A DNA stretch of 64,000 bases from a virus. The translations under genes were made by a program, and so were the position numbers. The stretch is from the IMG/VR virus record IMGVR_UViG_3300035698_034402, positions 1 to 64,000 of that record; one strand, 5' to 3'. The notes beneath the pieces were generated by a model. That model saw only the letters and a program-made list of their open reading frames with translations. It ran no database searches and was not told where the DNA came from. Every line of letters begins with the position of its first letter. Within the stretch, counting starts at the first letter, position 1. Of this stretch, positions 1 to 64,000 are shown in pieces.

Positions 1-9340: not shown

Positions 9341-9782
9341 ATCAAACAGCGATCGTGTGGACTTGCCACTTCCGCTGAATCCGGCGGATCCTTTGCATCA
9401 ATTCGCGTTTGCTACGGGTGGCGGCGAGGACCGGTTTAATACCTATCCGGGAATGGATGGCATTCCTCATCGGGCTAAGGGTGTGCGGTTATACCGGAAG
9501 GATGATCCGGCGCGTTCGCAACCTCAGCCAGGTGGGCAGGTGCGCTGCATGCTTTTCGATATTAGTAAGCCGGAGGAGAAACAGGCTTACGAAAAGCAGG
9601 CTTCAAGAATCTTTACTATGGCCCAACAAGGCAAAGCAGTTTTTTGTGCGATTGAACGTAACTTTGATTCTGGTTCCGGTTCTATGAAGGTCTACGTGGA
9701 GTGGATCGAATATTACACTTACGATCCAACTGGACCGAGGGAGCACACTCACGCTGAGCCTGGCTTGCTGCGACGGAGATAA
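9333..9782 (+). CDS. hypothetical protein
   Basis: ORF overlapping the ligase stop; start taken at MAKSNS. Confidence 0.65.
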   Translation: MAKSNSDRVDLPLPLNPADPLHQFAFATGGGEDRFNTYPGMDGIPHRAKGVRLYRKDDPARSQPQPGGQVRCMLFDISKPEEKQAYEKQASRIFTMAQQGKAVFCAIERNFDSGSGSMKVYVEWIEYYTYDPTGPREHTHAEPGLLRRR

Positions 9783-9784
9783 CG

Positions 9785-11311
9785 ATGTTCGCTAAATCTT
9801 CTGACCCGTTCGATAAACCGACTCCTCAGGAATCTGAGCGGATTACTAACAAATATGCTTTGAAGGACTTGAGCTTAGCTCTGCTGTTGGGTCTTATGGG
9901 CGGCGCTGGTGGGCGGGCGGGCGTCGGGGTCTACGGTAATGTTGCCCAGAATCTTCGGCGGCGGCGGCAGAAAGAGGAAGATGAGAGGCGCGGGTCTCGT
10001 GAGTTTAGTTTGTTGGCCAAGTCCTCCGCTGAAGAAAAGATGCAACCCCCACGATGGTTTTACCCCAGTATTATTTTGGGTACTCCAGCGGCCGCGTATG
10101 CTGGTTGGGCAGGAACCGGCAAGCTGATGAAGGGCTATCGGAAAATGCGTGATCGCCAGGAACTGGATAAAGCCAAGCAGGAATTTGAGGACGCTTTGGC
10201 CGAGGAGCAGGCGCTGCGATCCAAGTTTGCTGTGGATCTTAATACTTTGTCCGATGCGTGGTCCGCCGGTGATATTGATGAAGAGCTGAAAAAGGAAGCG
10301 AACGGGATAACCGAGGGCGTTGCTCCGTTTCTTTACACTTTAGCGGCGCTAATGGGCTTGGTGGGCACCGGGACGGGCTGGAAGCTGCTTGGGGAATCTT
10401 CAGAGGAAAAGGGTGTTCGAGCGTACCGGGAAGCTGCGCGTCGGCGGCGGGTAGCTCGTCCGGCTAGTCTGGTGGCGCGCCCTCCGGAACTCACTACTGC
10501 GTTGGCTGCGCGTTCTAAGTCTACCTCCGTATCGCCGCAGACGGAGCGGACAAATGAGCCGGAGGTTGAAGAACCTTACGGCGAAAAAGAGGTGAACAAG
10601 ATGGCGGGCTCTAAGCAAGCTAACATACTTTCTGCGCTGCGTAACGTTGGAAAAGGAATGGGGTACGTCGGGAGAGGTGCGGGACGTTTGGGCAAGAGAT
10701 TTGCGTTGCCTGCGGCGGCGGCTGGGGGCGTTGCAACGCCTGCGATGCTTTACGGCACGGAAGCTGGACGTGGCTTCGTAGGGAATAGGACGATGCAGTC
10801 GCTGCAAGAGAATCCCGAGATGGTCATGCAGGGAATCGGCTCGATGATGCAGAAGAACCCTGAGACGATCATGCAGGGAATCGGCTCGGTAATGAAAGAT
10901 AATCCCAAAGAGATTGCCCAGGGAGTGGGCTCTGCGGTACGGCAGCATCCTGGGGAGATTCTGGGCGGGCTTGGTTCTGCAGCTAAAAATTGGATATCCA
11001 ATCTGGATCCCAGCCTGAGGAATGCTTTGATCGCCGCGGTGCTCGGTACGCTAGGCGGTGGGCTCTATGGCGGATTGTCGGGGCGCGGGACCGGCCGGAG
11101 TGCGATGATCGGCATGTTGCTGTCTGCGCTACTAGGCTACGGCGGGACCAAACTGAAACAAAGTCCTTACGCACAAAACATGTGGCAACAGCACGTGGCT
11201 AGACCGGGGCAGGATCTTTGGCGGCGATACGGCCCTACGTTGGGGCAGGGATCTCCTACGTCCCCGCCTGCGTCTCCGCAGGAACCGAAGCCTTTGAGCA
11301 CGATGCCGTAA
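9785..11311 (+). CDS. putative internal/ejection protein with Gly-zipper segments
   Basis: Several GxxxG hydrophobic helices; AKSS x2, KKEA, KMA and KQA motifs. Confidence 0.65.
   Translation: MFAKSSDPFDKPTPQESERITNKYALKDLSLALLLGLMGGAGGRAGVGVYGNVAQNLRRRRQKEEDERRGSREFSLLAKSSAEEKMQPPRWFYPSIILGTPAAAYAGWAGTGKLMKGYRKMRDRQELDKAKQEFEDALAEEQALRSKFAVDLNTLSDAWSAGDIDEELKKEANGITEGVAPFLYTLAALMGLVGTGTGWKLLGESSEEKGVRAYREAARRRRVARPASLVARPPELTTALAARSKSTSVSPQTERTNEPEVEEPYGEKEVNKMAGSKQANILSALRNVGKGMGYVGRGAGRLGKRFALPAAAAGGVATPAMLYGTEAGRGFVGNRTMQSLQENPEMVMQGIGSMMQKNPETIMQGIGSVMKDNPKEIAQGVGSAVRQHPGEILGGLGSAAKNWISNLDPSLRNALIAAVLGTLGGGLYGGLSGRGTGRSAMIGMLLSALLGYGGTKLKQSPYAQNMWQQHVARPGQDLWRRYGPTLGQGSPTSPPASPQEPKPLSTMP
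10811..10990 (+). repeat. 4 x 45-bp degenerate coding tandem repeat
   Basis: NPEMVMQGIGSMMQK / NPETIMQGIGSVMKD / NPKEIAQGVGSAVRQ / HPGEILGGLGSAAKN. Confidence 0.8.
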
Positions 11312-11328
11312 GAGCGCGGCAGTGAGTG

Positions 11329-11553
11329 ATGTTTGAAATGCTAATAGCAAATAAGCAAACAGATTTAGATAACCAGCCGTGCCCTTCGTGTGGGCGATGT
11401 GCTTTGCAGATGACAGGGGTTCGTTACTCTGAACCATTGCAGTTCATTTCTCATTGTAGAAGTTGTGGCGGCGATTCTCCGGGGGAGGGATCACCTGTCA
11501 AAGTATTATCGGTTGAGGAAGCTGTGAAGAAAGGCCTTAAAGTAACCCTCTGA
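11329..11553 (+). CDS. small Zn-ribbon protein
   Basis: CPSC-x21-CRSC; lies immediately upstream of the RNAP gene. Confidence 0.6.
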   Translation: MFEMLIANKQTDLDNQPCPSCGRCALQMTGVRYSEPLQFISHCRSCGGDSPGEGSPVKVLSVEEAVKKGLKVTL

Positions 11554-11577
11554 GTTTAATGCCGCAAGAGCGACATA

Positions 11578-14500
11578 GTGAATGACATTGGACTGCCGAC
11601 AACGACTACTCGCGCCTTCGACGACGTCGATGCCCTGCGTGGCCGGGTGTACGACGACGTACGTTCCGCATACACTGATTTCTACCCCATTGAGAATAAG
11701 CAGCACCGTCTCGAACTGTCCGACGTCTCCTACGATCAAGACGAACCTACAGGTCTGGAGCGCCAGAAGCGAGCTATCCTCAGTGGCCGCAATCTTCATC
11801 GGCCGCTGAGCGGCACTTGGCGCCTGGTCGACAGAGCCACTGAGCAGGTTCTTGACCAGCGGCGCAGTCGCGTCGCTATGGTTCCTCATGTTACTGATCG
11901 GGGTACTATTGTTTATCGGGGGAGCGAGTACAGCGTCGCAAATCAGCTTCGTTTGAAGCCGGGAATGTACACTCGCAAAAAGGAGAACGGGGAGCTGGAA
12001 GGGCATTTTAATATCATGCCCGGCAGCGGGCCGCCGTTCCGAGTCTTTCTGGATCCTACTAGCGGGGTGTTTTATGCCCGGGTGGGCCAATCCAAGTTTC
12101 CATTATACACCGTGCTCAAATCGCTGGGGGTGGCTGATGCACAGATGGTCGATGCTTGGGGCAAGGAGCTATATGCTTCAAATAAGCTGCAAGACAACCC
12201 TAAGCATCTGAATAAGGCCCACGAGAAATTCACCAGCCGCCGGGCGCAGCTGGGCACCGGGGATCGCGAGCCGGGGGACGTAACCAGTTTGGTCGACGAG
12301 CTACGCGAGACTTTTGGCCGTATGGAGCTGGACCCGGAGGTGATGCGCGACACTCTTGGGCATCCTTACGAACGGGTAAATCCGGAAGTCATTTTGCGGA
12401 CTACGCAAAAACTGGTGGACGTATCTCAAGGAAGGTCCGCGGTCGACGACCGGGATTCTATCGCTTACCAGACGGTCTACGGACCCGAGGATCTTTTTGC
12501 AGAAAGAATTCGCAAGGACGCTGGGAGGCTCTCGCGTAACTTGCTCTGGAAGGCCACCTTTCGCAAGTCGTTAGATCCGGTAGTCAACACCGACGCCCGC
12601 ACTCAGCAACTTCAGACGGTGTTGCTCAACTCCGGGTTAGCGATGTGTTTTGACGCGGATACCTGGGTATTAACGTCTGACGGATTTATCCGTTGGCCTG
12701 ATGTTACAAAAAGTACGAAGTTGGCTTGCTATATAAACGGTCAAGTGGAGTTTTATCGCCCGAAGAAGTTGCATATTTATAATTATACAGGGCGGTTGTT
12801 GGCAGGTCGAACAAAGAACTTTAGTTATCTTGTTACTCCCAATCACCGTCTATTTTGCCGCCCCAAAAAGGACGCTGAGTTCCGCTTTGAAACTGCTGCT
12901 GAGGCGCAGGGATATCAGCGATTCCATCGTGTGGCTTTGGGATGTCGGGCGGCGACCGATGCCCGGAAGGAATTTGTGATTCCTGGATGTAAAGAGAATC
13001 GTTGGGGGCATATGTTGCCTAGTCTCAAGTTTTCGATTCGCGATTGGGCGGCATTTCTTGGTTTCTGGTTTGCAGAGGGCAGCGCGCAAAATAACAGCGC
13101 GAAGCGGAACGACGAGTATCGTGTTACAGTTTCTCAGGTTGCGAAGAACAACCCGGATCTGATGGCTACGATCTCTGCTCTTCTGGACCGACTTGGTCTG
13201 CACTGGCGCTATTGTGAGGCAGCTGCCGAATTTATCATTAGAAGTAAAGTTCTCTGGTCAGAACTCCGAAGCTACGGCATTGGATGCCAGAATAAGAGAA
13301 TTCCAAGATATATCATGGAACTGCCACCGGAGCTGCTTCGCGTATTTTGGGAATTTTACATGGCGGGGGATGGCAACGAATATAACGGCTATCTCAAATC
13401 GTCAACATCTTGCGAGGGATTGGCGAAAGATCTGGTCGAATTGTTTGGGTACATTGGCGAGGGTTCTTCAGCAATTTCGGTACGCGTCAAGGGTAATGGC
13501 TGGTCTGATGAGCACGTTGTCAGTTACAGCCCGAAGCGTACTGAAGCATTTGTTAGTTCTTTGGCTATGTCTAGCAATAAGGGCGAACCCGACGCTTACT
13601 CGTCTGTGGATTATTGCGGCAAAGTCTATTGTGCTGAAGTGCCCGGCGGGTTGTTATATATTATGCGGGATGGAAAGACTCATTGGTCTGGAAATAGTCT
13701 TGAGGAATCCAATCCGATGGATATTCTGGATCAATTGTCCAGGATTACCAGGATGGGCGTCGGGGGAATTCCGTCATCCGATTCAATTCCCGATGAATCG
13801 CGGGCAGTGCAGCCGTCGTACGCGAGTTTTATCGATCCGATACGTACCAGCGAGTCCATGAAGGCCGGTGTGGATAACCGCCTTGCCTACAAGACTCTCA
13901 AAGGTTCCGATGGCCAATTGTACACTCCCATGCTCGACAAACAGGGCGTTACGAAGTTGGTGCCCTCTATTGAGGCCTCTCGCCGGGTGATTGCTTTCCC
14001 GGGAGAGGTCGAGCAGGCCAAGAGGGAGGGACGTCTGGTTCGGGCCATGGTTCGCGGGCAGCTGCGCTTTGCGAAGCCCGAAGACGTGGACTACGAGATT
14101 CCTTCCGTTGAGGACATGATGTCCGGCCCGGCGCATCTGGTGCCGTTTTTGTCCGGGGTCAAAGGCCATCGGATGCTGATGGCCACTAAGATGTTCAACC
14201 AGGCGCTAGCATTGAAGGAGCCCGAGGCGCCGTTGGTGCAGACGAGTCGTATCAATCCGGACGATCCGGACGACTCGTTTGAAAAGTGGTTCGGCTCCAA
14301 GATGGGGGTGGTACGAACCAAGCAGGCGGGGGTAGTTAAGTCGGTCGACGAGGACCATATTGCGGTGCAGACGCCGGATGGTGTAACGCGTTACGAACTT
14401 TATCGGAACTTCCCGTTCAATCGCCGCGCATTTCTCCACAGCACTTCTGCAGTGCGGCCGGGGCAGCCGGTGCGGCCCGGCGATCTGCTGGCCAGCTCGA

Positions 14501-17019
14501 ATTTCTCCGACACGGAGGGAACGCTTGCGTTGGGGAAGAACCTGCGGGTGGGCTATCTGCCGTTTCGCGGTTTGACGCACGAGGACGCTTTCGTAATTAG
14601 CGAAGGCGCTGCAAATCGCCTCCTTTCCGAACATATGTATCAGCACGATGTGGATATTATTCCCGGTCAGAAGGTATCTACGCGGTCTTTCCTGGCGAAG
14701 TTTCCCGCAGTTTATCCGCGGAAGATTATCGACCGCTTCGACGATAACGGAGTCATTCGTCCGGGCACCGAGGTGCAGAAGGACGATCCGCTGGTGTTAA
14801 GCATCACTCGCCGCCCGAAGAAGGGGCAGGGGGTGTTGCACAAGATGGCCAAGGATCTGTGGTCGAATACTTCTGAGATCTGGAAGCACGACTCTCCGGG
14901 GGTGGTCACCGACGTGCACGCTGGACCTCGTGGAGTCAACGTGGTGGTCAAGAGCTACCATCCTATGGAGGCGGGTGACAAGCTCACTGCGCGTTTCGGC
15001 AATAAGGGGGTGGTGTCACAGATCGTCCCTGACGATCAAATGCCCCAGGACGCAGAAGGCCGCCCGCTGGAGGTGCTTATGCACCCCTTTGGGGTCATCA
15101 GCCGTGGTAATCCCGCTTCGATTCTGGAGGCTGCGCTCGGCAAGATCGCGGCTAAAACCGGGAAGCCTTACCGGGTGCCGGGTTTTGCGGAGGGCGATCT
15201 GCGGGAATTCGTGGAACGCGAGCTGGCCAGGAACGGCATGTCGGACACCGAGTCGGTTTGGGATCCTGAGCGCCAGGCAAAGATTCCTAATGTCTTCGTA
15301 GGGAACCAGTTCTTTATGAAGCTGCACCATCGGAGCGAGGACAAGCTGGGCGGGCGCGGAGATGAGGCGGGGTATACCGCGGATATGATTCCGGGCAAGC
15401 AGAAGGGGGAAGCTTCCAAACGAATCGGGCAGATGGAGACTACGAGTTTGCTCTCAAGTGGAGCGACTTCTGTTTTACGGGACGCCAAATTAATTCGCGG
15501 TCAACGTAACGACGAGTTCTGGCGGGCTTTCCGTATGGGCTATCCGCCGCCTACCCCTTCTGTGCCCTTTGTCTATCGCAAGTTCATGGATAGTTTGAAA
15601 GCGGCAGGAGTCAATGTGCAGAAGCGCGGCAATTACGTGCACATCATGGCGCTGACCGACAAGGACATCAACAAGCTGTCCCGCGGTGATATCACCCGCC
15701 CGGAGCTGTTGGACTTCGATACGATGGACCCTATTCCTGGCGGGTTGTTCGATTTGGCAAAGACCGGCGGAGCGGGTGGTTTGGGGTGGAGCGCCATTCC
15801 GCTTCATGAGCCTCTTCCTAATCCAGTCATGGAAGAGCCTGTTAGGCGTTTACTGGGGTTGACTAAAGAGAAATTCCGCGAAGTGCTGTCCGGTAAACGG
15901 GAGGTCGGAGAACTGACCGGCGCCCGCGGTATCCAGATGGCGTTGCGCAAGATCAATGTCGACAAGGAGCTGGAGGGGCAGAAAGCCATTCTTCGGTCGG
16001 GAATGAAGAGCAAGCGGGACGATGCGGTCAAGCGTCTACGGGTGCTTGCCATGTTTGAGCAAACCGGTATCAAGCCGGAAGAGCTGATGCTCTCCAAGAT
16101 TCCGGTGTTGCCGCCGCAGTATCGCCCGATTTCCAAGACCCCGGATTTTCGGGTCGTCGCTGATCCGAACTACTTGTACAGGGAGTTGATGCTTGCCAAC
16201 GATAACCTGCGCGACTTACAGGCCGACCTGGGCACTGCAGGGGTCGGCGCTGAGCGGCTTGCGTTGTACGATACTTTCAAAGCTCTGACTGGGCTAAGCG
16301 ATCCGATACAGCCGAAGTTGCAGCAGAAGAACGTTCGCGGCATTCTGGCGCATCTGCTGGGGCTGCGGTCTTCGCCGAAGGCTTCTACATTCCAACGTAA
16401 GCTCATCGGTACTAATACGGATCTAGTAGGCCGGGCGGTGATTACTCCGAATCCCTCGTTGGACATGGACCAGGTAGGCTTACCGGAGAGCAAGGCTTGG
16501 GTGCTTTATCGGCCGTTCATCGTAAGGAACCTGATGAGGCGGGGCGTAGCTGCGACGACCGCGGCGCACATGGTCTCTGAACAGGATCCCCGTGCGAAGG
16601 ATGCTTTGCTGCGAGAGATGGAACATCGGCCGGTGATCGTCAATCGGGCGCCTACGTTGCATCGGTACGGGATCATGGCGGCGTTTCCGGTGTTGACCAA
16701 GGGGAACACTTTGCAGGTGTCGCCGTTGACAATTGGAGGCTACGGTGGCGATTTTGACGGAGATGCGGAGCAGTTCCATGTGCCGGTCAGCGATGATGCA
16801 GTGGCCGAGGCCAAGGATAAGCTGCTCCCCAGTCGCAACTTAACCGACGTGCGGTTTTTTGACGTACACTACGTCCCCGGTCAAGAATTCTTACAGGGAC
16901 TTTTCAACGCTACTGAGCCGAGTTCCAAGCCGACGCGGACGTTTCGTAATCATCGGGACGTCGAACGGGCTTATCGAGCAGGCAAGATTGGCGCGAACGA
17001 CCGGGTGAAGACCATCTGA
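11578..17019 (+). CDS. multisubunit RNA polymerase beta fused to N-terminal part of beta', intein-containing
   Basis: Beta motifs GKNLRVGY, EDAFVIS, GDKL..RFGNKGVV, FMKLHH, RIGQME; beta' motifs IPVLPP..RP, GRAVI, NRAPTLHR and catalytic DFDGD. Confidence 0.92.
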   Translation: MNDIGLPTTTTRAFDDVDALRGRVYDDVRSAYTDFYPIENKQHRLELSDVSYDQDEPTGLERQKRAILSGRNLHRPLSGTWRLVDRATEQVLDQRRSRVAMVPHVTDRGTIVYRGSEYSVANQLRLKPGMYTRKKENGELEGHFNIMPGSGPPFRVFLDPTSGVFYARVGQSKFPLYTVLKSLGVADAQMVDAWGKELYASNKLQDNPKHLNKAHEKFTSRRAQLGTGDREPGDVTSLVDELRETFGRMELDPEVMRDTLGHPYERVNPEVILRTTQKLVDVSQGRSAVDDRDSIAYQTVYGPEDLFAERIRKDAGRLSRNLLWKATFRKSLDPVVNTDARTQQLQTVLLNSGLAMCFDADTWVLTSDGFIRWPDVTKSTKLACYINGQVEFYRPKKLHIYNYTGRLLAGRTKNFSYLVTPNHRLFCRPKKDAEFRFETAAEAQGYQRFHRVALGCRAATDARKEFVIPGCKENRWGHMLPSLKFSIRDWAAFLGFWFAEGSAQNNSAKRNDEYRVTVSQVAKNNPDLMATISALLDRLGLHWRYCEAAAEFIIRSKVLWSELRSYGIGCQNKRIPRYIMELPPELLRVFWEFYMAGDGNEYNGYLKSSTSCEGLAKDLVELFGYIGEGSSAISVRVKGNGWSDEHVVSYSPKRTEAFVSSLAMSSNKGEPDAYSSVDYCGKVYCAEVPGGLLYIMRDGKTHWSGNSLEESNPMDILDQLSRITRMGVGGIPSSDSIPDESRAVQPSYASFIDPIRTSESMKAGVDNRLAYKTLKGSDGQLYTPMLDKQGVTKLVPSIEASRRVIAFPGEVEQAKREGRLVRAMVRGQLRFAKPEDVDYEIPSVEDMMSGPAHLVPFLSGVKGHRMLMATKMFNQALALKEPEAPLVQTSRINPDDPDDSFEKWFGSKMGVVRTKQAGVVKSVDEDHIAVQTPDGVTRYELYRNFPFNRRAFLHSTSAVRPGQPVRPGDLLASSNFSDTEGTLALGKNLRVGYLPFRGLTHEDAFVISEGAANRLLSEHMYQHDVDIIPGQKVSTRSFLAKFPAVYPRKIIDRFDDNGVIRPGTEVQKDDPLVLSITRRPKKGQGVLHKMAKDLWSNTSEIWKHDSPGVVTDVHAGPRGVNVVVKSYHPMEAGDKLTARFGNKGVVSQIVPDDQMPQDAEGRPLEVLMHPFGVISRGNPASILEAALGKIAAKTGKPYRVPGFAEGDLREFVERELARNGMSDTESVWDPERQAKIPNVFVGNQFFMKLHHRSEDKLGGRGDEAGYTADMIPGKQKGEASKRIGQMETTSLLSSGATSVLRDAKLIRGQRNDEFWRAFRMGYPPPTPSVPFVYRKFMDSLKAAGVNVQKRGNYVHIMALTDKDINKLSRGDITRPELLDFDTMDPIPGGLFDLAKTGGAGGLGWSAIPLHEPLPNPVMEEPVRRLLGLTKEKFREVLSGKREVGELTGARGIQMALRKINVDKELEGQKAILRSGMKSKRDDAVKRLRVLAMFEQTGIKPEELMLSKIPVLPPQYRPISKTPDFRVVADPNYLYRELMLANDNLRDLQADLGTAGVGAERLALYDTFKALTGLSDPIQPKLQQKNVRGILAHLLGLRSSPKASTFQRKLIGTNTDLVGRAVITPNPSLDMDQVGLPESKAWVLYRPFIVRNLMRRGVAATTAAHMVSEQDPRAKDALLREMEHRPVIVNRAPTLHRYGIMAAFPVLTKGNTLQVSPLTIGGYGGDFDGDAEQFHVPVSDDAVAEAKDKLLPSRNLTDVRFFDVHYVPGQEFLQGLFNATEPSSKPTRTFRNHRDVERAYRAGKIGANDRVKTI
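12646..13695 (+). mobile_element. intein with LAGLIDADG endonuclease in RNAP beta
   Basis: Begins CFDADT; LVTPNH block B; FLGFWFAEG and FYMAGDG; ends VYCAEVP...HWSGN with +1 Ser; removal restores the beta segment SGLAM|SLEESNP; visibly lower GC. Confidence 0.9.
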
Positions 17020-17187
17020 GCGACAGGATAATAGAGATGATTGGCCTGGCGGAGAGCCGGTTCAGACCAGACTGGCAGATCGCTAAATATCTGCCTGGCT
17101 GGTAAAATGTGAATAAGTGGAAACTTCGTATCGTAGACGGATTTCTTGACAAGCTCATGTTTCATTGCAGAAAATAGGAGGTCAGAG

Positions 17188-17385
17188 ATGGGTACTGAGA
17201 CCGCACAAAGCCAGTTAGGCCTGGATGAGGTCCGAGGAAACTGGATCGATCCCAATATCGAACCTGGGTTGCTTGATGCAAACGACCCCGAGGCGGTCTC
17301 CGGGCGATCCGCAAGCGATTTTCGATCTAACAAGGACGCCTGGCCCGGCGGGGAGCCGTTTCAAACTAGGCTTGAAGACCGTTAG
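17188..17385 (+). CDS. small acidic hypothetical protein
   Basis: AGGAGG RBS before ATG 17188. Confidence 0.65.
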   Translation: MGTETAQSQLGLDEVRGNWIDPNIEPGLLDANDPEAVSGRSASDFRSNKDAWPGGEPFQTRLEDR

Positions 17386-17414
17386 GCGGGGGTATTCGAC
17401 GAAGGAGAAAATTC

Positions 17415-17729
17415 ATGGCAACGTGGCAAGATGATATGGGGATTGATGCGGTCGATGGGCAGATCCAGGGTTCCACGTCGGATCACGCCAAGTGCGATAC
17501 TAAGTATCCGGCTTCATACCGCGGCGATATCGAGGATGCGCCGCGTGTGTCCGAAGAGTACACGGACCAAGCTGAGCCGCATCCCCAGATAGGGGATACG
17601 GATATGGGTAACGCTACCGGCGGCACTACCGACTGCTCGCGGGTTCATGACACCGAGGTGGCTCACGACGGCTATGGTGGCCGCGGGTCGGGCAAGAAGG
17701 ATGTGGACCCTGCGCTCGACGATCGCTAG
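17415..17729 (+). CDS. acidic Asp/Gly-rich hypothetical protein
   Basis: AAGGAG RBS. Confidence 0.7.
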   Translation: MATWQDDMGIDAVDGQIQGSTSDHAKCDTKYPASYRGDIEDAPRVSEEYTDQAEPHPQIGDTDMGNATGGTTDCSRVHDTEVAHDGYGGRGSGKKDVDPALDDR

Positions 17730-17740
17730 GAGAATAGCTT

Positions 17741-18124
17741 ATGAACACAGCGCTTAAGGTAGTTAAGAGAGCGCAGAGTCTTGGTACGGCGCTTGAGGTA
17801 ATCAAGCGGGCGCGGGATATTAGTGCGCAACGGCGAACCATTCCTGAGAAGTCCGCTTCGCCTGTTAAAGCTGCGGCTGCGTCTGAGGAGCCGAAGTATA
17901 CTTTGCCGGAGGCGGCGGCGCTTCTTGCGAAGGCAGCGCAGGCCATTGTGAAGGCTGCGGCGGAGAAAGCTGTGCAAACGACCAAGGAGGTCGGGACAGA
18001 ACTAAAGGCAGCCGAATATCGTATCCCGCCTATCGAAGTCAACGTGCCGGATCCGGTAGATTACGACAAGCTTCGGCAAGTGGTCCGTGAGGAGGTTGGG
18101 CTGGTCAAAGGAGACGGCAAGTGA
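17741..18124 (+). CDS. KxA-rich head-associated protein
   Basis: AGGAG RBS; KRA x2, KSA, KAA x4. Confidence 0.7.
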   Translation: MNTALKVVKRAQSLGTALEVIKRARDISAQRRTIPEKSASPVKAAAASEEPKYTLPEAAALLAKAAQAIVKAAAEKAVQTTKEVGTELKAAEYRIPPIEVNVPDPVDYDKLRQVVREEVGLVKGDGK

Positions 18125-18840
18125 ATTCATTTAACCCTCGACTAGCGGCGGTTGCCTTAGCCAGAGTGGACCAGTTTGAAAAGCCCGGGTTTGTTCCGGC
18201 GGATGCTGGGGGCAGTATGCCGGTGGACGCAGGCCCTCCAGGAGCCGCTCCAGGCGGGATTCCCCCTGAATTAGCCGCGGCGATGGGAGGAGGCGGAGGC
18301 GGAGGCGGAGGCGGGGCTCCCCCGGGGTTGGATGTGGCAATGGGGGGAGGCGGGGGCGAGATACCCCCCGAACTGGCTGCGGCAATAGGGGGAGGCGGAC
18401 CTTCTCCAGGCGGCGCACCTCCTCCGGGAGGCGGACCCCCTCCAGGCGCCGACATTGGCGAGCAGCTGGCCAGCGTCAACAGTAAGCTCGATCAGCTAAT
18501 CGGGACGCTCCAGGGGTTTCTGATGGGGCAAGAATCGGCGGGCGGCGCTAAGGGTAGCGGAGGCGGAGGTGGTCAGAAGGAATTGCTTGGGCTCGTTCAG
18601 CAGATGGCTACGCAAATGGGCATTTCGTCTCCGGATGCTATGGGCGGCATGGGCGCAGGTGGCGCAGGAGCTGCGGCGCCTTTGGGGGCCGGGATGCCGG
18701 GAGCGCCTGCTGCTCCAGCGGGTCCGTTGGCTCCAGCAATGCCAGGCATGACGTTATCGGCGAGTGACGCGAGAACGCCGCCGAATAAACATAGCCCGGC
18801 TGCGCGGGTTAGCAGGTTGCTTACAGATCTGGCGGTATAA
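18121..18840 (+). CDS. Gly/Pro-rich low-complexity head-associated protein
   Basis: GTGA coupling; poly-Gly tracts; IPPELAAA x2; short coiled coil. Confidence 0.7.
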   Translation: MNSFNPRLAAVALARVDQFEKPGFVPADAGGSMPVDAGPPGAAPGGIPPELAAAMGGGGGGGGGGAPPGLDVAMGGGGGEIPPELAAAIGGGGPSPGGAPPPGGGPPPGADIGEQLASVNSKLDQLIGTLQGFLMGQESAGGAKGSGGGGGQKELLGLVQQMATQMGISSPDAMGGMGAGGAGAAAPLGAGMPGAPAAPAGPLAPAMPGMTLSASDARTPPNKHSPAARVSRLLTDLAV

Positions 18841-19064
18841 TGCGCGTCGTGCTCAAAGGGGAAAAACTTAGCGCTATTCCTGTAGAAAACCAGGGGGTTG
18901 GGCAGGTGGCGGTGTACGACGACGGCGGAGTGTTGCTAGCGCTGATGTGGAAGCGCGATGACGGGACAATTGCTCTCACCCGTGCGGGAGAGGGCGATTT
19001 TGAGCGGTTGACGCAGCAAATGGGTCTGTCCAAGCGTGTAGCTGCCCGCTGTGTCACGTTGTAA
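18840..19064 (+). CDS. hypothetical protein
   Basis: TAATG coupling; 74 aa. Confidence 0.7.
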   Translation: MRVVLKGEKLSAIPVENQGVGQVAVYDDGGVLLALMWKRDDGTIALTRAGEGDFERLTQQMGLSKRVAARCVTL

Positions 19065-19077
19065 GAGGAGAAGTTCA

Positions 19078-19137
19078 ATGTGTCCGTTCAGTATTATCGG
19101 AATTCTGTTGGCGTTTTTCGCGCTGTTCAGTTTCTAA
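19078..19137 (+). CDS. 19-aa hydrophobic micropeptide
   Basis: MCPFSIIGILLAFFALFSF; AGGAGAAGTT RBS. Confidence 0.55.
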   Translation: MCPFSIIGILLAFFALFSF

Positions 19138-19152
19138 ATAGGAGAAGTTGGT

Positions 19153-19236
19153 ATGGGTTTGCTCGAAGCTATCGTAGCTTTCGTGACGTTGATGCTGGGG
19201 TTTTTTAATCTCAGCGACTTCACGTTCCCGTTCTGA
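19153..19236 (+). CDS. 27-aa hydrophobic micropeptide
   Basis: MGLLEAIVAFVTLMLGFFNLSDFTFPF; same AGGAGAAGTT RBS as the previous ORF. Confidence 0.55.
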   Translation: MGLLEAIVAFVTLMLGFFNLSDFTFPF

Positions 19237-19253
19237 ACACGCTGATCGAAGGA

Positions 19254-19294
19254 TAGCAGAGGGGGCGCACCGACTGGTCGCGCCCCGTTTGCTA
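19254..19294 (+). terminator. GC-rich hairpin (terminator or attenuator) before beta'-C
   Basis: TAGCAGAGGGGGCGC...GCGCCCCGTTTGCTA stem; poor U tail. Confidence 0.5.
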
Positions 19295-19310
19295 CTCCCA
19301 GGAGAGCGCC

Positions 19311-21158
19311 GTGGATACGACGGTTGGCCAGCTGCTTATTAACGAAGCTTTGCCTCCCGATCTGCGGGACTACAACCGCAGATTGGACAAGGCGGGCCTG
19401 AAAGATCTGCTCCGCGAGGTCATGCGGCGGTATCCGGAGCGCTACAAGGAAATTGCCCATCGGCTGGAACAATTGGGCGCAGATTTTGCCACGTCCACGG
19501 GCTCCAGTTTTTCGCTGAAGGATCTACGTCCTTCCCAAACAAAACGACGTATCGTAGCGGAAATCGAACGTCAGCTCAGCCGGACAACTAATCACCCTAC
19601 CTGGTCGGATGAAACGAAGGATCGCAAGATTATCGAGCTGTTGGGCTCTCGCATGGATGAGCTGCAGAAGGGCACCCACGCCGAGGGGCTGGCAGAAGGA
19701 AATAGCTTTTCGCGAATGATACGATCAGGCGCTCGGGGTAACCCGGCGAACTTGTCTTCCCTTCGCGGGGCTGATCTGCTTGTACTCGATCATCGGGATC
19801 GTCCGATCCCGATCCCGATTACCCACAGTTTCAGCGAGGGGCTCAGCCCGGCGGAGTATTTTGCCCAAGCTTATGGGACTCGTAAGGGCGTGATCGGGGC
19901 CAAGCTGAGTACCGCGAGTGCTGGGTTTCTCAATAAACAGCTGGTTAATACAGCCGGACAATTGCTCGTTACTGACGAGGAGCCCCTCGAAGGCACGGGT
20001 TTGCCTGTGGATATCGACGACCCGGACAACGAGGGCTCGGTTTTAGCTCGGGGCTACGGGGAATTCCCGGCGGGCACCATTCTGACCCCTTCTAGTGTCC
20101 GAGCGCTTCAACGTCTGGGGCACGACGAGATTCTGGTGCATTCGCCAATCTCAGCGGGTGGCGCAGGGGTTCCTCGTTTGGCGGCTGGGATACGGGAGCG
20201 AGGTGGGCTATCCCCGGTCGGAGATAATATCGGGATTGCTGCGGCACAGGCAGTGGGCGAGGTGCTTTCGCAAAGCCAGCTGTCTAGCAAGCATTCTGCG
20301 GGAACCGGAGGCGCTCCTTCGGCCACGCTCAGCGGATTCCAGGCTATCAATCAGTTGGTGCAGGTGCCGCGTACGTTCCAGAACGCTGCTACAATATCCC
20401 GGTTGGACGGCATCGTGGAACGGGTCGAGGATGCGCCGCAGGGCGGCAAGTACGTCTGGGTGAACGACGAGAAGCATTATGTCCACTCCGGAATTGAAAT
20501 CAGAGTCAAGATCGGTGATCGAATTTCTGCGGGCGATATGGTATCCGCTGGGGTGCCTAACCCCTCGGAAGTGGTTAAATACAAACACATCGGGGAGGGT
20601 CGTCGATATCTGGTTCGACAGCTTCGGGACACTTTGGAGTCTCAGGGGGTTGGAATTCACCGGCGGAACCTTGAGTTGCTCGCCCGAGGACTGGTCAATC
20701 ATGTCCGCGTTGTAGACCCCGACGGCGTCGCAGGTGCGTTGCCTGATGATATTCTCCCCTATGATGAGTTGGTTCGGCAGTATCAGCCCCGTTTTGGGAA
20801 CCTCTCTCTGACGCCGGGGCGTGCGCGTAACAAATATCTTGAGAGACCGGCGCTGCACTACTCCATTGGCACCCGGCTGACTCCGGAGGTTATCGCTACG
20901 CTCAAGAAACACGGAGTAGGGGAGGTTGTTGTACACGAGGATCCTCCTCCGTTCGAGCCCCATATGGTGCGGGCGATGGAGAGCACATTGCACGATCCGG
21001 ACTTCTTTCGGCGACTGGGTGGCTTTTACATCGGGAAAGGGTTCATGGACGCGGCGCAGCGGGGAGGCAAATCAGAAATCCACGGTCAGAACTGGGGGCA
21101 CTCTTTGGCGCAGGGGCAGGAGTTTGGTAAGCAATTGGCTACTAAGGGTGTGTATTAA
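19311..21158 (+). CDS. RNA polymerase beta' C-terminal part
   Basis: TTVGQLL, SGARG, F.EGLS..EYF...G.RKG bridge-helix region, GI.AAQA.GE...Q...H trigger-loop region, H.ELLAR. Confidence 0.9.
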   Translation: MDTTVGQLLINEALPPDLRDYNRRLDKAGLKDLLREVMRRYPERYKEIAHRLEQLGADFATSTGSSFSLKDLRPSQTKRRIVAEIERQLSRTTNHPTWSDETKDRKIIELLGSRMDELQKGTHAEGLAEGNSFSRMIRSGARGNPANLSSLRGADLLVLDHRDRPIPIPITHSFSEGLSPAEYFAQAYGTRKGVIGAKLSTASAGFLNKQLVNTAGQLLVTDEEPLEGTGLPVDIDDPDNEGSVLARGYGEFPAGTILTPSSVRALQRLGHDEILVHSPISAGGAGVPRLAAGIRERGGLSPVGDNIGIAAAQAVGEVLSQSQLSSKHSAGTGGAPSATLSGFQAINQLVQVPRTFQNAATISRLDGIVERVEDAPQGGKYVWVNDEKHYVHSGIEIRVKIGDRISAGDMVSAGVPNPSEVVKYKHIGEGRRYLVRQLRDTLESQGVGIHRRNLELLARGLVNHVRVVDPDGVAGALPDDILPYDELVRQYQPRFGNLSLTPGRARNKYLERPALHYSIGTRLTPEVIATLKKHGVGEVVVHEDPPPFEPHMVRAMESTLHDPDFFRRLGGFYIGKGFMDAAQRGGKSEIHGQNWGHSLAQGQEFGKQLATKGVY

Positions 21159-21169
21159 AACTAATGGTT

Positions 21170-21199
21170 TTGAGGGGTCCGAGGTCGGCTTAGTATACT
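21170..21199 (+). promoter_or_regulatory. sigma70-type promoter upstream of the endonuclease
   Basis: TTGAGG-18-TATACT in the intergenic gap. Confidence 0.45.
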
Positions 21200-21262
21200 G
21201 ACGAGTATGTCTGGGTGGTTCAACAGGGGAGTTCTCCAGGACGATTTTTGACAGGGTAGCTA

Positions 21263-22405
21263 GTGCTTACAGCTGAAACAGCTATTTTGCTTGATGATTT
21301 TAGCCAATGTCCTGCGGGGGCTGTTCGTATCGGCGACCGTGTGATGACCGCGGACGAGAGCAGGCAGCTGCAATCGCAGCCGGTAGTGGGGCTTCGTAGT
21401 GCTTCCGCGGATTGCTATCATGCGGAGTTTTCCGAGCAGAACCGAAGGAAAGAGCGAAAGACTTATGTAGTTGCTGCGTCTCCAGAAACGGAGATTTTGT
21501 CTTTATACGATCCGGGATCGCGGGAGATGTCGGGGCGAACACCCAGTTTTAATGCCTTTGTTGCGGGACCTCGTTCGGCGCAGTTCCGTGGCGTGTTGCA
21601 TGGCGGTCTGTATGACGATGCCTCCATGCCTAGCGACTCTCGCGATTTATTGTTGGGAATGTTATTGGGCGACGGCTATTACGCGCCTAGTAGCCAGTCT
21701 GGAGTGTATCTTTCATGTTACGATCCTACGTTGATAGACGATACCCGGGAGTATTTGCACGGCTTGGGGCTTGTGGCACGGAGTACTGCAGCGCGCCCGG
21801 AGTTATATCGCCTGGTGCCTTTCGGACGAAGTGAGGGGCGTTATTACGCATTTGCTAGTAACGATCCGGCACTGGCTATGCTTAGAGATTTGGGCGTTGA
21901 GCGCAAGCTTGCCCACGAAAAGGTGATTCCCGAGGTAGGCTATAGCTGGTCGAATGCGTCCGTGGCTCGTTTGCTATCCGGGCTGCTAGTGACTGACGGA
22001 TCAATTTTCTCCCCGTGTGACAGAAGTCACGGCGCGGTGTTTGTTTCGTTTGCTTCAACATCGGAACGTATGGTTCACCAGATCGCGGAATTGCTTAAGA
22101 CGCGATTTGGCGTTCACGATTGTCGATTTGTCTCTCATAGCGGCGAGAGAAACAACGCTCTGCATACGTTGAGAGTTATGTCGGCTTACTCGGTGCGGAG
22201 ATTGCTTCGCACGATACCGCTATTCGGCGTAAAGAAATTGCGGGCGGCACAACTTATGCGTTCGTGGACAACGAAGAAAGAACGTCTGTACGGCTGTTTG
22301 AAGCGCGGACCGGTAGTGCATCGCGGGAGCGAAGAGTGCGTAAGCATTCAGATCCCAGCGGAATCGGTGGTGCTCGGCTGCGGACTTATTGCGAGGGTTG
22401 ATTAA
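21263..22405 (+). CDS. free-standing intein-derived LAGLIDADG homing endonuclease
   Basis: LLGMLLGDG and LSGLLVTDG; intein-like ends (LTAETAILLDD...IGDRVM; CVSIQI...GLIA) but no Cys1 or terminal HN; in-frame TAG two codons upstream. Confidence 0.75.
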   Translation: MLTAETAILLDDFSQCPAGAVRIGDRVMTADESRQLQSQPVVGLRSASADCYHAEFSEQNRRKERKTYVVAASPETEILSLYDPGSREMSGRTPSFNAFVAGPRSAQFRGVLHGGLYDDASMPSDSRDLLLGMLLGDGYYAPSSQSGVYLSCYDPTLIDDTREYLHGLGLVARSTAARPELYRLVPFGRSEGRYYAFASNDPALAMLRDLGVERKLAHEKVIPEVGYSWSNASVARLLSGLLVTDGSIFSPCDRSHGAVFVSFASTSERMVHQIAELLKTRFGVHDCRFVSHSGERNNALHTLRVMSAYSVRRLLRTIPLFGVKKLRAAQLMRSWTTKKERLYGCLKRGPVVHRGSEECVSIQIPAESVVLGCGLIARVD

Positions 22406-24736
22406 ATGCGTAAACAAGCGACTGGTGTAGGTTCGCCATCCGACGGTGACTTCGAGGTCACGCTTTCTGATTTAGCCCATGCACAATTGCGGGATCGTGC
22501 TCCGGCGCTGTTGGACTACTTGCTCGGGTTCCAGGTGCTGGACCAGAACGAAGATCAAACACACGGCATCGGGATCATGGGCTTCAAGATCGGCGAGCAG
22601 ATGTTGTTTGTGCCGAGCTTTTTCCTCAACGGGGAGCTGAAACAGAGTCTTATCTACATCAAGAATCAGGATCTGTTTGTTCCACTGCAGGACAATTGGG
22701 TGACTTATCTGCTCAATCGACGTCCGTTTACCATGGGCGAGCCCGAACCGCGCAAGGAGCAGGAATTGGGCGTGCAGCAGCCGGATCTGTCGGTATTGTC
22801 CAATACTCGTACGGGGGCAGCTGGCGGGGCAGATCTTTTTTCTCAGCGACAGGCCAGCTGGGAGCCTTGGACTGCGGGCATCGAACAAATGCTCGTTAGA
22901 ATCGGCGGGCGGTACCAGGAGCTTCCCACTTTGCCGGGATTTTTGTCCAAGACGGCAGCTTATGGGACTTCGCGTGCTTTGCTATGCACTATGCGTTCCG
23001 ATCCTCCGTTTGCCGAAGTGGTGTTGGCCCAACGCCCTTTGCACGAGCTGGCGCACAAGCCCTCCGCGAAGGAGGGTTGTAGTTCGAGTCGTAAAAAACA
23101 GCGGCGGGTGGATCGATGGCATAAGCCTCCGCAGCAGAAGCGCTCCGCGTTACTATTTGACGAAGAAGACTTTTACGAGCGGAACGGTCCGCAGCGGGTG
23201 CGGGCGCTATACGGGCACGTCGAAGATCTGCTGCTATCCGATACGGAAAAGAGTGCGCTAGTCCGCGGGGAGTTCGTGTTCAAGGATGCGCGGGAGAAGG
23301 CTAACCAGGCCTACGCTGCGGAGACCGCGGAGCCCAAGAACCTGGCTAACCCTACCGAGAGCGGGCGTCATGAAATGTTGATTTCCAGCGGGGAGTATCG
23401 CGATGTGCTTATTGGCATCGGCCCCCGTGCTCTAGGCAAAGGTTATCTCCGTGTGGCCCTGGTGGTCGATCGGGATACCGGCAACTACGGATACTGGTGG
23501 CCGGAGAGCATCTGGGTTAAACCCAAGGAAGAGGTCTGCGAGGACGATGGGGACTACTTTTCCGCCCTTGCTGGCGCTGAATCGGCCGAGCCGAATAAGA
23601 CCTACGCGTTAATCAGCAAGACTCGCCAGATGTCGGTCGCTTTCCGGGTGAAGCGCAAAGTTCGTACGGCGGACGGCAAGGTGGAGCTGTTCGTTCAGCC
23701 GATGGTAACTGACCCGGGAGCCAAACCCAGCGTGCTGGAGCCTTATAGGCAGGAAGATGTAGTCCAGTTCGGTGACGGACCGCATCTGGCTCATGTTGGT
23801 AATGTAACCAGTGGCGCCCCTTCCGACTCCGGCTTCGACTCCGAACCCGACTCCGAACCCGATTCGGGCTCTACGCCGGAGTTTGCTCAGCTATCTCATA
23901 TTGTTCTGGTGGACGATGACCGAGATCTTCGGGTTGTAAGACAGACCTTATTTGCTCCCAAGACTGCCAAGCTGATCTCGTTGAAAGAGGGCGAGGCGCT
24001 GGAAAGCTGGGGCATGAACGATCCCACCGGCTTGTTAGATGTAGAGATCAAATTGCTCAAGTCCGGCGCGGTCGAGCCCTTGGAGCTGCTGAAGAAGAGC
24101 GAGGGGGTCTATTTGAACAACGTTGGCCCGCACACTCGGGAGCAGGCCGTGCTTGCCTTGGTTAAGTGTGCTGGGTTACGTGGCCCGCAGGCTGTAGGCA
24201 TGCTCAATCAAGCGCCGCTGGACCGGCGTCAGCAATTTTTGGTCAAGAATAATATCGGTATGTCAGGGGGGTTTCCGGAACCGGCATATGGCTATGACGA
24301 CTACTCCGGGGCGCTGGAGCAATATCCTACTGAGGACCAGGTGCCTGTGGATATGCCGATGGGAGCTGGGCCGGAGGCTTATCTGGGCAAGCCCGAGAAA
24401 CACCAGATCATGGAAGCGGCTCAGACCGGGCAGAAGGATATTTTTGACGCTTCGGCTATTGCCTCCCTGGTGCGTACCTCTGATAGCGAGGATCTGATCA
24501 CCCAGTACCTGTCCGACATTATTCTGGGCCTGGACCGGGTCGGGAGAATTCTGTTCATGTACTACTGGCTCAATGAGCAGTTCCGCGATCGCTACGGGCA
24601 GGAGAACATGGTCGAATTGGAGGACCAGCTCAAATCCGTGCTGAAGGGCACTGGGGACCTGGTTCTCTTCCTTAAGCAGCGGCAGGTGGAGGGATCGCCG
24701 ACGGACTCGATGGATATTGATCTGGGCGTGAGATGA
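22406..24736 (+). CDS. large head-associated protein
   Basis: 776 aa; MRKQA, SKTA, EKSA, VKCA motifs. Confidence 0.7.
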   Translation: MRKQATGVGSPSDGDFEVTLSDLAHAQLRDRAPALLDYLLGFQVLDQNEDQTHGIGIMGFKIGEQMLFVPSFFLNGELKQSLIYIKNQDLFVPLQDNWVTYLLNRRPFTMGEPEPRKEQELGVQQPDLSVLSNTRTGAAGGADLFSQRQASWEPWTAGIEQMLVRIGGRYQELPTLPGFLSKTAAYGTSRALLCTMRSDPPFAEVVLAQRPLHELAHKPSAKEGCSSSRKKQRRVDRWHKPPQQKRSALLFDEEDFYERNGPQRVRALYGHVEDLLLSDTEKSALVRGEFVFKDAREKANQAYAAETAEPKNLANPTESGRHEMLISSGEYRDVLIGIGPRALGKGYLRVALVVDRDTGNYGYWWPESIWVKPKEEVCEDDGDYFSALAGAESAEPNKTYALISKTRQMSVAFRVKRKVRTADGKVELFVQPMVTDPGAKPSVLEPYRQEDVVQFGDGPHLAHVGNVTSGAPSDSGFDSEPDSEPDSGSTPEFAQLSHIVLVDDDRDLRVVRQTLFAPKTAKLISLKEGEALESWGMNDPTGLLDVEIKLLKSGAVEPLELLKKSEGVYLNNVGPHTREQAVLALVKCAGLRGPQAVGMLNQAPLDRRQQFLVKNNIGMSGGFPEPAYGYDDYSGALEQYPTEDQVPVDMPMGAGPEAYLGKPEKHQIMEAAQTGQKDIFDASAIASLVRTSDSEDLITQYLSDIILGLDRVGRILFMYYWLNEQFRDRYGQENMVELEDQLKSVLKGTGDLVLFLKQRQVEGSPTDSMDIDLGVR

Positions 24737-24875
24737 TGGCTTTACGTGTCTTCTTTGGGAGCTGAAACGGCTGACTACTGCTCTAGCTCATTTTAGCCGA
24801 AGAGAACTTGTCCCGCTGCCTACTGCGACGGAGCTGGAGGAGGTACGCCGCCGCGCCTACAGCCTGCGCTCTCTG

Positions 24876-25739
24876 TTGGATCCGGAGTGGCGTTATACCC
24901 GCAGCCGCAGTTTACATACTGAGGGCGTTATCCGGTATCGCAGCTCGGAAGATCCCTGGGTGGCCCAGTTGGGCAGTTTTTTGCGGGCATTTCATAGTTC
25001 AACGGTCGCAGGATTGAGCGCCATAGAAGACCGGTTCCCCGATATCTACTGGGCCTATCAGACGCAGACTATGGAGACTCGTGGCCCGCGGTACCATCTG
25101 GAAGCTTTGGTGCTTACTAGCCTTCCTACTGACGAAATCGCCGATTATTTGGGTCTGCCACCTGCTGTAGTGCTCGCTTATGAGCAGTGTTTCTTTGATC
25201 TGCGCCAACATTTAGCTCGTCCGGAGGCCATTCGCACCTATATTGGCGCTCGTTCACGTGCCCGGGGTATGCGGGACCTGGATCCGGATCCGTTTTGGAA
25301 GCGGATAGCTCTGTCGGAGGGCGAAGCTTTGTTGTTCTCCTTATGGGATGACGGTGTGCTCGGTCCGGCGGATCGCAAGAAGCTCGACGCCCTTATCGAA
25401 TCGGATGCCCGGCGTAACGCCTTGGAAGCTATGCGGGTTCGACACATCAATTCGGCCAACGCTCACGAGGTCATGGAAGAGTACATCGCGATTTGCCGGA
25501 ACGAAACAGAGCGGCTGAAGGCGGAAGCGGAGGTGGGAGAGGCTGCGGGCAGTGTACAAGAATTTGTTGCAGGACTGTTCCACGCCGTACAATTTTCAAT
25601 AGCGCCGGTAGGAAAGGGCGCAGAACAGTCCTATATCGAATTGACGAGCGCGCTGGCGCAGGCTCCTGCTTTGCTAGAACGTTTGCAGGGCGCGGCTGTG
25701 GAGACTAAACATGTCGACATATCAGAAGGCAGCGAATGA
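24876..25739 (+). CDS. helical hypothetical protein (start uncertain)
   Basis: Frame is open from 24732; first canonical start is TTG 24876. Confidence 0.65.
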   Translation: MDPEWRYTRSRSLHTEGVIRYRSSEDPWVAQLGSFLRAFHSSTVAGLSAIEDRFPDIYWAYQTQTMETRGPRYHLEALVLTSLPTDEIADYLGLPPAVVLAYEQCFFDLRQHLARPEAIRTYIGARSRARGMRDLDPDPFWKRIALSEGEALLFSLWDDGVLGPADRKKLDALIESDARRNALEAMRVRHINSANAHEVMEEYIAICRNETERLKAEAEVGEAAGSVQEFVAGLFHAVQFSIAPVGKGAEQSYIELTSALAQAPALLERLQGAAVETKHVDISEGSE

Positions 25740-26649
25740 CGCTTTGGCTACTCTGGATCGGCTGGAAACGGATTCAGAGGCAATAAACCAATTAGGTCCC
25801 CTGTGCAAGCAAGCGGGGCTTGGCGACGACGAGGCCGTGTATCTCGTTAAATTCGCCCGTTCCTTTGAAGAGGTTACTGCTCTGTCTACTGAGGACCTGG
25901 TGAAACGGGCGTTGAGGAAGTTTCTCCAGGGTCGCGATTCCGATGCCATCTACCGGGGGATCTCCCTTAGGCAACCGTCGGATTCGGTCAAATGTGCGGC
26001 AGCCTGCGAGATGCTTGGTATACAGGACCTGCGTGAACGTCCCGAGGACGCGGCTCTGGCCGTCGAGCTGGAAAAGCGCGCTATTGGCGGAGGGATCAGG
26101 GCGCTTGGACAGTTGGGGAGGTCGATGGGTCGAGCGGGGCGTTCAGGGGGAAGTTTGATCCGTGGAGGCTCGCGTGCATCTCGTCCGAGTATTGCGTCTC
26201 GCGTGTCCGGTTTGAGAGGAGCGCGTGGCGGAAGAGGCGTCGGTGAAGTAGCCGGGCTGGGGACTGGCCGAATCGGGGGTGTTGCCGGAGCAGCTGAGGC
26301 AGGCGGCGCTGGTGCGGGTGGGATCGGAAATATCGGCGGAGGAGGAGGCGCAGGTGGAGCAGCTGGAGGGGGCTGGGGGAGAACTGCGCTAGGGGTCGGT
26401 GCCGGAGGTGGAGCGGGTTACGGCCTGTCCGAGTTGTCGGGTCCCTCCCGGGAGGAAATGCAGCGAGAATTTTTTCAACAGTACGCTGTGCCAGCGGTGC
26501 AAAGCATGGCCCGGCAGGGGGATATCCCGGGAATTGTGGACTTGATTCAGCAGGCTAAAAGTGCGGATATTCCACCAGAACTTTGGCAGGCGCTGGCGCG
26601 GGCGATGCATTACAACCGCAATTCTTTTATTCCTCAGCACTGGGCATAG
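25711..26649 (+). CDS. putative internal virion protein
   Basis: Seven KxA sites; Gly/Arg-rich region after LEKRA. Confidence 0.7.
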   Translation: MSTYQKAANDALATLDRLETDSEAINQLGPLCKQAGLGDDEAVYLVKFARSFEEVTALSTEDLVKRALRKFLQGRDSDAIYRGISLRQPSDSVKCAAACEMLGIQDLRERPEDAALAVELEKRAIGGGIRALGQLGRSMGRAGRSGGSLIRGGSRASRPSIASRVSGLRGARGGRGVGEVAGLGTGRIGGVAGAAEAGGAGAGGIGNIGGGGGAGGAAGGGWGRTALGVGAGGGAGYGLSELSGPSREEMQREFFQQYAVPAVQSMARQGDIPGIVDLIQQAKSADIPPELWQALARAMHYNRNSFIPQHWA

Positions 26650-26657
26650 GGCTAGTT

Positions 26658-27998
26658 ATGAAGACGTTATCAAGAACTCAGGAATTGCGCGTCATCGACG
26701 CTGCTGAACGGATGGTAGATCTGTCCAATCAGGGGGTTTCCCCTAACGACGCGCTTTTCAAGGTGGCCACGGACGAGAGCTTGAATCCGGAGTTCGTTCG
26801 GCGTCTGACGGAGGTTTACAATACCAGCCGCATGCTGGCTCATTTCCAGACGTGTGCTCCGGAGAAGCGGGCTGACGAGTTTCCGCTGGCCAGTGCCGAG
26901 ATCGTGCTGAAGCGTATGTATCCTCAAACGATCGAGGCCGACGGGGTCAAGGCGGCTCGGGAACAATGCCATTCGACCTGGTTCAGTCCGCCTCCGGATT
27001 TCAACCGTCCGCAAGCCCTGGAGAAGACAGCGGTGGCTGCCGTTCCTATGGAGTCTTCATACGGACTCGCAGATCCGAATTTGCTAATCAAACGTGCCCG
27101 TAATCATCTGGCGTCGTTAAAACGAAACGCGGAGATTGCCCGGACAGACGAGCAGTATTCTCGTGAGCTGGTGCGGGATAGCATCGCGAAGACGGCAGCA
27201 TATTTTCGCTCGTTGGACCATGTGCCGTTCGAGCGGGTGGAGTCGGCGGTTCTGACACATTTTGGGGATACTGTTGCTAAGCCGCTGATGAACGCGGTTT
27301 ATTTGGCCTGTCGTGGAGAGACCTTCGGGGAGAAGCGCGGCGCGGCGGATGGTTTGCCGAAGGTATTCAGCCGGGAAGATGATCCTTATAGCCATATTTT
27401 TGCCGCGGTAGAACGAGCGCGGGAATGGCACAAGGCCGCTGCGGAGGACCAGATGGTTCGTGCTGACGTCCGGCAGTTTGGCGCGGCATTGCAAGAGCGC
27501 CTGCAAAAGCTCGCGGGGCCGAGGAGGACTCGCATCCCTTTCCCTTTTACTGAGATTGCCAAGAGCGCTGTAGGCCTGTTACCTACGTTGGCAAGTGGCA
27601 CGTTTATCGGAAGCAAGCTGAACGAAATGATAGAGGATCCCGCGGAGTTCGAGCAGCGGGTGCAGGGGGCGGCGGATCCGGAGCAGGATATTAAGTTGCG
27701 CGCGATTCAGACGCGGGCCATGCTGAACGAGTTCATGACCTCGGATCCGGTAATCTCCGGTTACCCTCCGGAAGCAATTATGGCGGCGTACAATGAGATT
27801 TCGCAGATGACCCCTCGGGTGGCCGATCAACCGATGCTTCTACGGGGGATGCTGGCTCGGCGGCTGGAAATGGGCCGGTCGGAACCATTCGAGGCCGATC
27901 AGGCGATTACCGCGGAAACCGGACTCAAAAAACTCGAAGAACCTCAACGAGCACCGGATAGCCCATCGACATGGACAAGCAAGCCGCTGAAAAATTAG
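26658..27998 (+). CDS. helical head-associated protein
   Basis: Start at MKTLS; about nine KxA sites. Confidence 0.7.
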   Translation: MKTLSRTQELRVIDAAERMVDLSNQGVSPNDALFKVATDESLNPEFVRRLTEVYNTSRMLAHFQTCAPEKRADEFPLASAEIVLKRMYPQTIEADGVKAAREQCHSTWFSPPPDFNRPQALEKTAVAAVPMESSYGLADPNLLIKRARNHLASLKRNAEIARTDEQYSRELVRDSIAKTAAYFRSLDHVPFERVESAVLTHFGDTVAKPLMNAVYLACRGETFGEKRGAADGLPKVFSREDDPYSHIFAAVERAREWHKAAAEDQMVRADVRQFGAALQERLQKLAGPRRTRIPFPFTEIAKSAVGLLPTLASGTFIGSKLNEMIEDPAEFEQRVQGAADPEQDIKLRAIQTRAMLNEFMTSDPVISGYPPEAIMAAYNEISQMTPRVADQPMLLRGMLARRLEMGRSEPFEADQAITAETGLKKLEEPQRAPDSPSTWTSKPLKN

Positions 27999-29053
27999 CC
28001 TCTGAACTAGCCGAATTGGCCATGGAAAAGCGGGCGCTAAGCCCTCAAGAGTGGCCGAGTTGGTTATGGCAGAAGTTCAATGAACTGCCTCGGGAGCAGC
28101 GTAACGCCCTCGTTGCGAGTCTTGCTGGAGGGGCGGCTACCGGCGGAGGATCTGCGCTGACTGGCGGGAACGTTCCTCTGGATACGATTTTGGGGCTGTT
28201 GCTTGGCGGGGGCGCGGGCTACGCGGGTACTCGCTTGGCGGACTATTTCAAGGGGCGTACACCAATTCCGAGTCGTGAGTTACCGCCTGAAAGGTGGCGG
28301 GAGATTAATGAGGAGTTGCCTAAGAGTCCCTCTTGGGAGAAAGCAAAGCGCATTGGTGGAGCAGGCGCTCGTGGCGCTGCCGTTGGAGGAGCAGGCACAG
28401 CGCTAGGGCTGGGGGCAGCCGGGAGATTACAGCGCGGTGGAGCTGCCGCTATTGCCGAGTCGGTTGGGGGACTTCAAGAGGCGCGGGGAGAGCTGTCCGG
28501 GCTGCTTCAGACTTTGGAGCACATGCGGTCAGGGAATATTAAAGAAGTTCAGACGGCGCGAGGAGAAGTGTCCGAACTGCTTCATAATTTGGAGCGCGTG
28601 CAGGCAGGGAAGCCTAAGGTAAAAAAGTGGCATTCTCTTGCGGAATTGGAGCGCGCAATTGACCTTAAAACCGAGGCTTTGGGGCACACGATGCCGCAGC
28701 AGGCCGTTCAGAATGTTTACAAGGGCATGAACTGGAAGCAGCGCGCACGGGCGGCTGTCCCTGGGCTCGGAGGGCAAGCGCAAGCAAGGACCCAAGCCGA
28801 GGTCGCGAGGATGATAAGCGAGCTTAAGAAAGCGGGTCCTGCTGGCAGGCCGCTTAACCCGTTTCCTTGGCTCTCGTCCGGGTCCAAGGCCGAGAGTTTG
28901 AAGCATATTCGTCGCGCTTCGGGAAGACATCTGCGCGGCCTTGGAGCGATTAAAGGAAAAAAGGGTTGGTTGGCTGGGGGCGCTTTGCTCGCAGGTCTTT
29001 TGGGGGCAGGTTACGAGGCGCTTAAGAGCGGCGAGAAGGAGCCAGCAAAATGA
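27971..29053 (+). CDS. putative internal/ejection protein with Gly zippers
   Basis: MDKQAAEKLA...MEKRA leader; RNAL-Gly-zipper block similar to one in 9785..11311. Confidence 0.65.
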   Translation: MDKQAAEKLASELAELAMEKRALSPQEWPSWLWQKFNELPREQRNALVASLAGGAATGGGSALTGGNVPLDTILGLLLGGGAGYAGTRLADYFKGRTPIPSRELPPERWREINEELPKSPSWEKAKRIGGAGARGAAVGGAGTALGLGAAGRLQRGGAAAIAESVGGLQEARGELSGLLQTLEHMRSGNIKEVQTARGEVSELLHNLERVQAGKPKVKKWHSLAELERAIDLKTEALGHTMPQQAVQNVYKGMNWKQRARAAVPGLGGQAQARTQAEVARMISELKKAGPAGRPLNPFPWLSSGSKAESLKHIRRASGRHLRGLGAIKGKKGWLAGGALLAGLLGAGYEALKSGEKEPAK

Positions 29054-30417
29054 TCAAAGCTGTCTTAAGCGGATCATTTGAATTCGATGACCGGGTAGCC
29101 GCTATTGTGCCTCTCCATAAAACGGGAGTTGATAGTGGCTGGATGAAGAAACGAGCTGCAGCGCCGTTGTTCGATTTTTCCAAGTTGGCTGCGGAAGCGC
29201 GACCTGACGAGACGTTGGTTCATCTGCTGGCGTTGGGGGACGGAGAGACCCATGGATCTAACCGCAATGGCGATTTTTTCCCTAAGGTAGCGAATAAGAA
29301 ATATCATCGCACGTTTTTGAAGGCGCACTATTTCCACGGCCACGACAACAAAGATCCGGCAAAAGCCTATGGGCGCGTAGCAGCTGCAGCGCATAACGAA
29401 CCGATGGGTCGAGTGGAATTGGTGATCGGGCTGGATAATGATAAAGCTGCAAAGGATCTCGATGAGCTGAACAAGAAGGGCGAGTTCAGCGTATCGATGT
29501 CTTGCCGAGTGCCCTACGATGTTTGTTCGATTTGCGGCAATCGGGCAACGTCCCGCAAGGACTACTGCAAGCATGCCTCTTTGATGATGGGGCAGATTAT
29601 GGCTGACGGGAAGCAAGCCAGTGTGGTTAATGACCATCCAGATTTCTTCGATATTAGTAAGGTGTTTCGAGGGGCTGATCGAGTCGCCTTTACTTTCCGC
29701 AAGTTGGAGAAAGCAGCTTCTGAAGGCCGGACCCTTGGCGGGGCGGAACTGGCCGAATTGATGAATATCGCCGATCTCGCTGTTCCGACGGTACCTTCGG
29801 CCTATGCGCGAAGGAAACAGGCCGTCTTGCAGCAAATGGCTAAGGCTGCGGGCGACATTCCGCCGGAATTCCGTAACGCGTTACGCGCTTCCAAGACAAA
29901 CGGGGAAATTTTGGATTTGTTAAAGTCTGCGGGGGATCTGGAAGCGCTCTGCGGGGCGCTACATCGGGAAGGGGTATGCTTGCCGCTGAATGATTTTTTG
30001 GCGGTGACCGGCATGGACCAGCGGACCGCGGGAGCAGAAGTCCGGACAGCTATGCAAGGGCTGTTCGCTAAAGTTTCCGAGGACTCGGAATTGACCCGGC
30101 GATTGTGCTCTGATGGCTCCTACGACGGGGCTGTTTCTGCTGTGCCCATGAAGGTTAGTTCTGCGATACGTAGTTTGCGGGGGGAATTAGGATTGTTCCC
30201 TGCTGAAGCGCGCTGCCGGATTTTGTCGAAAGTGGCGGGCGACGGTTTGGGAGAAGTTCTCTTGGAAAAAAGTGCGGGAGAGGTTTCATCCGCGGCGAAA
30301 GTGGCTGCGGAAGCGTACGCGGCCTATCTGCTTTCGTTTGCCGATGCTGCGGAAAGAACTGGAATTGGTTCTACAGGCTTTGTGCAAAACTTGACGGCGC
30401 TCCGTGCCTTTGCTTAG
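29050..30417 (+). CDS. putative prohead maturation protease
   Basis: NRNGD.F, H.NKD...G.V, VSMSC.V..D.CSICG...YC.H; directly upstream of scaffold and capsid genes. Confidence 0.65.
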   Translation: MIKAVLSGSFEFDDRVAAIVPLHKTGVDSGWMKKRAAAPLFDFSKLAAEARPDETLVHLLALGDGETHGSNRNGDFFPKVANKKYHRTFLKAHYFHGHDNKDPAKAYGRVAAAAHNEPMGRVELVIGLDNDKAAKDLDELNKKGEFSVSMSCRVPYDVCSICGNRATSRKDYCKHASLMMGQIMADGKQASVVNDHPDFFDISKVFRGADRVAFTFRKLEKAASEGRTLGGAELAELMNIADLAVPTVPSAYARRKQAVLQQMAKAAGDIPPEFRNALRASKTNGEILDLLKSAGDLEALCGALHREGVCLPLNDFLAVTGMDQRTAGAEVRTAMQGLFAKVSEDSELTRRLCSDGSYDGAVSAVPMKVSSAIRSLRGELGLFPAEARCRILSKVAGDGLGEVLLEKSAGEVSSAAKVAAEAYAAYLLSFADAAERTGIGSTGFVQNLTALRAFA

Positions 30418-30477
30418 CTAGCAGGGTAGAGATAGTTTTTTAGTGTCGTCGGCCTATGTTGACGAAGGAGTGTACAC

Positions 30478-31686
30478 ATGAGTTCAGGCCAAGCTCTGAT
30501 CGACGAAATCGACAGCTTCTTGAAAGCTGCCGGAACGGAGAAGGCCGCTGAGGAGTCCTCGTCCGACTCAGGGCGCGTCCAGAACCAGGGCGATACCGCT
30601 ACTTCGCATCCGTCGAAGTCGGTGGACGACGGCACTCAGGAGGCCCCCGAGGGGGCGCGTTCGGCGGAGAATACGTCTGATGTCAAATCGGACGTCCCCG
30701 GGCAGCCCGTGGATTCTGCTGCGGAAGATAAAATGGAAGGTGCTTCTGAGCATCCGTTGACCACTGCTAAGCCGACGGGGGAAGACCCGGCCAATGAAAC
30801 CGGCTCGGCGAGCCCTAATATCGGCGGGGAGGCAGGTAAGGATTCAACGGGTAAAGACACGACTCATCCTGCCAAAGTTGATTTCGATGGCAAGTATGCG
30901 TCGGTTAAGGAGGCAGCGGTTTGTCTCATGCAGCAGATCAACGATTACAACGCCAAGATTGCCGCGCTGGAGGCGCCGCTTGAGAGACAGGAGGTTGCTG
31001 CGGACCCTAAGGTCGCCGGGTACGTGGAAACTGCTTCCCCGGAAAGCAAGGTGGTCAAACCTTCGCCTGACGAGGAAGCTGGGGCCAAAGCTGCTGAAAT
31101 CGCGGCGGATAAGCTGGGTTTGACTACTCCGCCGGAGAAATCGGCGGAACTGGTGAAGAACCTTGTCAAGTCCGCGATTGCCGATGCGGATCGTTACGTC
31201 GACTTCTGCGTGGGTTTGCAGGAAGGCGCGACGGAGGAGACGCAGAAGCAGGCCGCTGCTGCGCGAGTTCGCGATGCCCAGAAGCTCCACGGACAGGTCA
31301 AGACGGCCATCGAAGACGAGATGGCAGGGGCGGACATGCTGGCCGCAGGGGGCGAAGGCGAGGCTCCCGAGGAGATGGGCGAAGGTGCGGGCGCAGGCGG
31401 CGGGGAACTCGGCATGGGCGGCGGAGAACCCGGCATGGGCGGCGACGAGATCGAACAAATTCTTGCGGTTCTGCAAGAGGCCGGAATAGATCCGGAAGAA
31501 CTTGCCCAAATTCCTCCGGAGGTACTCGCAGAGGCTCTCGCAGGCCTTACTGGGGGAGCGCCTGGAGGGGGGATGCCTGAGGAGGGGATGCCTGAGGAGG
31601 GGATGCCCCCGGAAGGAGCGCCCCCGGAGGGAATGATGCCCGCTGGTGAAGGGGCCGCAGAAATGCTTCCTGCGGCGGCTATGTAA
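30478..31686 (+). CDS. putative scaffolding/core protein
   Basis: Very acidic and low-complexity; about ten KxA sites; lies between protease and capsid. Confidence 0.6.
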   Translation: MSSGQALIDEIDSFLKAAGTEKAAEESSSDSGRVQNQGDTATSHPSKSVDDGTQEAPEGARSAENTSDVKSDVPGQPVDSAAEDKMEGASEHPLTTAKPTGEDPANETGSASPNIGGEAGKDSTGKDTTHPAKVDFDGKYASVKEAAVCLMQQINDYNAKIAALEAPLERQEVAADPKVAGYVETASPESKVVKPSPDEEAGAKAAEIAADKLGLTTPPEKSAELVKNLVKSAIADADRYVDFCVGLQEGATEETQKQAAAARVRDAQKLHGQVKTAIEDEMAGADMLAAGGEGEAPEEMGEGAGAGGGELGMGGGEPGMGGDEIEQILAVLQEAGIDPEELAQIPPEVLAEALAGLTGGAPGGGMPEEGMPEEGMPPEGAPPEGMMPAGEGAAEMLPAAAM

Positions 31687-31698
31687 GGAGATTGGACA

Positions 31699-32070
31699 AT
31701 GAGTAAGACAGTACAGATTCCTGTCGACCTGCTGCGCCAGAGTGTGCAGATCGGGGCCGAGGCCGCCGCGTTGTGCGAGAAAGTGGCAGCGGACCATACT
31801 GCCGTCGAGACCAAGGCCCCGCTGGTAGCGGACACCTTGATCGCGAACGGCTTGGTCGATGAATTGGACAAGCAAGCTACGGTCGATCTATTGCGGGATC
31901 CGACGAAAACGCTGGACGTTATCGCCAGCTTGGCCAAACAGGCGAAGCCGCGGACGATGGGTACGGCGACTACGGAGAAGCTGGCAAGCGAGGATTACAG
32001 CCCTCAATTTCCGGCGCCCCGGGAGTCCGATCGTGTGTTCGAGGACAAACTGCTCGGTGTGACGCCGTAG
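31699..32070 (+). CDS. small head-associated protein
   Basis: AAGGAG RBS; KVA, KQA x2, KLA. Confidence 0.65.
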   Translation: MSKTVQIPVDLLRQSVQIGAEAAALCEKVAADHTAVETKAPLVADTLIANGLVDELDKQATVDLLRDPTKTLDVIASLAKQAKPRTMGTATTEKLASEDYSPQFPAPRESDRVFEDKLLGVTP

Positions 32071-32117
32071 CATTGGACTAGAAGCTCTTTGCGGCTTCGA
32101 CTTTAGCGAGGAAAATC

Positions 32118-32678
32118 ATGCCTGGTACATTTAATGCATACGGGCAGATGTTCGATCACGAACTCAACCCGCGGAAGGGCTGGTCCGGGGATCGCGGCAT
32201 GTGCTTGGAGAAGACGCTGGGGATTGACGCGGACTTGGACAACAACGTTAACGCTGGCGCGGTAGTTCATATCAGCGCGGCTGGTGTGTTCAAGTTGGGG
32301 ATAGACACGACTTTGAGCACGGCTACAGTAGCTTGTGTCCCCCTGTTTGCGTTCCAGAACGAGACCGACTTCGATGTAAACTCCGATCTGGGCAACATCG
32401 CAGGCGGGGTGCTCATGGCCTTGTGCTCGCTTGGTCCGTTCGAGTTGGAAAGCACCGAGGTGGCGGATGACCAGACGTTTGCTTACGGGTCTTACCTGAC
32501 TAGCGATGATGGCAGCGGCACCGCAGGGACCGGCGCGATTCAGACCGGCACTTTGGCCACCGACATCATCTGCGGAATCGTCAGTGAGGTCGGCACTAAC
32601 GCCGACGGAACTTTTGAGAATGAGCACGGCCAGAATGTCGTGCGCTTCTGGACCTATTTCGCTTCGGAGCACATCTAG
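32118..32678 (+). CDS. putative capsid decoration/cement protein
   Basis: Beta-rich 186-aa ORF directly before the capsid gene. Confidence 0.5.
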   Translation: MPGTFNAYGQMFDHELNPRKGWSGDRGMCLEKTLGIDADLDNNVNAGAVVHISAAGVFKLGIDTTLSTATVACVPLFAFQNETDFDVNSDLGNIAGGVLMALCSLGPFELESTEVADDQTFAYGSYLTSDDGSGTAGTGAIQTGTLATDIICGIVSEVGTNADGTFENEHGQNVVRFWTYFASEHI

Positions 32679-32726
32679 CCTGTGGTTGGATGAGTTTTAG
32701 AGGCGCGCACAGAAAGAGGTGCAATA

Positions 32727-33665
32727 ATGCCTATTACCACGGACCCTACGGCTCGTATTACCGGCGCTCAGTTCTGGGATCATCTTTCCAGTGACAATCC
32801 ACAGATTGTCAAGAACGCCGAGGACGCGGTTAACGCCTTTATCCGGGTGAAGATGCGCGAAGACGGTTTTACCCGGAAGATCATTCCCCCTCTTCCACTA
32901 TCCAACGATGATCTGGATCGGCAGGTCGATACCGACAAGCCGGTCATCGTGCTGGATAAGGAGCCGAATTCTCCGGCTGCGGCCAGCGTGCCGTATGCGA
33001 CTCAGCCGTTTGCGCGGTACATCAAGGCGCCGCGTTATCGGGTGATGTTCGACCGGATTGTCACTCCTAAGTTCATGAAGGACGTCGGCGAGCTGCGGAC
33101 GTACGACATGGATATCCGGCAGATCCTGAGCGACAACGCCGTGAAGGACATGCTGGCGGAGGAGGACGGTAAGTTCATCGCGACGGTGAACACCTTGCTG
33201 GGGGCAGTTGATGTAGCTGTGCCCGAGACCGGCGTGGCGCAGTACCAGACGATTGCTGGCGGGATCACGCGTGATTCGGTCAACGATGCGCTGATGATCC
33301 TTCCAGGGACGCCTGCCCATTTGGAGGCGGCCACGGTCCTGGTGAACAATATCACCATCAAGAACGTGCAGAAGTGGGGCTATGACGAGATCGGCGGAGA
33401 ACTGTCGGAGGAGATCCTGCGACAAGGTTTCGCCGAGCGCAACCTGCTGAATGCACGCTGGATCGTCACTATCAAGACGCGTCTGGTCGCCAATAACCAG
33501 ATGTACTTTTTCGCAGAACCAAAATTTTTAGGCAAATTTTTTGTTCTCGAAGATACGACGATGCATATTAAACGCGAAGCGTTCATGTTGGAATTTTTCG
33601 CGTACGAAAGCATTGGGGCGGCTATTGCGAATGTGGCGGGCATTGGCCGCGCGGTCTACGTCTAG
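32727..33665 (+). CDS. putative major capsid protein (HK97 fold)
   Basis: 312 aa; position after protease/scaffold/decoration; strong codon bias; C-terminal FFAYESIGAAI.N..G pattern; strong downstream hairpin. Confidence 0.7.
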   Translation: MPITTDPTARITGAQFWDHLSSDNPQIVKNAEDAVNAFIRVKMREDGFTRKIIPPLPLSNDDLDRQVDTDKPVIVLDKEPNSPAAASVPYATQPFARYIKAPRYRVMFDRIVTPKFMKDVGELRTYDMDIRQILSDNAVKDMLAEEDGKFIATVNTLLGAVDVAVPETGVAQYQTIAGGITRDSVNDALMILPGTPAHLEAATVLVNNITIKNVQKWGYDEIGGELSEEILRQGFAERNLLNARWIVTIKTRLVANNQMYFFAEPKFLGKFFVLEDTTMHIKREAFMLEFFAYESIGAAIANVAGIGRAVYV

Positions 33666-33677
33666 TCGAGAACTCGT

Positions 33678-33726
33678 GGGGCTGTGGCGCAGTTGCTGTA
33701 GTTGCAGTAACTGTGCCTCAGCTTCC
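33678..33726 (+). terminator. long hairpin after capsid gene
   Basis: GGGGCTGtGGCGCAGTTGCTG...CAGTAACTGTGCCtCAGCTTCC with several G-U pairs; no U tail. Confidence 0.6.
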
Positions 33727-33743
33727 CGCTAGGAGAAATATTC

Positions 33744-34109
33744 ATGGATGCTGCGCAAATGGAAAAGGCAGGCGAGCTGTTGTTTGACCAGGTCTACGTC
33801 CCGACCTTCATGAAACAGTGCGCGGCCCGCGGGGTTGGATTCAATAGTTCGGACGAACTGGCCGTGGCTTTAGAAAGCACGCTGATGCTTAAACAGGAGG
33901 AGGCAACGGAGCAGGCCGACAACAACGGCGAGTTGCATAAGACTGCCAATGTAGCCATTCGGCAGCTCCTCGGCGAAGACGTTGCTGCTACGGAGAAGGC
34001 GGCTGCCGAGACTCGGCAGCTTACCGAGGCAGGCGCCGAGCTAAAGGGCAATACCGAAGTCAAGAAAGCTGCTGAGCTGCTCGCGAGTTTGTCGAACGAA
34101 ACTGCGTAG
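33744..34109 (+). CDS. head-associated helical protein
   Basis: AGGAG RBS; KTA and KAA x2. Confidence 0.7.
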   Translation: MDAAQMEKAGELLFDQVYVPTFMKQCAARGVGFNSSDELAVALESTLMLKQEEATEQADNNGELHKTANVAIRQLLGEDVAATEKAAAETRQLTEAGAELKGNTEVKKAAELLASLSNETA

Positions 34110-34124
34110 CGAGGAGGGGGCGCC

Positions 34125-34652
34125 ATGCATCCGGGAACGGCGGTAGGCTACGGTAAGAAGGCCCAGGACTGGTCGTATCTGACGCCCAAGAATGCGTTAT
34201 ACGTCCAGACTGGGAATATCACCGATCCTACGGATATCCCCGATCTTGCGATTGTCGACACGACGGTGACTCGCAAGGGCGATCCGATTGATCGAGCGCG
34301 CCAACAGACGCTAGTGATCTACGCCGTGCCTCTAACAGGGGTAACGTTGTCGAAGACTGCGACTTTGCAGCTTTGGATCGAGGTCGATTGGAATACAGAG
34401 CAATGTTCAAATATCGGCAATCTTTCGTCTTCTTCGGACTGGGAGTGTCCGGCTTACGGACAACCGGAAGATCTTGATGAAGCGGATCATTGGGCAGTTA
34501 TCGGGGCGGCGGTACACGACGACAATAACTCGGACGGGGCTTTGTGTTTCTCGTTCCCCTGGTTGCCCGCAGGTAGATACAAGGCAGCAATGTCCGATGG
34601 CATCAGCGGCGGAACTACCAAAGTGCTAATCATTGAGCAGCATACAGAATAG
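34125..34652 (+). CDS. putative virion surface protein
   Basis: GGAGG RBS; Cys-flanked SSSS loop. Confidence 0.6.
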   Translation: MHPGTAVGYGKKAQDWSYLTPKNALYVQTGNITDPTDIPDLAIVDTTVTRKGDPIDRARQQTLVIYAVPLTGVTLSKTATLQLWIEVDWNTEQCSNIGNLSSSSDWECPAYGQPEDLDEADHWAVIGAAVHDDNNSDGALCFSFPWLPAGRYKAAMSDGISGGTTKVLIIEQHTE

Positions 34653-34664
34653 GAGTAGCAAGTC

Positions 34665-35174
34665 ATGGCTTCCTATGCGGGGTGCGCAGACACCGTAATT
34701 GAAAATGTTAGCGGCGGCACGATCTCCCGTTTGTCGCTTTTTAGCCAGAGTAATCTTGTTGACGGCGCAAGATTTACGATACCGGGCAATGTGTGGTCCT
34801 GGTTAGTTGGTAAATTTCCAGGCATCAAAGGACGCCGAGTAATACAGATATTCAGAGATCTTCTGGATCAGCAGGTTCTGTCGCTCGTATCGTGTCCGGA
34901 ATGCCCTTGTGGCCATCAGCAGTCTTCGTCGTCTTCGTCGAATGCTGGTACTGCGGCAGCGGAGCAGTCTTCGTCTTCGTTGGATGCTGGTACTGCGGCA
35001 GTGGAGCAGTCTTCGTCGTCTTCGTCGGATGCTGGTACTGCGGCAGTGGAGCAGTCTTCGTCGTCTTCGTCGAATGTTGGTACTGCGGCAGCGGAGCAGT
35101 CTTCGTCGTCTTCGTCGAATGTTGGTACTGCGGCAGCGGAGCAGTCTTCGTCGTCTTCGTCGAATGCTGGTTAA
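34665..35174 (+). CDS. Ser-repeat virion protein (paralog A)
   Basis: About 85-aa domain ending CPECPC, then QSSSSSSNAGTAAAE repeats. Confidence 0.75.
   Translation: MASYAGCADTVIENVSGGTISRLSLFSQSNLVDGARFTIPGNVWSWLVGKFPGIKGRRVIQIFRDLLDQQVLSLVSCPECPCGHQQSSSSSSNAGTAAAEQSSSSLDAGTAAVEQSSSSSSDAGTAAVEQSSSSSSNVGTAAAEQSSSSSSNVGTAAAEQSSSSSSNAG
34920..35171 (+). repeat. ~5.7 x 45-bp tandem repeat
   Basis: CAGTCTTCGTCGTCTTCGTCGAATGCTGGTACTGCGGCAGCGGAG units; one unit is 42 bp. Confidence 0.95.
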
Positions 35175-35213
35175 ATTCCGCTGGACGCGGTGGGTAAGCA
35201 GGAGTAATAGATT

Positions 35214-35555
35214 ATGGCTTTATACACAGGGTGTGCGGACACCGTAATTGAAAATGTTAGCGGCGGCACGATCTCCCGTTTGTCGCTTTTTAATAAAAGC
35301 AATCTTGTCGACGGGGCGAGGTTCACGATACCGGGCGATGTCTGGGCCTGGCTGACGGGCAGCTTTCCAGGTATCAAAGGGCTTCGGATGATTAAGACGT
35401 TCCGTGATCTTATGGATCAGCAGGTTCTGTCGCTCGTATCGTGTCCGGAATGCCCTTGTGGCCATCAGCAGTCTTCGTCGTCTTCGTCGAATGCTGGTAC
35501 TGCGGCAGCGGAGCAGTCTTCGTCTTCGGTTGCGGGATCGTCTTCGTCGGCGTAG
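35214..35555 (+). CDS. Ser-repeat virion protein (paralog B)
   Basis: Near-duplicate of paralog A with about 1.5 repeat units. Confidence 0.75.
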   Translation: MALYTGCADTVIENVSGGTISRLSLFNKSNLVDGARFTIPGDVWAWLTGSFPGIKGLRMIKTFRDLMDQQVLSLVSCPECPCGHQQSSSSSSNAGTAAAEQSSSSVAGSSSSA

Positions 35556-35670
35556 CGCGCGCTATTTAAGGCGCAGTTTTGCAGCGTCGGTAGCGCGAGA
35601 CAATGGTGTGATTCCCTACGGGCGCGGCGCTCGCTCAGAGCCCGTGCCCGTGTTGTTTAGAAGTGGCACT

Positions 35671-36030
35671 ATGGCTGATTTAGCTCGTTCTCACGGCGTG
35701 GATTACACGGTCGTTAAGAACCTGACCGGCGAAGCGCAGTTTCTGCCCTGGTTCCCTGGCACACAATCAGGCAGTTGGGGGCGAGAGCTGGAGCCGCATG
35801 CCAAGGTTCGCTTCTCCGGCAATCTGTTTGAGGCCCTCTCGGGGTTTCCCGATAAAAAGTCCAGCCTGGAGAATGATGCTCGGACCGGCAAAGTGGCCCT
35901 AGCGATCTGCGGTACGGCAGATCCTGACGCTTACGATGCGTTGACTCTTCAAGCTACGCCGGGTTTCGCCTGGTACGGTTGCTTGGACTGGCATTACGAG
36001 TCTTCGTCCTCGGCCTGGGTAGTGGAGTAG
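35671..36030 (+). CDS. distant paralog of the Ser-repeat proteins
   Basis: TVVKNLTG...FSGNLF aligns by eye with TVIENVSG...IPGNVW; ends ESSSSAW. Confidence 0.6.
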   Translation: MADLARSHGVDYTVVKNLTGEAQFLPWFPGTQSGSWGRELEPHAKVRFSGNLFEALSGFPDKKSSLENDARTGKVALAICGTADPDAYDALTLQATPGFAWYGCLDWHYESSSSAWVVE

Positions 36031-36034
36031 CTTA

Positions 36035-36943
36035 ATGCCTTTTGATGAAAGCGCCTATCGCAGAATACGTTGCACCGCAGGTACGCCGGTTCATCGTATG
36101 TCCCAGGGTCAGCAGGAGACCTTTACGCTAACTATCCGAGACGAGCAGGGCGACGCGGTCGATCTCAACCAGTTTCGTGAACCTGTTTCGACTTACTCAG
36201 CCACTGCCCCCGTGTGGATGTCCTCCTCATCCTTGGCGCAGACCGAGCTGTTGTCTTCGTCGGTGAGTCAATTCCTGGAGGTTCGGCTAGCGGCCAGCGC
36301 CTGCTTGCAGTCGTCTACGACGGAATTTGAGATCGACGGCACGATTATCGACGCGGAGCTGGGGGAGGTTGAGTTTACGATCACCCCGACTGAATCGTCC
36401 AGCCCGGGCATTTTTGTAGCCTCAGTGGGGGTCTTCTGGGGCGATATTCTTCGCTTTCAACAGATGATCTATTTCGAGTTCATGCCTACCACTTTTACGT
36501 TGTCCACCGGCGGGCCAATTACGGTGCCGGAAGTGCGTATGGACTTGATGGACGTGTGCCCGGACGCTAATTACCTGCTCGACGAGTTGGAGTTCACGGA
36601 TGCCGAGATTATCCACGCCATGCGCAAAGCGGTGGATGTTTTCAACGAGACTCCGCCGCGCGTGGTGGGTTACACCGCGGAGACGTTTCCTTTCCGCGTA
36701 GTGTGGTTGGGCGCAACAGCCGGGTACCTGTTGCGTATGGTGGCCCATCGCTACCGGCGTAACGCGTTACGCTACTCGGCAGCCGGGGTGACCGTCGCGG
36801 ATCAGGAGCGTTATGCCGAATACGAGAAGATCTCGAAAGAGGCCATTGAGAAATTTGAGGAGTGGGCACAAACAATCCAGGTGTCCTTTAACATTAGCCG
36901 AGGTTACGGATCGATTGCTCCGTCGCCGTATCGGCGGGGGTAG
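36035..36943 (+). CDS. putative head-tail adaptor/neck protein
   Basis: Ig-like N-part plus helical C-part (FTDAEI..A...A...FNE.PP); synteny. Confidence 0.55.
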   Translation: MPFDESAYRRIRCTAGTPVHRMSQGQQETFTLTIRDEQGDAVDLNQFREPVSTYSATAPVWMSSSSLAQTELLSSSVSQFLEVRLAASACLQSSTTEFEIDGTIIDAELGEVEFTITPTESSSPGIFVASVGVFWGDILRFQQMIYFEFMPTTFTLSTGGPITVPEVRMDLMDVCPDANYLLDELEFTDAEIIHAMRKAVDVFNETPPRVVGYTAETFPFRVVWLGATAGYLLRMVAHRYRRNALRYSAAGVTVADQERYAEYEKISKEAIEKFEEWAQTIQVSFNISRGYGSIAPSPYRRG

Positions 36944-36961
36944 TGCGGAGGGTAGTTTCTG

Positions 36962-37288
36962 ATGCCTGAAGTGACGAAGAAATGCGTGGTGAAGGAAGGC
37001 AACGGGGTGGCAGCCAAAATAGCTATGGCCCTGATAGGCATTCTGGCGACGATTGCTATTGCTCTTGCCGGGTTTGCTTTGAAGTGGCAGTTCGACGCTA
37101 ACGCACGGATTGAAGTGATGTCCAAGGTAGTCACTGATTTGGTGGACGATACTGCAGAAGACACCCGGCAGAGCAAGAAGCTCCAACAGCACTGGAAGCT
37201 GCATAGCTGGGCGCGGGACCGTATTACTGAACTGCGCGCCTTACACAAGCTACCGGTGGAGCCCTGGCCGGATCTGGGGGGCGATTAA
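36962..37288 (+). CDS. single-TM membrane protein
   Basis: IAMALIGILATIAIALAGFAL followed by a coiled coil. Confidence 0.6.
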   Translation: MPEVTKKCVVKEGNGVAAKIAMALIGILATIAIALAGFALKWQFDANARIEVMSKVVTDLVDDTAEDTRQSKKLQQHWKLHSWARDRITELRALHKLPVEPWPDLGGD

Positions 37289-37774
37289 ATGGCGAAGGGA
37301 CCATCTCAGCTGGAATGCCTCTCCGATCAGCTGCACAAGCTCTGGATGGGATGGGCTAAAGCCGTCCAGGGCGAGGTATCGCCCGTTCGGGCCAAGCGCT
37401 GGAAGAAGTTGTTTGTTGCCTACGACAAACTGCCAGAAGTGGAAAAGGATAAAGATCGTAAGCTCGCTCGGCGCGTTCAGAAAGTAGTTAAGCTGGGCGC
37501 TGAGCAGCCAGGAGATGTTTCGATGCAGAAAGATAGTTTCGCTCGTGAACTGGGCCGGGCGTTGGCCAAGACCGCGCTTGATCGCCCGCGTCGAAGAATG
37601 GATCCGGGCGATCCGACTTGTTTGGAAGATCCGGAAGCGGCTCGAAAACGCCGGGCGCAGGCTGCGGTGCATCGGGCGGCGAGGGCGGCTGCTCGGGAAG
37701 AACGGCAGCAATCCAGTCCTTTGAATCAGAAGTCGGAGGCGCGAGAAGCCAGACGAACTAAGCTGCGCGAATAA
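37289..37774 (+). CDS. RyR-like domain protein with KxA tail
   Basis: LH..WM.W...RW..L...YD.LPE.EK.KDR; SFARELG...AKTA. Confidence 0.5.
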   Translation: MAKGPSQLECLSDQLHKLWMGWAKAVQGEVSPVRAKRWKKLFVAYDKLPEVEKDKDRKLARRVQKVVKLGAEQPGDVSMQKDSFARELGRALAKTALDRPRRRMDPGDPTCLEDPEAARKRRAQAAVHRAARAAAREERQQSSPLNQKSEAREARRTKLRE

Positions 37775-38631
37775 TGCCCTACGAGCACGGTATAACCCGC
37801 AATCCCTTACCGGTAGTAACCCATAGCCGGGTCTTTGATCGTGTCGTGGTTACTCCGGAGATCCGCGGTGGCACCGTAGTTAGTTTCTGGCTGGATTTGG
37901 AGCGGTTCGACGCTGACGGCCCGTATACGTTTTACTTGGAGTGGGCGGAGCATCCCGACGGCGATTTCATTGGAGTTGCGGGTCCGACTACTGGTACGGT
38001 GCTTGTGGACGTTGATCAGCGGCGTTTCAGCAAGCTGCCTCATAGCGTCTACCGTATCCGTCTGGAGACGCCCGGCGGTCTCTATTACAGCGACGCCCAT
38101 TTGGGGACCGGAAATCTTAATCGTCACCAGTGGCATCTCGCCCGGGAGATCGTCCGCCGGGAATATCTGCGCCTGGAACGTTTCGTAGGGACTCAAGGAA
38201 AATACCTGGCGCGGAAGCAATGGGGAGCCTGGTGTACCGAATGCCTGGATCACAACACGGGCATGCCCACCAACGACCATTGTCCTGTTTGCTACGGAAC
38301 CGGCTTCGTTGGCGGGTACTACAGCGCTTCGGACCTCTGGCTAGGCGAGGACCGTGCAGCGGTGCGGGCGCAGCGAGGGGGCGCTGTCGGGGTGACGGCA
38401 GACCAGACTCAGCAGGCTCGGGCGGTAGCGTGCCCGTTCTTGACGGCCAAGGACGTATGGGTCAACTCCGGCACCGGAGAACGCTGGGTCATTCAGGGCA
38501 AGCAGGAATTGGCCGCGTTACAAGGTGTGCCTCTAGTGTATAACGTGGAACTACGGCTCGCCGAGCCTGGGAGCGTAGTTTACGAGGTGCCGCTGGCGGC
38601 TGCGGCAGAATCTAGTTCTGCAGGGTATTGA
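37774..38631 (+). CDS. putative head-closure/neck protein
   Basis: CxxC...CPVCYGTGF.GGY motif; synteny. Confidence 0.55.
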   Translation: MPYEHGITRNPLPVVTHSRVFDRVVVTPEIRGGTVVSFWLDLERFDADGPYTFYLEWAEHPDGDFIGVAGPTTGTVLVDVDQRRFSKLPHSVYRIRLETPGGLYYSDAHLGTGNLNRHQWHLAREIVRREYLRLERFVGTQGKYLARKQWGAWCTECLDHNTGMPTNDHCPVCYGTGFVGGYYSASDLWLGEDRAAVRAQRGGAVGVTADQTQQARAVACPFLTAKDVWVNSGTGERWVIQGKQELAALQGVPLVYNVELRLAEPGSVVYEVPLAAAAESSSAGY

Positions 38632-38632
38632 T

Positions 38633-38875
38633 ATGCCGAGTGCTTGGGGAGTACGGCGCAACGATGAACGTATCGGCCCGGTTCGTAAGCCTGAACCGGT
38701 AGCGCCGCTGAAGACTTCTGAACGTATTGCCGGGGAATTACGCAGTATGGAAAGTGCGATCGAGGAGGCACGGACCCGGGGGGCTCTCCGGGCAGCGGAG
38801 GACATGCTTCCGCAGATCTCCTTGACTCGTTATACGCCCCCGGAGGACGCGATCGAGCAGGCTTTGCGAGGCTGA
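38633..38875 (+). CDS. hypothetical protein
   Basis: 80-aa ORF filling the gap exactly. Confidence 0.6.
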   Translation: MPSAWGVRRNDERIGPVRKPEPVAPLKTSERIAGELRSMESAIEEARTRGALRAAEDMLPQISLTRYTPPEDAIEQALRG

Positions 38876-38876
38876 A

Positions 38877-39527
38877 ATGGCGACTGAACCTTACAACGTG
38901 GACAAGGAAATCAGCAGCCTGTGCTCTACGGGCCTGCGTCCCCATATTTTGACAGGGGTAGTTTTGCGCTTACTAACCAGGCACTTTGCTTCCGAACGCG
39001 GAATCCAGGAGCCTCAGCTCAAAAGCTATATTTGGGACCCCGATCCTCGGGCAAGTAAAATCTTAATTGCGCCAGTGTGGCAGTGGTTGACGCCTGGTCA
39101 GCAGAAGCGCCCGGCCGCGGTGATCAAACGTAACGCATTACGTCCGCGGCAATTGGCCCTTGGTGACGGGCAGACCTTGGTCAGCGACCTTAGCGAAGAA
39201 CGGATTCCGGCGGACGGAGCGGTTTCTTCGCAAATTGCGATGGCGGGCAGTCATACGATATTTGCCATCGGCGCGGCGGCGGCACAAGCTGAATTGCTGG
39301 GTACCGAGATCTCGACGAGATTATTGCAGTACCAACAGGCGATTCAGAGGGAGTTTGGATTCAATCGGTTTCGGGTCGCGGAGATCGGCGCTTTGGCCAA
39401 ACTGGAAGAGGCTGATGAAACTTTCGTCGTACCCGTAACGGTTGCTTACACGTATGTCGATGCCTGGCAGATCTGGGCAGCGGCGCCGTTCCTTAAGCGG
39501 CTCACCGTGGAAGCGAACGTGACATAG
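38877..39527 (+). CDS. putative tail terminator/completion protein
   Basis: Directly before the sheath gene; size and RPA.VI.R motif are compatible. Confidence 0.5.
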   Translation: MATEPYNVDKEISSLCSTGLRPHILTGVVLRLLTRHFASERGIQEPQLKSYIWDPDPRASKILIAPVWQWLTPGQQKRPAAVIKRNALRPRQLALGDGQTLVSDLSEERIPADGAVSSQIAMAGSHTIFAIGAAAAQAELLGTEISTRLLQYQQAIQREFGFNRFRVAEIGALAKLEEADETFVVPVTVAYTYVDAWQIWAAAPFLKRLTVEANVT

Positions 39528-39539
39528 AAGGATAAACTG

Positions 39540-42434
39540 ATGAGCTACGTTGTTCCCCAAGTCAAAGTGTTTCAGGAGTTCACGCAGACTCCCGCGGCCA
39601 TTACGAACCCGCTGTACGCGTTCATCGTCGGCCCGAATTTCTATCTATGCAAATATGCCGACGGTGAGGGGGAGCTGGGTCAATATGATCCGGATGCTGA
39701 TACCGCGTACAGCTGGCCGAATCGCCCCGCTGGAGCTGTTGTGGACCAGAGTTTCACCAAGGTGTACGTGAAGGACGCCTTGTTGCGCTTCTACAGCAAT
39801 ACCGCTGGAGACGTGTCCGACGAAATTCTGGCGGTGTATGGCTACAACAATCGCGTCCGGGCTACAGGTGTGAATTTTGCGGCTAACGGTACCACGTATC
39901 CGCGGGACACCGGATTGCCTGCTCGCGACGTCACCGTGGGCGACATCGCCCGGGTCTTCGCTAACGTGGGCGGTACTACTTACGAGCTGTGGTCTAAAAT
40001 TACCGCTCTTGTAGCGGATCAAGCTACCCCGGTAGTCGGCTCGGCAACCGCGGACTCCGACAATTCTCCCGATTACGCTGTTAACTGCTGTGGCGCGGCT
40101 AATGGGCTGGATAACGGGGCCGACGCTGCGGTATCAAACACCGGCACTGGCGGAGGGCTGCGCAGCATCGCTGTAATCGCTGATTCTGCCGGGTACGCTG
40201 GTGTCGTTGCGGGTTATCCGCGGGAGATTTACACCGTCGTGATCACCACGGCTTCCGTGGGCGGAGCTGGTGCTTTGGCTACGGTAACTAGCGGCAGCGG
40301 CACAGACGACGCCACGAGTGTGGCTATCGCGGCTACTGGCCAGGAAATCGGCTCCCGGGGGTTGACCTTCGATTGGGGCGGCTCCGGGGAATGGCGGGTC
40401 GGCGATACGTGGGTGATTTACGCGCGGCAGGACTTCCGGGCGCCGTCTCTGACCACCGGCGGAGGGTTCGACAGTGACGAGGACACCACCTACATTCTCG
40501 AAGTCACCGCGGGCGGTGCTGGCGGCAGCGCGCAGGTTTCGGTGTCCACGACCAATGGCCTGGACGTCAGCGGACCGCACACTGTGACCGAGGACGTACC
40601 GGTCACGATCGGCACTAAGGGGGTAACGGTCACTTTCGGTGACGGGGTGGGCGCGTGTTACGGCGACAGCTCGTCATCATCGGCGTCTCCCTGCCCGGCG
40701 CAATTCAACAAGGGCGACAAGTGGTATGTCGCGTGTACCGGTCGGGAGGGCGAGGGATACAAGACCCTGGTGTTAGCTGACGATTTGCCGTCGCAGCTAC
40801 GTGCGGCTTTCAACTCGCAAGGAGGCGCGGGCTCCAGTTCTTCGTTGGTTGAGGCTTCGGATCTCAATTTGCAGTTATTTGTCAGCCGGGATATCCAGCT
40901 GCCGCGAGAGAACTTCCCTGACGCGCCTAATGTCAACTGGACCCAGAACGCCACACAGATCATCCTGGAATCCGGCGCTAAGGTGTACCAGAGCGACTTC
41001 CTGGACGCCTTGGGCAACTCCGTGGCTTTGAATCTGGATGCGGATAGCGACGAACTCTACAGCATCTGTTATGTGGAGTACCGGGCGCTACTGCAGACCT
41101 ACGCTACAGATATTAATACCATCTCCAGCATTAGCGACGTGGTCACCACTTTGGGCGAAGTAAGCACGGATAATCCGCTGGCGCTGGCAGTCTGGTACGC
41201 TCTACGAAACTCCAACGGTACAGCGGTCAAGTACATGGCCGTGCCGACTAATGATCTCGCTGGTTACAGCTTGGCCCTGGATAAGGCCACCGGACGTCGG
41301 GACATCTACACCGTCGTACCGACGACGCGGAATGCTGTGATTCAGAATACTATTGCCGCCCACGTGGACGAGATGTCTGATGAAGAGAAGGGTCAATGGA
41401 GAATTGCCTTTTTCAACGGGGCTTCTTCGGCCATCGATCCTCTGGTTGCGGAGGACGAGTACTACCCGATCGGCGGTACTGACCAGTATGAAGCAGACGA
41501 CTTGCTGGCAACGATCGGCGATGATCCCGACGCTACAGGTACCCAGCACACCCGAGTGACTTGGGATCCGACGGCTTATCCGGCAGGTGGCGGATTCGTG
41601 GACAAGGGCGTCCGTGCGGGCGACTTGTTCCGAATTAATTACACCGGCGACGGATTTGGCGGCTCCAGCTACGATGACTACGTAATCGACTCCGTCTTGA
41701 GCAATCAGACCTTGAGGTTGGTCAGCGGACCCAGTTCTCCGATCACTGTGGCCAGAAAGTTCTCTGTGCAACGGAGCTTTACTCGGGCGGAGGAGGCCGC
41801 GGAATACGGCGAGAAGGCTGGATCGTTCTCCGCTCGCCGAGTTTACTACGTGTGGCCCGACGTGATCGAAGATGCTTCGGGAGTTCAGGTCGAAGGGGTC
41901 TATCTCTGTGCGGCGATCGCCGGGCTGATTTCCGGAGTTGTGCCGCAGCAGGGGCTAACCAACGTGGCCATCGAGGGGTTCAGCGACGTGACGCGGACCA
42001 CGGATTACATGGCCGAGTCGCAGCTGAACGCTATGGCCGGAGCGGGAGTGTGGGTCGTAGCCGAAGATCCGGATACCGGGCAGATCTACTCGCGGCACGA
42101 GGTAAGTACCTGTACTACCGACCTGAACTGTCGCGAGCTGATGGTAGTGAAGAACGTTGACGCTATCTCGTATACATTCTTGAATCAGCTGGCGCCGTAT
42201 ATCGGGCGGGCCAACGTGACTCCTCGCTTTCTGATCCAGCTGCGGCGGGCCGTTATGGGCACAGTGGATTACCTGAAGTCCAATGGCTCGACTCCGAGTC
42301 TCGGAGGGCAGTTGATCGAGGCCGAGTTGACCGAATTGCGGCAGCATGCGGTGAATCTGGATCACGTGATTGCGACTCTTAGTATCACGGTGCCCTACCC
42401 GCTCAACGTCGTGAGCCTGCATTTGGTCATCTGA
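39540..42434 (+). CDS. contractile tail sheath protein
   Basis: YVVP.V.V.QE N-terminus; C-terminal AAIAG, LNAMAGAGV, RELMVVKNVD, PYPLN; large inserted domains. Confidence 0.8.
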   Translation: MSYVVPQVKVFQEFTQTPAAITNPLYAFIVGPNFYLCKYADGEGELGQYDPDADTAYSWPNRPAGAVVDQSFTKVYVKDALLRFYSNTAGDVSDEILAVYGYNNRVRATGVNFAANGTTYPRDTGLPARDVTVGDIARVFANVGGTTYELWSKITALVADQATPVVGSATADSDNSPDYAVNCCGAANGLDNGADAAVSNTGTGGGLRSIAVIADSAGYAGVVAGYPREIYTVVITTASVGGAGALATVTSGSGTDDATSVAIAATGQEIGSRGLTFDWGGSGEWRVGDTWVIYARQDFRAPSLTTGGGFDSDEDTTYILEVTAGGAGGSAQVSVSTTNGLDVSGPHTVTEDVPVTIGTKGVTVTFGDGVGACYGDSSSSSASPCPAQFNKGDKWYVACTGREGEGYKTLVLADDLPSQLRAAFNSQGGAGSSSSLVEASDLNLQLFVSRDIQLPRENFPDAPNVNWTQNATQIILESGAKVYQSDFLDALGNSVALNLDADSDELYSICYVEYRALLQTYATDINTISSISDVVTTLGEVSTDNPLALAVWYALRNSNGTAVKYMAVPTNDLAGYSLALDKATGRRDIYTVVPTTRNAVIQNTIAAHVDEMSDEEKGQWRIAFFNGASSAIDPLVAEDEYYPIGGTDQYEADDLLATIGDDPDATGTQHTRVTWDPTAYPAGGGFVDKGVRAGDLFRINYTGDGFGGSSYDDYVIDSVLSNQTLRLVSGPSSPITVARKFSVQRSFTRAEEAAEYGEKAGSFSARRVYYVWPDVIEDASGVQVEGVYLCAAIAGLISGVVPQQGLTNVAIEGFSDVTRTTDYMAESQLNAMAGAGVWVVAEDPDTGQIYSRHEVSTCTTDLNCRELMVVKNVDAISYTFLNQLAPYIGRANVTPRFLIQLRRAVMGTVDYLKSNGSTPSLGGQLIEAELTELRQHAVNLDHVIATLSITVPYPLNVVSLHLVI

Positions 42435-42513
42435 TTAACAGAGTTAACGATGCCTGCGTTCGTGCGAAATTAAGAAGAGTAAGCTGGCCGCATAGGCCAG
42501 AAGGAGAGTTACA

Positions 42514-43020
42514 ATGGCAGATGGCACTTTGGATATTTTGGGCAGAACGCCCCAGGTAGCTAACCGGGCCTACAGTTCGGACTCTTTTCAGATCGCGATT
42601 GCCGGGCCAGATCATGATTTCCTTTTAGTTCAGCAGGTGTCGATGAACTATGCCCAAAATGTTACACGGCTATTTGATCTGGAGAACGCAGACTTCCAGG
42701 CTTACGTGGCTTCGCGTCCTCAGGGGCAAATGACCATGGCGAATGTGGTCACCAACCTGGAGTCGATGATCGAGTTTTTGCAGACCTACGGCGATGTCTG
42801 CACGGCGGACGTCAACAAGAACATCTTGATCGAGATCCAAGGTCGCACGGAAGACACTGGGCTTTGCCGGGTTCAAGGCGGCTCGATCTCGCTTAGCCAG
42901 CCTGTTCTGGTCTCAACTGCTCTGTCCATCGCCGTAGCTGATTACGTGGTCAATAACAATATGGCCTTCATTTTTGCCAGCGCGAAGTCAGCGGGATCTA
43001 CGTCTGGTCAGATCGCCTAG
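42514..43020 (+). CDS. tail tube protein
   Basis: 168-aa beta-rich ORF after the sheath gene. Confidence 0.65.
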   Translation: MADGTLDILGRTPQVANRAYSSDSFQIAIAGPDHDFLLVQQVSMNYAQNVTRLFDLENADFQAYVASRPQGQMTMANVVTNLESMIEFLQTYGDVCTADVNKNILIEIQGRTEDTGLCRVQGGSISLSQPVLVSTALSIAVADYVVNNNMAFIFASAKSAGSTSGQIA

Positions 43021-43089
43021 TAGGGCAGTAACATGAGTTTCGCGCCAGGGCAATCTGCGTAATACATCCGACGGGCTCTTTGCCGCAGC

Positions 43090-43130
43090 TAGCGGTTGCC
43101 GCATAATACATGCCGCAACCGCTATCTTTT
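43090..43130 (+). terminator. intrinsic terminator after tube gene
   Basis: TAGCGGTTGCcGCAT-aatac-ATGCcGCAACCGCTA followed by TCTTTT. Confidence 0.75.
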
Positions 43131-43141
43131 AGGAGCTTACT

Positions 43142-45979
43142 ATGAGCGGTCTTTCCGGAATGGGACTTGGGGTCGCAGCACTTCGTCAGGATCGCGCAGC
43201 ACATCCTATCCTTTCGATGCCGCCCGGCACTTTGTTCGTTTCCGAAGTGGTCGATTGCATTGCTCATTACGGCACGGTCAAGGTAAATCCGGCGGTCGGT
43301 GGCGTCACCACCGGGGTGCCCTTGTGGGGGTCCAGTGGCATCTGGGGTCCGCGACGGATCGGCGCCGCTTACCCGCCGCATACTAAAGTGCTCTGTTTGC
43401 GCCCCCCAGGCGAAGACTTCTGTTATGTGCTGGGGGCGATTCCTCACTGGATCATTTCTCCCCAGTTCAATATGGTTCCCGATTGGCTAGTGATGGGCTC
43501 GATGTCCGGATTGGGGTTCGATCGGGTCCATTCCGGGCTTACTGAGCGTCCCAAAGGAGTCTCCCCGGACATCAATTTCGGCGCCGGGCGCCCAGCTGAC
43601 GAATTGCCCGGAGATGACGGGTTCATTAATGAGTTAGGGGTGAGCTACGGGATGGGGCGTTTGATGGCCTGGTTACGCGCCAGCCATTTTTGTGGCGTCG
43701 AAGCCCACTGGGTAGACGATCTGCTGCGGCTCAAGGGAGTGAATCTGGAGATAATGACCTCGTCCAGTGAGCTGCGCGCTTTCAACGACGAGGGAGAATT
43801 TACCGAGCTGTTGCGCTGGGGTCCGTATCCTTGGGAAACAACGGGGATTTACCTTCCGAACACGGATTTCACGAAACACGGGCACGGGCGGTGGGAGACC
43901 GCAGCGGACGGGATCAACCGAGCCGGTCGTGAGCCTCAAGAGGACGACCAGGCGGGTATCTGGAGAGTACAACGTTTCCGCGGGTACCTGGGGGATTTGG
44001 AACGTACCGTTGTGGCCTTGCCAAAGGCCAGCACCTTCGCCGAAGGCGTGGAGCAAATGTCCCGGGACACCGTGTTGCCGGGACTATTGGACGCAGGCTT
44101 CGGAATCGACGGCGCTTACCATATCCGTTCAGCTAAGAGAGTGCTCTTCGAGAAAACTATAGTGCTACCTGTCCCCAAGGAGAAGATTGCTCCTGACGAC
44201 CCGACAGGAGACAGCGCCGACGACTACAAAGCTGCGGGCATCTTTGGCACCGGCGAGGACCACACCAAGCAAGAGCCTGAACTACTCGACGATCAAGCCG
44301 GGCTGCGCTCTTTCTTGTTCTACGAGCGTCACGCTTTGCTTTACGGCTACAACGCCAATCTTCCTTTCATCCGGCACACCAAAGACTGGTTTCTACCTGA
44401 AGAACTGGATGTGTTGAATGAGCTGGGGGTCCGTTCCGGGCTCTACTACTCGGACGAACCAGTCGATGACATAGCGTTCTGGATGCCGCTGCCTGCCAGC
44501 GTGGACCTGGACGTGGACCATCGAGGGAAGGCTAAATACTTTGTCGGACGAGCTTTGCAGTTGTTCGACGAGGACGGCAGCATCATTTTGGAGGACGCTT
44601 ACGGCAGCCAGATTCGTATGGAGGGCGGTAACATTATCCTGGCCGCGCGGAACGACGTGCTTTTGCAGCCGGGTCGGAATGCCGTACTGATGCCTCCGAA
44701 CGACCTGATTCTACGTTGCGGTCACTCTGCGGATCTAACAGCCAGCCACGGGGACGTGCGGATCAAAGCCCAGGGCAATTTGATGATGGCCGCAGTGGAC
44801 AAGGGAGTGCTCATCGAAGCCCGAGACAGCGGCGGCACTCCGGATTGGGAACAGCTGGGCGAGGGCGTCGAGAGTCGGGGGGTATTGGTCAAGGCGCTCA
44901 ATTCCAGCGTGATTACCATGAGCAAGGACGCCTACTTCCGTGCCGGGGCTTTGGAAAGTGACCGGACGTCGGGGCAGTTGCATCTGGACGCGGGAGAAGG
45001 CGCTGGGCCGCTGTATCTGCACGGCGGGACAATTGCCGGGCGGGCGCTAACTCGGGTCGAGTTCGTTACCGGCACTACGGGGGAGTCAGAGAACGCGGTG
45101 TCCATGGACCTGACTACCTCCGAGTTTCTCCTGGGCGGCAAGGCCTTGCTCAACGCCACGATCGGGGCGGCCAACGTTAATCTGACCCACGAGGAGTATG
45201 ACACCAGTCTCAAGGTTATCGGCAGCATTTTCGCCTCTAAGGATGCGTGGCTTGGCGGCGGGTTGGTAGTCGGCGGGATCATTCGTGGCAATGGGCAGTT
45301 GTTGCTGCATGGTAGTATTACCGCTGACGGAAACGGCCTGTTTACGGGATCGCTCGTTGCCCATGGTATTGCAGCTGATACCGGGGCTCCGTTCTTGGCG
45401 TCGACCGGCGATTCGTTTAACGCTTCAGAGCAGGTCCCGCCGGACCATCCAACGATGGGCCAGGATATTACGGATTCCGAGGCTGAGCGCTCGCGTAACG
45501 CGTTACAGCAAGCGAGAGTTAGCGACAACCAGGCAATAACTCAGCTCAAAGAGGATCTTTACGGGGACGACAGTCGGTTCGCCAGCGAGATGTTAGTAGA
45601 TCAGGCGGTATTCTCTTTCCGTACTCCGGACGATTACGGCACAGCGCAGGATTTCGTCTGGTTCGAGTCGCGTTGGCAGGAGCTAAACCGCAAGATTTTC
45701 GGGAAAACTGCGGTCTGGGACGAGATCGCTTTACGTACGCCGGGGACTGGGCGGCAGACCATGCCCTATCCTGGTTACGAGGTTTGGGGAGAGGAAACTG
45801 CCTTTCGTATACTGGAAAGCAAGTTGTTCGACTTCTCGACGGGTACGGCCAAACGACGCACTGGTGGAGAAGATGCGGGGGCGGAAACTAGTCAGCCGGG
45901 GATCGAGGACGACCTGGCGCTAGGCGAAGTGCAGAGGCGGACTCTTGCTGATGCTTACATTGTGACCTTACAGAACTGA
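43142..45979 (+). CDS. putative baseplate central spike (gp5/VgrG-like)
   Basis: OB-like N-terminus; beta-helix-like repeats (DGSIILED..GSQIRMEGGNI; V.G.I.G.G). Confidence 0.55.
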   Translation: MSGLSGMGLGVAALRQDRAAHPILSMPPGTLFVSEVVDCIAHYGTVKVNPAVGGVTTGVPLWGSSGIWGPRRIGAAYPPHTKVLCLRPPGEDFCYVLGAIPHWIISPQFNMVPDWLVMGSMSGLGFDRVHSGLTERPKGVSPDINFGAGRPADELPGDDGFINELGVSYGMGRLMAWLRASHFCGVEAHWVDDLLRLKGVNLEIMTSSSELRAFNDEGEFTELLRWGPYPWETTGIYLPNTDFTKHGHGRWETAADGINRAGREPQEDDQAGIWRVQRFRGYLGDLERTVVALPKASTFAEGVEQMSRDTVLPGLLDAGFGIDGAYHIRSAKRVLFEKTIVLPVPKEKIAPDDPTGDSADDYKAAGIFGTGEDHTKQEPELLDDQAGLRSFLFYERHALLYGYNANLPFIRHTKDWFLPEELDVLNELGVRSGLYYSDEPVDDIAFWMPLPASVDLDVDHRGKAKYFVGRALQLFDEDGSIILEDAYGSQIRMEGGNIILAARNDVLLQPGRNAVLMPPNDLILRCGHSADLTASHGDVRIKAQGNLMMAAVDKGVLIEARDSGGTPDWEQLGEGVESRGVLVKALNSSVITMSKDAYFRAGALESDRTSGQLHLDAGEGAGPLYLHGGTIAGRALTRVEFVTGTTGESENAVSMDLTTSEFLLGGKALLNATIGAANVNLTHEEYDTSLKVIGSIFASKDAWLGGGLVVGGIIRGNGQLLLHGSITADGNGLFTGSLVAHGIAADTGAPFLASTGDSFNASEQVPPDHPTMGQDITDSEAERSRNALQQARVSDNQAITQLKEDLYGDDSRFASEMLVDQAVFSFRTPDDYGTAQDFVWFESRWQELNRKIFGKTAVWDEIALRTPGTGRQTMPYPGYEVWGEETAFRILESKLFDFSTGTAKRRTGGEDAGAETSQPGIEDDLALGEVQRRTLADAYIVTLQN

Positions 45980-45996
45980 AATCCTGGAGAACGCCA

Positions 45997-46227
45997 ATCG
46001 ACTGCCGCCAATTTTTTGACGGTATGAAAGAAGGAGGAAGCCAACCTCCGACTTTCATCGTAAGAGTCGATTAGACAGGAGATCTTCGAGGTCTCAACTA
46101 GCCACCTGGACGTGGCAGTCCGAAGTATGATGCTGGATGCCTCCCTAGTCTGCATCCTCTACGGTGGTGAGTGTCGAAGGGATTAGTTGCCGTCTCCGAA
46201 AGGAGACGAGAGGAGAGGTAACTCTCA
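45997..46227 (+). ncRNA. putative omegaRNA scaffold of IsrB
   Basis: AATCGACT...AGTCGATT closing stem with nested hairpins; GGATGCCTCCCTAGTC...CTCT...CGAAGGG block resembling IscB/IsrB leaders; GAAA tetraloop stem. Confidence 0.65.
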
Positions 46228-47274
46228 ATGTTTGTACCTGTAATTAGCAGTACAGAAAATCCTTTAATGCCTTGTCATCCGGCAAGGGCCAGGGAACTTC
46301 TGGCGAAGGGTAAAGCTGTACGGAAGTTTGACCGAGGATTGTTTTATCTCCGATTGGCCGATCGTGAAGATGGAAAGGTTCAACCGGTGACTGTAGGTAT
46401 CGATCCTGGCTCCAAGAAGGAAGCTTTTAGTGTCAAGTCCGAAGCTCATACCTATTTGAACATCCAAACGGATGCTGTGACTTGGGTTTCCAGACATATT
46501 AAATCCCGGAGAGAAGCCCGTAGAGCCCGGCGTTCTCGGAAGACTCCTTATCGGAAATGTCGCCGAAATCGAAGTGTCAAAAATCGGCTTCCTCCTTCAA
46601 CCCGAGCCCGTTGGGGCTGGAAACTGAGGATCTGCAATTGGTTGGCTCGAAGGTACCCGATTACAACTTTTGTAGTCGAGGACATTAAGGCTGTCTCTCG
46701 AAAAGGACAGCGCCGCTGGAATCGATCCTTCAGTCCTCTACAGATCGGCAAGAACTGGTTCTATAAAGAGCTGGAAAAGTTAGCTAAAGTCAAAACTTAC
46801 TTCGGTTATGAAACCAAGGAGTTTCGGGATTCTCTAGGTCTCAAGAAGATCAGTAAGAAGCTGTCGGATCGATTCGAGGCCCACTGTGTTGACAGCTGGG
46901 TTCTGGCAAACTCCGAAACAGGAGGACATCTTCGGCCAGATGATACCGAGATAATGTATGTCGTTCCTCTGCAATTTCATCGCCGACAACTTCATCGTTT
47001 CTTGTCAAAAAATGGAGAGCGTAAACGTTACGGGGGGACAATTAGCCTGGGATTTAAGAGGGGGACTTGGGTAAAACATCCAAAGCACGGGGTGGGATAT
47101 ATCGGCGGCTGCAAAAATGAGAGGCTTAGTTTACATGGACTTTGGGGCGGAGAGAGACTTTGTCAGAATGCAAGACCCGAGGACTGTGTTATGCTGACTC
47201 GGTGTTCTTGGCGGGTGCGCAAGGGCGAGGTATCCCGAGAGAGCTTGAGTGGGAAATCGCAGAGAGCAGCGTGA
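46228..47274 (+). CDS. isrB: IsrB OMEGA RNA-guided nickase (IS200/IS605 family)
   Basis: PLMP domain; RuvC-I GIDPG; Arg-rich bridge helix; RuvC-II VVED; RuvC-III HCVD; no HNH; 348 aa; lower GC than flanks. Confidence 0.8.
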   Translation: MFVPVISSTENPLMPCHPARARELLAKGKAVRKFDRGLFYLRLADREDGKVQPVTVGIDPGSKKEAFSVKSEAHTYLNIQTDAVTWVSRHIKSRREARRARRSRKTPYRKCRRNRSVKNRLPPSTRARWGWKLRICNWLARRYPITTFVVEDIKAVSRKGQRRWNRSFSPLQIGKNWFYKELEKLAKVKTYFGYETKEFRDSLGLKKISKKLSDRFEAHCVDSWVLANSETGGHLRPDDTEIMYVVPLQFHRRQLHRFLSKNGERKRYGGTISLGFKRGTWVKHPKHGVGYIGGCKNERLSLHGLWGGERLCQNARPEDCVMLTRCSWRVRKGEVSRESLSGKSQRAA

Positions 47275-47299
47275 TTTTGGTACTTTAAGAGGCAGAATA

Positions 47300-48340
47300 A
47301 TGAAGAAACAAGGCCATCTGAGTAAATTTCCTGAGGAGCAGCTGGTCGAAGCCAAGAGTTTGTCTGGCAGATTTGATCGTGCGGACCAGTCTCTCTCCCC
47401 TCTGGAACGTGCGGTAGCGGAGCACCAAGGCCTGTTGAACGAAGAGGGGCAGATTAAACCGGAGCACCTGCGGTCACAGGTGACGGCCCCAGAGTTAAAT
47501 TTGCCGCCGGGGGTCACTGCTCCCGTGCCGCTGGAAGATCTAAAGCCGGAGATTGCCGCGCAGGTGGAAGAGCAGGTGCAGGAGATTCGAGGCGAAGCGG
47601 CGCCGTCAGCGGACGTCGACGCCGACAAGCAGGTCAGTGCGCCGCTGCCCCCACCGGACTTCAGCGACGGCGAGCCGGAGGACCCGGGGCTTCCACCGGG
47701 GGATCCCGGAGAGATTAAAGGCGCCGGAAGCAAGGTAAGCATTGATGTAGGCGCCGTGGTGGCCAACGCTCTGGAGCCGGTGCGATGCAGCCATTGCGGC
47801 TGGGACATCCGCGGAGCCTTTCAGAGCCCCCCGTTTACCGAAGACGACAAACTGGCTTTTGTTCGCCATATCATGAGCAAGACTGGTCGTTTCTACAAGA
47901 CTTTCGAGGTATTTGACGGCCAGTTGAAAGTAACTTTGAGATCCCGTTCTCAGCGCGAATCGGAGATGATCCTGGATCGGGCGCGTAAGGATCTGCACGA
48001 GGAAGCTGTAACCAGCATGGGAGATATGGCCGCTCAGATGCAGCGTTATCACATGTCGGCGGCGGTGCACAAGTTGGCCCCCGCTGTGGACGCAGGAGAG
48101 ATAGAGAAATTCCCGTTCCTGCAGGATGTAAATCCTCCGGAGGCCTATGACAGCGATCCCCAGCCGGAGTTTGATGCAGTGAAAGCAGTTGATAATGAAG
48201 TGTTCAGCAGCGGGCGGCCGACTGCTTTGTATACGGTAGTTTTCGCGCTGTGGTTGGAGTTCGAGAAGCTCTATGGTTGGTTCTCATCCAAGGCCCATGA
48301 ACCGGATTTTTGGAAAGCAGCCGCTGGGGATCACTCTTAG
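47300..48340 (+). CDS. putative tail assembly chaperone
   Basis: Upstream of the tape measure gene; CSHC; ends PDFWK with a -1-frame overlap into the next ORF. Confidence 0.5.
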   Translation: MKKQGHLSKFPEEQLVEAKSLSGRFDRADQSLSPLERAVAEHQGLLNEEGQIKPEHLRSQVTAPELNLPPGVTAPVPLEDLKPEIAAQVEEQVQEIRGEAAPSADVDADKQVSAPLPPPDFSDGEPEDPGLPPGDPGEIKGAGSKVSIDVGAVVANALEPVRCSHCGWDIRGAFQSPPFTEDDKLAFVRHIMSKTGRFYKTFEVFDGQLKVTLRSRSQRESEMILDRARKDLHEEAVTSMGDMAAQMQRYHMSAAVHKLAPAVDAGEIEKFPFLQDVNPPEAYDSDPQPEFDAVKAVDNEVFSSGRPTALYTVVFALWLEFEKLYGWFSSKAHEPDFWKAAAGDHS

Positions 48341-48759
48341 TACGGGCCGCCGCCAGAGGACTGCTTGATCCAGGAGATGGCTGCCCGTTGACGCGCCATT
48401 ACTCGTTCCGCGAGGCGCTGATTATCAATGAGCTGGCTCGGGAAGAGGGAGTAGAACTCAGCAAGACCATGGCCCAGATGCAGGCCAGCGGTGCCCAGGT
48501 GTTGACTGTCGGAGCTTATGAGAAAGTTTGGTGGAAGCTGTTTGAGCATGCCAGCGATCAGGCCTTACTGGCTTATCAAAGAATGGGCCGACTGATGATG
48601 CCCTGGGACCAGAGTTGGAGTGAAGCTCTGGATCGTACGCAACAACGGGTCTATGAAAGAACCAACGAGATCGGCACTACCGGCCTGAGCGATCAGAGCA
48701 TCGTTAAATTGGTCTCGGAATACGAACGGGAAAAACAACGGCGGGAGCGACAGCCCTAG
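48310..48759 (+). CDS. -1 frameshift extension of the tail chaperone
   Basis: -1 frame; TTG start without RBS, inside GGATTTTTGG. Confidence 0.5.
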   Translation: MESSRWGSLLVRAAARGLLDPGDGCPLTRHYSFREALIINELAREEGVELSKTMAQMQASGAQVLTVGAYEKVWWKLFEHASDQALLAYQRMGRLMMPWDQSWSEALDRTQQRVYERTNEIGTTGLSDQSIVKLVSEYEREKQRRERQP

Positions 48760-48760
48760 G

Positions 48761-51700
48761 ATGAATCCAGCCGATCAAGCTCAAATTGACACTCTATTGC
48801 GGGCGCTAGGTCACCAGCCCTTCGGTACGCCGGGCTTCGGACCGGCTTTCGGCGATTTACCTGCTATGTATCCTATGCCGCCGGGGGCCTCGTTCCTGGG
48901 TGGCGGTACTTTCTTTGGCCCTCAGCTTCCCTCTCCACATCACCTATCTTTCGGCGCTGGCCCATTCGGACAATTCGCCGGGATGGCGATGGAAAATACG
49001 ATGGCGGCCCGCGGATACCAGTACTTTCCGCGGGGGGTCAATGTTGGGGATGTGCTGCAAGGCCGTCAGTTTGAGCGGAACATGGAGAGCGTGGCCGGGT
49101 TGGGGCGCGAGTTCGACGAGCAGCGCTGGGCTAGGGTTATCGAGGCCGGGCTAAGCCAGTTTATGGACCGCCGCCCGGCAATGGCCCGGGCTGGCGCGTT
49201 GTCTGAAATGACTGCCGGGCCGATGTCCGCTCTCGGGCTCATGCGCCATTTGCCCGGCGGTTCTGCCGAGGACTTTGCCCGCAACATGTTCCTGGCCACG
49301 CAGAACATGCAGGACTACACCCGGACTACTTACGGGCTGGGACTGCCGGTTGGAGAAGCACAAGGCACGGTGCGCCAACTGATGGACTTCTTCATGCCGG
49401 TGTCTGGTGTCGTTAGCCCTCGACGAACCCGGGGGATGAAACTGGGGGACATCGGACAAATGGGCGCTGCTCTGACCAGTTTCGGCCTATTACGAACTGA
49501 TGTAGAGCCCGGTCAAATTGAAGAAATGGCCAAACAGCTGCAGGTTGATCCAGCAACTCTTACCGCTCCGGAGACGGAAAGACTGCGTGGGGCAGCACGT
49601 GCGACCAACATGGGGCAACAGCTCCGGGCTTACTCCGAGGTCATGGGCACGATGCGGGAGATCATGGGGTCTCCTGATGCTCCGATTCCGCAGATCATGA
49701 ATCAGCTTCAGCAGCTCACCGGCGGCATGTTCCAACAAATGGATCCCGGGCAATTGCAGAATCTGCTTTACAAGGTCAAGGAGACTGCTCGGGCCACTAA
49801 TGTGTCCATGGATGCGATGATGTTAGTGCTTCAGGAGGGGTCCAACATGGCCCAGCAGATGGGTTTACCGGGGCTGTCCGGTGCTCAGATGACTTTGGGG
49901 GCCGTCGGCGCTACGGTAGCCGCTCAAACGGTAACTACCGGGCCGTTCCCCGGCCGTATGGACCCGATGGAGCATTTGAACTTGCAGAATCAGATGATGG
50001 CCCGCGGGCGAGTGTCCCCCGCGGCGCGGGTCAATGTCCAGATTATGCAAATGTTGGAAGAGGTCGAGGCAGGATCGACTTTAACGCCTACAGAGCAGAC
50101 TGTAGTTAATCAATTGAGACAACGGGCCGGAGTCGGGGAGTTCGACGAACGGAATTGGGGAGAGGCCGCTGGACTGCTTGAGCAATTGAACATATCGCCT
50201 GCGCAGTCTATGCGGCGGATGCGTAGTAATGTCGGTGTACAACCTTGGCTGATGGAGCACCCTGACTTCGATACGGTAATCCGCGGTCGGTCATACGGAG
50301 AAACCGAAGAAGATTATTTTCAGGAGCTGCGATTGAATTTCGCTAGGGGAGGCACCGGCGATGTCCACGAGGAACTGGCACGTGCTGCCGTAACAAACAA
50401 CATGAGCGTGGCAGATTTGGTTAATCAATTGGGCACTGCAGTCTTCGAGAGCGGGTCTGGCGAAATCGGGGAGATGCGGAACTGGCTGACTAATCAAGGA
50501 ATAGACTTGCAAGATATCAATTTGGAGAGATTCTACGGCGAGGCCGAATCACAAGGGGGAGTACAGTCAGTTTATCGAAAACGTTCGATAACCAAGGGGC
50601 GGCGCCAGTTTGCTCAAATGTTCGGGAGAAAGGGACGGCGGGCCGCTACGGAGATGGCCCGGGTTCGTGATCAGGGGGTAGCGGGGCAGAAACTATTGTC
50701 GGACATCAACGCCGAGTTCCGGGGTGGGGCGTTGGAAAGGGTCATGGGAGCGATCGCTGGAGGGGCAGGCGCTCGGGGCACTGCCTTGCAGCGGATCGAG
50801 GCGATATCCATGGCCGCATTCGGCTTCAAGTCCACCGAGGAGCTTCAACAAGCAGTCGGTAAAGACTGGGTTAGAGATATGACCAACTTGAACACTCGGC
50901 TGCAAGAGCTGCAGGGCAGTAATAATCCGGAAGACATTAGAGAAGCGGATAAAATTCGGGAGGAAATGAGGGATCTTAATGTGCGCGCGAAGGATCTCGC
51001 TCCAGGAGGGCTCTACGCTGGACTGGACCGCACCCGAGGTGCTCGGCAGGTTCTGGAAGAGCTGGACCAGGATGCAATAGATGCGGCGAGGACCTTGGCT
51101 GACGATACCAATACCGACCAGGAGCGCATCCAAGCCGCTCAGCTGCTGACGGGGCGCATGGGAGAGATCGACTCCGAGGCTTACGAAGCCATGGCCGGGG
51201 AGATGCGCGGCCCTGGCGGCAAAGCTTTTCGTCACATGACCGGGATAGTTCAAGCGGACGTCTGGAGTTTGCGGGGCAGGTTACGGCAGTTGGATGACCC
51301 CAATCTCACCGATGACGAACGCAAACAAATGACCAGGGAAATCCTGGGTGAAGCTTCGAGGACCGTAGGATACGGAGCGCAGGAAATCAGGGCGGCTGCA
51401 AGGTCGCAGGAACGTAGCTTGCGGGGGCGGGCGCGGTTGCAGCCGCAGTCGCTGCGCGGTCGGGCCGCGTTGTATAACGAATTCATGCAGAGCTACAACG
51501 AGTTTTTGAACGCCGATCCGGACAAGGCTATCGATGCTACCAGGCGCCTGGTCGATATGAGTTTCGATACTGATGCCTTATTTACTATGACGCCCGAGGG
51601 GGAGATTGTACCCGATGAGAATCTGATCAAGCAGCTTACTTTCATGAACGAGGATGTTTACGGCAAGAGGGAGGCGTCTGCAAAGTACGCCAATAAAGTG

Positions 51701-52456
51701 CGGAATAATCTTACCCGCATGCTCGAAATTCAACAGACGTTGAAGCTTGCTCCCCTTCTTGATATGTCGCCTGAGTCTATTGCAGATCTGCAGGAAGAGA
51801 TGAAGAAGTTAGGCACGATTGACGGTAAGCCGATAAATCTCAGGGCTCTTCCGGGGATGGATGAGCAGACACAGGAGGAGTATCGCGTGGGCCTCGGCGC
51901 TGGTGGCGCAATTAAGGGACAGATCGAGGCACTTGAACAGCTTTTGGATACCCCGATTCCGAAAGGCAAGGAGTCTGCTGCTCGACAGGCCCGGGCTCTA
52001 GGACGCATGGTCAGTGTCATGGCGAAGGATAAGCGGTTATACGGTGACAAAGGCCTGCTTACGAAAAAAGCTAAGGGAGTTATTTTCGGGAAATATTCTG
52101 AAGACGGAGAGCTGGTCGATCCGGACCGGGCATTTGCGCTTATACAGCAATTTGAGGAGATTGGACAGCTGGGACAGCAAGGGATGTCCACGCAGGAACA
52201 GGGTAAGGCTTTGTCAAGTATGCTGAAGGAATGGCAGGCCGAAGACGAAGCTGCTAAGCCGGACAAAGGCAAAGACGGCAAGGGCGGAAAAGGGCAGATC
52301 GAAATAAAGTTCATGCGTGGAGGAGAGGAAATTACAGATTCGCTTGTTGTCGAAGTCGGGGCTGGAGGAGAGGAAAATGTCGGGCGTGAGGCCACGCAGA
52401 CTGGTAGTCGAACGGCGCAGATTTTCGGTCCGTTGCTGGGCAGCCTTGGTTTTTGA
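48761..52456 (+). CDS. putative tape measure protein
   Basis: 1231-aa helical Gln/Met/Ala-rich ORF following the chaperone pair. Confidence 0.65.
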   Translation: MNPADQAQIDTLLRALGHQPFGTPGFGPAFGDLPAMYPMPPGASFLGGGTFFGPQLPSPHHLSFGAGPFGQFAGMAMENTMAARGYQYFPRGVNVGDVLQGRQFERNMESVAGLGREFDEQRWARVIEAGLSQFMDRRPAMARAGALSEMTAGPMSALGLMRHLPGGSAEDFARNMFLATQNMQDYTRTTYGLGLPVGEAQGTVRQLMDFFMPVSGVVSPRRTRGMKLGDIGQMGAALTSFGLLRTDVEPGQIEEMAKQLQVDPATLTAPETERLRGAARATNMGQQLRAYSEVMGTMREIMGSPDAPIPQIMNQLQQLTGGMFQQMDPGQLQNLLYKVKETARATNVSMDAMMLVLQEGSNMAQQMGLPGLSGAQMTLGAVGATVAAQTVTTGPFPGRMDPMEHLNLQNQMMARGRVSPAARVNVQIMQMLEEVEAGSTLTPTEQTVVNQLRQRAGVGEFDERNWGEAAGLLEQLNISPAQSMRRMRSNVGVQPWLMEHPDFDTVIRGRSYGETEEDYFQELRLNFARGGTGDVHEELARAAVTNNMSVADLVNQLGTAVFESGSGEIGEMRNWLTNQGIDLQDINLERFYGEAESQGGVQSVYRKRSITKGRRQFAQMFGRKGRRAATEMARVRDQGVAGQKLLSDINAEFRGGALERVMGAIAGGAGARGTALQRIEAISMAAFGFKSTEELQQAVGKDWVRDMTNLNTRLQELQGSNNPEDIREADKIREEMRDLNVRAKDLAPGGLYAGLDRTRGARQVLEELDQDAIDAARTLADDTNTDQERIQAAQLLTGRMGEIDSEAYEAMAGEMRGPGGKAFRHMTGIVQADVWSLRGRLRQLDDPNLTDDERKQMTREILGEASRTVGYGAQEIRAAARSQERSLRGRARLQPQSLRGRAALYNEFMQSYNEFLNADPDKAIDATRRLVDMSFDTDALFTMTPEGEIVPDENLIKQLTFMNEDVYGKREASAKYANKVRNNLTRMLEIQQTLKLAPLLDMSPESIADLQEEMKKLGTIDGKPINLRALPGMDEQTQEEYRVGLGAGGAIKGQIEALEQLLDTPIPKGKESAARQARALGRMVSVMAKDKRLYGDKGLLTKKAKGVIFGKYSEDGELVDPDRAFALIQQFEEIGQLGQQGMSTQEQGKALSSMLKEWQAEDEAAKPDKGKDGKGGKGQIEIKFMRGGEEITDSLVVEVGAGGEENVGREATQTGSRTAQIFGPLLGSLGF

Positions 52457-52465
52457 GTAGTCATC

Positions 52466-53047
52466 ATGGACCTCTTTCATCGTGATCAGGTCAGCGCAGG
52501 GACCCTGAGTGTCTTTACCCTGCCTCAAGTGCGGGGGCAGGCTAAGCTGTTCTTCTTCAACCAGCCTGCGCCTCGGGGCAATACCTTTGTGCCCGGCGCG
52601 ATTATTACCAATGTGCAGTACGGACAGCAGACCAATACTCAATTTCAACAGAGCCTGGATAACACCATCTACGTCTATTCCTTCGGGGACCAGATGGGCA
52701 ACGTGACGATCTCCGGGCTGGCCTTTCCGCGGATATGCTCCGGTGACGAAAACGGTCTCCGGGAAGTGCTGGAGTTCTATCGTGCTCATCGGGTATCCCG
52801 GAACGTTGAACGGGTGCGAGTTACTTTCGCGGACGAGATTATCGAAGGGTTTCTGGTCAGTATCTCCATGACCACGGCGGACGTCGCTTCTGGAGTGCAC
52901 AACTTTCAGCTGGGCCTGCGGACCATTCCGTTGGCATTTCAACGCGGCAGTGGAGCTGGTTACGCCGCTTTAACAGGGTCCCCCGAAGACACCCGCCGCT
53001 ATTTTAATGAGCGTGACACTTCGTCGACTGAGGGCGCGGCAACATGA
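52466..53047 (+). CDS. putative tube initiator/baseplate protein
   Basis: Tube-like beta pattern (IYVYSFGD..G..TISG); follows the tape measure gene. Confidence 0.5.
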   Translation: MDLFHRDQVSAGTLSVFTLPQVRGQAKLFFFNQPAPRGNTFVPGAIITNVQYGQQTNTQFQQSLDNTIYVYSFGDQMGNVTISGLAFPRICSGDENGLREVLEFYRAHRVSRNVERVRVTFADEIIEGFLVSISMTTADVASGVHNFQLGLRTIPLAFQRGSGAGYAALTGSPEDTRRYFNERDTSSTEGAAT

Positions 53048-53844
53048 TCAACCATGCGCGGACTTTGCTGTTAAACCGCCCGGGCGGAAAGCAGAATTTA
53101 ACCGAACTCGGTGAGGAATTTATCCCTTCCGACTTCGCGGCCCAGGACTTAGTGCCTTGGATGGCGGATTATCGTCGGGTGCTGCTGGGCGCTGATCCGG
53201 GGCACGTTTATGCCAATTTCCAGCTGGCTCGTTTGTTGCGAGCTGTTCATGCGACGGAGTATGAGCCCTATTTGACTCTGTTCGACGAACGCTTGACTTA
53301 CGATCCGCGGGCTGCGGGTCCATTTGCTGAGGCGCAGTACGGGCTGAACTGGAGTAGCAGCGCCGGGAAGGTGACCGAGATCAACCGGATCGGCGATATC
53401 GTGGCAGACGAAGAGCGCGGGCGTATGCAGCAGCGTTGGACGATCTCCATGACCGATGGCGAAGTTACAGTTTATAACGTTGCGACCGGGCAGTCTCGTA
53501 CTGCTTCGGTTTACCGGGCCGCTGGGGCATCTTCGGCAATAACTCTACCCGGCAGCGATCTTCAATTGGTACTTACTGTCGGGACATCTGTCCTATCGGA
53601 GTGGACTGATGATTTAATGGTGGAAGTATTAGCACGCCCTACGCGGGAGTTGCACGAAGTGGCAGGGCGCCTGGAAAGCCTGCGTCAGCATGAGCGTACC
53701 TTATTCGGTACACAGTCCCAGCAACCTTATCTGACGTTCTACGGGCTGTGGCAAACCAGCAAGGTATTACCTGAGCGCCTTGCTGGCCTGTTGCTAGCCT
53801 TGATCTACCGGCTACACGCCCATCGCACCGGGAGTACCGCATGA
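53044..53844 (+). CDS. baseplate-region hypothetical protein
   Basis: ATGA-coupled at both ends. Confidence 0.6.
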   Translation: MINHARTLLLNRPGGKQNLTELGEEFIPSDFAAQDLVPWMADYRRVLLGADPGHVYANFQLARLLRAVHATEYEPYLTLFDERLTYDPRAAGPFAEAQYGLNWSSSAGKVTEINRIGDIVADEERGRMQQRWTISMTDGEVTVYNVATGQSRTASVYRAAGASSAITLPGSDLQLVLTVGTSVLSEWTDDLMVEVLARPTRELHEVAGRLESLRQHERTLFGTQSQQPYLTFYGLWQTSKVLPERLAGLLLALIYRLHAHRTGSTA

Positions 53845-55673
53845 CTGCCCTCGATGAAACCACCACTACTACGGTGTATGCCGGTATCCGGGGGCGGGTA
53901 CTGCTGACCAAAGTAGACCCTTCCGGGGAAATTACTGGGACAGCCGAAGAATTGCCTATGTCTTCGATCCAGGCGACTTTCCTGGTCAATACCTTCCCCC
54001 GTGCTCAGATTCTCATTCCAGTGGGAAAACCGGCGGACAGTGCTTCTAAAGCTGATGTGATAAAAGCTCGCGAATTAGCGGAGAAGCTGAAGACTTTCCA
54101 AACGATTGAATGTTTTGTCACTATCTCCGGGGAGTTTGCGCCGGGGGTCCGCTGGCCACAAGACGATATCAGGGTGTTTAATGGTTACGTCACCGGCACC
54201 AGCACTACGCGGGCTACCGGGGTAATCAGCGTGCTGGTCGAAGCTACGCATTGGCTGATGGATCTGGACGCCTCCAGCGCGTTGAGTTCTGTGTTCGTCT
54301 CGGGCGCTCCGGTGTCCTTTAATCTTCCGGCAGCCGGTAACAACGCCGGAAGCCAGGTAGGCGAGATTCTCGATCCTGATTTAGTGGATATCGGAGAGAA
54401 TGTTTGGCTTGCGGCTATCAAACCCAAATTCGTTGCCTTGTGTAAAACGGCGGCCTTGGAGACGCGGCTGAAATGCGCTCCTACAGGGGTCCGAGCGGAA
54501 GCAGCAATGTCCAACGATATCGCTTTGCCACGACTCGACGGATCAGGCAATGGGCGTTTCGACAATAAAGCAGTAGTCGATGTACCTGATCTCGCTTTTA
54601 TTGTAGAGCTGGACCAGATGTTGGAAGGCTCGGCAACCAAGCATGCAGGAGTGTTAATCTACAGCGGCGCTTATGGTAACGCTACATTTTGGGACCAGCT
54701 AACCCGTTTGGCCGCCATGTTTCATTTCACGATTATTCCTACGATAGACTCCGCCGTGTGTGCGCCCTTGTCCAACTGCGTTGCGGGTACCGACGTACCG
54801 CGGCACGTTACTATCAAAGCTAACGAATATCATCAGATGCAGCCGAGTCAGGGGGTGTTTCGGTTGCGCCGGGGCTTGTCCATTCACGGCAACTCTACGT
54901 CGCCTTGGGGATCTGGCGATGTAACCTTAGTGCCGATAATGGAGACCGGGGGGCAGGTCCGGCGGAAAGTGATCCCTTACGAGTTTTCCGACGGTTGCTA
55001 CATCGCGGAGAACGATCCTGATTTACCTGCTGATGTAAAGAAGGCCGCGCGTAAGGGGGCAATGTACTACGATTCGGCGCCGGACTGGCTGGAGGATAAG
55101 GGGATGCAGGCTATATTAAACCGAAAGCAAACCGACCCTCCGCGTAATCCGACGACTACTGCTCAAGATGTCGAAACTGAGGAAGGTGAATCGACGGAAG
55201 AGGAGACAGCAGGACAAGCGGCCGCGGTTAAGAAGGACGCTGCTAAGTGCAAGGAGCTGGGCGACGCTTATGCCAAGTGGCGCTACTGGTACGATCAGCT
55301 GCTGCCGCGGACCGGGCAGCTGGTAGGCAAGCTGCGCTTCGACATTGCTCCGGGTTCAATTGTGAGGATCGAAGATCTCGACGGTAAACTGTATGATGAT
55401 CCGGCGGCGTTTGGCTATCTGTATGCCTGCGTGACCGCGGTGCGGTTTACCATCGATGCGGTCAATGCCAAGGCCTCTACGATGTTCGGGTTAAGCCATG
55501 TTCGCCGGGAAAGCGAGAAGCAGATGGGTACCGATCGGCATCCTCTTTATGAGGACCGTTGGGTCGGCACCGTTCTGCAACAGGTAAACATGGTCGCTGG
55601 GGGCGCGGGTCCGGGCGCGGCGCAGGCCACGTTCGTCCCGTCCGTCGGCAAACACGAGCATAATCCACAGTGA
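53841..55673 (+). CDS. putative baseplate hub protein (gp27/gpD-like)
   Basis: VFNGYVT, G.LRFDIAPGS.V.I and VTAV motifs. Confidence 0.55.
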   Translation: MTALDETTTTTVYAGIRGRVLLTKVDPSGEITGTAEELPMSSIQATFLVNTFPRAQILIPVGKPADSASKADVIKARELAEKLKTFQTIECFVTISGEFAPGVRWPQDDIRVFNGYVTGTSTTRATGVISVLVEATHWLMDLDASSALSSVFVSGAPVSFNLPAAGNNAGSQVGEILDPDLVDIGENVWLAAIKPKFVALCKTAALETRLKCAPTGVRAEAAMSNDIALPRLDGSGNGRFDNKAVVDVPDLAFIVELDQMLEGSATKHAGVLIYSGAYGNATFWDQLTRLAAMFHFTIIPTIDSAVCAPLSNCVAGTDVPRHVTIKANEYHQMQPSQGVFRLRRGLSIHGNSTSPWGSGDVTLVPIMETGGQVRRKVIPYEFSDGCYIAENDPDLPADVKKAARKGAMYYDSAPDWLEDKGMQAILNRKQTDPPRNPTTTAQDVETEEGESTEEETAGQAAAVKKDAAKCKELGDAYAKWRYWYDQLLPRTGQLVGKLRFDIAPGSIVRIEDLDGKLYDDPAAFGYLYACVTAVRFTIDAVNAKASTMFGLSHVRRESEKQMGTDRHPLYEDRWVGTVLQQVNMVAGGAGPGAAQATFVPSVGKHEHNPQ

Positions 55674-56392
55674 AGCCGAATCCCATAGATCCGCTCAAAA
55701 CGTCAGATGAAGTTGCAGATCCCTACGACGTCTGGCAGCGCTACCCCACTTCTACGAACTTGCAGCGAGTGCTGACTACCCTGAATCCTACGATCAACTC
55801 CGCGTTGACCACTTATGCAGGTAGCCAGAGTTCCCCACTGGTTCGCGGACGGGCTAAGACGTTAGCTGTTGGAGCGGTTAAGAACTACGATCGACAGCGT
55901 GGAGCTTCGTTGTCGACTCATGTGATGTCTCAGCTGCACCCGCTGACCCGTTATGCTGCACAAGCTTCTCAGCCGATGAAGATGTCTGAACGCCGCATGC
56001 GCCAGCTTTCCTCGTTGAGGCGGGTCGAAGAGGATTTTTACGATCGGCATGGACGGGACCCGTCGGACATTGAATTGGCTGATCGTTTGGGGCTGAGCAT
56101 GCGCCGGATCGGGCGTATTCGTGCCTACGCTACGCCAATTATAGGCGCCGAGGCGTCCGCCGGAGAGGCTGACCCGGTAACTGCCCGCCCGGATCCTATG
56201 GACGTTTGGGCCGACTACGTGTATTACGATCTGGATCCGATAAATCGGAAGATCTTGGATTGGAAAATGGGACGCAGCGGGCAGCCGGTTCTGCGTAACG
56301 TGGAGATCGCCCGGCGGCTGCAGATTTCGCCCGTCGCGATAACCAAGCGGGTCGCTAGAATTCAGCAAAAACTCATGGAGGGAATGGGCTGA
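55670..56392 (+). CDS. sigma-70 family factor (FliA/SigF-like size)
   Basis: Region 2 AVKNYD..RGASLSTH; region 3 GRDPSDIELADRLGLS; region 4 HTH EIARRLQIS. Confidence 0.8.
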   Translation: MKPNPIDPLKTSDEVADPYDVWQRYPTSTNLQRVLTTLNPTINSALTTYAGSQSSPLVRGRAKTLAVGAVKNYDRQRGASLSTHVMSQLHPLTRYAAQASQPMKMSERRMRQLSSLRRVEEDFYDRHGRDPSDIELADRLGLSMRRIGRIRAYATPIIGAEASAGEADPVTARPDPMDVWADYVYYDLDPINRKILDWKMGRSGQPVLRNVEIARRLQISPVAITKRVARIQQKLMEGMG

Positions 56393-56880
56393 TGTATGAC
56401 GTAATTCAGAAATTCCAGGAGCGCTTGGACGAGTTAAAAGGTGATTGCCAGGAACTAGCTGGCGGGCTCCGTGGAATAGCTCAGCCGCGCTGGATGTTTT
56501 CTGGAAAGGACGGGGATACGGTCAAACCAGGCCGTTTCGATTTTGCCGGGGTTCATGCGCTCTTCGACCGTTCTGAGGCTGCAGACACTTACATGGAAGC
56601 GATCGAGGAGTCTACTGCAGCAGTTGAAGCGGGCGAGGACTCTAAGCGCACCAAGCAAGAACTAGCTATCGCCAAGTTCCAGAGTGATTACCTATCCGGC
56701 ATGGAGCGCGATTTTTTCATGCGTAAACGCAGCCGTGTACGGATGTTGGCCCACGAAGCGACTGCGCGAAAGCACGCGGGCTCGGGAGCGGGAGTGTTCC
56801 AATCCTGTATTTTGGCTTATTTACAAACTCAGGCCCAGCGAGCGAGCGGGAGCGCCGGTAATGGCAACAGCGACTCGTGA
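56392..56880 (+). CDS. hypothetical protein
   Basis: TGATG-coupled to the sigma gene. Confidence 0.65.
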   Translation: MYDVIQKFQERLDELKGDCQELAGGLRGIAQPRWMFSGKDGDTVKPGRFDFAGVHALFDRSEAADTYMEAIEESTAAVEAGEDSKRTKQELAIAKFQSDYLSGMERDFFMRKRSRVRMLAHEATARKHAGSGAGVFQSCILAYLQTQAQRASGSAGNGNSDS

Positions 56881-57334
56881 CTATACCGGCCGCTCGGTCG
56901 ACCTCTTTATTATGCAAGGCGCTGAAGAGACCGGCATGCGAAGAATCTCTCCCGGCCTGGGCGGAGAGGACGGCGGGCAAGTCACTGCGGGCGCTCAGAA
57001 GGCTGCCCAATTTTTTGCAGTTGTTTTCCTGACGGAAAGGGGGACGGCTGCTCATGACGAGGAATTCGGCACTAACTTCCTGTCTAGTCTGCGGCGCTCG
57101 AACCTGTTGGATTCTCAACTACAGCTGGCCTTTCGGGAGGCTGTGCAGGATGTGTTAAATCAGCAGGATAGTTACCGCCAGAGTGGAGATCCGGACGATG
57201 AAATTCTGGCGGATGCCGAGTTGACGAGTTTCGCGACACCCAGCCCCGCTGAACTGCAGCTGACCGTGCAGTTGATTACGGTGGCAGGTGCTCAACGTAC
57301 GATAATTCTTCCGGTCTCTTTGGCGATTCAGTGA
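56861..57334 (+). CDS. baseplate wedge protein (gp25/W-like)
   Basis: LTERGT....EFGT motif; precedes the J-like gene. Confidence 0.6.
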   Translation: MATATRDYTGRSVDLFIMQGAEETGMRRISPGLGGEDGGQVTAGAQKAAQFFAVVFLTERGTAAHDEEFGTNFLSSLRRSNLLDSQLQLAFREAVQDVLNQQDSYRQSGDPDDEILADAELTSFATPSPAELQLTVQLITVAGAQRTIILPVSLAIQ

Positions 57335-57335
57335 T

Positions 57336-58994
57336 ATGTTAGCTATCAGCGATTTGACGACTACGGACGTGGCGCAGGCGGAGCTGGCCCTGGTAGAATT
57401 CCTTCAGGATGAATATCCCAGCCTGGATCTGTCTAAAGGCCGCGTACTGCGCGACTTGCTCATTCGCCCGGCGGCGATGTTCTATACACTCAACGAAGAG
57501 AACCTGGATCGCTTACGGCGCTCCATGTCGTTGCAGCAAATCTCTGCGGATCCAACTTTGGCCAACGCCGATATTGTCGACGGAGTGCTGTCCAATTTGC
57601 TGTTAGCCCGTGACACCGGCGCTGCTGCTTCCGGTCAACTGCGGGTCATTGTCACCGCCAGCGTAACCACTCCGGTCGACTCGGACCTGGTTTTTGCAGC
57701 CACAGGGATCAATTATGTTCCGACTCGTGCGTTTGTAGGGGTTACTGACCAGGCTAACGTGGTTAACACGGGTTCGCGATTGATCAGCCAGCGAAGCGAC
57801 GGCAATTATGAGTTTCTGATTGATGTCCAGGCGGAGGACACCGGCGCGGAGGGCAATATTGCCGAGGGCACTCGGTTTACCGTATCTGCGGCCATTCCTC
57901 GATTGATAGACGTCCTCGCGGCCAACGACTTCTCCGGGGGTCGAACCACCGAGAGCAACGCGGTATTAGCTGCAAAAGCGCAACAAGGGCTGAGCCCACG
58001 AGTGCTCAGTGGGCGCAGCCATATCGAGGCGCTGTTGGAGGAGACCTATGACGATCTGCAGGCCGTTTCTATCGTCGGCTTCGGCGACGTGGAAATGACT
58101 CGCGATCGGCACAATCTGTTTTCGCTTAGTAACGGCGGAAAAGTGGATGTCTACGCTCGAACCGCGACGGTGCCTCAGCGGGCGCTGGTGGAAATAACTG
58201 CGACCATGCTGGACAGCGACACTAATACCCTGGCGGTCTCGCTGGACCGAGACACGATGGCTGGAGTTTATGCGGTGTTGGCGGTTTATCGGGAAGGGGC
58301 TACCCCGTTCCAATTGAATAGCGAAAGTGAGCCCTCTCTGCTGGATTCCTTGGATATCACCAGTCGAGTATGGGCGCATAATGCAACGCAAACGGGGGAC
58401 GAATTTGTACCCGATATCGTTAGCGGCAGCGAGGCAGCTTTCACTCGCTACCGGACCATGGTGCTGCAGTTCAAAGATCCTGCTGCAACTTTGGAGGCGG
58501 GCGGTACGGCCATTTATCAGGTATACCTGCTGAAGATGCCGGATATTGCTTCCATGCAGGATTTTGTTAACGCCCGCGATCGGCGGAGCCCGGCCTCCGA
58601 TTATTTAATCCGGGCGCCGGTCCCGGCAATTTGTAGCGTGGGCATTAAAGTGCGAGCGCGGAGCACTGGGGAGGTAGATAGCGACGCGGTGAAGAACGCG
58701 GTGGCCAACCGGATCAATGGTCTAGGCTTTTCTGTGGGGCACCTGCCCGGTTCAGCGATTATCGACGCTGCTCAGGGGCAACTGCCTTCCGATGCGGTGT
58801 TGGATTTGCCGATTAACATGCTGGCCGTGTTGTATCTGCCGGATGGAACTACTCTGGCGCTGACGGGCACGAACGAGCTGCGGGTGCCAAGTACGGCGGG
58901 AGATGCTACAGTGTCGGCGCGGACCGTAGGTTGGTTCCTGCGGACTAGCAATGTTGACGTGAGCGTGGAGGAAATCTCCACGCCGGAAACTTAA
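57336..58994 (+). CDS. baseplate J-like protein
   Basis: A..TG..GNI, SGGR..ESN..L, GG.VDVY. Confidence 0.75.
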   Translation: MLAISDLTTTDVAQAELALVEFLQDEYPSLDLSKGRVLRDLLIRPAAMFYTLNEENLDRLRRSMSLQQISADPTLANADIVDGVLSNLLLARDTGAAASGQLRVIVTASVTTPVDSDLVFAATGINYVPTRAFVGVTDQANVVNTGSRLISQRSDGNYEFLIDVQAEDTGAEGNIAEGTRFTVSAAIPRLIDVLAANDFSGGRTTESNAVLAAKAQQGLSPRVLSGRSHIEALLEETYDDLQAVSIVGFGDVEMTRDRHNLFSLSNGGKVDVYARTATVPQRALVEITATMLDSDTNTLAVSLDRDTMAGVYAVLAVYREGATPFQLNSESEPSLLDSLDITSRVWAHNATQTGDEFVPDIVSGSEAAFTRYRTMVLQFKDPAATLEAGGTAIYQVYLLKMPDIASMQDFVNARDRRSPASDYLIRAPVPAICSVGIKVRARSTGEVDSDAVKNAVANRINGLGFSVGHLPGSAIIDAAQGQLPSDAVLDLPINMLAVLYLPDGTTLALTGTNELRVPSTAGDATVSARTVGWFLRTSNVDVSVEEISTPET

Positions 58995-59020
58995 GGAGTC
59001 GGTGTTCTGGGGGCCGATTT

Positions 59021-60793
59021 GTGAAGCTCGATCAAACAATAATGAAGCTTCCGCCGGAAGAAGAGCTAGACGACTCGTTAGCTATCCCTCGCGGGTATCT
59101 CTCGGCTTTTGGCAAGCATGTTCCGGTTTACCCCAAGGGGGATTACTCCACTGGCTGGCAGGTGTTGTCGGCTCTAGGTTCGTTCTGGTCGCGGCATTTT
59201 GGGGATCGCGGAGAGTTGCTGGCGCTTTATCGCGGGGAGGCTGCTTTAGCGGTTCAGAGCTACATCGATTACTTGGAAGCGGTAGCCTGTGTCAGTAAAG
59301 AAGAGTGTCCGATTTTCCACCGGCGCACTTGGTACGCTTTAACTATTCTCGAAAGCGAATTGAGCAGCGGCAAAGCCGCTTTGCTGCGCTATGGCGACGC
59401 CCGCGGCGCAGGGTACGGCGAGTCTTACGCTTATGGGACGCCGGTGACCGACGATCTGTTAGTTGTCGATTTGGGCGAGATCAAGCATGTCGGGCTGCTA
59501 ACCAATCGTATTTTGGATCCCAGTCTAACTTGGGTGAATGGGACGGATTACTACCTGGAAGACGGGGCGCTGGCCTTGCGGGCTAATCCTTTTACGGACG
59601 GGCGCTTGCCGGTACAAAATATCTTGGACTCTGCCGGGAAGGTGACCGATCGCCAGGTGGTACTGTGGGGTTTCGACACTCAGCAGGATCACGAGTACCT
59701 CTATCAACACTACGGCTTTGTCCTGCGGTACAAAGCTTCGTCCTCCCAAGGCTACAAGGATCTGATCAACGCGGTCTGGAACGGCTTCGTAGGTGGGTTG
59801 TCCACTCGGGATTTGGAGTGGATGCTTGCTGCACTGGCGGGGATTCCTGCAGTGAAGGAGTCCCAGGAAGTCGTCGAGGCTATTTTGCCTTACGCCTACA
59901 AGACCGTGGTGGTTACCGATCGACACAGCTATATCTACCCTCAGGGTTCCGTGGCCCGGGTGACCGTGGGCGAGCAAGTGTATGTAGGGCAGGCGTTGGT
60001 GGACACGGTTAGCGTATTTGACCTGGCAAACTTCGACGATTGTGTGGATCTTCTCACGCGCCCGTTCGTCAACGACACCGGTAGGGTTGTAACGCGTTAC
60101 ACTTTCGCCGATTCGTCCTCTTCAGAGGGAGCTGTGCAAGCGGTTACTCAGTATTTAGGGCACCGTTCGCCGTCTAAGGTGATCCCGGACGCAGATACTG
60201 CTCCTCTACTGGTATTGTTGCCGATCGGTAAGGGCTTTTTAGGCACAGGCTACCAGGGTCCGCTGGGCTTTATGAACGAGCGCGGGGCCTACGACACTTC
60301 ATCGATGGACGCTGCCGGGCGGATCATCGGTAAGGTGGCCCCGGTGCGGGGGACGGACGCGGACTTGGATTCATTTTGGAATGCTGCGCATTCCGCGGGG
60401 GTGGCCGAAGGCGAAACCTGGCTGCAAAAGCTCAAGCCGCTTCCGACGTACGTGAATCCGGCTGGCTTTGTCATCGAGCATTTTCTGCAGAATCACGGGC
60501 TGGTGGTATATTTGCGGTACACGCGCTTCGATGAAGACGCGCAGAACCTGGGGTTGCTACGTCTGTTGCGCGATACCTTGCCGCCGGAGAAGACGGTTAT
60601 CTTCCTGCTGGATGTGGAGCAAGAAGACGACGGATCGCTGGGGGCGGAGGAGCATAAGAATTGCTACGCTGCGGTCACCAGCGAATGCTCCGTAGGCCAC
60701 GAGCTGCTTTCGTCTTCTTCGGCAGAGACCTGTATGGGCGGTACCCGCATGACGGATGACCCTCAAAGTTATTATGTGAGTCGGTGTGGCTAA
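59021..60793 (+). CDS. baseplate wedge/tail protein
   Basis: Follows the J-like gene; LRD.LP C-terminal motif; Ser tracts. Confidence 0.55.
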   Translation: MKLDQTIMKLPPEEELDDSLAIPRGYLSAFGKHVPVYPKGDYSTGWQVLSALGSFWSRHFGDRGELLALYRGEAALAVQSYIDYLEAVACVSKEECPIFHRRTWYALTILESELSSGKAALLRYGDARGAGYGESYAYGTPVTDDLLVVDLGEIKHVGLLTNRILDPSLTWVNGTDYYLEDGALALRANPFTDGRLPVQNILDSAGKVTDRQVVLWGFDTQQDHEYLYQHYGFVLRYKASSSQGYKDLINAVWNGFVGGLSTRDLEWMLAALAGIPAVKESQEVVEAILPYAYKTVVVTDRHSYIYPQGSVARVTVGEQVYVGQALVDTVSVFDLANFDDCVDLLTRPFVNDTGRVVTRYTFADSSSSEGAVQAVTQYLGHRSPSKVIPDADTAPLLVLLPIGKGFLGTGYQGPLGFMNERGAYDTSSMDAAGRIIGKVAPVRGTDADLDSFWNAAHSAGVAEGETWLQKLKPLPTYVNPAGFVIEHFLQNHGLVVYLRYTRFDEDAQNLGLLRLLRDTLPPEKTVIFLLDVEQEDDGSLGAEEHKNCYAAVTSECSVGHELLSSSSAETCMGGTRMTDDPQSYYVSRCG

Positions 60794-60804
60794 GGATCGA
60801 CATA

Positions 60805-61365
60805 ATGAGTATCGAGCAACCTGGAAGAATCGTTGGCGAAGTAGAGCTTGCTCTGGTAGATCGCTTTGGCCACAAGTTGGCTTCGCTGTACCACGGACGC
60901 AATACCTTAACCTACGAGGGTGCCGATGCAGTAGGGCAGATCTTGGCGGGCACGTTGGAGGGGCGCATCAGCGGCATGTACTTCGGGTTCGACAGCACCG
61001 GGGCCGGAGGTGCGCCGATATCGACCAATGCCTATAGCCGAGCAGCCGACTTTCGTAGTTTGAGTTCGCCTTATGACTTCGTCCGCGTGCGGATGGGCAC
61101 TGGGGTAACCAGCGCCTCGGCCTCTCAATACCAGCACAACCGAGTGATCTTTACCGCGGTAGCCGAGGCGGGCGAGACGGGTTACAACGGCCTGGCTTTT
61201 GCCGGAAGTACCGCGGAAGTTACCCATTTCGGTTTGGTAGTGATCCCAGATTGGAATGACGCGACGCAGGACCTGGTTTACGCGGTCTACAGCCCAGCCG
61301 CGGTGATCGGGGTTCCTGCGAACACTGGCGTGGCTATGCGATGGCAAACAGCTTTCAGCTCGTAG
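60805..61365 (+). CDS. tail/baseplate protein
   Basis: N.LTY.G...V..IL.G N-terminal pattern typical of tail-fibre attachment proteins. Confidence 0.5.
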   Translation: MSIEQPGRIVGEVELALVDRFGHKLASLYHGRNTLTYEGADAVGQILAGTLEGRISGMYFGFDSTGAGGAPISTNAYSRAADFRSLSSPYDFVRVRMGTGVTSASASQYQHNRVIFTAVAEAGETGYNGLAFAGSTAEVTHFGLVVIPDWNDATQDLVYAVYSPAAVIGVPANTGVAMRWQTAFSS

Positions 61366-61374
61366 AGATTTATA

Positions 61375-63192
61375 ATGTCGATATGGCGCGAGAATCTTAG
61401 CCTAATCAGCGACGGCGATACGGTAGACGCGCAAACTACTAATCCACCGCTGATCCAGCTAGCCGAACGTACACAATACCTCAAGAATCGAATGGACGCT
61501 CAGGCCAGCGGTGAGGGGGTTGTGCTCTTTTCCCAAACGTTGGATTCTACGGTTTCCGAGGGCGACGCAGTCTACTATGACATTGTCTCGGAGACCTTCA
61601 AGTCCGCCTTGGCTACTGCCGTCGATACCTCCGGGCAATTGAAGACCGCCCCTTCCGCCTTTGTAGTAGGTGTCGTTATCCGCAAGCTGACGACTACCAG
61701 CGGCGATATCCTCATCCAGGGGCGCTATGGGGACGTAACGCTGACTGATGCAGCGGGTGCGGCCTTGGCCTATGGGAACTACTACTTGTCGGCCAACGAC
61801 GCAGGTAAGCTGGTAAGCACCCGCCCCGCAGTGGGAATTTACGTTTGCGCGGTTACTGATCAGGGCATCATCGTCAACCCCACACCGCGAGAGGTGCTGG
61901 AAGATCATCTGCACTACCGTTTCGAGCTGGATGTCGATCCGGCGGGGCAGGCCATCTGCTACGACGAGAACCGGGTAGGTATCGAATATGCTGATTCCTC
62001 ACGGGAGGGTTGGCTGCCTGCTGATGACGCGGTGTTTCAAGGCGCCGCTTCGACAGGCGCCCAGTTCGGATACAACCTCTGGCAAAACGCCGAGTTGGCC
62101 GCAGCTTGGCCGCCGCAACCTTTAGGCGCAGCTTACCTTGAGCTGAACGGTGTCGGAGTCTCGCAGGATCTGTTCCAGATAGACGCTCACGGGATCTGGT
62201 GGCTGAGCGCCTGCCGCACTCAGGTGCCTTGGGAGAGCAATATCTGCTTGAGCAGCAGCCTGTCAGTTGCCGAGTCAGAGGTCTCGTCCTCCTCGTCCCC
62301 GGCGGCTGCTGCGCCGGTATGCGGTCCGACCACGCGGCGCCTGATCCTGTGGTTCACTACGCTGCTATCTAAGACCGATCAGGCAGCAGTTACCGGGATC
62401 AAGGCAGCTACCAACGAGCCCATCATGGTTACGGGGTGCGCTGAACCAGACGCCAATGGCTACCTCCAGGGGCGCGTTGAAGTAGCACTGAATATGGATT
62501 GGTCGCGAGCGGGAGATACCGCAGGTTCCGAGGTGCTCAAGACCATCACCGGCGACGGAGTCTTGGGAGTCGGCCACGTGGTCGAGGGCATTCGAGGAAC
62601 CGGCCTGATCTCCGCGACGGGTTCCCAGAGGCTCTCTGGAGGCTATTCCGCTGGCTCTGTGACGCTTTCAGGGCTCGACCCTACTCAGATCACCCGAAAA
62701 GTCGACGTGACGCTTGTAGCGCTTGCTGGCGCTGCTGAAGGCATCTACGAAGGGATTGTGCCTTATATCGGGTTGGTAGCCGGAAGGGACAATTCCTTTG
62801 TTGGCCGGGTGCGTGTGGATCAGCTATCCATGACCAGCCCGCGATTGCGATTGACGCTGTGGTTTGCTACTCCGACCGCCGGTACTCCTCCATCTACGGT
62901 GTCGATCGCGTATGCACGGATTGCAGCCGCCGACCTGGTCGGCGAGTCGTCTTCTTCGCTGGTCGGGGGCGGATTTGCCACTTTGCCGACTGCCTGGTCC
63001 AGCGCGGTCAACTTGAGTCTTGAGGATCTGGGTAATGTGGGGGCCGGAGAGTACTTCGCCCGGCGGTCTTTAGATCTCTCGGTGGCCAGCGATGAACTGC
63101 TGCTATTTCGACTAAGACGTTCTGCGACAGGAGGTTACAGCGGAGAACTAGCGGTCGTGAACATGGTGGCCTTACTTTACGATGGGGCGTAA
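61375..63192 (+). CDS. putative tail fibre-associated protein
   Basis: N.PL.QLA.RTQYLK attachment motif; Ser tracts. Confidence 0.6.
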   Translation: MSIWRENLSLISDGDTVDAQTTNPPLIQLAERTQYLKNRMDAQASGEGVVLFSQTLDSTVSEGDAVYYDIVSETFKSALATAVDTSGQLKTAPSAFVVGVVIRKLTTTSGDILIQGRYGDVTLTDAAGAALAYGNYYLSANDAGKLVSTRPAVGIYVCAVTDQGIIVNPTPREVLEDHLHYRFELDVDPAGQAICYDENRVGIEYADSSREGWLPADDAVFQGAASTGAQFGYNLWQNAELAAAWPPQPLGAAYLELNGVGVSQDLFQIDAHGIWWLSACRTQVPWESNICLSSSLSVAESEVSSSSSPAAAAPVCGPTTRRLILWFTTLLSKTDQAAVTGIKAATNEPIMVTGCAEPDANGYLQGRVEVALNMDWSRAGDTAGSEVLKTITGDGVLGVGHVVEGIRGTGLISATGSQRLSGGYSAGSVTLSGLDPTQITRKVDVTLVALAGAAEGIYEGIVPYIGLVAGRDNSFVGRVRVDQLSMTSPRLRLTLWFATPTAGTPPSTVSIAYARIAAADLVGESSSSLVGGGFATLPTAWSSAVNLSLEDLGNVGAGEYFARRSLDLSVASDELLLFRLRRSATGGYSGELAVVNMVALLYDGA

Positions 63193-63194
63193 CG

Positions 63195-64000
63195 ATGGTT
63201 GCTGGAGCCATCACGCATACCGAATGGCTGAACGAGAACCGCAACCGGAGGTACCCCTTCTGGGATTATTGCTCGTTGAGGGATTCCTCCAGCTCGATGC
63301 AGCTGCCTAACGAGCTAATCGTGGATTTGGTCTTCCCGGTTCACGCTCTGGATCAGGACGTTTCTCAGTTCCATCTCAAAGAGCTGGTTGTCTTTGGGGG
63401 CGGAGTAACCATCACCCTGGGGTATGGCGGGGTAGCCATCGCTACTCGGACCATCACCGAGGCCGAGCACACCGAGAACAGGACCTATTGCATCGAGGGC
63501 CTCGGAGATTTCGCCGATAGCGTGGGCCGAATCATCATCGGGCGCTTGGAGGACGTTAAAGATTACGGGGGAAGTTACGCGTTCAACATTGCCGATGCCC
63601 GGCTCTTGCCAACGGTACTCCGCCCCAGTCTCAAAGGAGTCAGCAGTCTGCGGGTGGTTAGCGCAGATAATGACATCAGCGACCTGCTCCAGGGGGATAT
63701 TGAACTGGTAGCGGGCGACAATATCCAGATGACTATTACCGACGCAGGCGGCGGAGTTAAACGTCTGAAGATATCCGCGGTGACCAATTCCGACTTCCAA
63801 GAGAGCTGCGACTGCCCGGACGAGGCCCAGGGCGAGCCGATCAAAACTATCAATGGCGTGAGCCCCAACTCCAACGGGGAGTTTTTTATCACAGGACTCG
63901 ATTGCGTGACTATTGACAACGGTGCGGTAGCTAACGGTATTCGGATCGAGGATGACTGCGCGGAGCCATGCTGCGGCTGCAAGGAGCTGGATGTTCTACG
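63195..64000 (+). CDS. Cys-rich tail protein (truncated by window end)
   Basis: MVAGAITHTEWLNENRNRRYPF...IKTINGVSP...CAEPCCGC; no stop before the window end. Confidence 0.65.
   Translation, partial: MVAGAITHTEWLNENRNRRYPFWDYCSLRDSSSSMQLPNELIVDLVFPVHALDQDVSQFHLKELVVFGGGVTITLGYGGVAIATRTITEAEHTENRTYCIEGLGDFADSVGRIIIGRLEDVKDYGGSYAFNIADARLLPTVLRPSLKGVSSLRVVSADNDISDLLQGDIELVAGDNIQMTITDAGGGVKRLKISAVTNSDFQESCDCPDEAQGEPIKTINGVSPNSNGEFFITGLDCVTIDNGAVANGIRIEDDCAEPCCGCKELDVL

Follow-up and report, generated by a model that had tools for sequence, protein, structure and literature searches.

A two-chain phage RNA polymerase in which β is joined to the N-terminal half of β′

The window of an uncultured salt-lake phage analyzed here (64,000 nt; positions 1 to 64,000 of IMG/VR virus record IMGVR_UViG_3300035698_034402) encodes a bacterial-type multisubunit RNA polymerase (RNAP) in two chains: a long chain, interrupted by an intein, in which β runs into the N-terminal half of β′, and a separate chain carrying the C-terminal half of β′. 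This two-chain layout is the standard of a phage lineage with hundreds of protein clusters, of which the window is one more member. It is a real variant of phage multisubunit polymerases, new in layout, and no description of it was found in the main texts and passages searched of the phage RNAP literature. On balance, we consider it probable that this is a self-contained, sigma-dependent bacterial-type RNAP, in which the β–β′ tether fulfills part of the role of α, and which is packaged in the virion and injected.

The Long Chain and Its β/β′ Junction

The gene for the long chain (11578–17019, + strand), identified from the ORF list, its translation, Pfam, and a match to gp206 of Salmonella phage Arash, encodes a precursor of 1813 aa that comprises the β N-part, the intein, the β C-part, and the β′ N-half. 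The β N-terminal extein (aa 1–356; 11578–12645, +) represents the lobe/protrusion part with the SGLAM fork-region motif at its end; residues 30–369 of the β chain of PDB 8gzg_C correspond to aa 18–356 (family profile vs. PDB, E 2e-16). The β C-terminal extein (aa 707–1351; 13696–15630, +), recognized by Pfam Rpb2_6 and hhalign, includes the β double-psi barrel and the C-terminal clamp helix, whose last residues are GVNVQKRG. In the β′ N-half (aa 1352–1813; 15631–17016, +), delimited by hhalign and an alignment to PDB β′ residues 160–549, the clamp helices remain and the zinc ribbon has been lost. Pfam places Rpb2_6 at aa 918–1260 (E 6e-41) and Rpb1_2 at aa 1675–1746 (E 7e-22), with Rpb2_3 (aa 708–771; 19.2 bits, cut-off 21 bits) and Rpb1_1 (aa 1473–1549; 36.9 bits, cut-off 39.7 bits) falling below threshold.

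Two double-psi barrels, the DxDxD triad, GDK/GNKG, the bridge helix, and the trigger loop are all present in the enzyme. The β motifs GDK...GNKG are located at 14974–15009 and the catalytic DFDGD at 16750–16764, 84 aa before the end of the chain; the catalytic motif reads GGDFDGD, not NADFDGD. The enzyme matches bacterial β and β′ in the PDB with E 1e-57 and 1e-49, respectively. An AF2 model of aa 707–1813 (pLDDT 77.1, pTM 0.63) has a confidently modeled β/β′ junction, and bacterial β chains are its best Foldseek matches (E 1e-40).

The initial annotation had placed both double-psi barrels in one chain, with the junction near 15630, and Pfam and profile alignments to E. coli rpoB/rpoC agree. 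By profile–profile alignment (hhalign), E. coli β residues 1209–1340 (of 1342) correspond to aa 1224–1350, and E. coli β′ residues 26–289 to aa 1360–1554; the junction is thus at aa ~1351 (nt ~15630), and the passage from β to β′ is direct (~9 residues, without a linker). Because β runs directly into β′ through DFDGD, both active-site barrels are tethered in one polypeptide.

Misassembly had been named as one way in which this reading could fail, and it is rejected: contigs from public salt-lake runs (4 runs, 4 studies) bridge the junction and, likewise, both intein boundaries, all contig pieces being 99+% identical to the window with 0 differences across the junction and intein ends, at a low depth of 1–4 and with one run that may be the source sample of the window. 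That an assembly error or a frameshift created the fusion, or that the gene is a pseudogene decaying after a mobile element broke it, has almost no probability: the window is known from a single metagenomic contig, and the public-run depth is modest, but the bridging contigs are independent, the junction is covalent in every assessable locus of the lineage and in two cultured phages, all 1813 codons are open, catalytic residues are retained, and the insertion sits in its site with single-residue precision.

An Intein in the β Fork Region

The initial annotation overlooked a 350-aa insertion at aa 357–706 (12646–13695, +), delimited by its coordinates, PDB phmmer, the relatives' alignment, and contigs. 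This is a class-1 intein with a LAGLIDADG homing endonuclease, predicted to splice. It begins with Cys (C357) and ends ...HWSGN (N706), followed by Ser+1 (S707), and it holds two LAGLIDADG-like motifs as well as a TPNH block, which we take to be block B (TxxH) of class-1 inteins. The PI-PkoII structure 2cw7 matches it (PDB phmmer, E 4.6e-6), as do the V-ATPase inteins 7qsu/7qss, whereas LAGLIDADG_3 of Pfam stays below threshold (18.7 bits). The intein columns are empty in 10 of 10 aligned relatives, and the insertion is exact in a conserved site of the host protein; 4–5 of 150 representatives have an insertion at this site, likewise with CF/YD...HWSGN|S ends. The residue before the terminal Asn is Gly rather than the class-1 penultimate His, but this HWSGN ending is common to most related inteins of the lineage and is therefore probably typical of the group. 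Once the intein is spliced out, β would be continuous, and the mature long chain would be ~1463 aa.

The β′ C-Terminal Half and the Split Site

The β′ C-half (19311–21158, +), identified by Pfam and a PDB β′ alignment, is a chain of 615 aa with a GTG start and an AGGAG-like site 7 nt upstream. As initially annotated, it carries the bridge helix (19851–19946) and trigger loop (20232–20303) and starts at TTVG, its N-terminus being VDTTVG. Rpb1_5 matches with E 3e-22, and Rpb1_4 reaches 22.1 bits (cut-off 24.8 bits). The chain corresponds to E. coli β′ 571–951; in E. coli β′ numbering, chain 1 ends at ~551 and chain 2 starts at ~570.

The two genes are separated by 2291 nt in the window (623–8444 nt across 56 loci). 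Five to six small non-overlapping ORFs occupy this gap (17146–19064, +; ORF list and tblastn), fewer than the approximately seven first counted. Each is matched in 0–4 loci (tblastn, 75+ loci); they are common to the closest relatives only and form no conserved part of the enzyme.

A Large Lineage With a Conserved Layout

A junction-spanning query retrieves 907 protein clusters (50% identity) at E<=1e-30, and at least 482 IMG/VR stretches belong to the lineage. Among the best 150 of the 907, 148 stretches span the junction as read from the match table, and 116 of 150 proteins carry both barrels. Across 75 loci, of which 18 are not assessable for this trait, the end of β and the start of β′ share a single ORF in 57/57; β through DFDGD is in a single ORF in 51/55 assessable loci, and β′N and β′C are in separate ORFs in 56/57. 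In each of the five complete relatives, PF00562 and PF00623 match exactly once each, in a shared frame; the complete relatives thus have one polymerase set only.

A phylogeny with other polymerases had been suggested as a check on the initial annotation. In a 73-row β′C tree, built by a quick method with 12 loci left out, the 64 rows of the family group together in a single clade (SH-aLRT 100) and the window, inside it, is placed beside L004. The lineage is associated with varied hosts (Salmonella, Vibrio, salt-lake bacteria), at 27–71% identity, and is very large yet barely described.

Sigma Factor, α, ω, and Zinc Sites

A Sigma70-family factor of 240 aa is encoded among the tail genes (55670–56392, +). 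It is a homologue of the Arash sigma factor gp10 (E 3e-17) and is matched by Sigma70_r3 (28 bits vs. a cut-off of 25.3), and a family profile of this sigma matches SigA regions 2–4 (192–377; E 2.6e-20); Pfam sigma regions 2 and 4 give no match at E 0.1 on the window's record. Sigma70_r3 is also present in 5 of 5 complete relatives. These similarities suggest that the 55670–56392 product is likely the specificity subunit of the polymerase, in keeping with the compact bacterial-like enzyme with its own sigma that had been proposed at the outset.

The statement that α and ω are unrecognizable in the window extends to its entire 85-kb record, which has no match to PF01000, PF01193, or PF01192, with the qualification that the record is 42% complete and a second polymerase, α, or ω could be encoded in the missing part. 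Among 13 records, α PF01193 is found in 0 and ω PF01192 in 0 above the cut-off (one 16-bit match), while positive controls match in 14/14 genomes; these searches are Pfam-based, and divergent analogues would escape them. Both β′ zinc sites are missing: at the position of the E. coli Zn ribbon, hhalign opens a gap of 32 columns, and there are 0 cysteines in long-chain aa 1351–1480 and 0 in the whole 615-aa chain.

Arash, D69, and the Question of Packaging

The genome of Salmonella phage Arash (OQ632216; PMC10585845) encodes the same two genes, gp206 (1525 aa) and gp216 (606 aa), and the sigma factor gp10; Vibrio phage D69 (OZ195729) has a two-gene layout identical to that of the window. Arash gp206 has 33% identity over 1171 aa to the long chain, and gp216 29% to the β′ C-half. 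In both phages, as in the window, the RNAP genes are just past the portal gene and ahead of the capsid genes, and one polymerase set is encoded together with a partner sigma factor but no α or ω. Unlike the window, both lack the intein. Arash has an SNF2 helicase gene after β′C that has no homologue in the window's record, and the window has more cargo-like genes than Arash/D69 between portal and polymerase. The layout is thus half described already, because it is standard in a lineage with published genomes: the Arash and D69 genes are public and the Arash products have been detected by mass spectrometry (MS), but in the available Arash text these are labeled simply as β and β′ (PMC10585845).

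In the MS data on Arash particle preparations, Gp206 has 3516 spectra (the highest of all proteins), Gp216 has 1210, and the sigma factor Gp10 has 467, and the particle list also contains ribonucleotide reductases, primase, and kinases (available text of PMC10585845). The enzyme is probably packaged in the virion: its genes are between the portal gene (1764–3752), upstream, and the major capsid gene (32727–33665), downstream, and the Arash orthologues and sigma factor are rich in spectra, which makes a location in the head probable by analogy. The Arash list, however, includes non-structural enzymes, and its authors caution that proteins abundant during infection may co-purify with particles (PMC10585845, in the part available).

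Comparison With Other Known Polymerases

Multimeric RNAP-encoding Caudovirales (mReC; Weinheimer and Aylward, 2020; PMC7481178), in the available text, are uncultured Caudovirales of up to >200 kb with β/β′ genes among structural genes, branching apart from cellular enzymes, as in the lineage described here. Overlap between the lineage and the mReC clade is probable. Two mReC representatives derive from metagenome 3300017989, which also yields a family member that reads FNADFDGD within an open frame of 1403 aa or more, and N-A-D-x-D-G-D occurs in 45 of 80 further lineage loci, which would pass the mReC filter; the GGDFDGD of the window would fail it (NADxDGD). In addition, mReC have 8 capsid matches to PF07068, compared to 0/12 for lineage relatives in a search without a positive control. 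The words "split," "intein," "sigma," and "virion" are absent from the mReC main text, and "fused" is used for crAssphage alone (PMC7481178).

According to the passages available, polymerases of the phiKZ/AR9 type are phage-encoded and without α or ω, with one set in the virion (PMC7598289, PMC7824862). The initial annotation held that phiKZ enzymes are split differently, which is correct for β, cut into 2–3 pieces and not joined to β′ (PMC7598289, PMC7824862), in contrast to the window's β that would be continuous after splicing; it does not hold for β′, whose split is reported at the cyanobacterial site, after the catalytic barrel, like that of the window (PMC7598289). As described in the same sources, phages of this type have two paralogous sets, whereas the window lineage has one in 5/5 complete relatives, and they use gp68/gp226 instead of a sigma70-type factor, which the window has. 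Their sequences are far more divergent from the window enzyme than those of bacterial-like phage families (PHROG: E 1e-7 to 1e-23 for phiKZ-type families vs. 1e-55 to 1e-61).

The split of β′ near the cyanobacterial one, already recognized in the initial annotation, is confirmed. Cyanobacteria and plastids divide β′ into gamma/RpoC1 and RpoC2 in the same inter-domain stretch as the window, and RpoC2 chains begin at residues ~11–22 of P0002, with 8gzg_Z, 8syi_Z, and 8h3v_B (from their residues 5–12) starting at P0002 residues 19–22; gamma extends ~64 residues past the end of the phage β′N. The two splits are some 10–30 residues apart and not provably at the same peptide bond, and cyanobacterial and plastid β is a separate subunit, unlike that of the window. 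In Helicobacter and Wolbachia, rpoBC joins the β C-terminus covalently to the β′ N-terminus with the whole of β′ in the chain, and these cellular housekeeping enzymes keep α, ω, and the zinc sites. Such a fusion has a complete β′, whereas in the window β′C is encoded 2291 nt further downstream by its own gene.

Outside the lineage, the phage enzymes closest in the β′C tree are RNAPs of the RP13/EP_H11/RHph type, from phages with T-hypermodified DNA (SH-aLRT 99, with long branches). RP13 ORF150 residue 26 aligns to β′C residue 25, so the two chains start within approximately one residue of each other. However, β′N of RP13 is a gene of its own (517 aa), not joined to β, β′ of RHph_Y65 is unsplit (1127 aa), and in this type the RNAP genes are among DNA-metabolism genes.

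Proposed Enzyme and Alternatives

In the reading that we prefer, chain 1 would be made as the 1813-aa precursor, from which the class-1 intein must leave the β fork region, yielding a protein of ~1463 aa in which the β C-terminus leads straight into β′ through the DFDGD barrel. Chain 2 (615 aa), with the bridge helix, trigger loop, and remaining β′, would join non-covalently at the same place between domains at which β′ is divided in cyanobacteria, plastids, and phiKZ-type phages. The sigma70-type factor (55670–56392) most likely guides the polymerase to the promoters of the phage, and the covalent β–β′ tether may do part of what the α dimer does in assembly. The enzyme would be carried in the head, injected, and start transcription independently of the host, the same single enzyme being used later.

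Alternatively, the same enzyme might not be packaged but made during infection for middle and late genes, with host RNAP, perhaps redirected, reading the early genes, and its location in the head module would reflect late co-expression only. We consider this somewhat unlikely. The RNAP genes belong to a late-type operon and share their strand with the structural genes, and the available Arash MS list is rich in plainly non-structural enzymes, for which co-purification is offered by its authors; yet Gp206 tops that list, the sigma factor Gp10 is there as well (PMC10585845), the complete relatives have a single polymerase set, and a late-made enzyme without an earlier source better fits packaging. 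Less probable still is a hybrid enzyme, with both chains assembling on the host α dimer, perhaps with host ω, and the tether not replacing that platform. This predicts the missing phage α and ω, as found, and the enzyme is much nearer to bacterial β and β′ (E 1e-57 and 1e-49) than to phiKZ-type families; against it, phiKZ/AR9-type enzymes work without α and without stable binding of host subunits, according to the passages available (PMC7598289, PMC13282480), and very different hosts would make a conserved interface with host α less likely.

Beyond the preferred reading of a packaged two-chain enzyme, we tentatively propose a minimal holoenzyme: two chains and a genuine sigma70-family factor, with the tether substituting for the α2 platform, ω and both zinc sites dispensable, and the whole loaded into the capsid and injected. 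This stronger proposal is quite possible, though doubtful as yet; if true, a phage multisubunit polymerase would for the first time be seen to use a true sigma factor, which would contradict the rule given in the available passages of reviews, by which no large phage encodes both an RNAP and a sigma factor. Multisubunit RNAPs are assumed to need an α-type platform. The studied exceptions (phiKZ and AR9) have diverged very far and work without sigma; the enzyme proposed here, which remains close to those of bacteria, would be a third solution, in which the barrels are tethered, the mobile β′ half is split off, α, ω, and zinc are dropped, and sigma is kept. It bears on the minimal assembly requirements of a cellular-type polymerase, on the passage of a roughly 230-kDa enzyme into and out of a capsid, and on whether a phage sigma serves a phage core. 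Because the lineage is large and one member is cultured on Salmonella, the questions of assembly, capsid, and sigma are directly testable.

Inteins Across the Lineage

Between 1 and 4 intein-size insertions are present in 119 of 150 lineage representatives, an exceptional intein hot spot. Studies of intein homing should profit from this lineage, which can also supply inteins.

Two Chains Carry the Catalytic Elements of One RNA Polymerase

The window is phage-like, with genes on one strand and a G+C content of about 57%; its parent IMG/VR virus record has 84,988 bases and is rated 42% complete (CheckV), and the public runs that contain the window sequence are salt-lake metagenomes, with no RNA run among those listed. 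The long RNA polymerase (RNAP) chain is encoded at 11578-17019 (1813 aa) and matches the Pfam domains Rpb2_3 (aa 708-771; 19.2 bits, below the 21-bit cut-off), Rpb2_6 (aa 918-1260; E 6e-41), Rpb1_1 (aa 1473-1549; 36.9 bits, below the 39.7-bit cut-off), and Rpb1_2 (aa 1675-1746; E 7e-22). The short chain (beta'C) is encoded at 19311-21158 (615 aa, N-terminus VDTTVG) and matches Rpb1_4 (22.1 bits, below the 24.8-bit cut-off) and Rpb1_5 (E 3e-22). Among PDB sequences, long-chain aa 707-1345 align to residues 518-1181 of the bacterial beta chain 7l7b_C (E 1e-57) and aa 1428-1811 to Escherichia coli beta' 160-549 (E 7e-49), while residues 2-344 of the short chain align to E. coli beta' 571-951, bridge helix included. 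The beta part of the long chain is complete, because its first 356 residues match beta residues 30-369 of 8gzg_C by family profile (E 2e-16). No match in the phage collection was obtained when the 9.6-kb region was searched by megablast. Domains and alignments thus bear out the initial annotation, which had described a fused beta::beta'N chain and a separate beta'C gene. The layout is real, conserved, and functional-looking; at the level of sequence, every catalytic element is shown to be present, divided between two chains, and conserved through a very large lineage.

The initial annotation had raised the possibility that the fusion is a misassembly. Four public salt-lake runs, each from a different study, supplied contigs that were placed on 11400-21300, at low depth and with patchy cover; the contigs are short, and several bins of this 9.9-kb stretch are uncovered. 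All contig pieces are 99+% identical to the window, with no differences, gaps, or joints. The beta/beta' junction is bridged by contig X2 record 12 (15452-15704), the intein start by X1 record 1 (12597-12857), and the intein end by X1 record 2 (13409-14041) and X2 record 11 (13550-13803). These contigs uphold the layout against misassembly, although one of the four runs may be the source of the window's record.

A Linker-Free Junction and Loss of the Zinc Sites

To map the junction, a family alignment of 18 sequences (A2) was aligned, profile to profile, with rpoB and rpoC of E. coli (NC_000913.3); these profile searches took the place of a search of PDB sequences with the 230-aa junction segment alone, which had no hit at E<=0.01. 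Window aa 1224-1350 correspond to beta residues 1209-1340 (of 1342), and aa 1360-1554 to beta' residues 26-289. The last 2 beta and first 25 beta' residues are replaced by about nine residues, GNYVHIMAL (nt 15628-15654), which fits the junction near 15630 that had been read from the sequence alone. Beta and beta' are joined, as judged from this alignment, without a linker. The CxC...CxxC zinc ribbon of E. coli is the exact place of a 32-column gap in the family alignment, and cysteines are absent both from long-chain aa 1351-1480 and from the whole 615-aa chain; therefore, both beta' zinc sites have been lost. The clamp helices are retained, with E. coli beta' 263-289 aligning to DPNYLYRELMLANDNLRDL. 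Modelled with AlphaFold2, aa 707-1813 reach a mean pLDDT of 77.1 and a pTM of 0.63, with junction block means of 65-93; the top Foldseek matches of the model are bacterial beta chains (E about 1e-40).

Conservation and Phylogeny of the Layout

In a protein search of the phage collection, only 4 of 37 records cover at least 80% of the short chain, all at below 60% identity: the Salmonella phage Arash and the Vibrio phages D69, D181, and D148. The gene order in Arash is portal, a small gene, gp206 (1525 aa, annotated as "beta"), nine small genes, gp216 (606 aa), a helicase, and structural genes; D69 keeps this order, with polymerase genes of 1527 and 609 aa. The window's long chain shares 33% identity with gp206 across 1171 aa, in an alignment that passes over the intein. 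A scan of IMG/VR with the beta'C alignment recovered 73 loci, on contigs of up to 224 kb, and a further scan gave at least 585 stretches, at least 482 of which encode relatives. A 337-aa query spanning the junction matched 1883 representatives at E<=0.001 in a library of 1.84 billion proteins (1102 at <=1e-10 and 907 at <=1e-30). Among the best 150 of these 1883, the junction is covered by 148 of the matching stretches, as read from the table, and both double-psi barrels are present in 116 proteins, the others being fragments.

Wiring was scored at 75 loci, namely Arash, D69, and the 73 from the beta'C scan, with four segments of the window as blastp queries against stop-to-stop frames. The end of beta and the start of beta' lie in one frame at 57 loci and in separate frames at none (18 not assessable); the end of beta and the DFDGD end of beta'N share a frame at 51 and are separate at four (20 not assessable); the end of beta'N and the start of beta'C are in separate frames at 56 and in one frame at a single locus (18 not assessable). 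The gap between the two RNAP genes is 623-8444 nt, with a median of about 1.9 kb (56 loci), and is 2291 nt in the window. At the four loci with a separate DFDGD end (L045, L049, L065, and L074), the beta frame still holds the first 90-120 residues of beta', so that the extra cut lies within beta'N; in this nested subclade, which also includes L053 and L055, a gene of ~380 aa bears the rest of beta'N up to DFDGD. Locus L075 (8897-10870) has an alternative wiring, with beta'N and beta'C in one frame. At L070 (5092-11461), which falls outside the thresholds for assessment, beta is cut mid-way and the remaining beta, beta'N, and beta'C share one frame; given the 50-nt overlap between its two frames, this wiring may reflect a frameshift or a sequencing error.

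A phylogeny, which the initial annotation had called for, was computed by a quick maximum-likelihood method from the beta'C region in 73 rows: the window, 63 family loci, and 9 others (the phages RP13, EP_H11, and RHph_Y65, E. coli, and five MAG beta' sequences, four from Bacillota and one from an unclassified bacterium). The tree excludes twelve loci that have inteins or match only in part. The 64 family rows, window included, form one clade (SH-aLRT 100), in which the window adjoins the near, intein-free relative L004 (70% identity) and the loci with the extra split group together in a single nested clade (SH-aLRT 99). Because the fused state occurs in both main branches, the fusion is most simply ancestral to the lineage. 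RP13-type phages make up the sister group, with a program warning about long branches there. RP13 itself, a Ralstonia phage whose group has hypermodified thymidine, likewise has beta' in two genes (L079 4657-6210 and 8926-10386), and residue 26 of its ORF150 aligns to residue 25 of the window's beta'C, an alignment by which the beta' split may be older than the beta-beta' fusion. A scan of genome contigs yielded only Bacillota rpoC genes (26-29% identity) and no family member; thus, it offers no clue to the host of the lineage.

Relation to Described Phage Polymerases

According to passages of a review of jumbo-phage polymerases, the beta' split of phiKZ-type phages coincides with the cyanobacterial one, and these phages have no sigma homologues (PMC7598289); a 2026 review similarly states, in part of its text, that RNAP-encoding jumbo phages are without sigma and that RNAP-less ones encode it (PMC13282480). 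The Arash-type lineage breaks this RNAP-or-sigma rule. It also differs from phiKZ-type phages in its number of polymerase sets. PF00562 and PF00623 each match in exactly one place in each of five complete relatives, namely Arash, D69, and three records with a completeness rating of 100%, and both places lie within the same open frame of 1459-1546 aa; therefore, each relative carries one polymerase set.

Weinheimer and Aylward (2020; PMC7481178) reported, in the portion of that paper drawn on here, 97 uncultured "multimeric RNAP-encoding Caudovirales" (mReC) contigs on which beta and beta' are encoded among structural genes. Metagenome 3300017989, the origin of two of the three named mReC representatives, also contains a family member (FNADFDGD in an open frame of 1403 aa or more), and 45 of 80 further loci would pass the mReC NADxDGD filter. 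For these two reasons the lineage is probably mReC at least in part. PF07068, the mReC capsid marker, matched in 0 of 12 relatives, and the control likewise matched nowhere.

The initial annotation had allowed that the architecture might already be described for this clade. The words "split", "intein", "sigma", and "virion" are absent from the main text of PMC7481178; word finds in the available text of PMC7598289, PMC13282480, and PMC7481178 gave nothing relevant to a fused layout; the sections of Iyer et al. (2021; PMC7824862) that were covered do not describe it; and the literature searched yielded neither a description of a phage polymerase with fused beta::beta'N nor one of its inteins. 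As far as searched, the layout is thus undescribed in print and a new variant among multisubunit polymerases. The window adds one member to a large lineage of which genomes and one particle proteome are already public. The one feature that the window does not share with every member is an intein, placed at a site that is less often used.

Inteins in the Polymerase Genes

This intein occupies nt 12646-13695 (aa 357-706, 350 aa) and was overlooked in the initial annotation, whose reading of the chain otherwise stood as regards the fused layout. It begins with Cys, contains TPNH and two LAGLIDADG-like motifs, and ends in HWSGN, followed by Ser707; the penultimate residue is Gly, not His, as in most related inteins of the lineage. 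It resembles the intein endonuclease PI-PkoII (2cw7, E 4.6e-6) as well as V-ATPase inteins, and LAGLIDADG_3 matches at a sub-threshold 18.7 bits (Pfam). In a MAFFT alignment, its columns are filled in 0 of 10 intein-free relatives and the flanks are gapless (LLNSGLAM / SLEESNPMD in the window, LLDSGLGM-PLEEVNPID in the nearest relative). Profile alignment places the site in the GSSQLSQ/FMDQ-like fork region of beta, which we take to be rifampicin cluster I. Judging from these motifs, the intein would splice out of the long-chain precursor, and the mature chain would have about 1463 aa.

Intein-size insertions occur at many positions of both RNAP genes across the 75 loci. In coordinates of the intein-free L004 protein, long-chain positions include 390, 411 (7 loci), 787 (4), 827, 905 (2), and 931-933 (2), as well as 1381, which falls inside NADFDG; in beta'C, insertions lie near 204 (5) and 318-350 (7 rows). 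Among the best 150 of the 1883 library representatives, 119 have one to four insertions of at least 120 aa (66, 36, 13, and 4 proteins with 1, 2, 3, and 4, respectively) and 31 have none; their length has a median of 1936 aa and a maximum of 3089 aa. The window's site (about position 356-361) is filled in 5 of these 150, and four of the five occupants have C[FY]D...HWS.N|S ends as in the window. The RNAP genes of the lineage are an intein hot spot, with at least 15 insertion sites (loci L004-L076 and representatives P0003-P0152). Insertion inside the catalytic NADFDG was seen in L038, and near that position in 25-39 of the best 150 of 1883 representatives.

Directly after beta'C, the window encodes a free-standing LAGLIDADG ORF (21263-22405, 380 aa; LAGLIDADG_3, Pfam E 9.5e-15). 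It shares 25-39% identity with inteins within the beta'C genes of L032, L035, L029, and L048 and shows no relationship to the intein in the window's beta (BLASTP E 0.2). By this similarity, it looks like an intein that has departed from its host gene.

Sigma Factor, Proposed Working, and Packaging

The initial annotation had proposed an enzyme with its own sigma and recognized neither alpha nor omega. The sigma gene is confirmed: a homologue of Arash sigma gp10 lies at 55706-56272 (E 3e-17), inside ORF 55670-56392 (240 aa), which matches Sigma70_r3 (28 bits vs. a 25.3 cut-off) and, together with four homologues, aligns to SigA chains from region 2 to region 4.2 (E 2.6e-20; 8h3v_G 192-377). Sigma70_r3 is found in all five complete relatives, and Sigma70_r2 and r4 gave nothing at E<=0.1 in the window's record (Pfam). 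The absence of alpha and omega also holds among the records searched. Alpha PF01193 was found in 0 of 13 records, including the window's own 42%-complete record, PF01000 in 0 of 1 (the window's), and omega PF01192 above cut-off in 0 of 13, each with 14 of 14 control genomes matched; the sole sub-cut-off omega match (16.4 bits) is to a 334-aa frame of one record, G008.

In bacteria, the clamp helices are the main docking site of sigma. We propose that the core would comprise the tethered beta-beta'N chain and the beta'C chain, that the phage sigma would confer promoter specificity, acting with the retained clamp helices, and that the beta-beta' tether might make up for the absent alpha platform. 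Across 11200-21400, scans for sigma70-type promoters (7 vs. 5.1+-2.1 in shuffles) and terminators (8 vs. 10.1+-2.8) were not above expectation from shuffled sequence.

Mapping with Arash proteins places the RNAP genes between the portal (1764-3752) and major capsid (32727-33665) genes. In the Arash particle proteome, as given in part of PMC10585845, Gp206 has 3516 spectra (the top of all), Gp216 1210, and sigma Gp10 467; the same particle list holds reductases, primase, and kinases, for which its authors allow co-purification. Because of this gene position and proteome, packaging of the polymerase in the virion is suggested, and we lean slightly towards it.

The small genes between the RNAP genes were rejected as conserved extra subunits, each being present in only 0-4 loci, and those of the window are common only to its nearest relatives; the ORF directly upstream of beta'C was likewise rejected, since it belongs to many unrelated clusters. 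A 74-aa ORF upstream of beta'C (18840-19064) is conserved in L004, L019, L006, and L005, was not seen beyond the L004-type subclade, and has an L004 homologue in a cluster of 11 loci, where it immediately precedes beta'C; this ORF possibly encodes a small accessory protein. In Arash, beta'C is directly followed by a SNF2-family helicase (gp217, L001 13803-15221) that appears on the particle MS list; a search of the window's 85-kb record for a homologue found none. Iyer et al. (PMC7824862) mention that phiKZ-type phages show a similar linkage of helicase and polymerase. The head module of the window also includes a 561-aa ORF (7655-9340) in which Pfam finds a LigD 3'-phosphoesterase domain (E 2.7e-14) and, weakly, a ligase OB domain; taken with the polymerase, this ORF suggests that the region from portal to capsid encodes a set of enzymes acting on nucleic acids.

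Follow-up and report, generated by a model that had tools for sequence, protein, structure and literature searches.

An intact IsrB element with its omega-RNA and without a detected transposase in the tail gene block of a large phage

DtIsrB, the IsrB of Desulfovirgula thermocuniculi (PDB 8dmb; Hirano et al. 2022), is described as nicking the non-target strand beside NTGA under a 20-nt guide, with R323 and Q326 reading the TAM (PMC9581776). The same paper describes K2IsrB, an active IsrB from a viral metagenome contig with an NTG TAM, so that an IsrB of viral origin has a precedent. In IscB elements of the IS200/IS605 family, tnpA is reported as nearly always absent (present with about 1.5% of genes), and IscB and IsrB elements are reported to show a co-orientation bias and to require transcription from an upstream gene (10.1101/2023.03.14.532601). 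In ISGst5-type IscB elements (Meers et al.), the scaffold doubles as one end of the transposon, and the guide comes from sequence beyond the element. Among HEARO-encoding fragments, more than 16% are classed as viral or prophage by Goltsman et al. (2022; PMC9755519). A review of phage homing endonucleases (PMC13565253) describes free-standing examples (T4 Seg and Mob) as nuclease genes between conserved phage genes, absent from relatives, which are presumed to act on the allele lacking the element when another genome co-infects. No demonstration of nick-driven homing by any IsrB was found in the literature consulted, and the review treats spread into co-infecting phages as theoretical.

The locus described here comes from IMG/VR record IMGVR_UViG_3300035698_034402 (84,988 bp; 42% complete according to CheckV), of which positions 1–64,000 form the window, that is, the whole stretch of DNA analysed. 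It is an IsrB element placed in an intergenic gap within a tail/baseplate gene block of a large phage, with a GC content of 0.49 compared with 0.58 in its flanks (Table 1). A reading made from the letters alone had placed it co-directionally between essential tail genes. The direction was borne out, all ORFs of at least 150 aa around the insertion site being on the + strand. The tail assignment holds for a nearby gene (39540–42434), which matched tail-sheath PHROGs (E 1e-11), while neither immediate neighbour, of 945 aa upstream and 346 aa downstream, matched a family in Pfam and PHROG searches. For the 945-aa protein, a language-model lead from the ESM Atlas pointed to Gp5_OB / Phage_base_V clusters (scores 0.88–0.90), which makes it a candidate gp5/VgrG-type spike-like protein; its homologues in three phage relatives (L007, L087 and L089) are 45–54% identical. 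The same reading had counted the element as the third selfish nuclease in the window, and one other, a LAGLIDADG_3 gene at 21263–22405, was confirmed.

Table 1 Features of the IsrB element and its flanks (window coordinates)
Feature	Coordinates	Strand	Basis or remark
Upstream phage gene, 945 aa	43142..45979	+	ORF; candidate baseplate spike or hub
Predicted 20-nt omega-RNA guide	45977..45996	+	Phage sequence outside the element
Omega-RNA scaffold	45997..46187	+	cmsearch with covariance model R1
GCCA hairpin loop, candidate adaptor-type pseudoknot side	46040..46043	+	Partner UGGC 46113–46116
UGGC within near-invariant GUGGCA loop	46113..46116	+	Partner of 46040–46043
UCCCU loop, nexus-type pseudoknot 5' side	46142..46146	+	Pairs with 46178–46182
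AGGGA, nexus-type pseudoknot 3' side	46178..46182	+	Pairs with 46142–46146
Variable 3' part of omega-RNA: hairpin, then isrB ribosome site	46188..46227	+	Fold; unconserved in relatives
isrB, 348 aa	46228..47274	+	ORF; PLMP residues 12–15; RuvC D59, E151, H219, D222; TAM-reading R310, Q313
Degenerate counterpart of hairpin and GGGTTTCC motif	47233..47258	+	Alignment; reads TCCC, 14-nt loop, GGGAAATC
GTGA, candidate TAM 1, contains isrB stop codon	47271..47274	+	12 nt after degenerate 3'-end motif
AT-rich tail	47275..47299	+	GC 0.32; AAGAGG 47287–47292, 7 nt ahead of the downstream gene's ATG
ATGA, candidate TAM 2	47300..47303	+	Downstream gene start codon plus one base
Downstream phage gene, 346 aa	47300..48340	+	ORF

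Judged by its domains and residues, the ORF at 46228–47274 is an intact IsrB, with PLMP/RRXRR and the complete set of RuvC residues and without HNH, as had been proposed. Its N-terminus (residues 3–154) matched PF14239 RRXRR (E 7.9e-34), the sole Pfam match, with no HNH family at E ≤ 0.01. A phmmer comparison with PDB chains returned the IsrB of 8dmb (E 4.8e-37), aligned continuously across query residues 3–325 with no large insert; identity as IscB was rejected, as there is no HNH insert in RuvC and the IscB chains of the PDB align at residues 3–120 only. The four RuvC residues are invariant in a four-sequence alignment and also align with DtIsrB, and in the phmmer alignment R310 and Q313 fall on residues 473 and 476 of the 8dmb chain, numbered R323 and Q326 in DtIsrB. 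Both proteins thus have a PLMP, a split RuvC, no HNH, and the Arg–Gln pair responsible in DtIsrB for reading TAM positions G3 and A4. They differ in setting, a thermophilic bacterial host as opposed to a phage, and the activity and TAM of the phage IsrB are predicted. IscB, in contrast, carries HNH and cuts both strands. K2IsrB resembles the phage protein in its viral-metagenome origin, a comparison made from its published description.

Upstream of isrB, a structured RNA of about 230 nt had been proposed; the distance from 45997 to the ATG is 231 nt, and the 256 nt upstream of the gene fold at −91.5 kcal/mol (z = −3.7), with none of 200 shuffles as stable. The suggested Infernal check gave a divided answer. 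Rfam 15 models returned no match at E ≤ 1 on either strand of 45000–48000, so there was no match to the HEARO model, which we take to represent the omega-RNAs of IscB. By contrast, R1, a covariance model derived from 28 relatives with the window left out, matched over its full length (1–207; 94.3 bits, E 5.2e-22), on the + strand, as its sole match in the 64 kb on both strands. In the scaffold, pairing holds for 94.9% of cells across 68 distinct sequences, compared with 66.9% in shuffles, and 31 of its 33 base pairs show compensatory changes. In the nexus-type pseudoknot 93.8% of cells pair and four of five pairs are compensatory, whereas slid controls reach at most 47%. The GCCA/UGGC loop–loop contact covaries as well: its first base and partner are G-C in 25 relatives, A-U in 16, G-U in 7 and A-C in 5 (Fisher p 1.6e-4, uncorrected for kinship among relatives). 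We infer that the two contacts correspond to the nexus and adaptor pseudoknots named by Hirano et al. DtIsrB resembles the phage element in having its RNA upstream, with the guide at the 5' end, and in possessing two pseudoknots, one nexus-type and one loop–loop; at 191 nt by the model, or 231 nt if counted up to the ATG, the phage scaffold falls short of the 262 nt of DtIsrB. By analogy with IscB elements, it would form the transposon's right end. HEARO/IscB loci of viral contigs differ from this one in bearing HNH, and the Rfam 15 result separates them likewise. Viral HEARO elements and viral IsrB are nonetheless already known, and the phage element, as read from its sequence, is clearly a further example. 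No sigma-70-like promoter was detected between 45300 and 47600 (1.4 expected). The upstream gene is co-directional, in keeping with the reported requirement for transcription from outside the element.

Among 64 upstream regions, sequence conservation starts at 45997, where the R1 match also begins, and is absent before it. Because conservation ends exactly there, the guide is predicted to be the preceding 20 nt, a length taken from DtIsrB (PMC9581776); this agrees with the earlier placement of a guide of about 20 nt ending near 45996. The predicted guide includes the stop codon of the 945-aa gene (45977–45979) and a GGAG (45986–45989) 7 nt before its end, and is unique in the window with up to three mismatches allowed. 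In the carrier it is followed directly by ATCG, which is no TAM.

The 3' boundary and the TAM each allow two readings: the element, of about 1.3 kb, ends at 47270 or 47299. Because the Arg and Gln with which DtIsrB reads its TAM have counterparts in the phage protein, NTGA is predicted, and both candidates have this form. The GTGA originally put forward is possible in view of its position behind the degenerate end motif; as a start codon, it opens a frame of five codons only. We favour the candidate ATGA, from family-wide patterns and the ribosome-site style of the phage. In 26 of 33 related loci the 3' end is laid out as a hairpin, GGGTTTCC, 10–17 nt and NTG(A/G), and this last motif is ATGA in 17 of the 26 and opens an ORF of at least 100 codons in 19; the 3' end in the window did not match the pattern used for relatives and has a degenerate copy only. 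The AT-rich tail probably belongs to the element. Its GC content is the lowest among 41 gene-upstream stretches in the window, and bacterial relatives have comparable tails in which a ribosome-site-like motif precedes ATGA. With 45996 set directly against 47300, a GGAG would again stand 7 nt ahead of an ATG, the usual layout in this phage.

The sequence-only reading had also suggested a search for the empty-site allele. In all three distant relatives, which are only 45–54% identical in the neighbouring protein, the flanking genes are adjacent without an insert, homologues of the 346-aa gene directly following the spike-like gene. The locus shares with free-standing homing endonuclease genes such as T4 Seg and Mob a position between conserved phage genes, absence from relatives and, presumably, the element-free allele as target. 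R1 had no match in the three, and no RRXRR gene was found in a complete 216.5-kb relative. No near-identical phage with an empty allele was found, and the guide-plus-TAM junction stays a prediction; it was not found in metagenome contigs, and the junction in L007 differs from the predicted target site.

The absence of tnpA noted earlier was upheld: PF01797 (Y1 transposase) had no match in the 84,988-bp record, although, as that record is 42% complete, a transposase may lie elsewhere in the phage. ISGst5-type elements differ here, having been studied on a bacterial chromosome with TnpA supplied. None of five phage records, four of them IsrB-bearing and three of those at least 92% complete, had a Y1 transposase above the cut-off. 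Neither the missing tnpA nor the co-directional placement is special, both being the published norm for IscB/IsrB (10.1101/2023.03.14.532601). The record carries one copy of the element, while a 67.8-kb phage fragment among the relatives carries three. In four other phage records, RRXRR genes lie in open frames of 339–433 aa with no internal stops. The family is also well represented in bacteria: of the 8000 candidate proteins that were scored, at least 4517 reached E ≤ 1e-40, several of them from Chloroflexi MAGs, and related copies occur in cyanobacteria and Syntrophaceae.

We consider it probable, with some reserve, that the locus is a non-autonomous insertion element of the IS200/IS605-related ISC type that is retained or copied via guided nicking. 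Read-through from the upstream phage gene would yield an omega-RNA whose first 20 nt (45977–45996) are phage sequence, and IsrB with this RNA would recognize the same 20 nt followed by NTGA. Since the guide in the carrier precedes ATCG, guide plus NTGA would occur only at element-free sites. IsrB would nick the non-target strand there, and repair in the replicating, recombining phage pool would use an element-bearing genome as its template, so that the element would outlast its own excision or spread by copying to element-free relatives in co-infections. It would end just ahead of the next ATG or 25 nt before it and appears to carry its own ribosome site, with which the downstream tail-region gene would stay expressed. 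RNA-guided homing into element-free phages, as the sequence-only reading had proposed, would be a reasonable reading; simple acquisition from the host would explain the presence of the element equally well, as close relatives abound in bacterial genomes.

Such acquisition leads to an explanation that we judge unlikely, though the strongest of the rivals, in which a host-chromosome element moved by host TnpA in trans is now stranded and slowly decaying, with IsrB activity irrelevant to its persistence. The size of the family and its frequency in bacteria, the degenerate 3' hairpin motif, and the single copy in a record without a transposase would all suit a passive passenger. Against this, the ORF is full length with every catalytic and TAM-reading residue kept, the RNA matches the covariance model in full, and the RRXRR genes of four other phage records lie in open frames; a useless 1.3-kb insert in a tight structural operon should decay or vanish.

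Guided nicking might instead serve mainly to cut the yield of element-free relatives or to exclude nearby markers, in the way of free-standing homing endonucleases in T-even phages, with copying secondary. The same molecular evidence would support such a phage–phage weapon, phage homing endonucleases are described as causing marker exclusion and competitor killing (PMC13565253), and the LAGLIDADG gene in the window indicates that this phage tolerates such genes. Present evidence cannot separate a weapon from homing. We hold the weapon to be improbable, as a single nick is a weak weapon and the one 24-bp target is unshared by relatives at about 50% protein identity, the L007 junction being different. 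Least credible of all, and very improbable, is a domesticated, nuclease-independent regulator in the manner of TldR, whose RNA–protein complex would bind DNA and control the tail genes. TnpB-derived repressors are described (10.1101/2023.11.30.569447), and a position within the operon directly before a gene start would suit one, but the RuvC catalytic residues are all kept, the only site matched by the guide is the one interrupted by the element's own insertion, and phage relatives do without the element.

The relatives, some 60 in number, suggest a rule by which the far end of such an element lies immediately against the next gene's start codon; no earlier statement of it was found in the literature searched. 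More tentatively, and at somewhat less than even chances, we propose that IsrB elements of this clade, in phage and bacteria, are start-codon-seeking modules, the NTG(A) TAM usually coinciding with the ATG of a gene read in the same direction, and the guide with that gene's ribosome-site region. The displaced site would be replaced by an ATGA stop–start overlap or by the element's own ribosome site, so that the element would be tolerated in essential operons at little cost and transcribed free. In transposase-free phages, the RNA-guided nick would by itself drive the copying of the element to genomes that lack it when phages co-infect. The start-codon rule would go some way towards explaining the co-orientation bias reported for IscB/IsrB elements, and would account for the survival of such elements inside essential phage operons. 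The locus offers a natural pair of IsrB and omega-RNA, cleanly and fully delimited, from a large phage of a salt lake; with its guide predicted and its TAM class predicted from conserved residues, the pair is ready for a nicking test. The homing endonucleases of phages use protein recognition and a double-strand cut, where IsrB would use an RNA guide with a TAM and a nick; if true, nick-driven phage homing would be their RNA-guided counterpart.

On sequence evidence, the 348-aa protein encoded between the two tail-region genes is an intact IsrB, not IscB. Its sole Pfam match was RRXRR (PF14239; E 7.9e-34, residues 3–154), with no HNH family among the matches. The top match among all PDB chains was the IsrB of 8dmb (DtIsrB), aligned in a single continuous stretch over query residues 3–325 (E 4.8e-37); matches to IscB chains were limited to residues 3–120. 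The PLMP motif occupies residues 12–15, and D59, E151, H219 and D222 were invariant when the protein was aligned with three relatives carried by phages. Against PHROGs, the protein matched an unnamed phage family (E 9.9e-40). Every ORF of at least 150 aa around the site lies on the + strand of the 84,988-bp IMG/VR virus record (42% complete by CheckV), whose first 64 kb make up the window. Elsewhere in the window, residues 234–318 of a 380-aa ORF (21263–22405) match LAGLIDADG_3 (PF14528; E 9.5e-15), so this phage also has a homing endonuclease gene of the protein type.

The 256 nt upstream of isrB gave a better fold than 200 of 200 shuffles (z = −3.7). Among 64 distinct upstream regions, compared from a set of 80 IsrB loci in IMG/VR, conservation set in sharply at 45997 (ATCGAC in the window, GTCAAC in the consensus), with none at positions further upstream. 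Of the 18 pairs that RNAalifold predicted, 17 showed compensatory changes. The sequence-only reading had proposed Infernal with omegaRNA models as a check; Rfam 15 gave no match in 45000–48000 at E ≤ 1, but a covariance model built from 28 relatives only, with the window left out, matched the window once and over the full model length (94.3 bits, E 5.2e-22). Run over 70 sources, this model gave 69 matches, with at least one beside nearly each IsrB gene searched, and none in three phage relatives without isrB. In the model alignment 94.9% of cells paired; the figure was 66.9% in shuffles and did not exceed 45% with slid partners. Compensatory changes were present in 31 of 33 pairs, the structure being somewhat favoured by an alignment fitted to the model.

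Two further contacts are consistent with the nexus and adaptor pseudoknots reported in IsrB omega-RNAs (PMC9581776): a pseudoknot in which 93.8% of cells pair (compensatory changes in 4 of 5 pairs), and a covarying loop–loop contact between GCCA and UGGC (25 G–C, 16 A–U, 7 G–U and 5 mismatches; Fisher p 1.6e-4, uncorrected for relatedness of the sequences). A third candidate contact, of 46000–46004 with the GUGGCA loop, was unsupported, with only 54% of cells pairing. Second omega-RNA matches distant from the isrB of the locus (L023:1999–2181, L076:417–645, L032:217–383 and L014:2427–2589) could represent omega-RNAs standing alone or what is left of additional elements.

Features of the IsrB element and its candidate target motifs (window positions)
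Feature	Position	Strand	Remark
Predicted guide	45977–45996		
Covariance-model match	45997–46187	+	
Loop–loop contact	46040–46043 / 46113–46116		GCCA / UGGC
Pseudoknot	46142–46146 / 46178–46182		
isrB ORF	46228–47274	+	348 aa
GTGA candidate TAM	47271–47274		holds isrB stop codon; 12 nt past degenerate motif, as the spacing rule expects
ATGA candidate TAM	47300–47303		downstream gene start; 41 nt past motif

The IscB/IsrB guide is described as about 20 nt located on the 5′ side of the scaffold, with its coding sequence outside the transposon end (Meers preprint 10.1101/2023.03.14.532601; PMC9581776), and the predicted guide was placed accordingly. That it ends at 45996, as first proposed, was confirmed by the onset of both conservation and model match at 45997. 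It opens with the upstream gene's stop codon, and the 20-mer occurs only once in the window with up to three mismatches allowed. We found no sigma-70-like promoter between 45300 and 47600; this fits the reported dependence of guide-RNA transcription on the upstream co-oriented gene (Meers preprint 10.1101/2023.03.14.532601), though weakly, because the phage may well use other promoter types.

Homologues of the 945-aa upstream protein (45–54% identity) were found in two IMG/VR phages (L007, 216.5 kb, and L087, 202.6 kb) and a metagenome contig (L089). In all three, homologues of the upstream and downstream genes are directly adjacent, with a 6-nt gap or an overlap, and the complete genome of L007 holds no RRXRR gene. 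The element has a GC content of 0.49, lower than the 0.58 of the genes on either side. Its surroundings are tail-related, in that the 39540–42434 gene matches tail-sheath PHROGs; a resemblance of the 945-aa protein to gp5/VgrG-type spikes, by language-model features only, is a lead and not a finding. A PDB sequence search with the two neighbour proteins was uninformative, one having integrase matches at E 0.05 and the other none.

The search for an empty allele used viral contigs with the 945-aa protein (one relative), an alignment query (two loci, one of them the contig already recovered) and metagenome contigs with a C-terminal alignment (one relative); blastn of 43142–48400 returned nothing from 50,697 phage records. 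No close empty-site allele was found in viral or metagenome contigs, and the relatives recovered are too distant for the exact junction to be read. An insertion within the opening codons of the downstream gene, suggested at first by the likeness of 45983–45995 to the L007 gene start, was dropped once the family-wide end structure was seen.

Parts of the stretch are present in eight salt-lake metagenome runs, with no RNA runs listed. Contigs from four of these showed no joints and left 47092–47379 uncovered in each run, so they are uninformative about expression, the empty allele and the 3′ junction. The 5′ junction (45960–46110) is covered by a contig of run X1 that shows no difference from the window. 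Contigs of runs X2–X4 hold an omega-RNA variant (window 46020–46236) with 10–11 differences per about 180–205 nt, and upstream of 46020 those of X3 and X4 continue with other sequence, suggesting that the habitat also holds a related element, inserted at a different place or carried by a different phage.

R310 and Q313 of the window protein align with DtIsrB R323 and Q326, which are reported to read G3 and A4 of the TTGA/NTGA TAM (PMC9581776), and an NTGA TAM is therefore predicted. The carrier itself would be no target, because the guide there is followed by ATCG. We sought the far end by comparing elements in different contexts: in many relatives it consists of a hairpin, GGGTTTCC, a short spacer and NTG(A/G). 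The first NTG(A/G) fell 10–17 nt past the motif in 26 of 33 distinct motif-bearing loci, against about 21% by chance (p 2e-12, uncorrected for relatedness); 17 of these 26 read ATGA, and in 19 the NTG opens an ORF of at least 100 codons. The motif pattern was hand-made and left 28 loci, including the window, unmatched, ORF calls were mechanical, and the counts come from relatives that lack phylogenetic independence. The same layout occurs in six bacterial copies, with a ribosome-site-like motif in the spacer of most. At the other end, a Shine–Dalgarno-like motif lies 4–10 nt from the guide 3′ end in 24 of 62 relatives, against 5–13 of 62 in windows shifted by 20–60 nt (Fisher p 1e-5). The spacing, ORF-opening and Shine–Dalgarno counts together suggest that the usual relative is inserted directly after the ribosome site of a gene and directly before its ATG, and that this ATG would be the TAM.

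The 3′ end of the element in the window is atypical, with a degenerate motif made up of TCCC, a 14-nt loop and GGGAAATC (47233–47258). GTGA at the ORF end, put forward earlier as a speculative TAM, does fit both NTGA and the 10–17-nt spacing, but ATGA at 47300 is favoured by three features: joining 45996 to 47300 restores GGAG, 7 nt and ATG, the commonest pre-gene layout in the phage; the 25 nt at 47275–47299 have a GC content of 0.32, the lowest of 41 gene-upstream stretches; and it follows the family habit. We thus regard ATGA at 47300 as probably the TAM, GTGA at 47271 as a rather unlikely one, and anything else as improbable. Both tetranucleotides lead to the same predicted target, the guide with NTGA directly after it. 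The predicted downstream ORF reaches back to a GTG at 47249, overlapping the isrB end (47249–47299); this extension is probably not real, because the L007 and L089 homologues align only from the ATG at 47300.

The protein family is large, with 4517 proteins at E ≤ 1e-40 among 8000 candidates scored; the closest to the window IsrB are 73–77% identical, and a scan of genome contigs gave relatives only at 46–56%. Two phages that are 87% identical over 3.3 kb carry the IsrB element 17 nt apart in the same intergenic gap (L017:2230–3520 and L004:2070–3370). A 17-mer with ATGGAGA as its first bases follows the element in L017 and precedes it in L004, where it is the guide; L004 also has 17 additional nt of tail, with a ribosome-site-like motif, ahead of the ATGG of the next gene. 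The offset may reflect local re-insertion or two separate insertions beside two ATGG motifs. The 189.6-kb phage of L017 has a second RRXRR gene (G002:C1:160060–160578, best RRXRR match) in a 429-aa open frame; this size fits the IscB type, so a single phage may carry both IsrB- and IscB-type elements.

IsrB and its RNA are already well described: one characterised orthologue is of viral-metagenome origin (PMC9581776), over 16% of HEARO/IscB contigs are classed as viral or prophage (PMC9755519), and tnpA absence and co-orientation with the upstream gene are reported as the norm for IscB/IsrB (Meers preprint 10.1101/2023.03.14.532601). The start-codon habit of the far end was not found in the published literature searched; lists of IsrB loci and TAMs (Hirano; reportedly also Altae-Tran 2021) and of viral HEARO contigs (Goltsman) may already include relatives of the element or this pattern.

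For the window, the analysis showed that the nuclease gene is intact, that the scaffold is conserved and that relatives lack the insertion, and no transposase came into view. RNA-guided nicking at guide plus TAM, and a role of this cut in restoring the element after its excision, are described (PMC9581776; Meers preprint 10.1101/2023.03.14.532601). An IsrB nick would hit an element-free co-infecting genome at guide plus TAM, and repair of that genome from the carrier would copy the element; ‘non-restorative homing’ into co-infecting phages is listed as theoretical (PMC13565253). No Y1 transposase scored above cut-off in the five phage records searched (four IsrB-bearing, three of those at least 92% complete). 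One IsrB-bearing record, a 67.8-kb fragment (16% complete; L065, L071 and L077), has three RRXRR genes and no Y1 transposase; the stretch shared by its three copies, about 1.3 kb long, begins at the scaffold start and ends some 60 nt past the stop codon, hairpin included. IsrB-type elements are thus maintained and gain copies in phages without a transposase gene of the phage's own, leaving two candidates: a host transposase working in trans, and copying driven by the nuclease.
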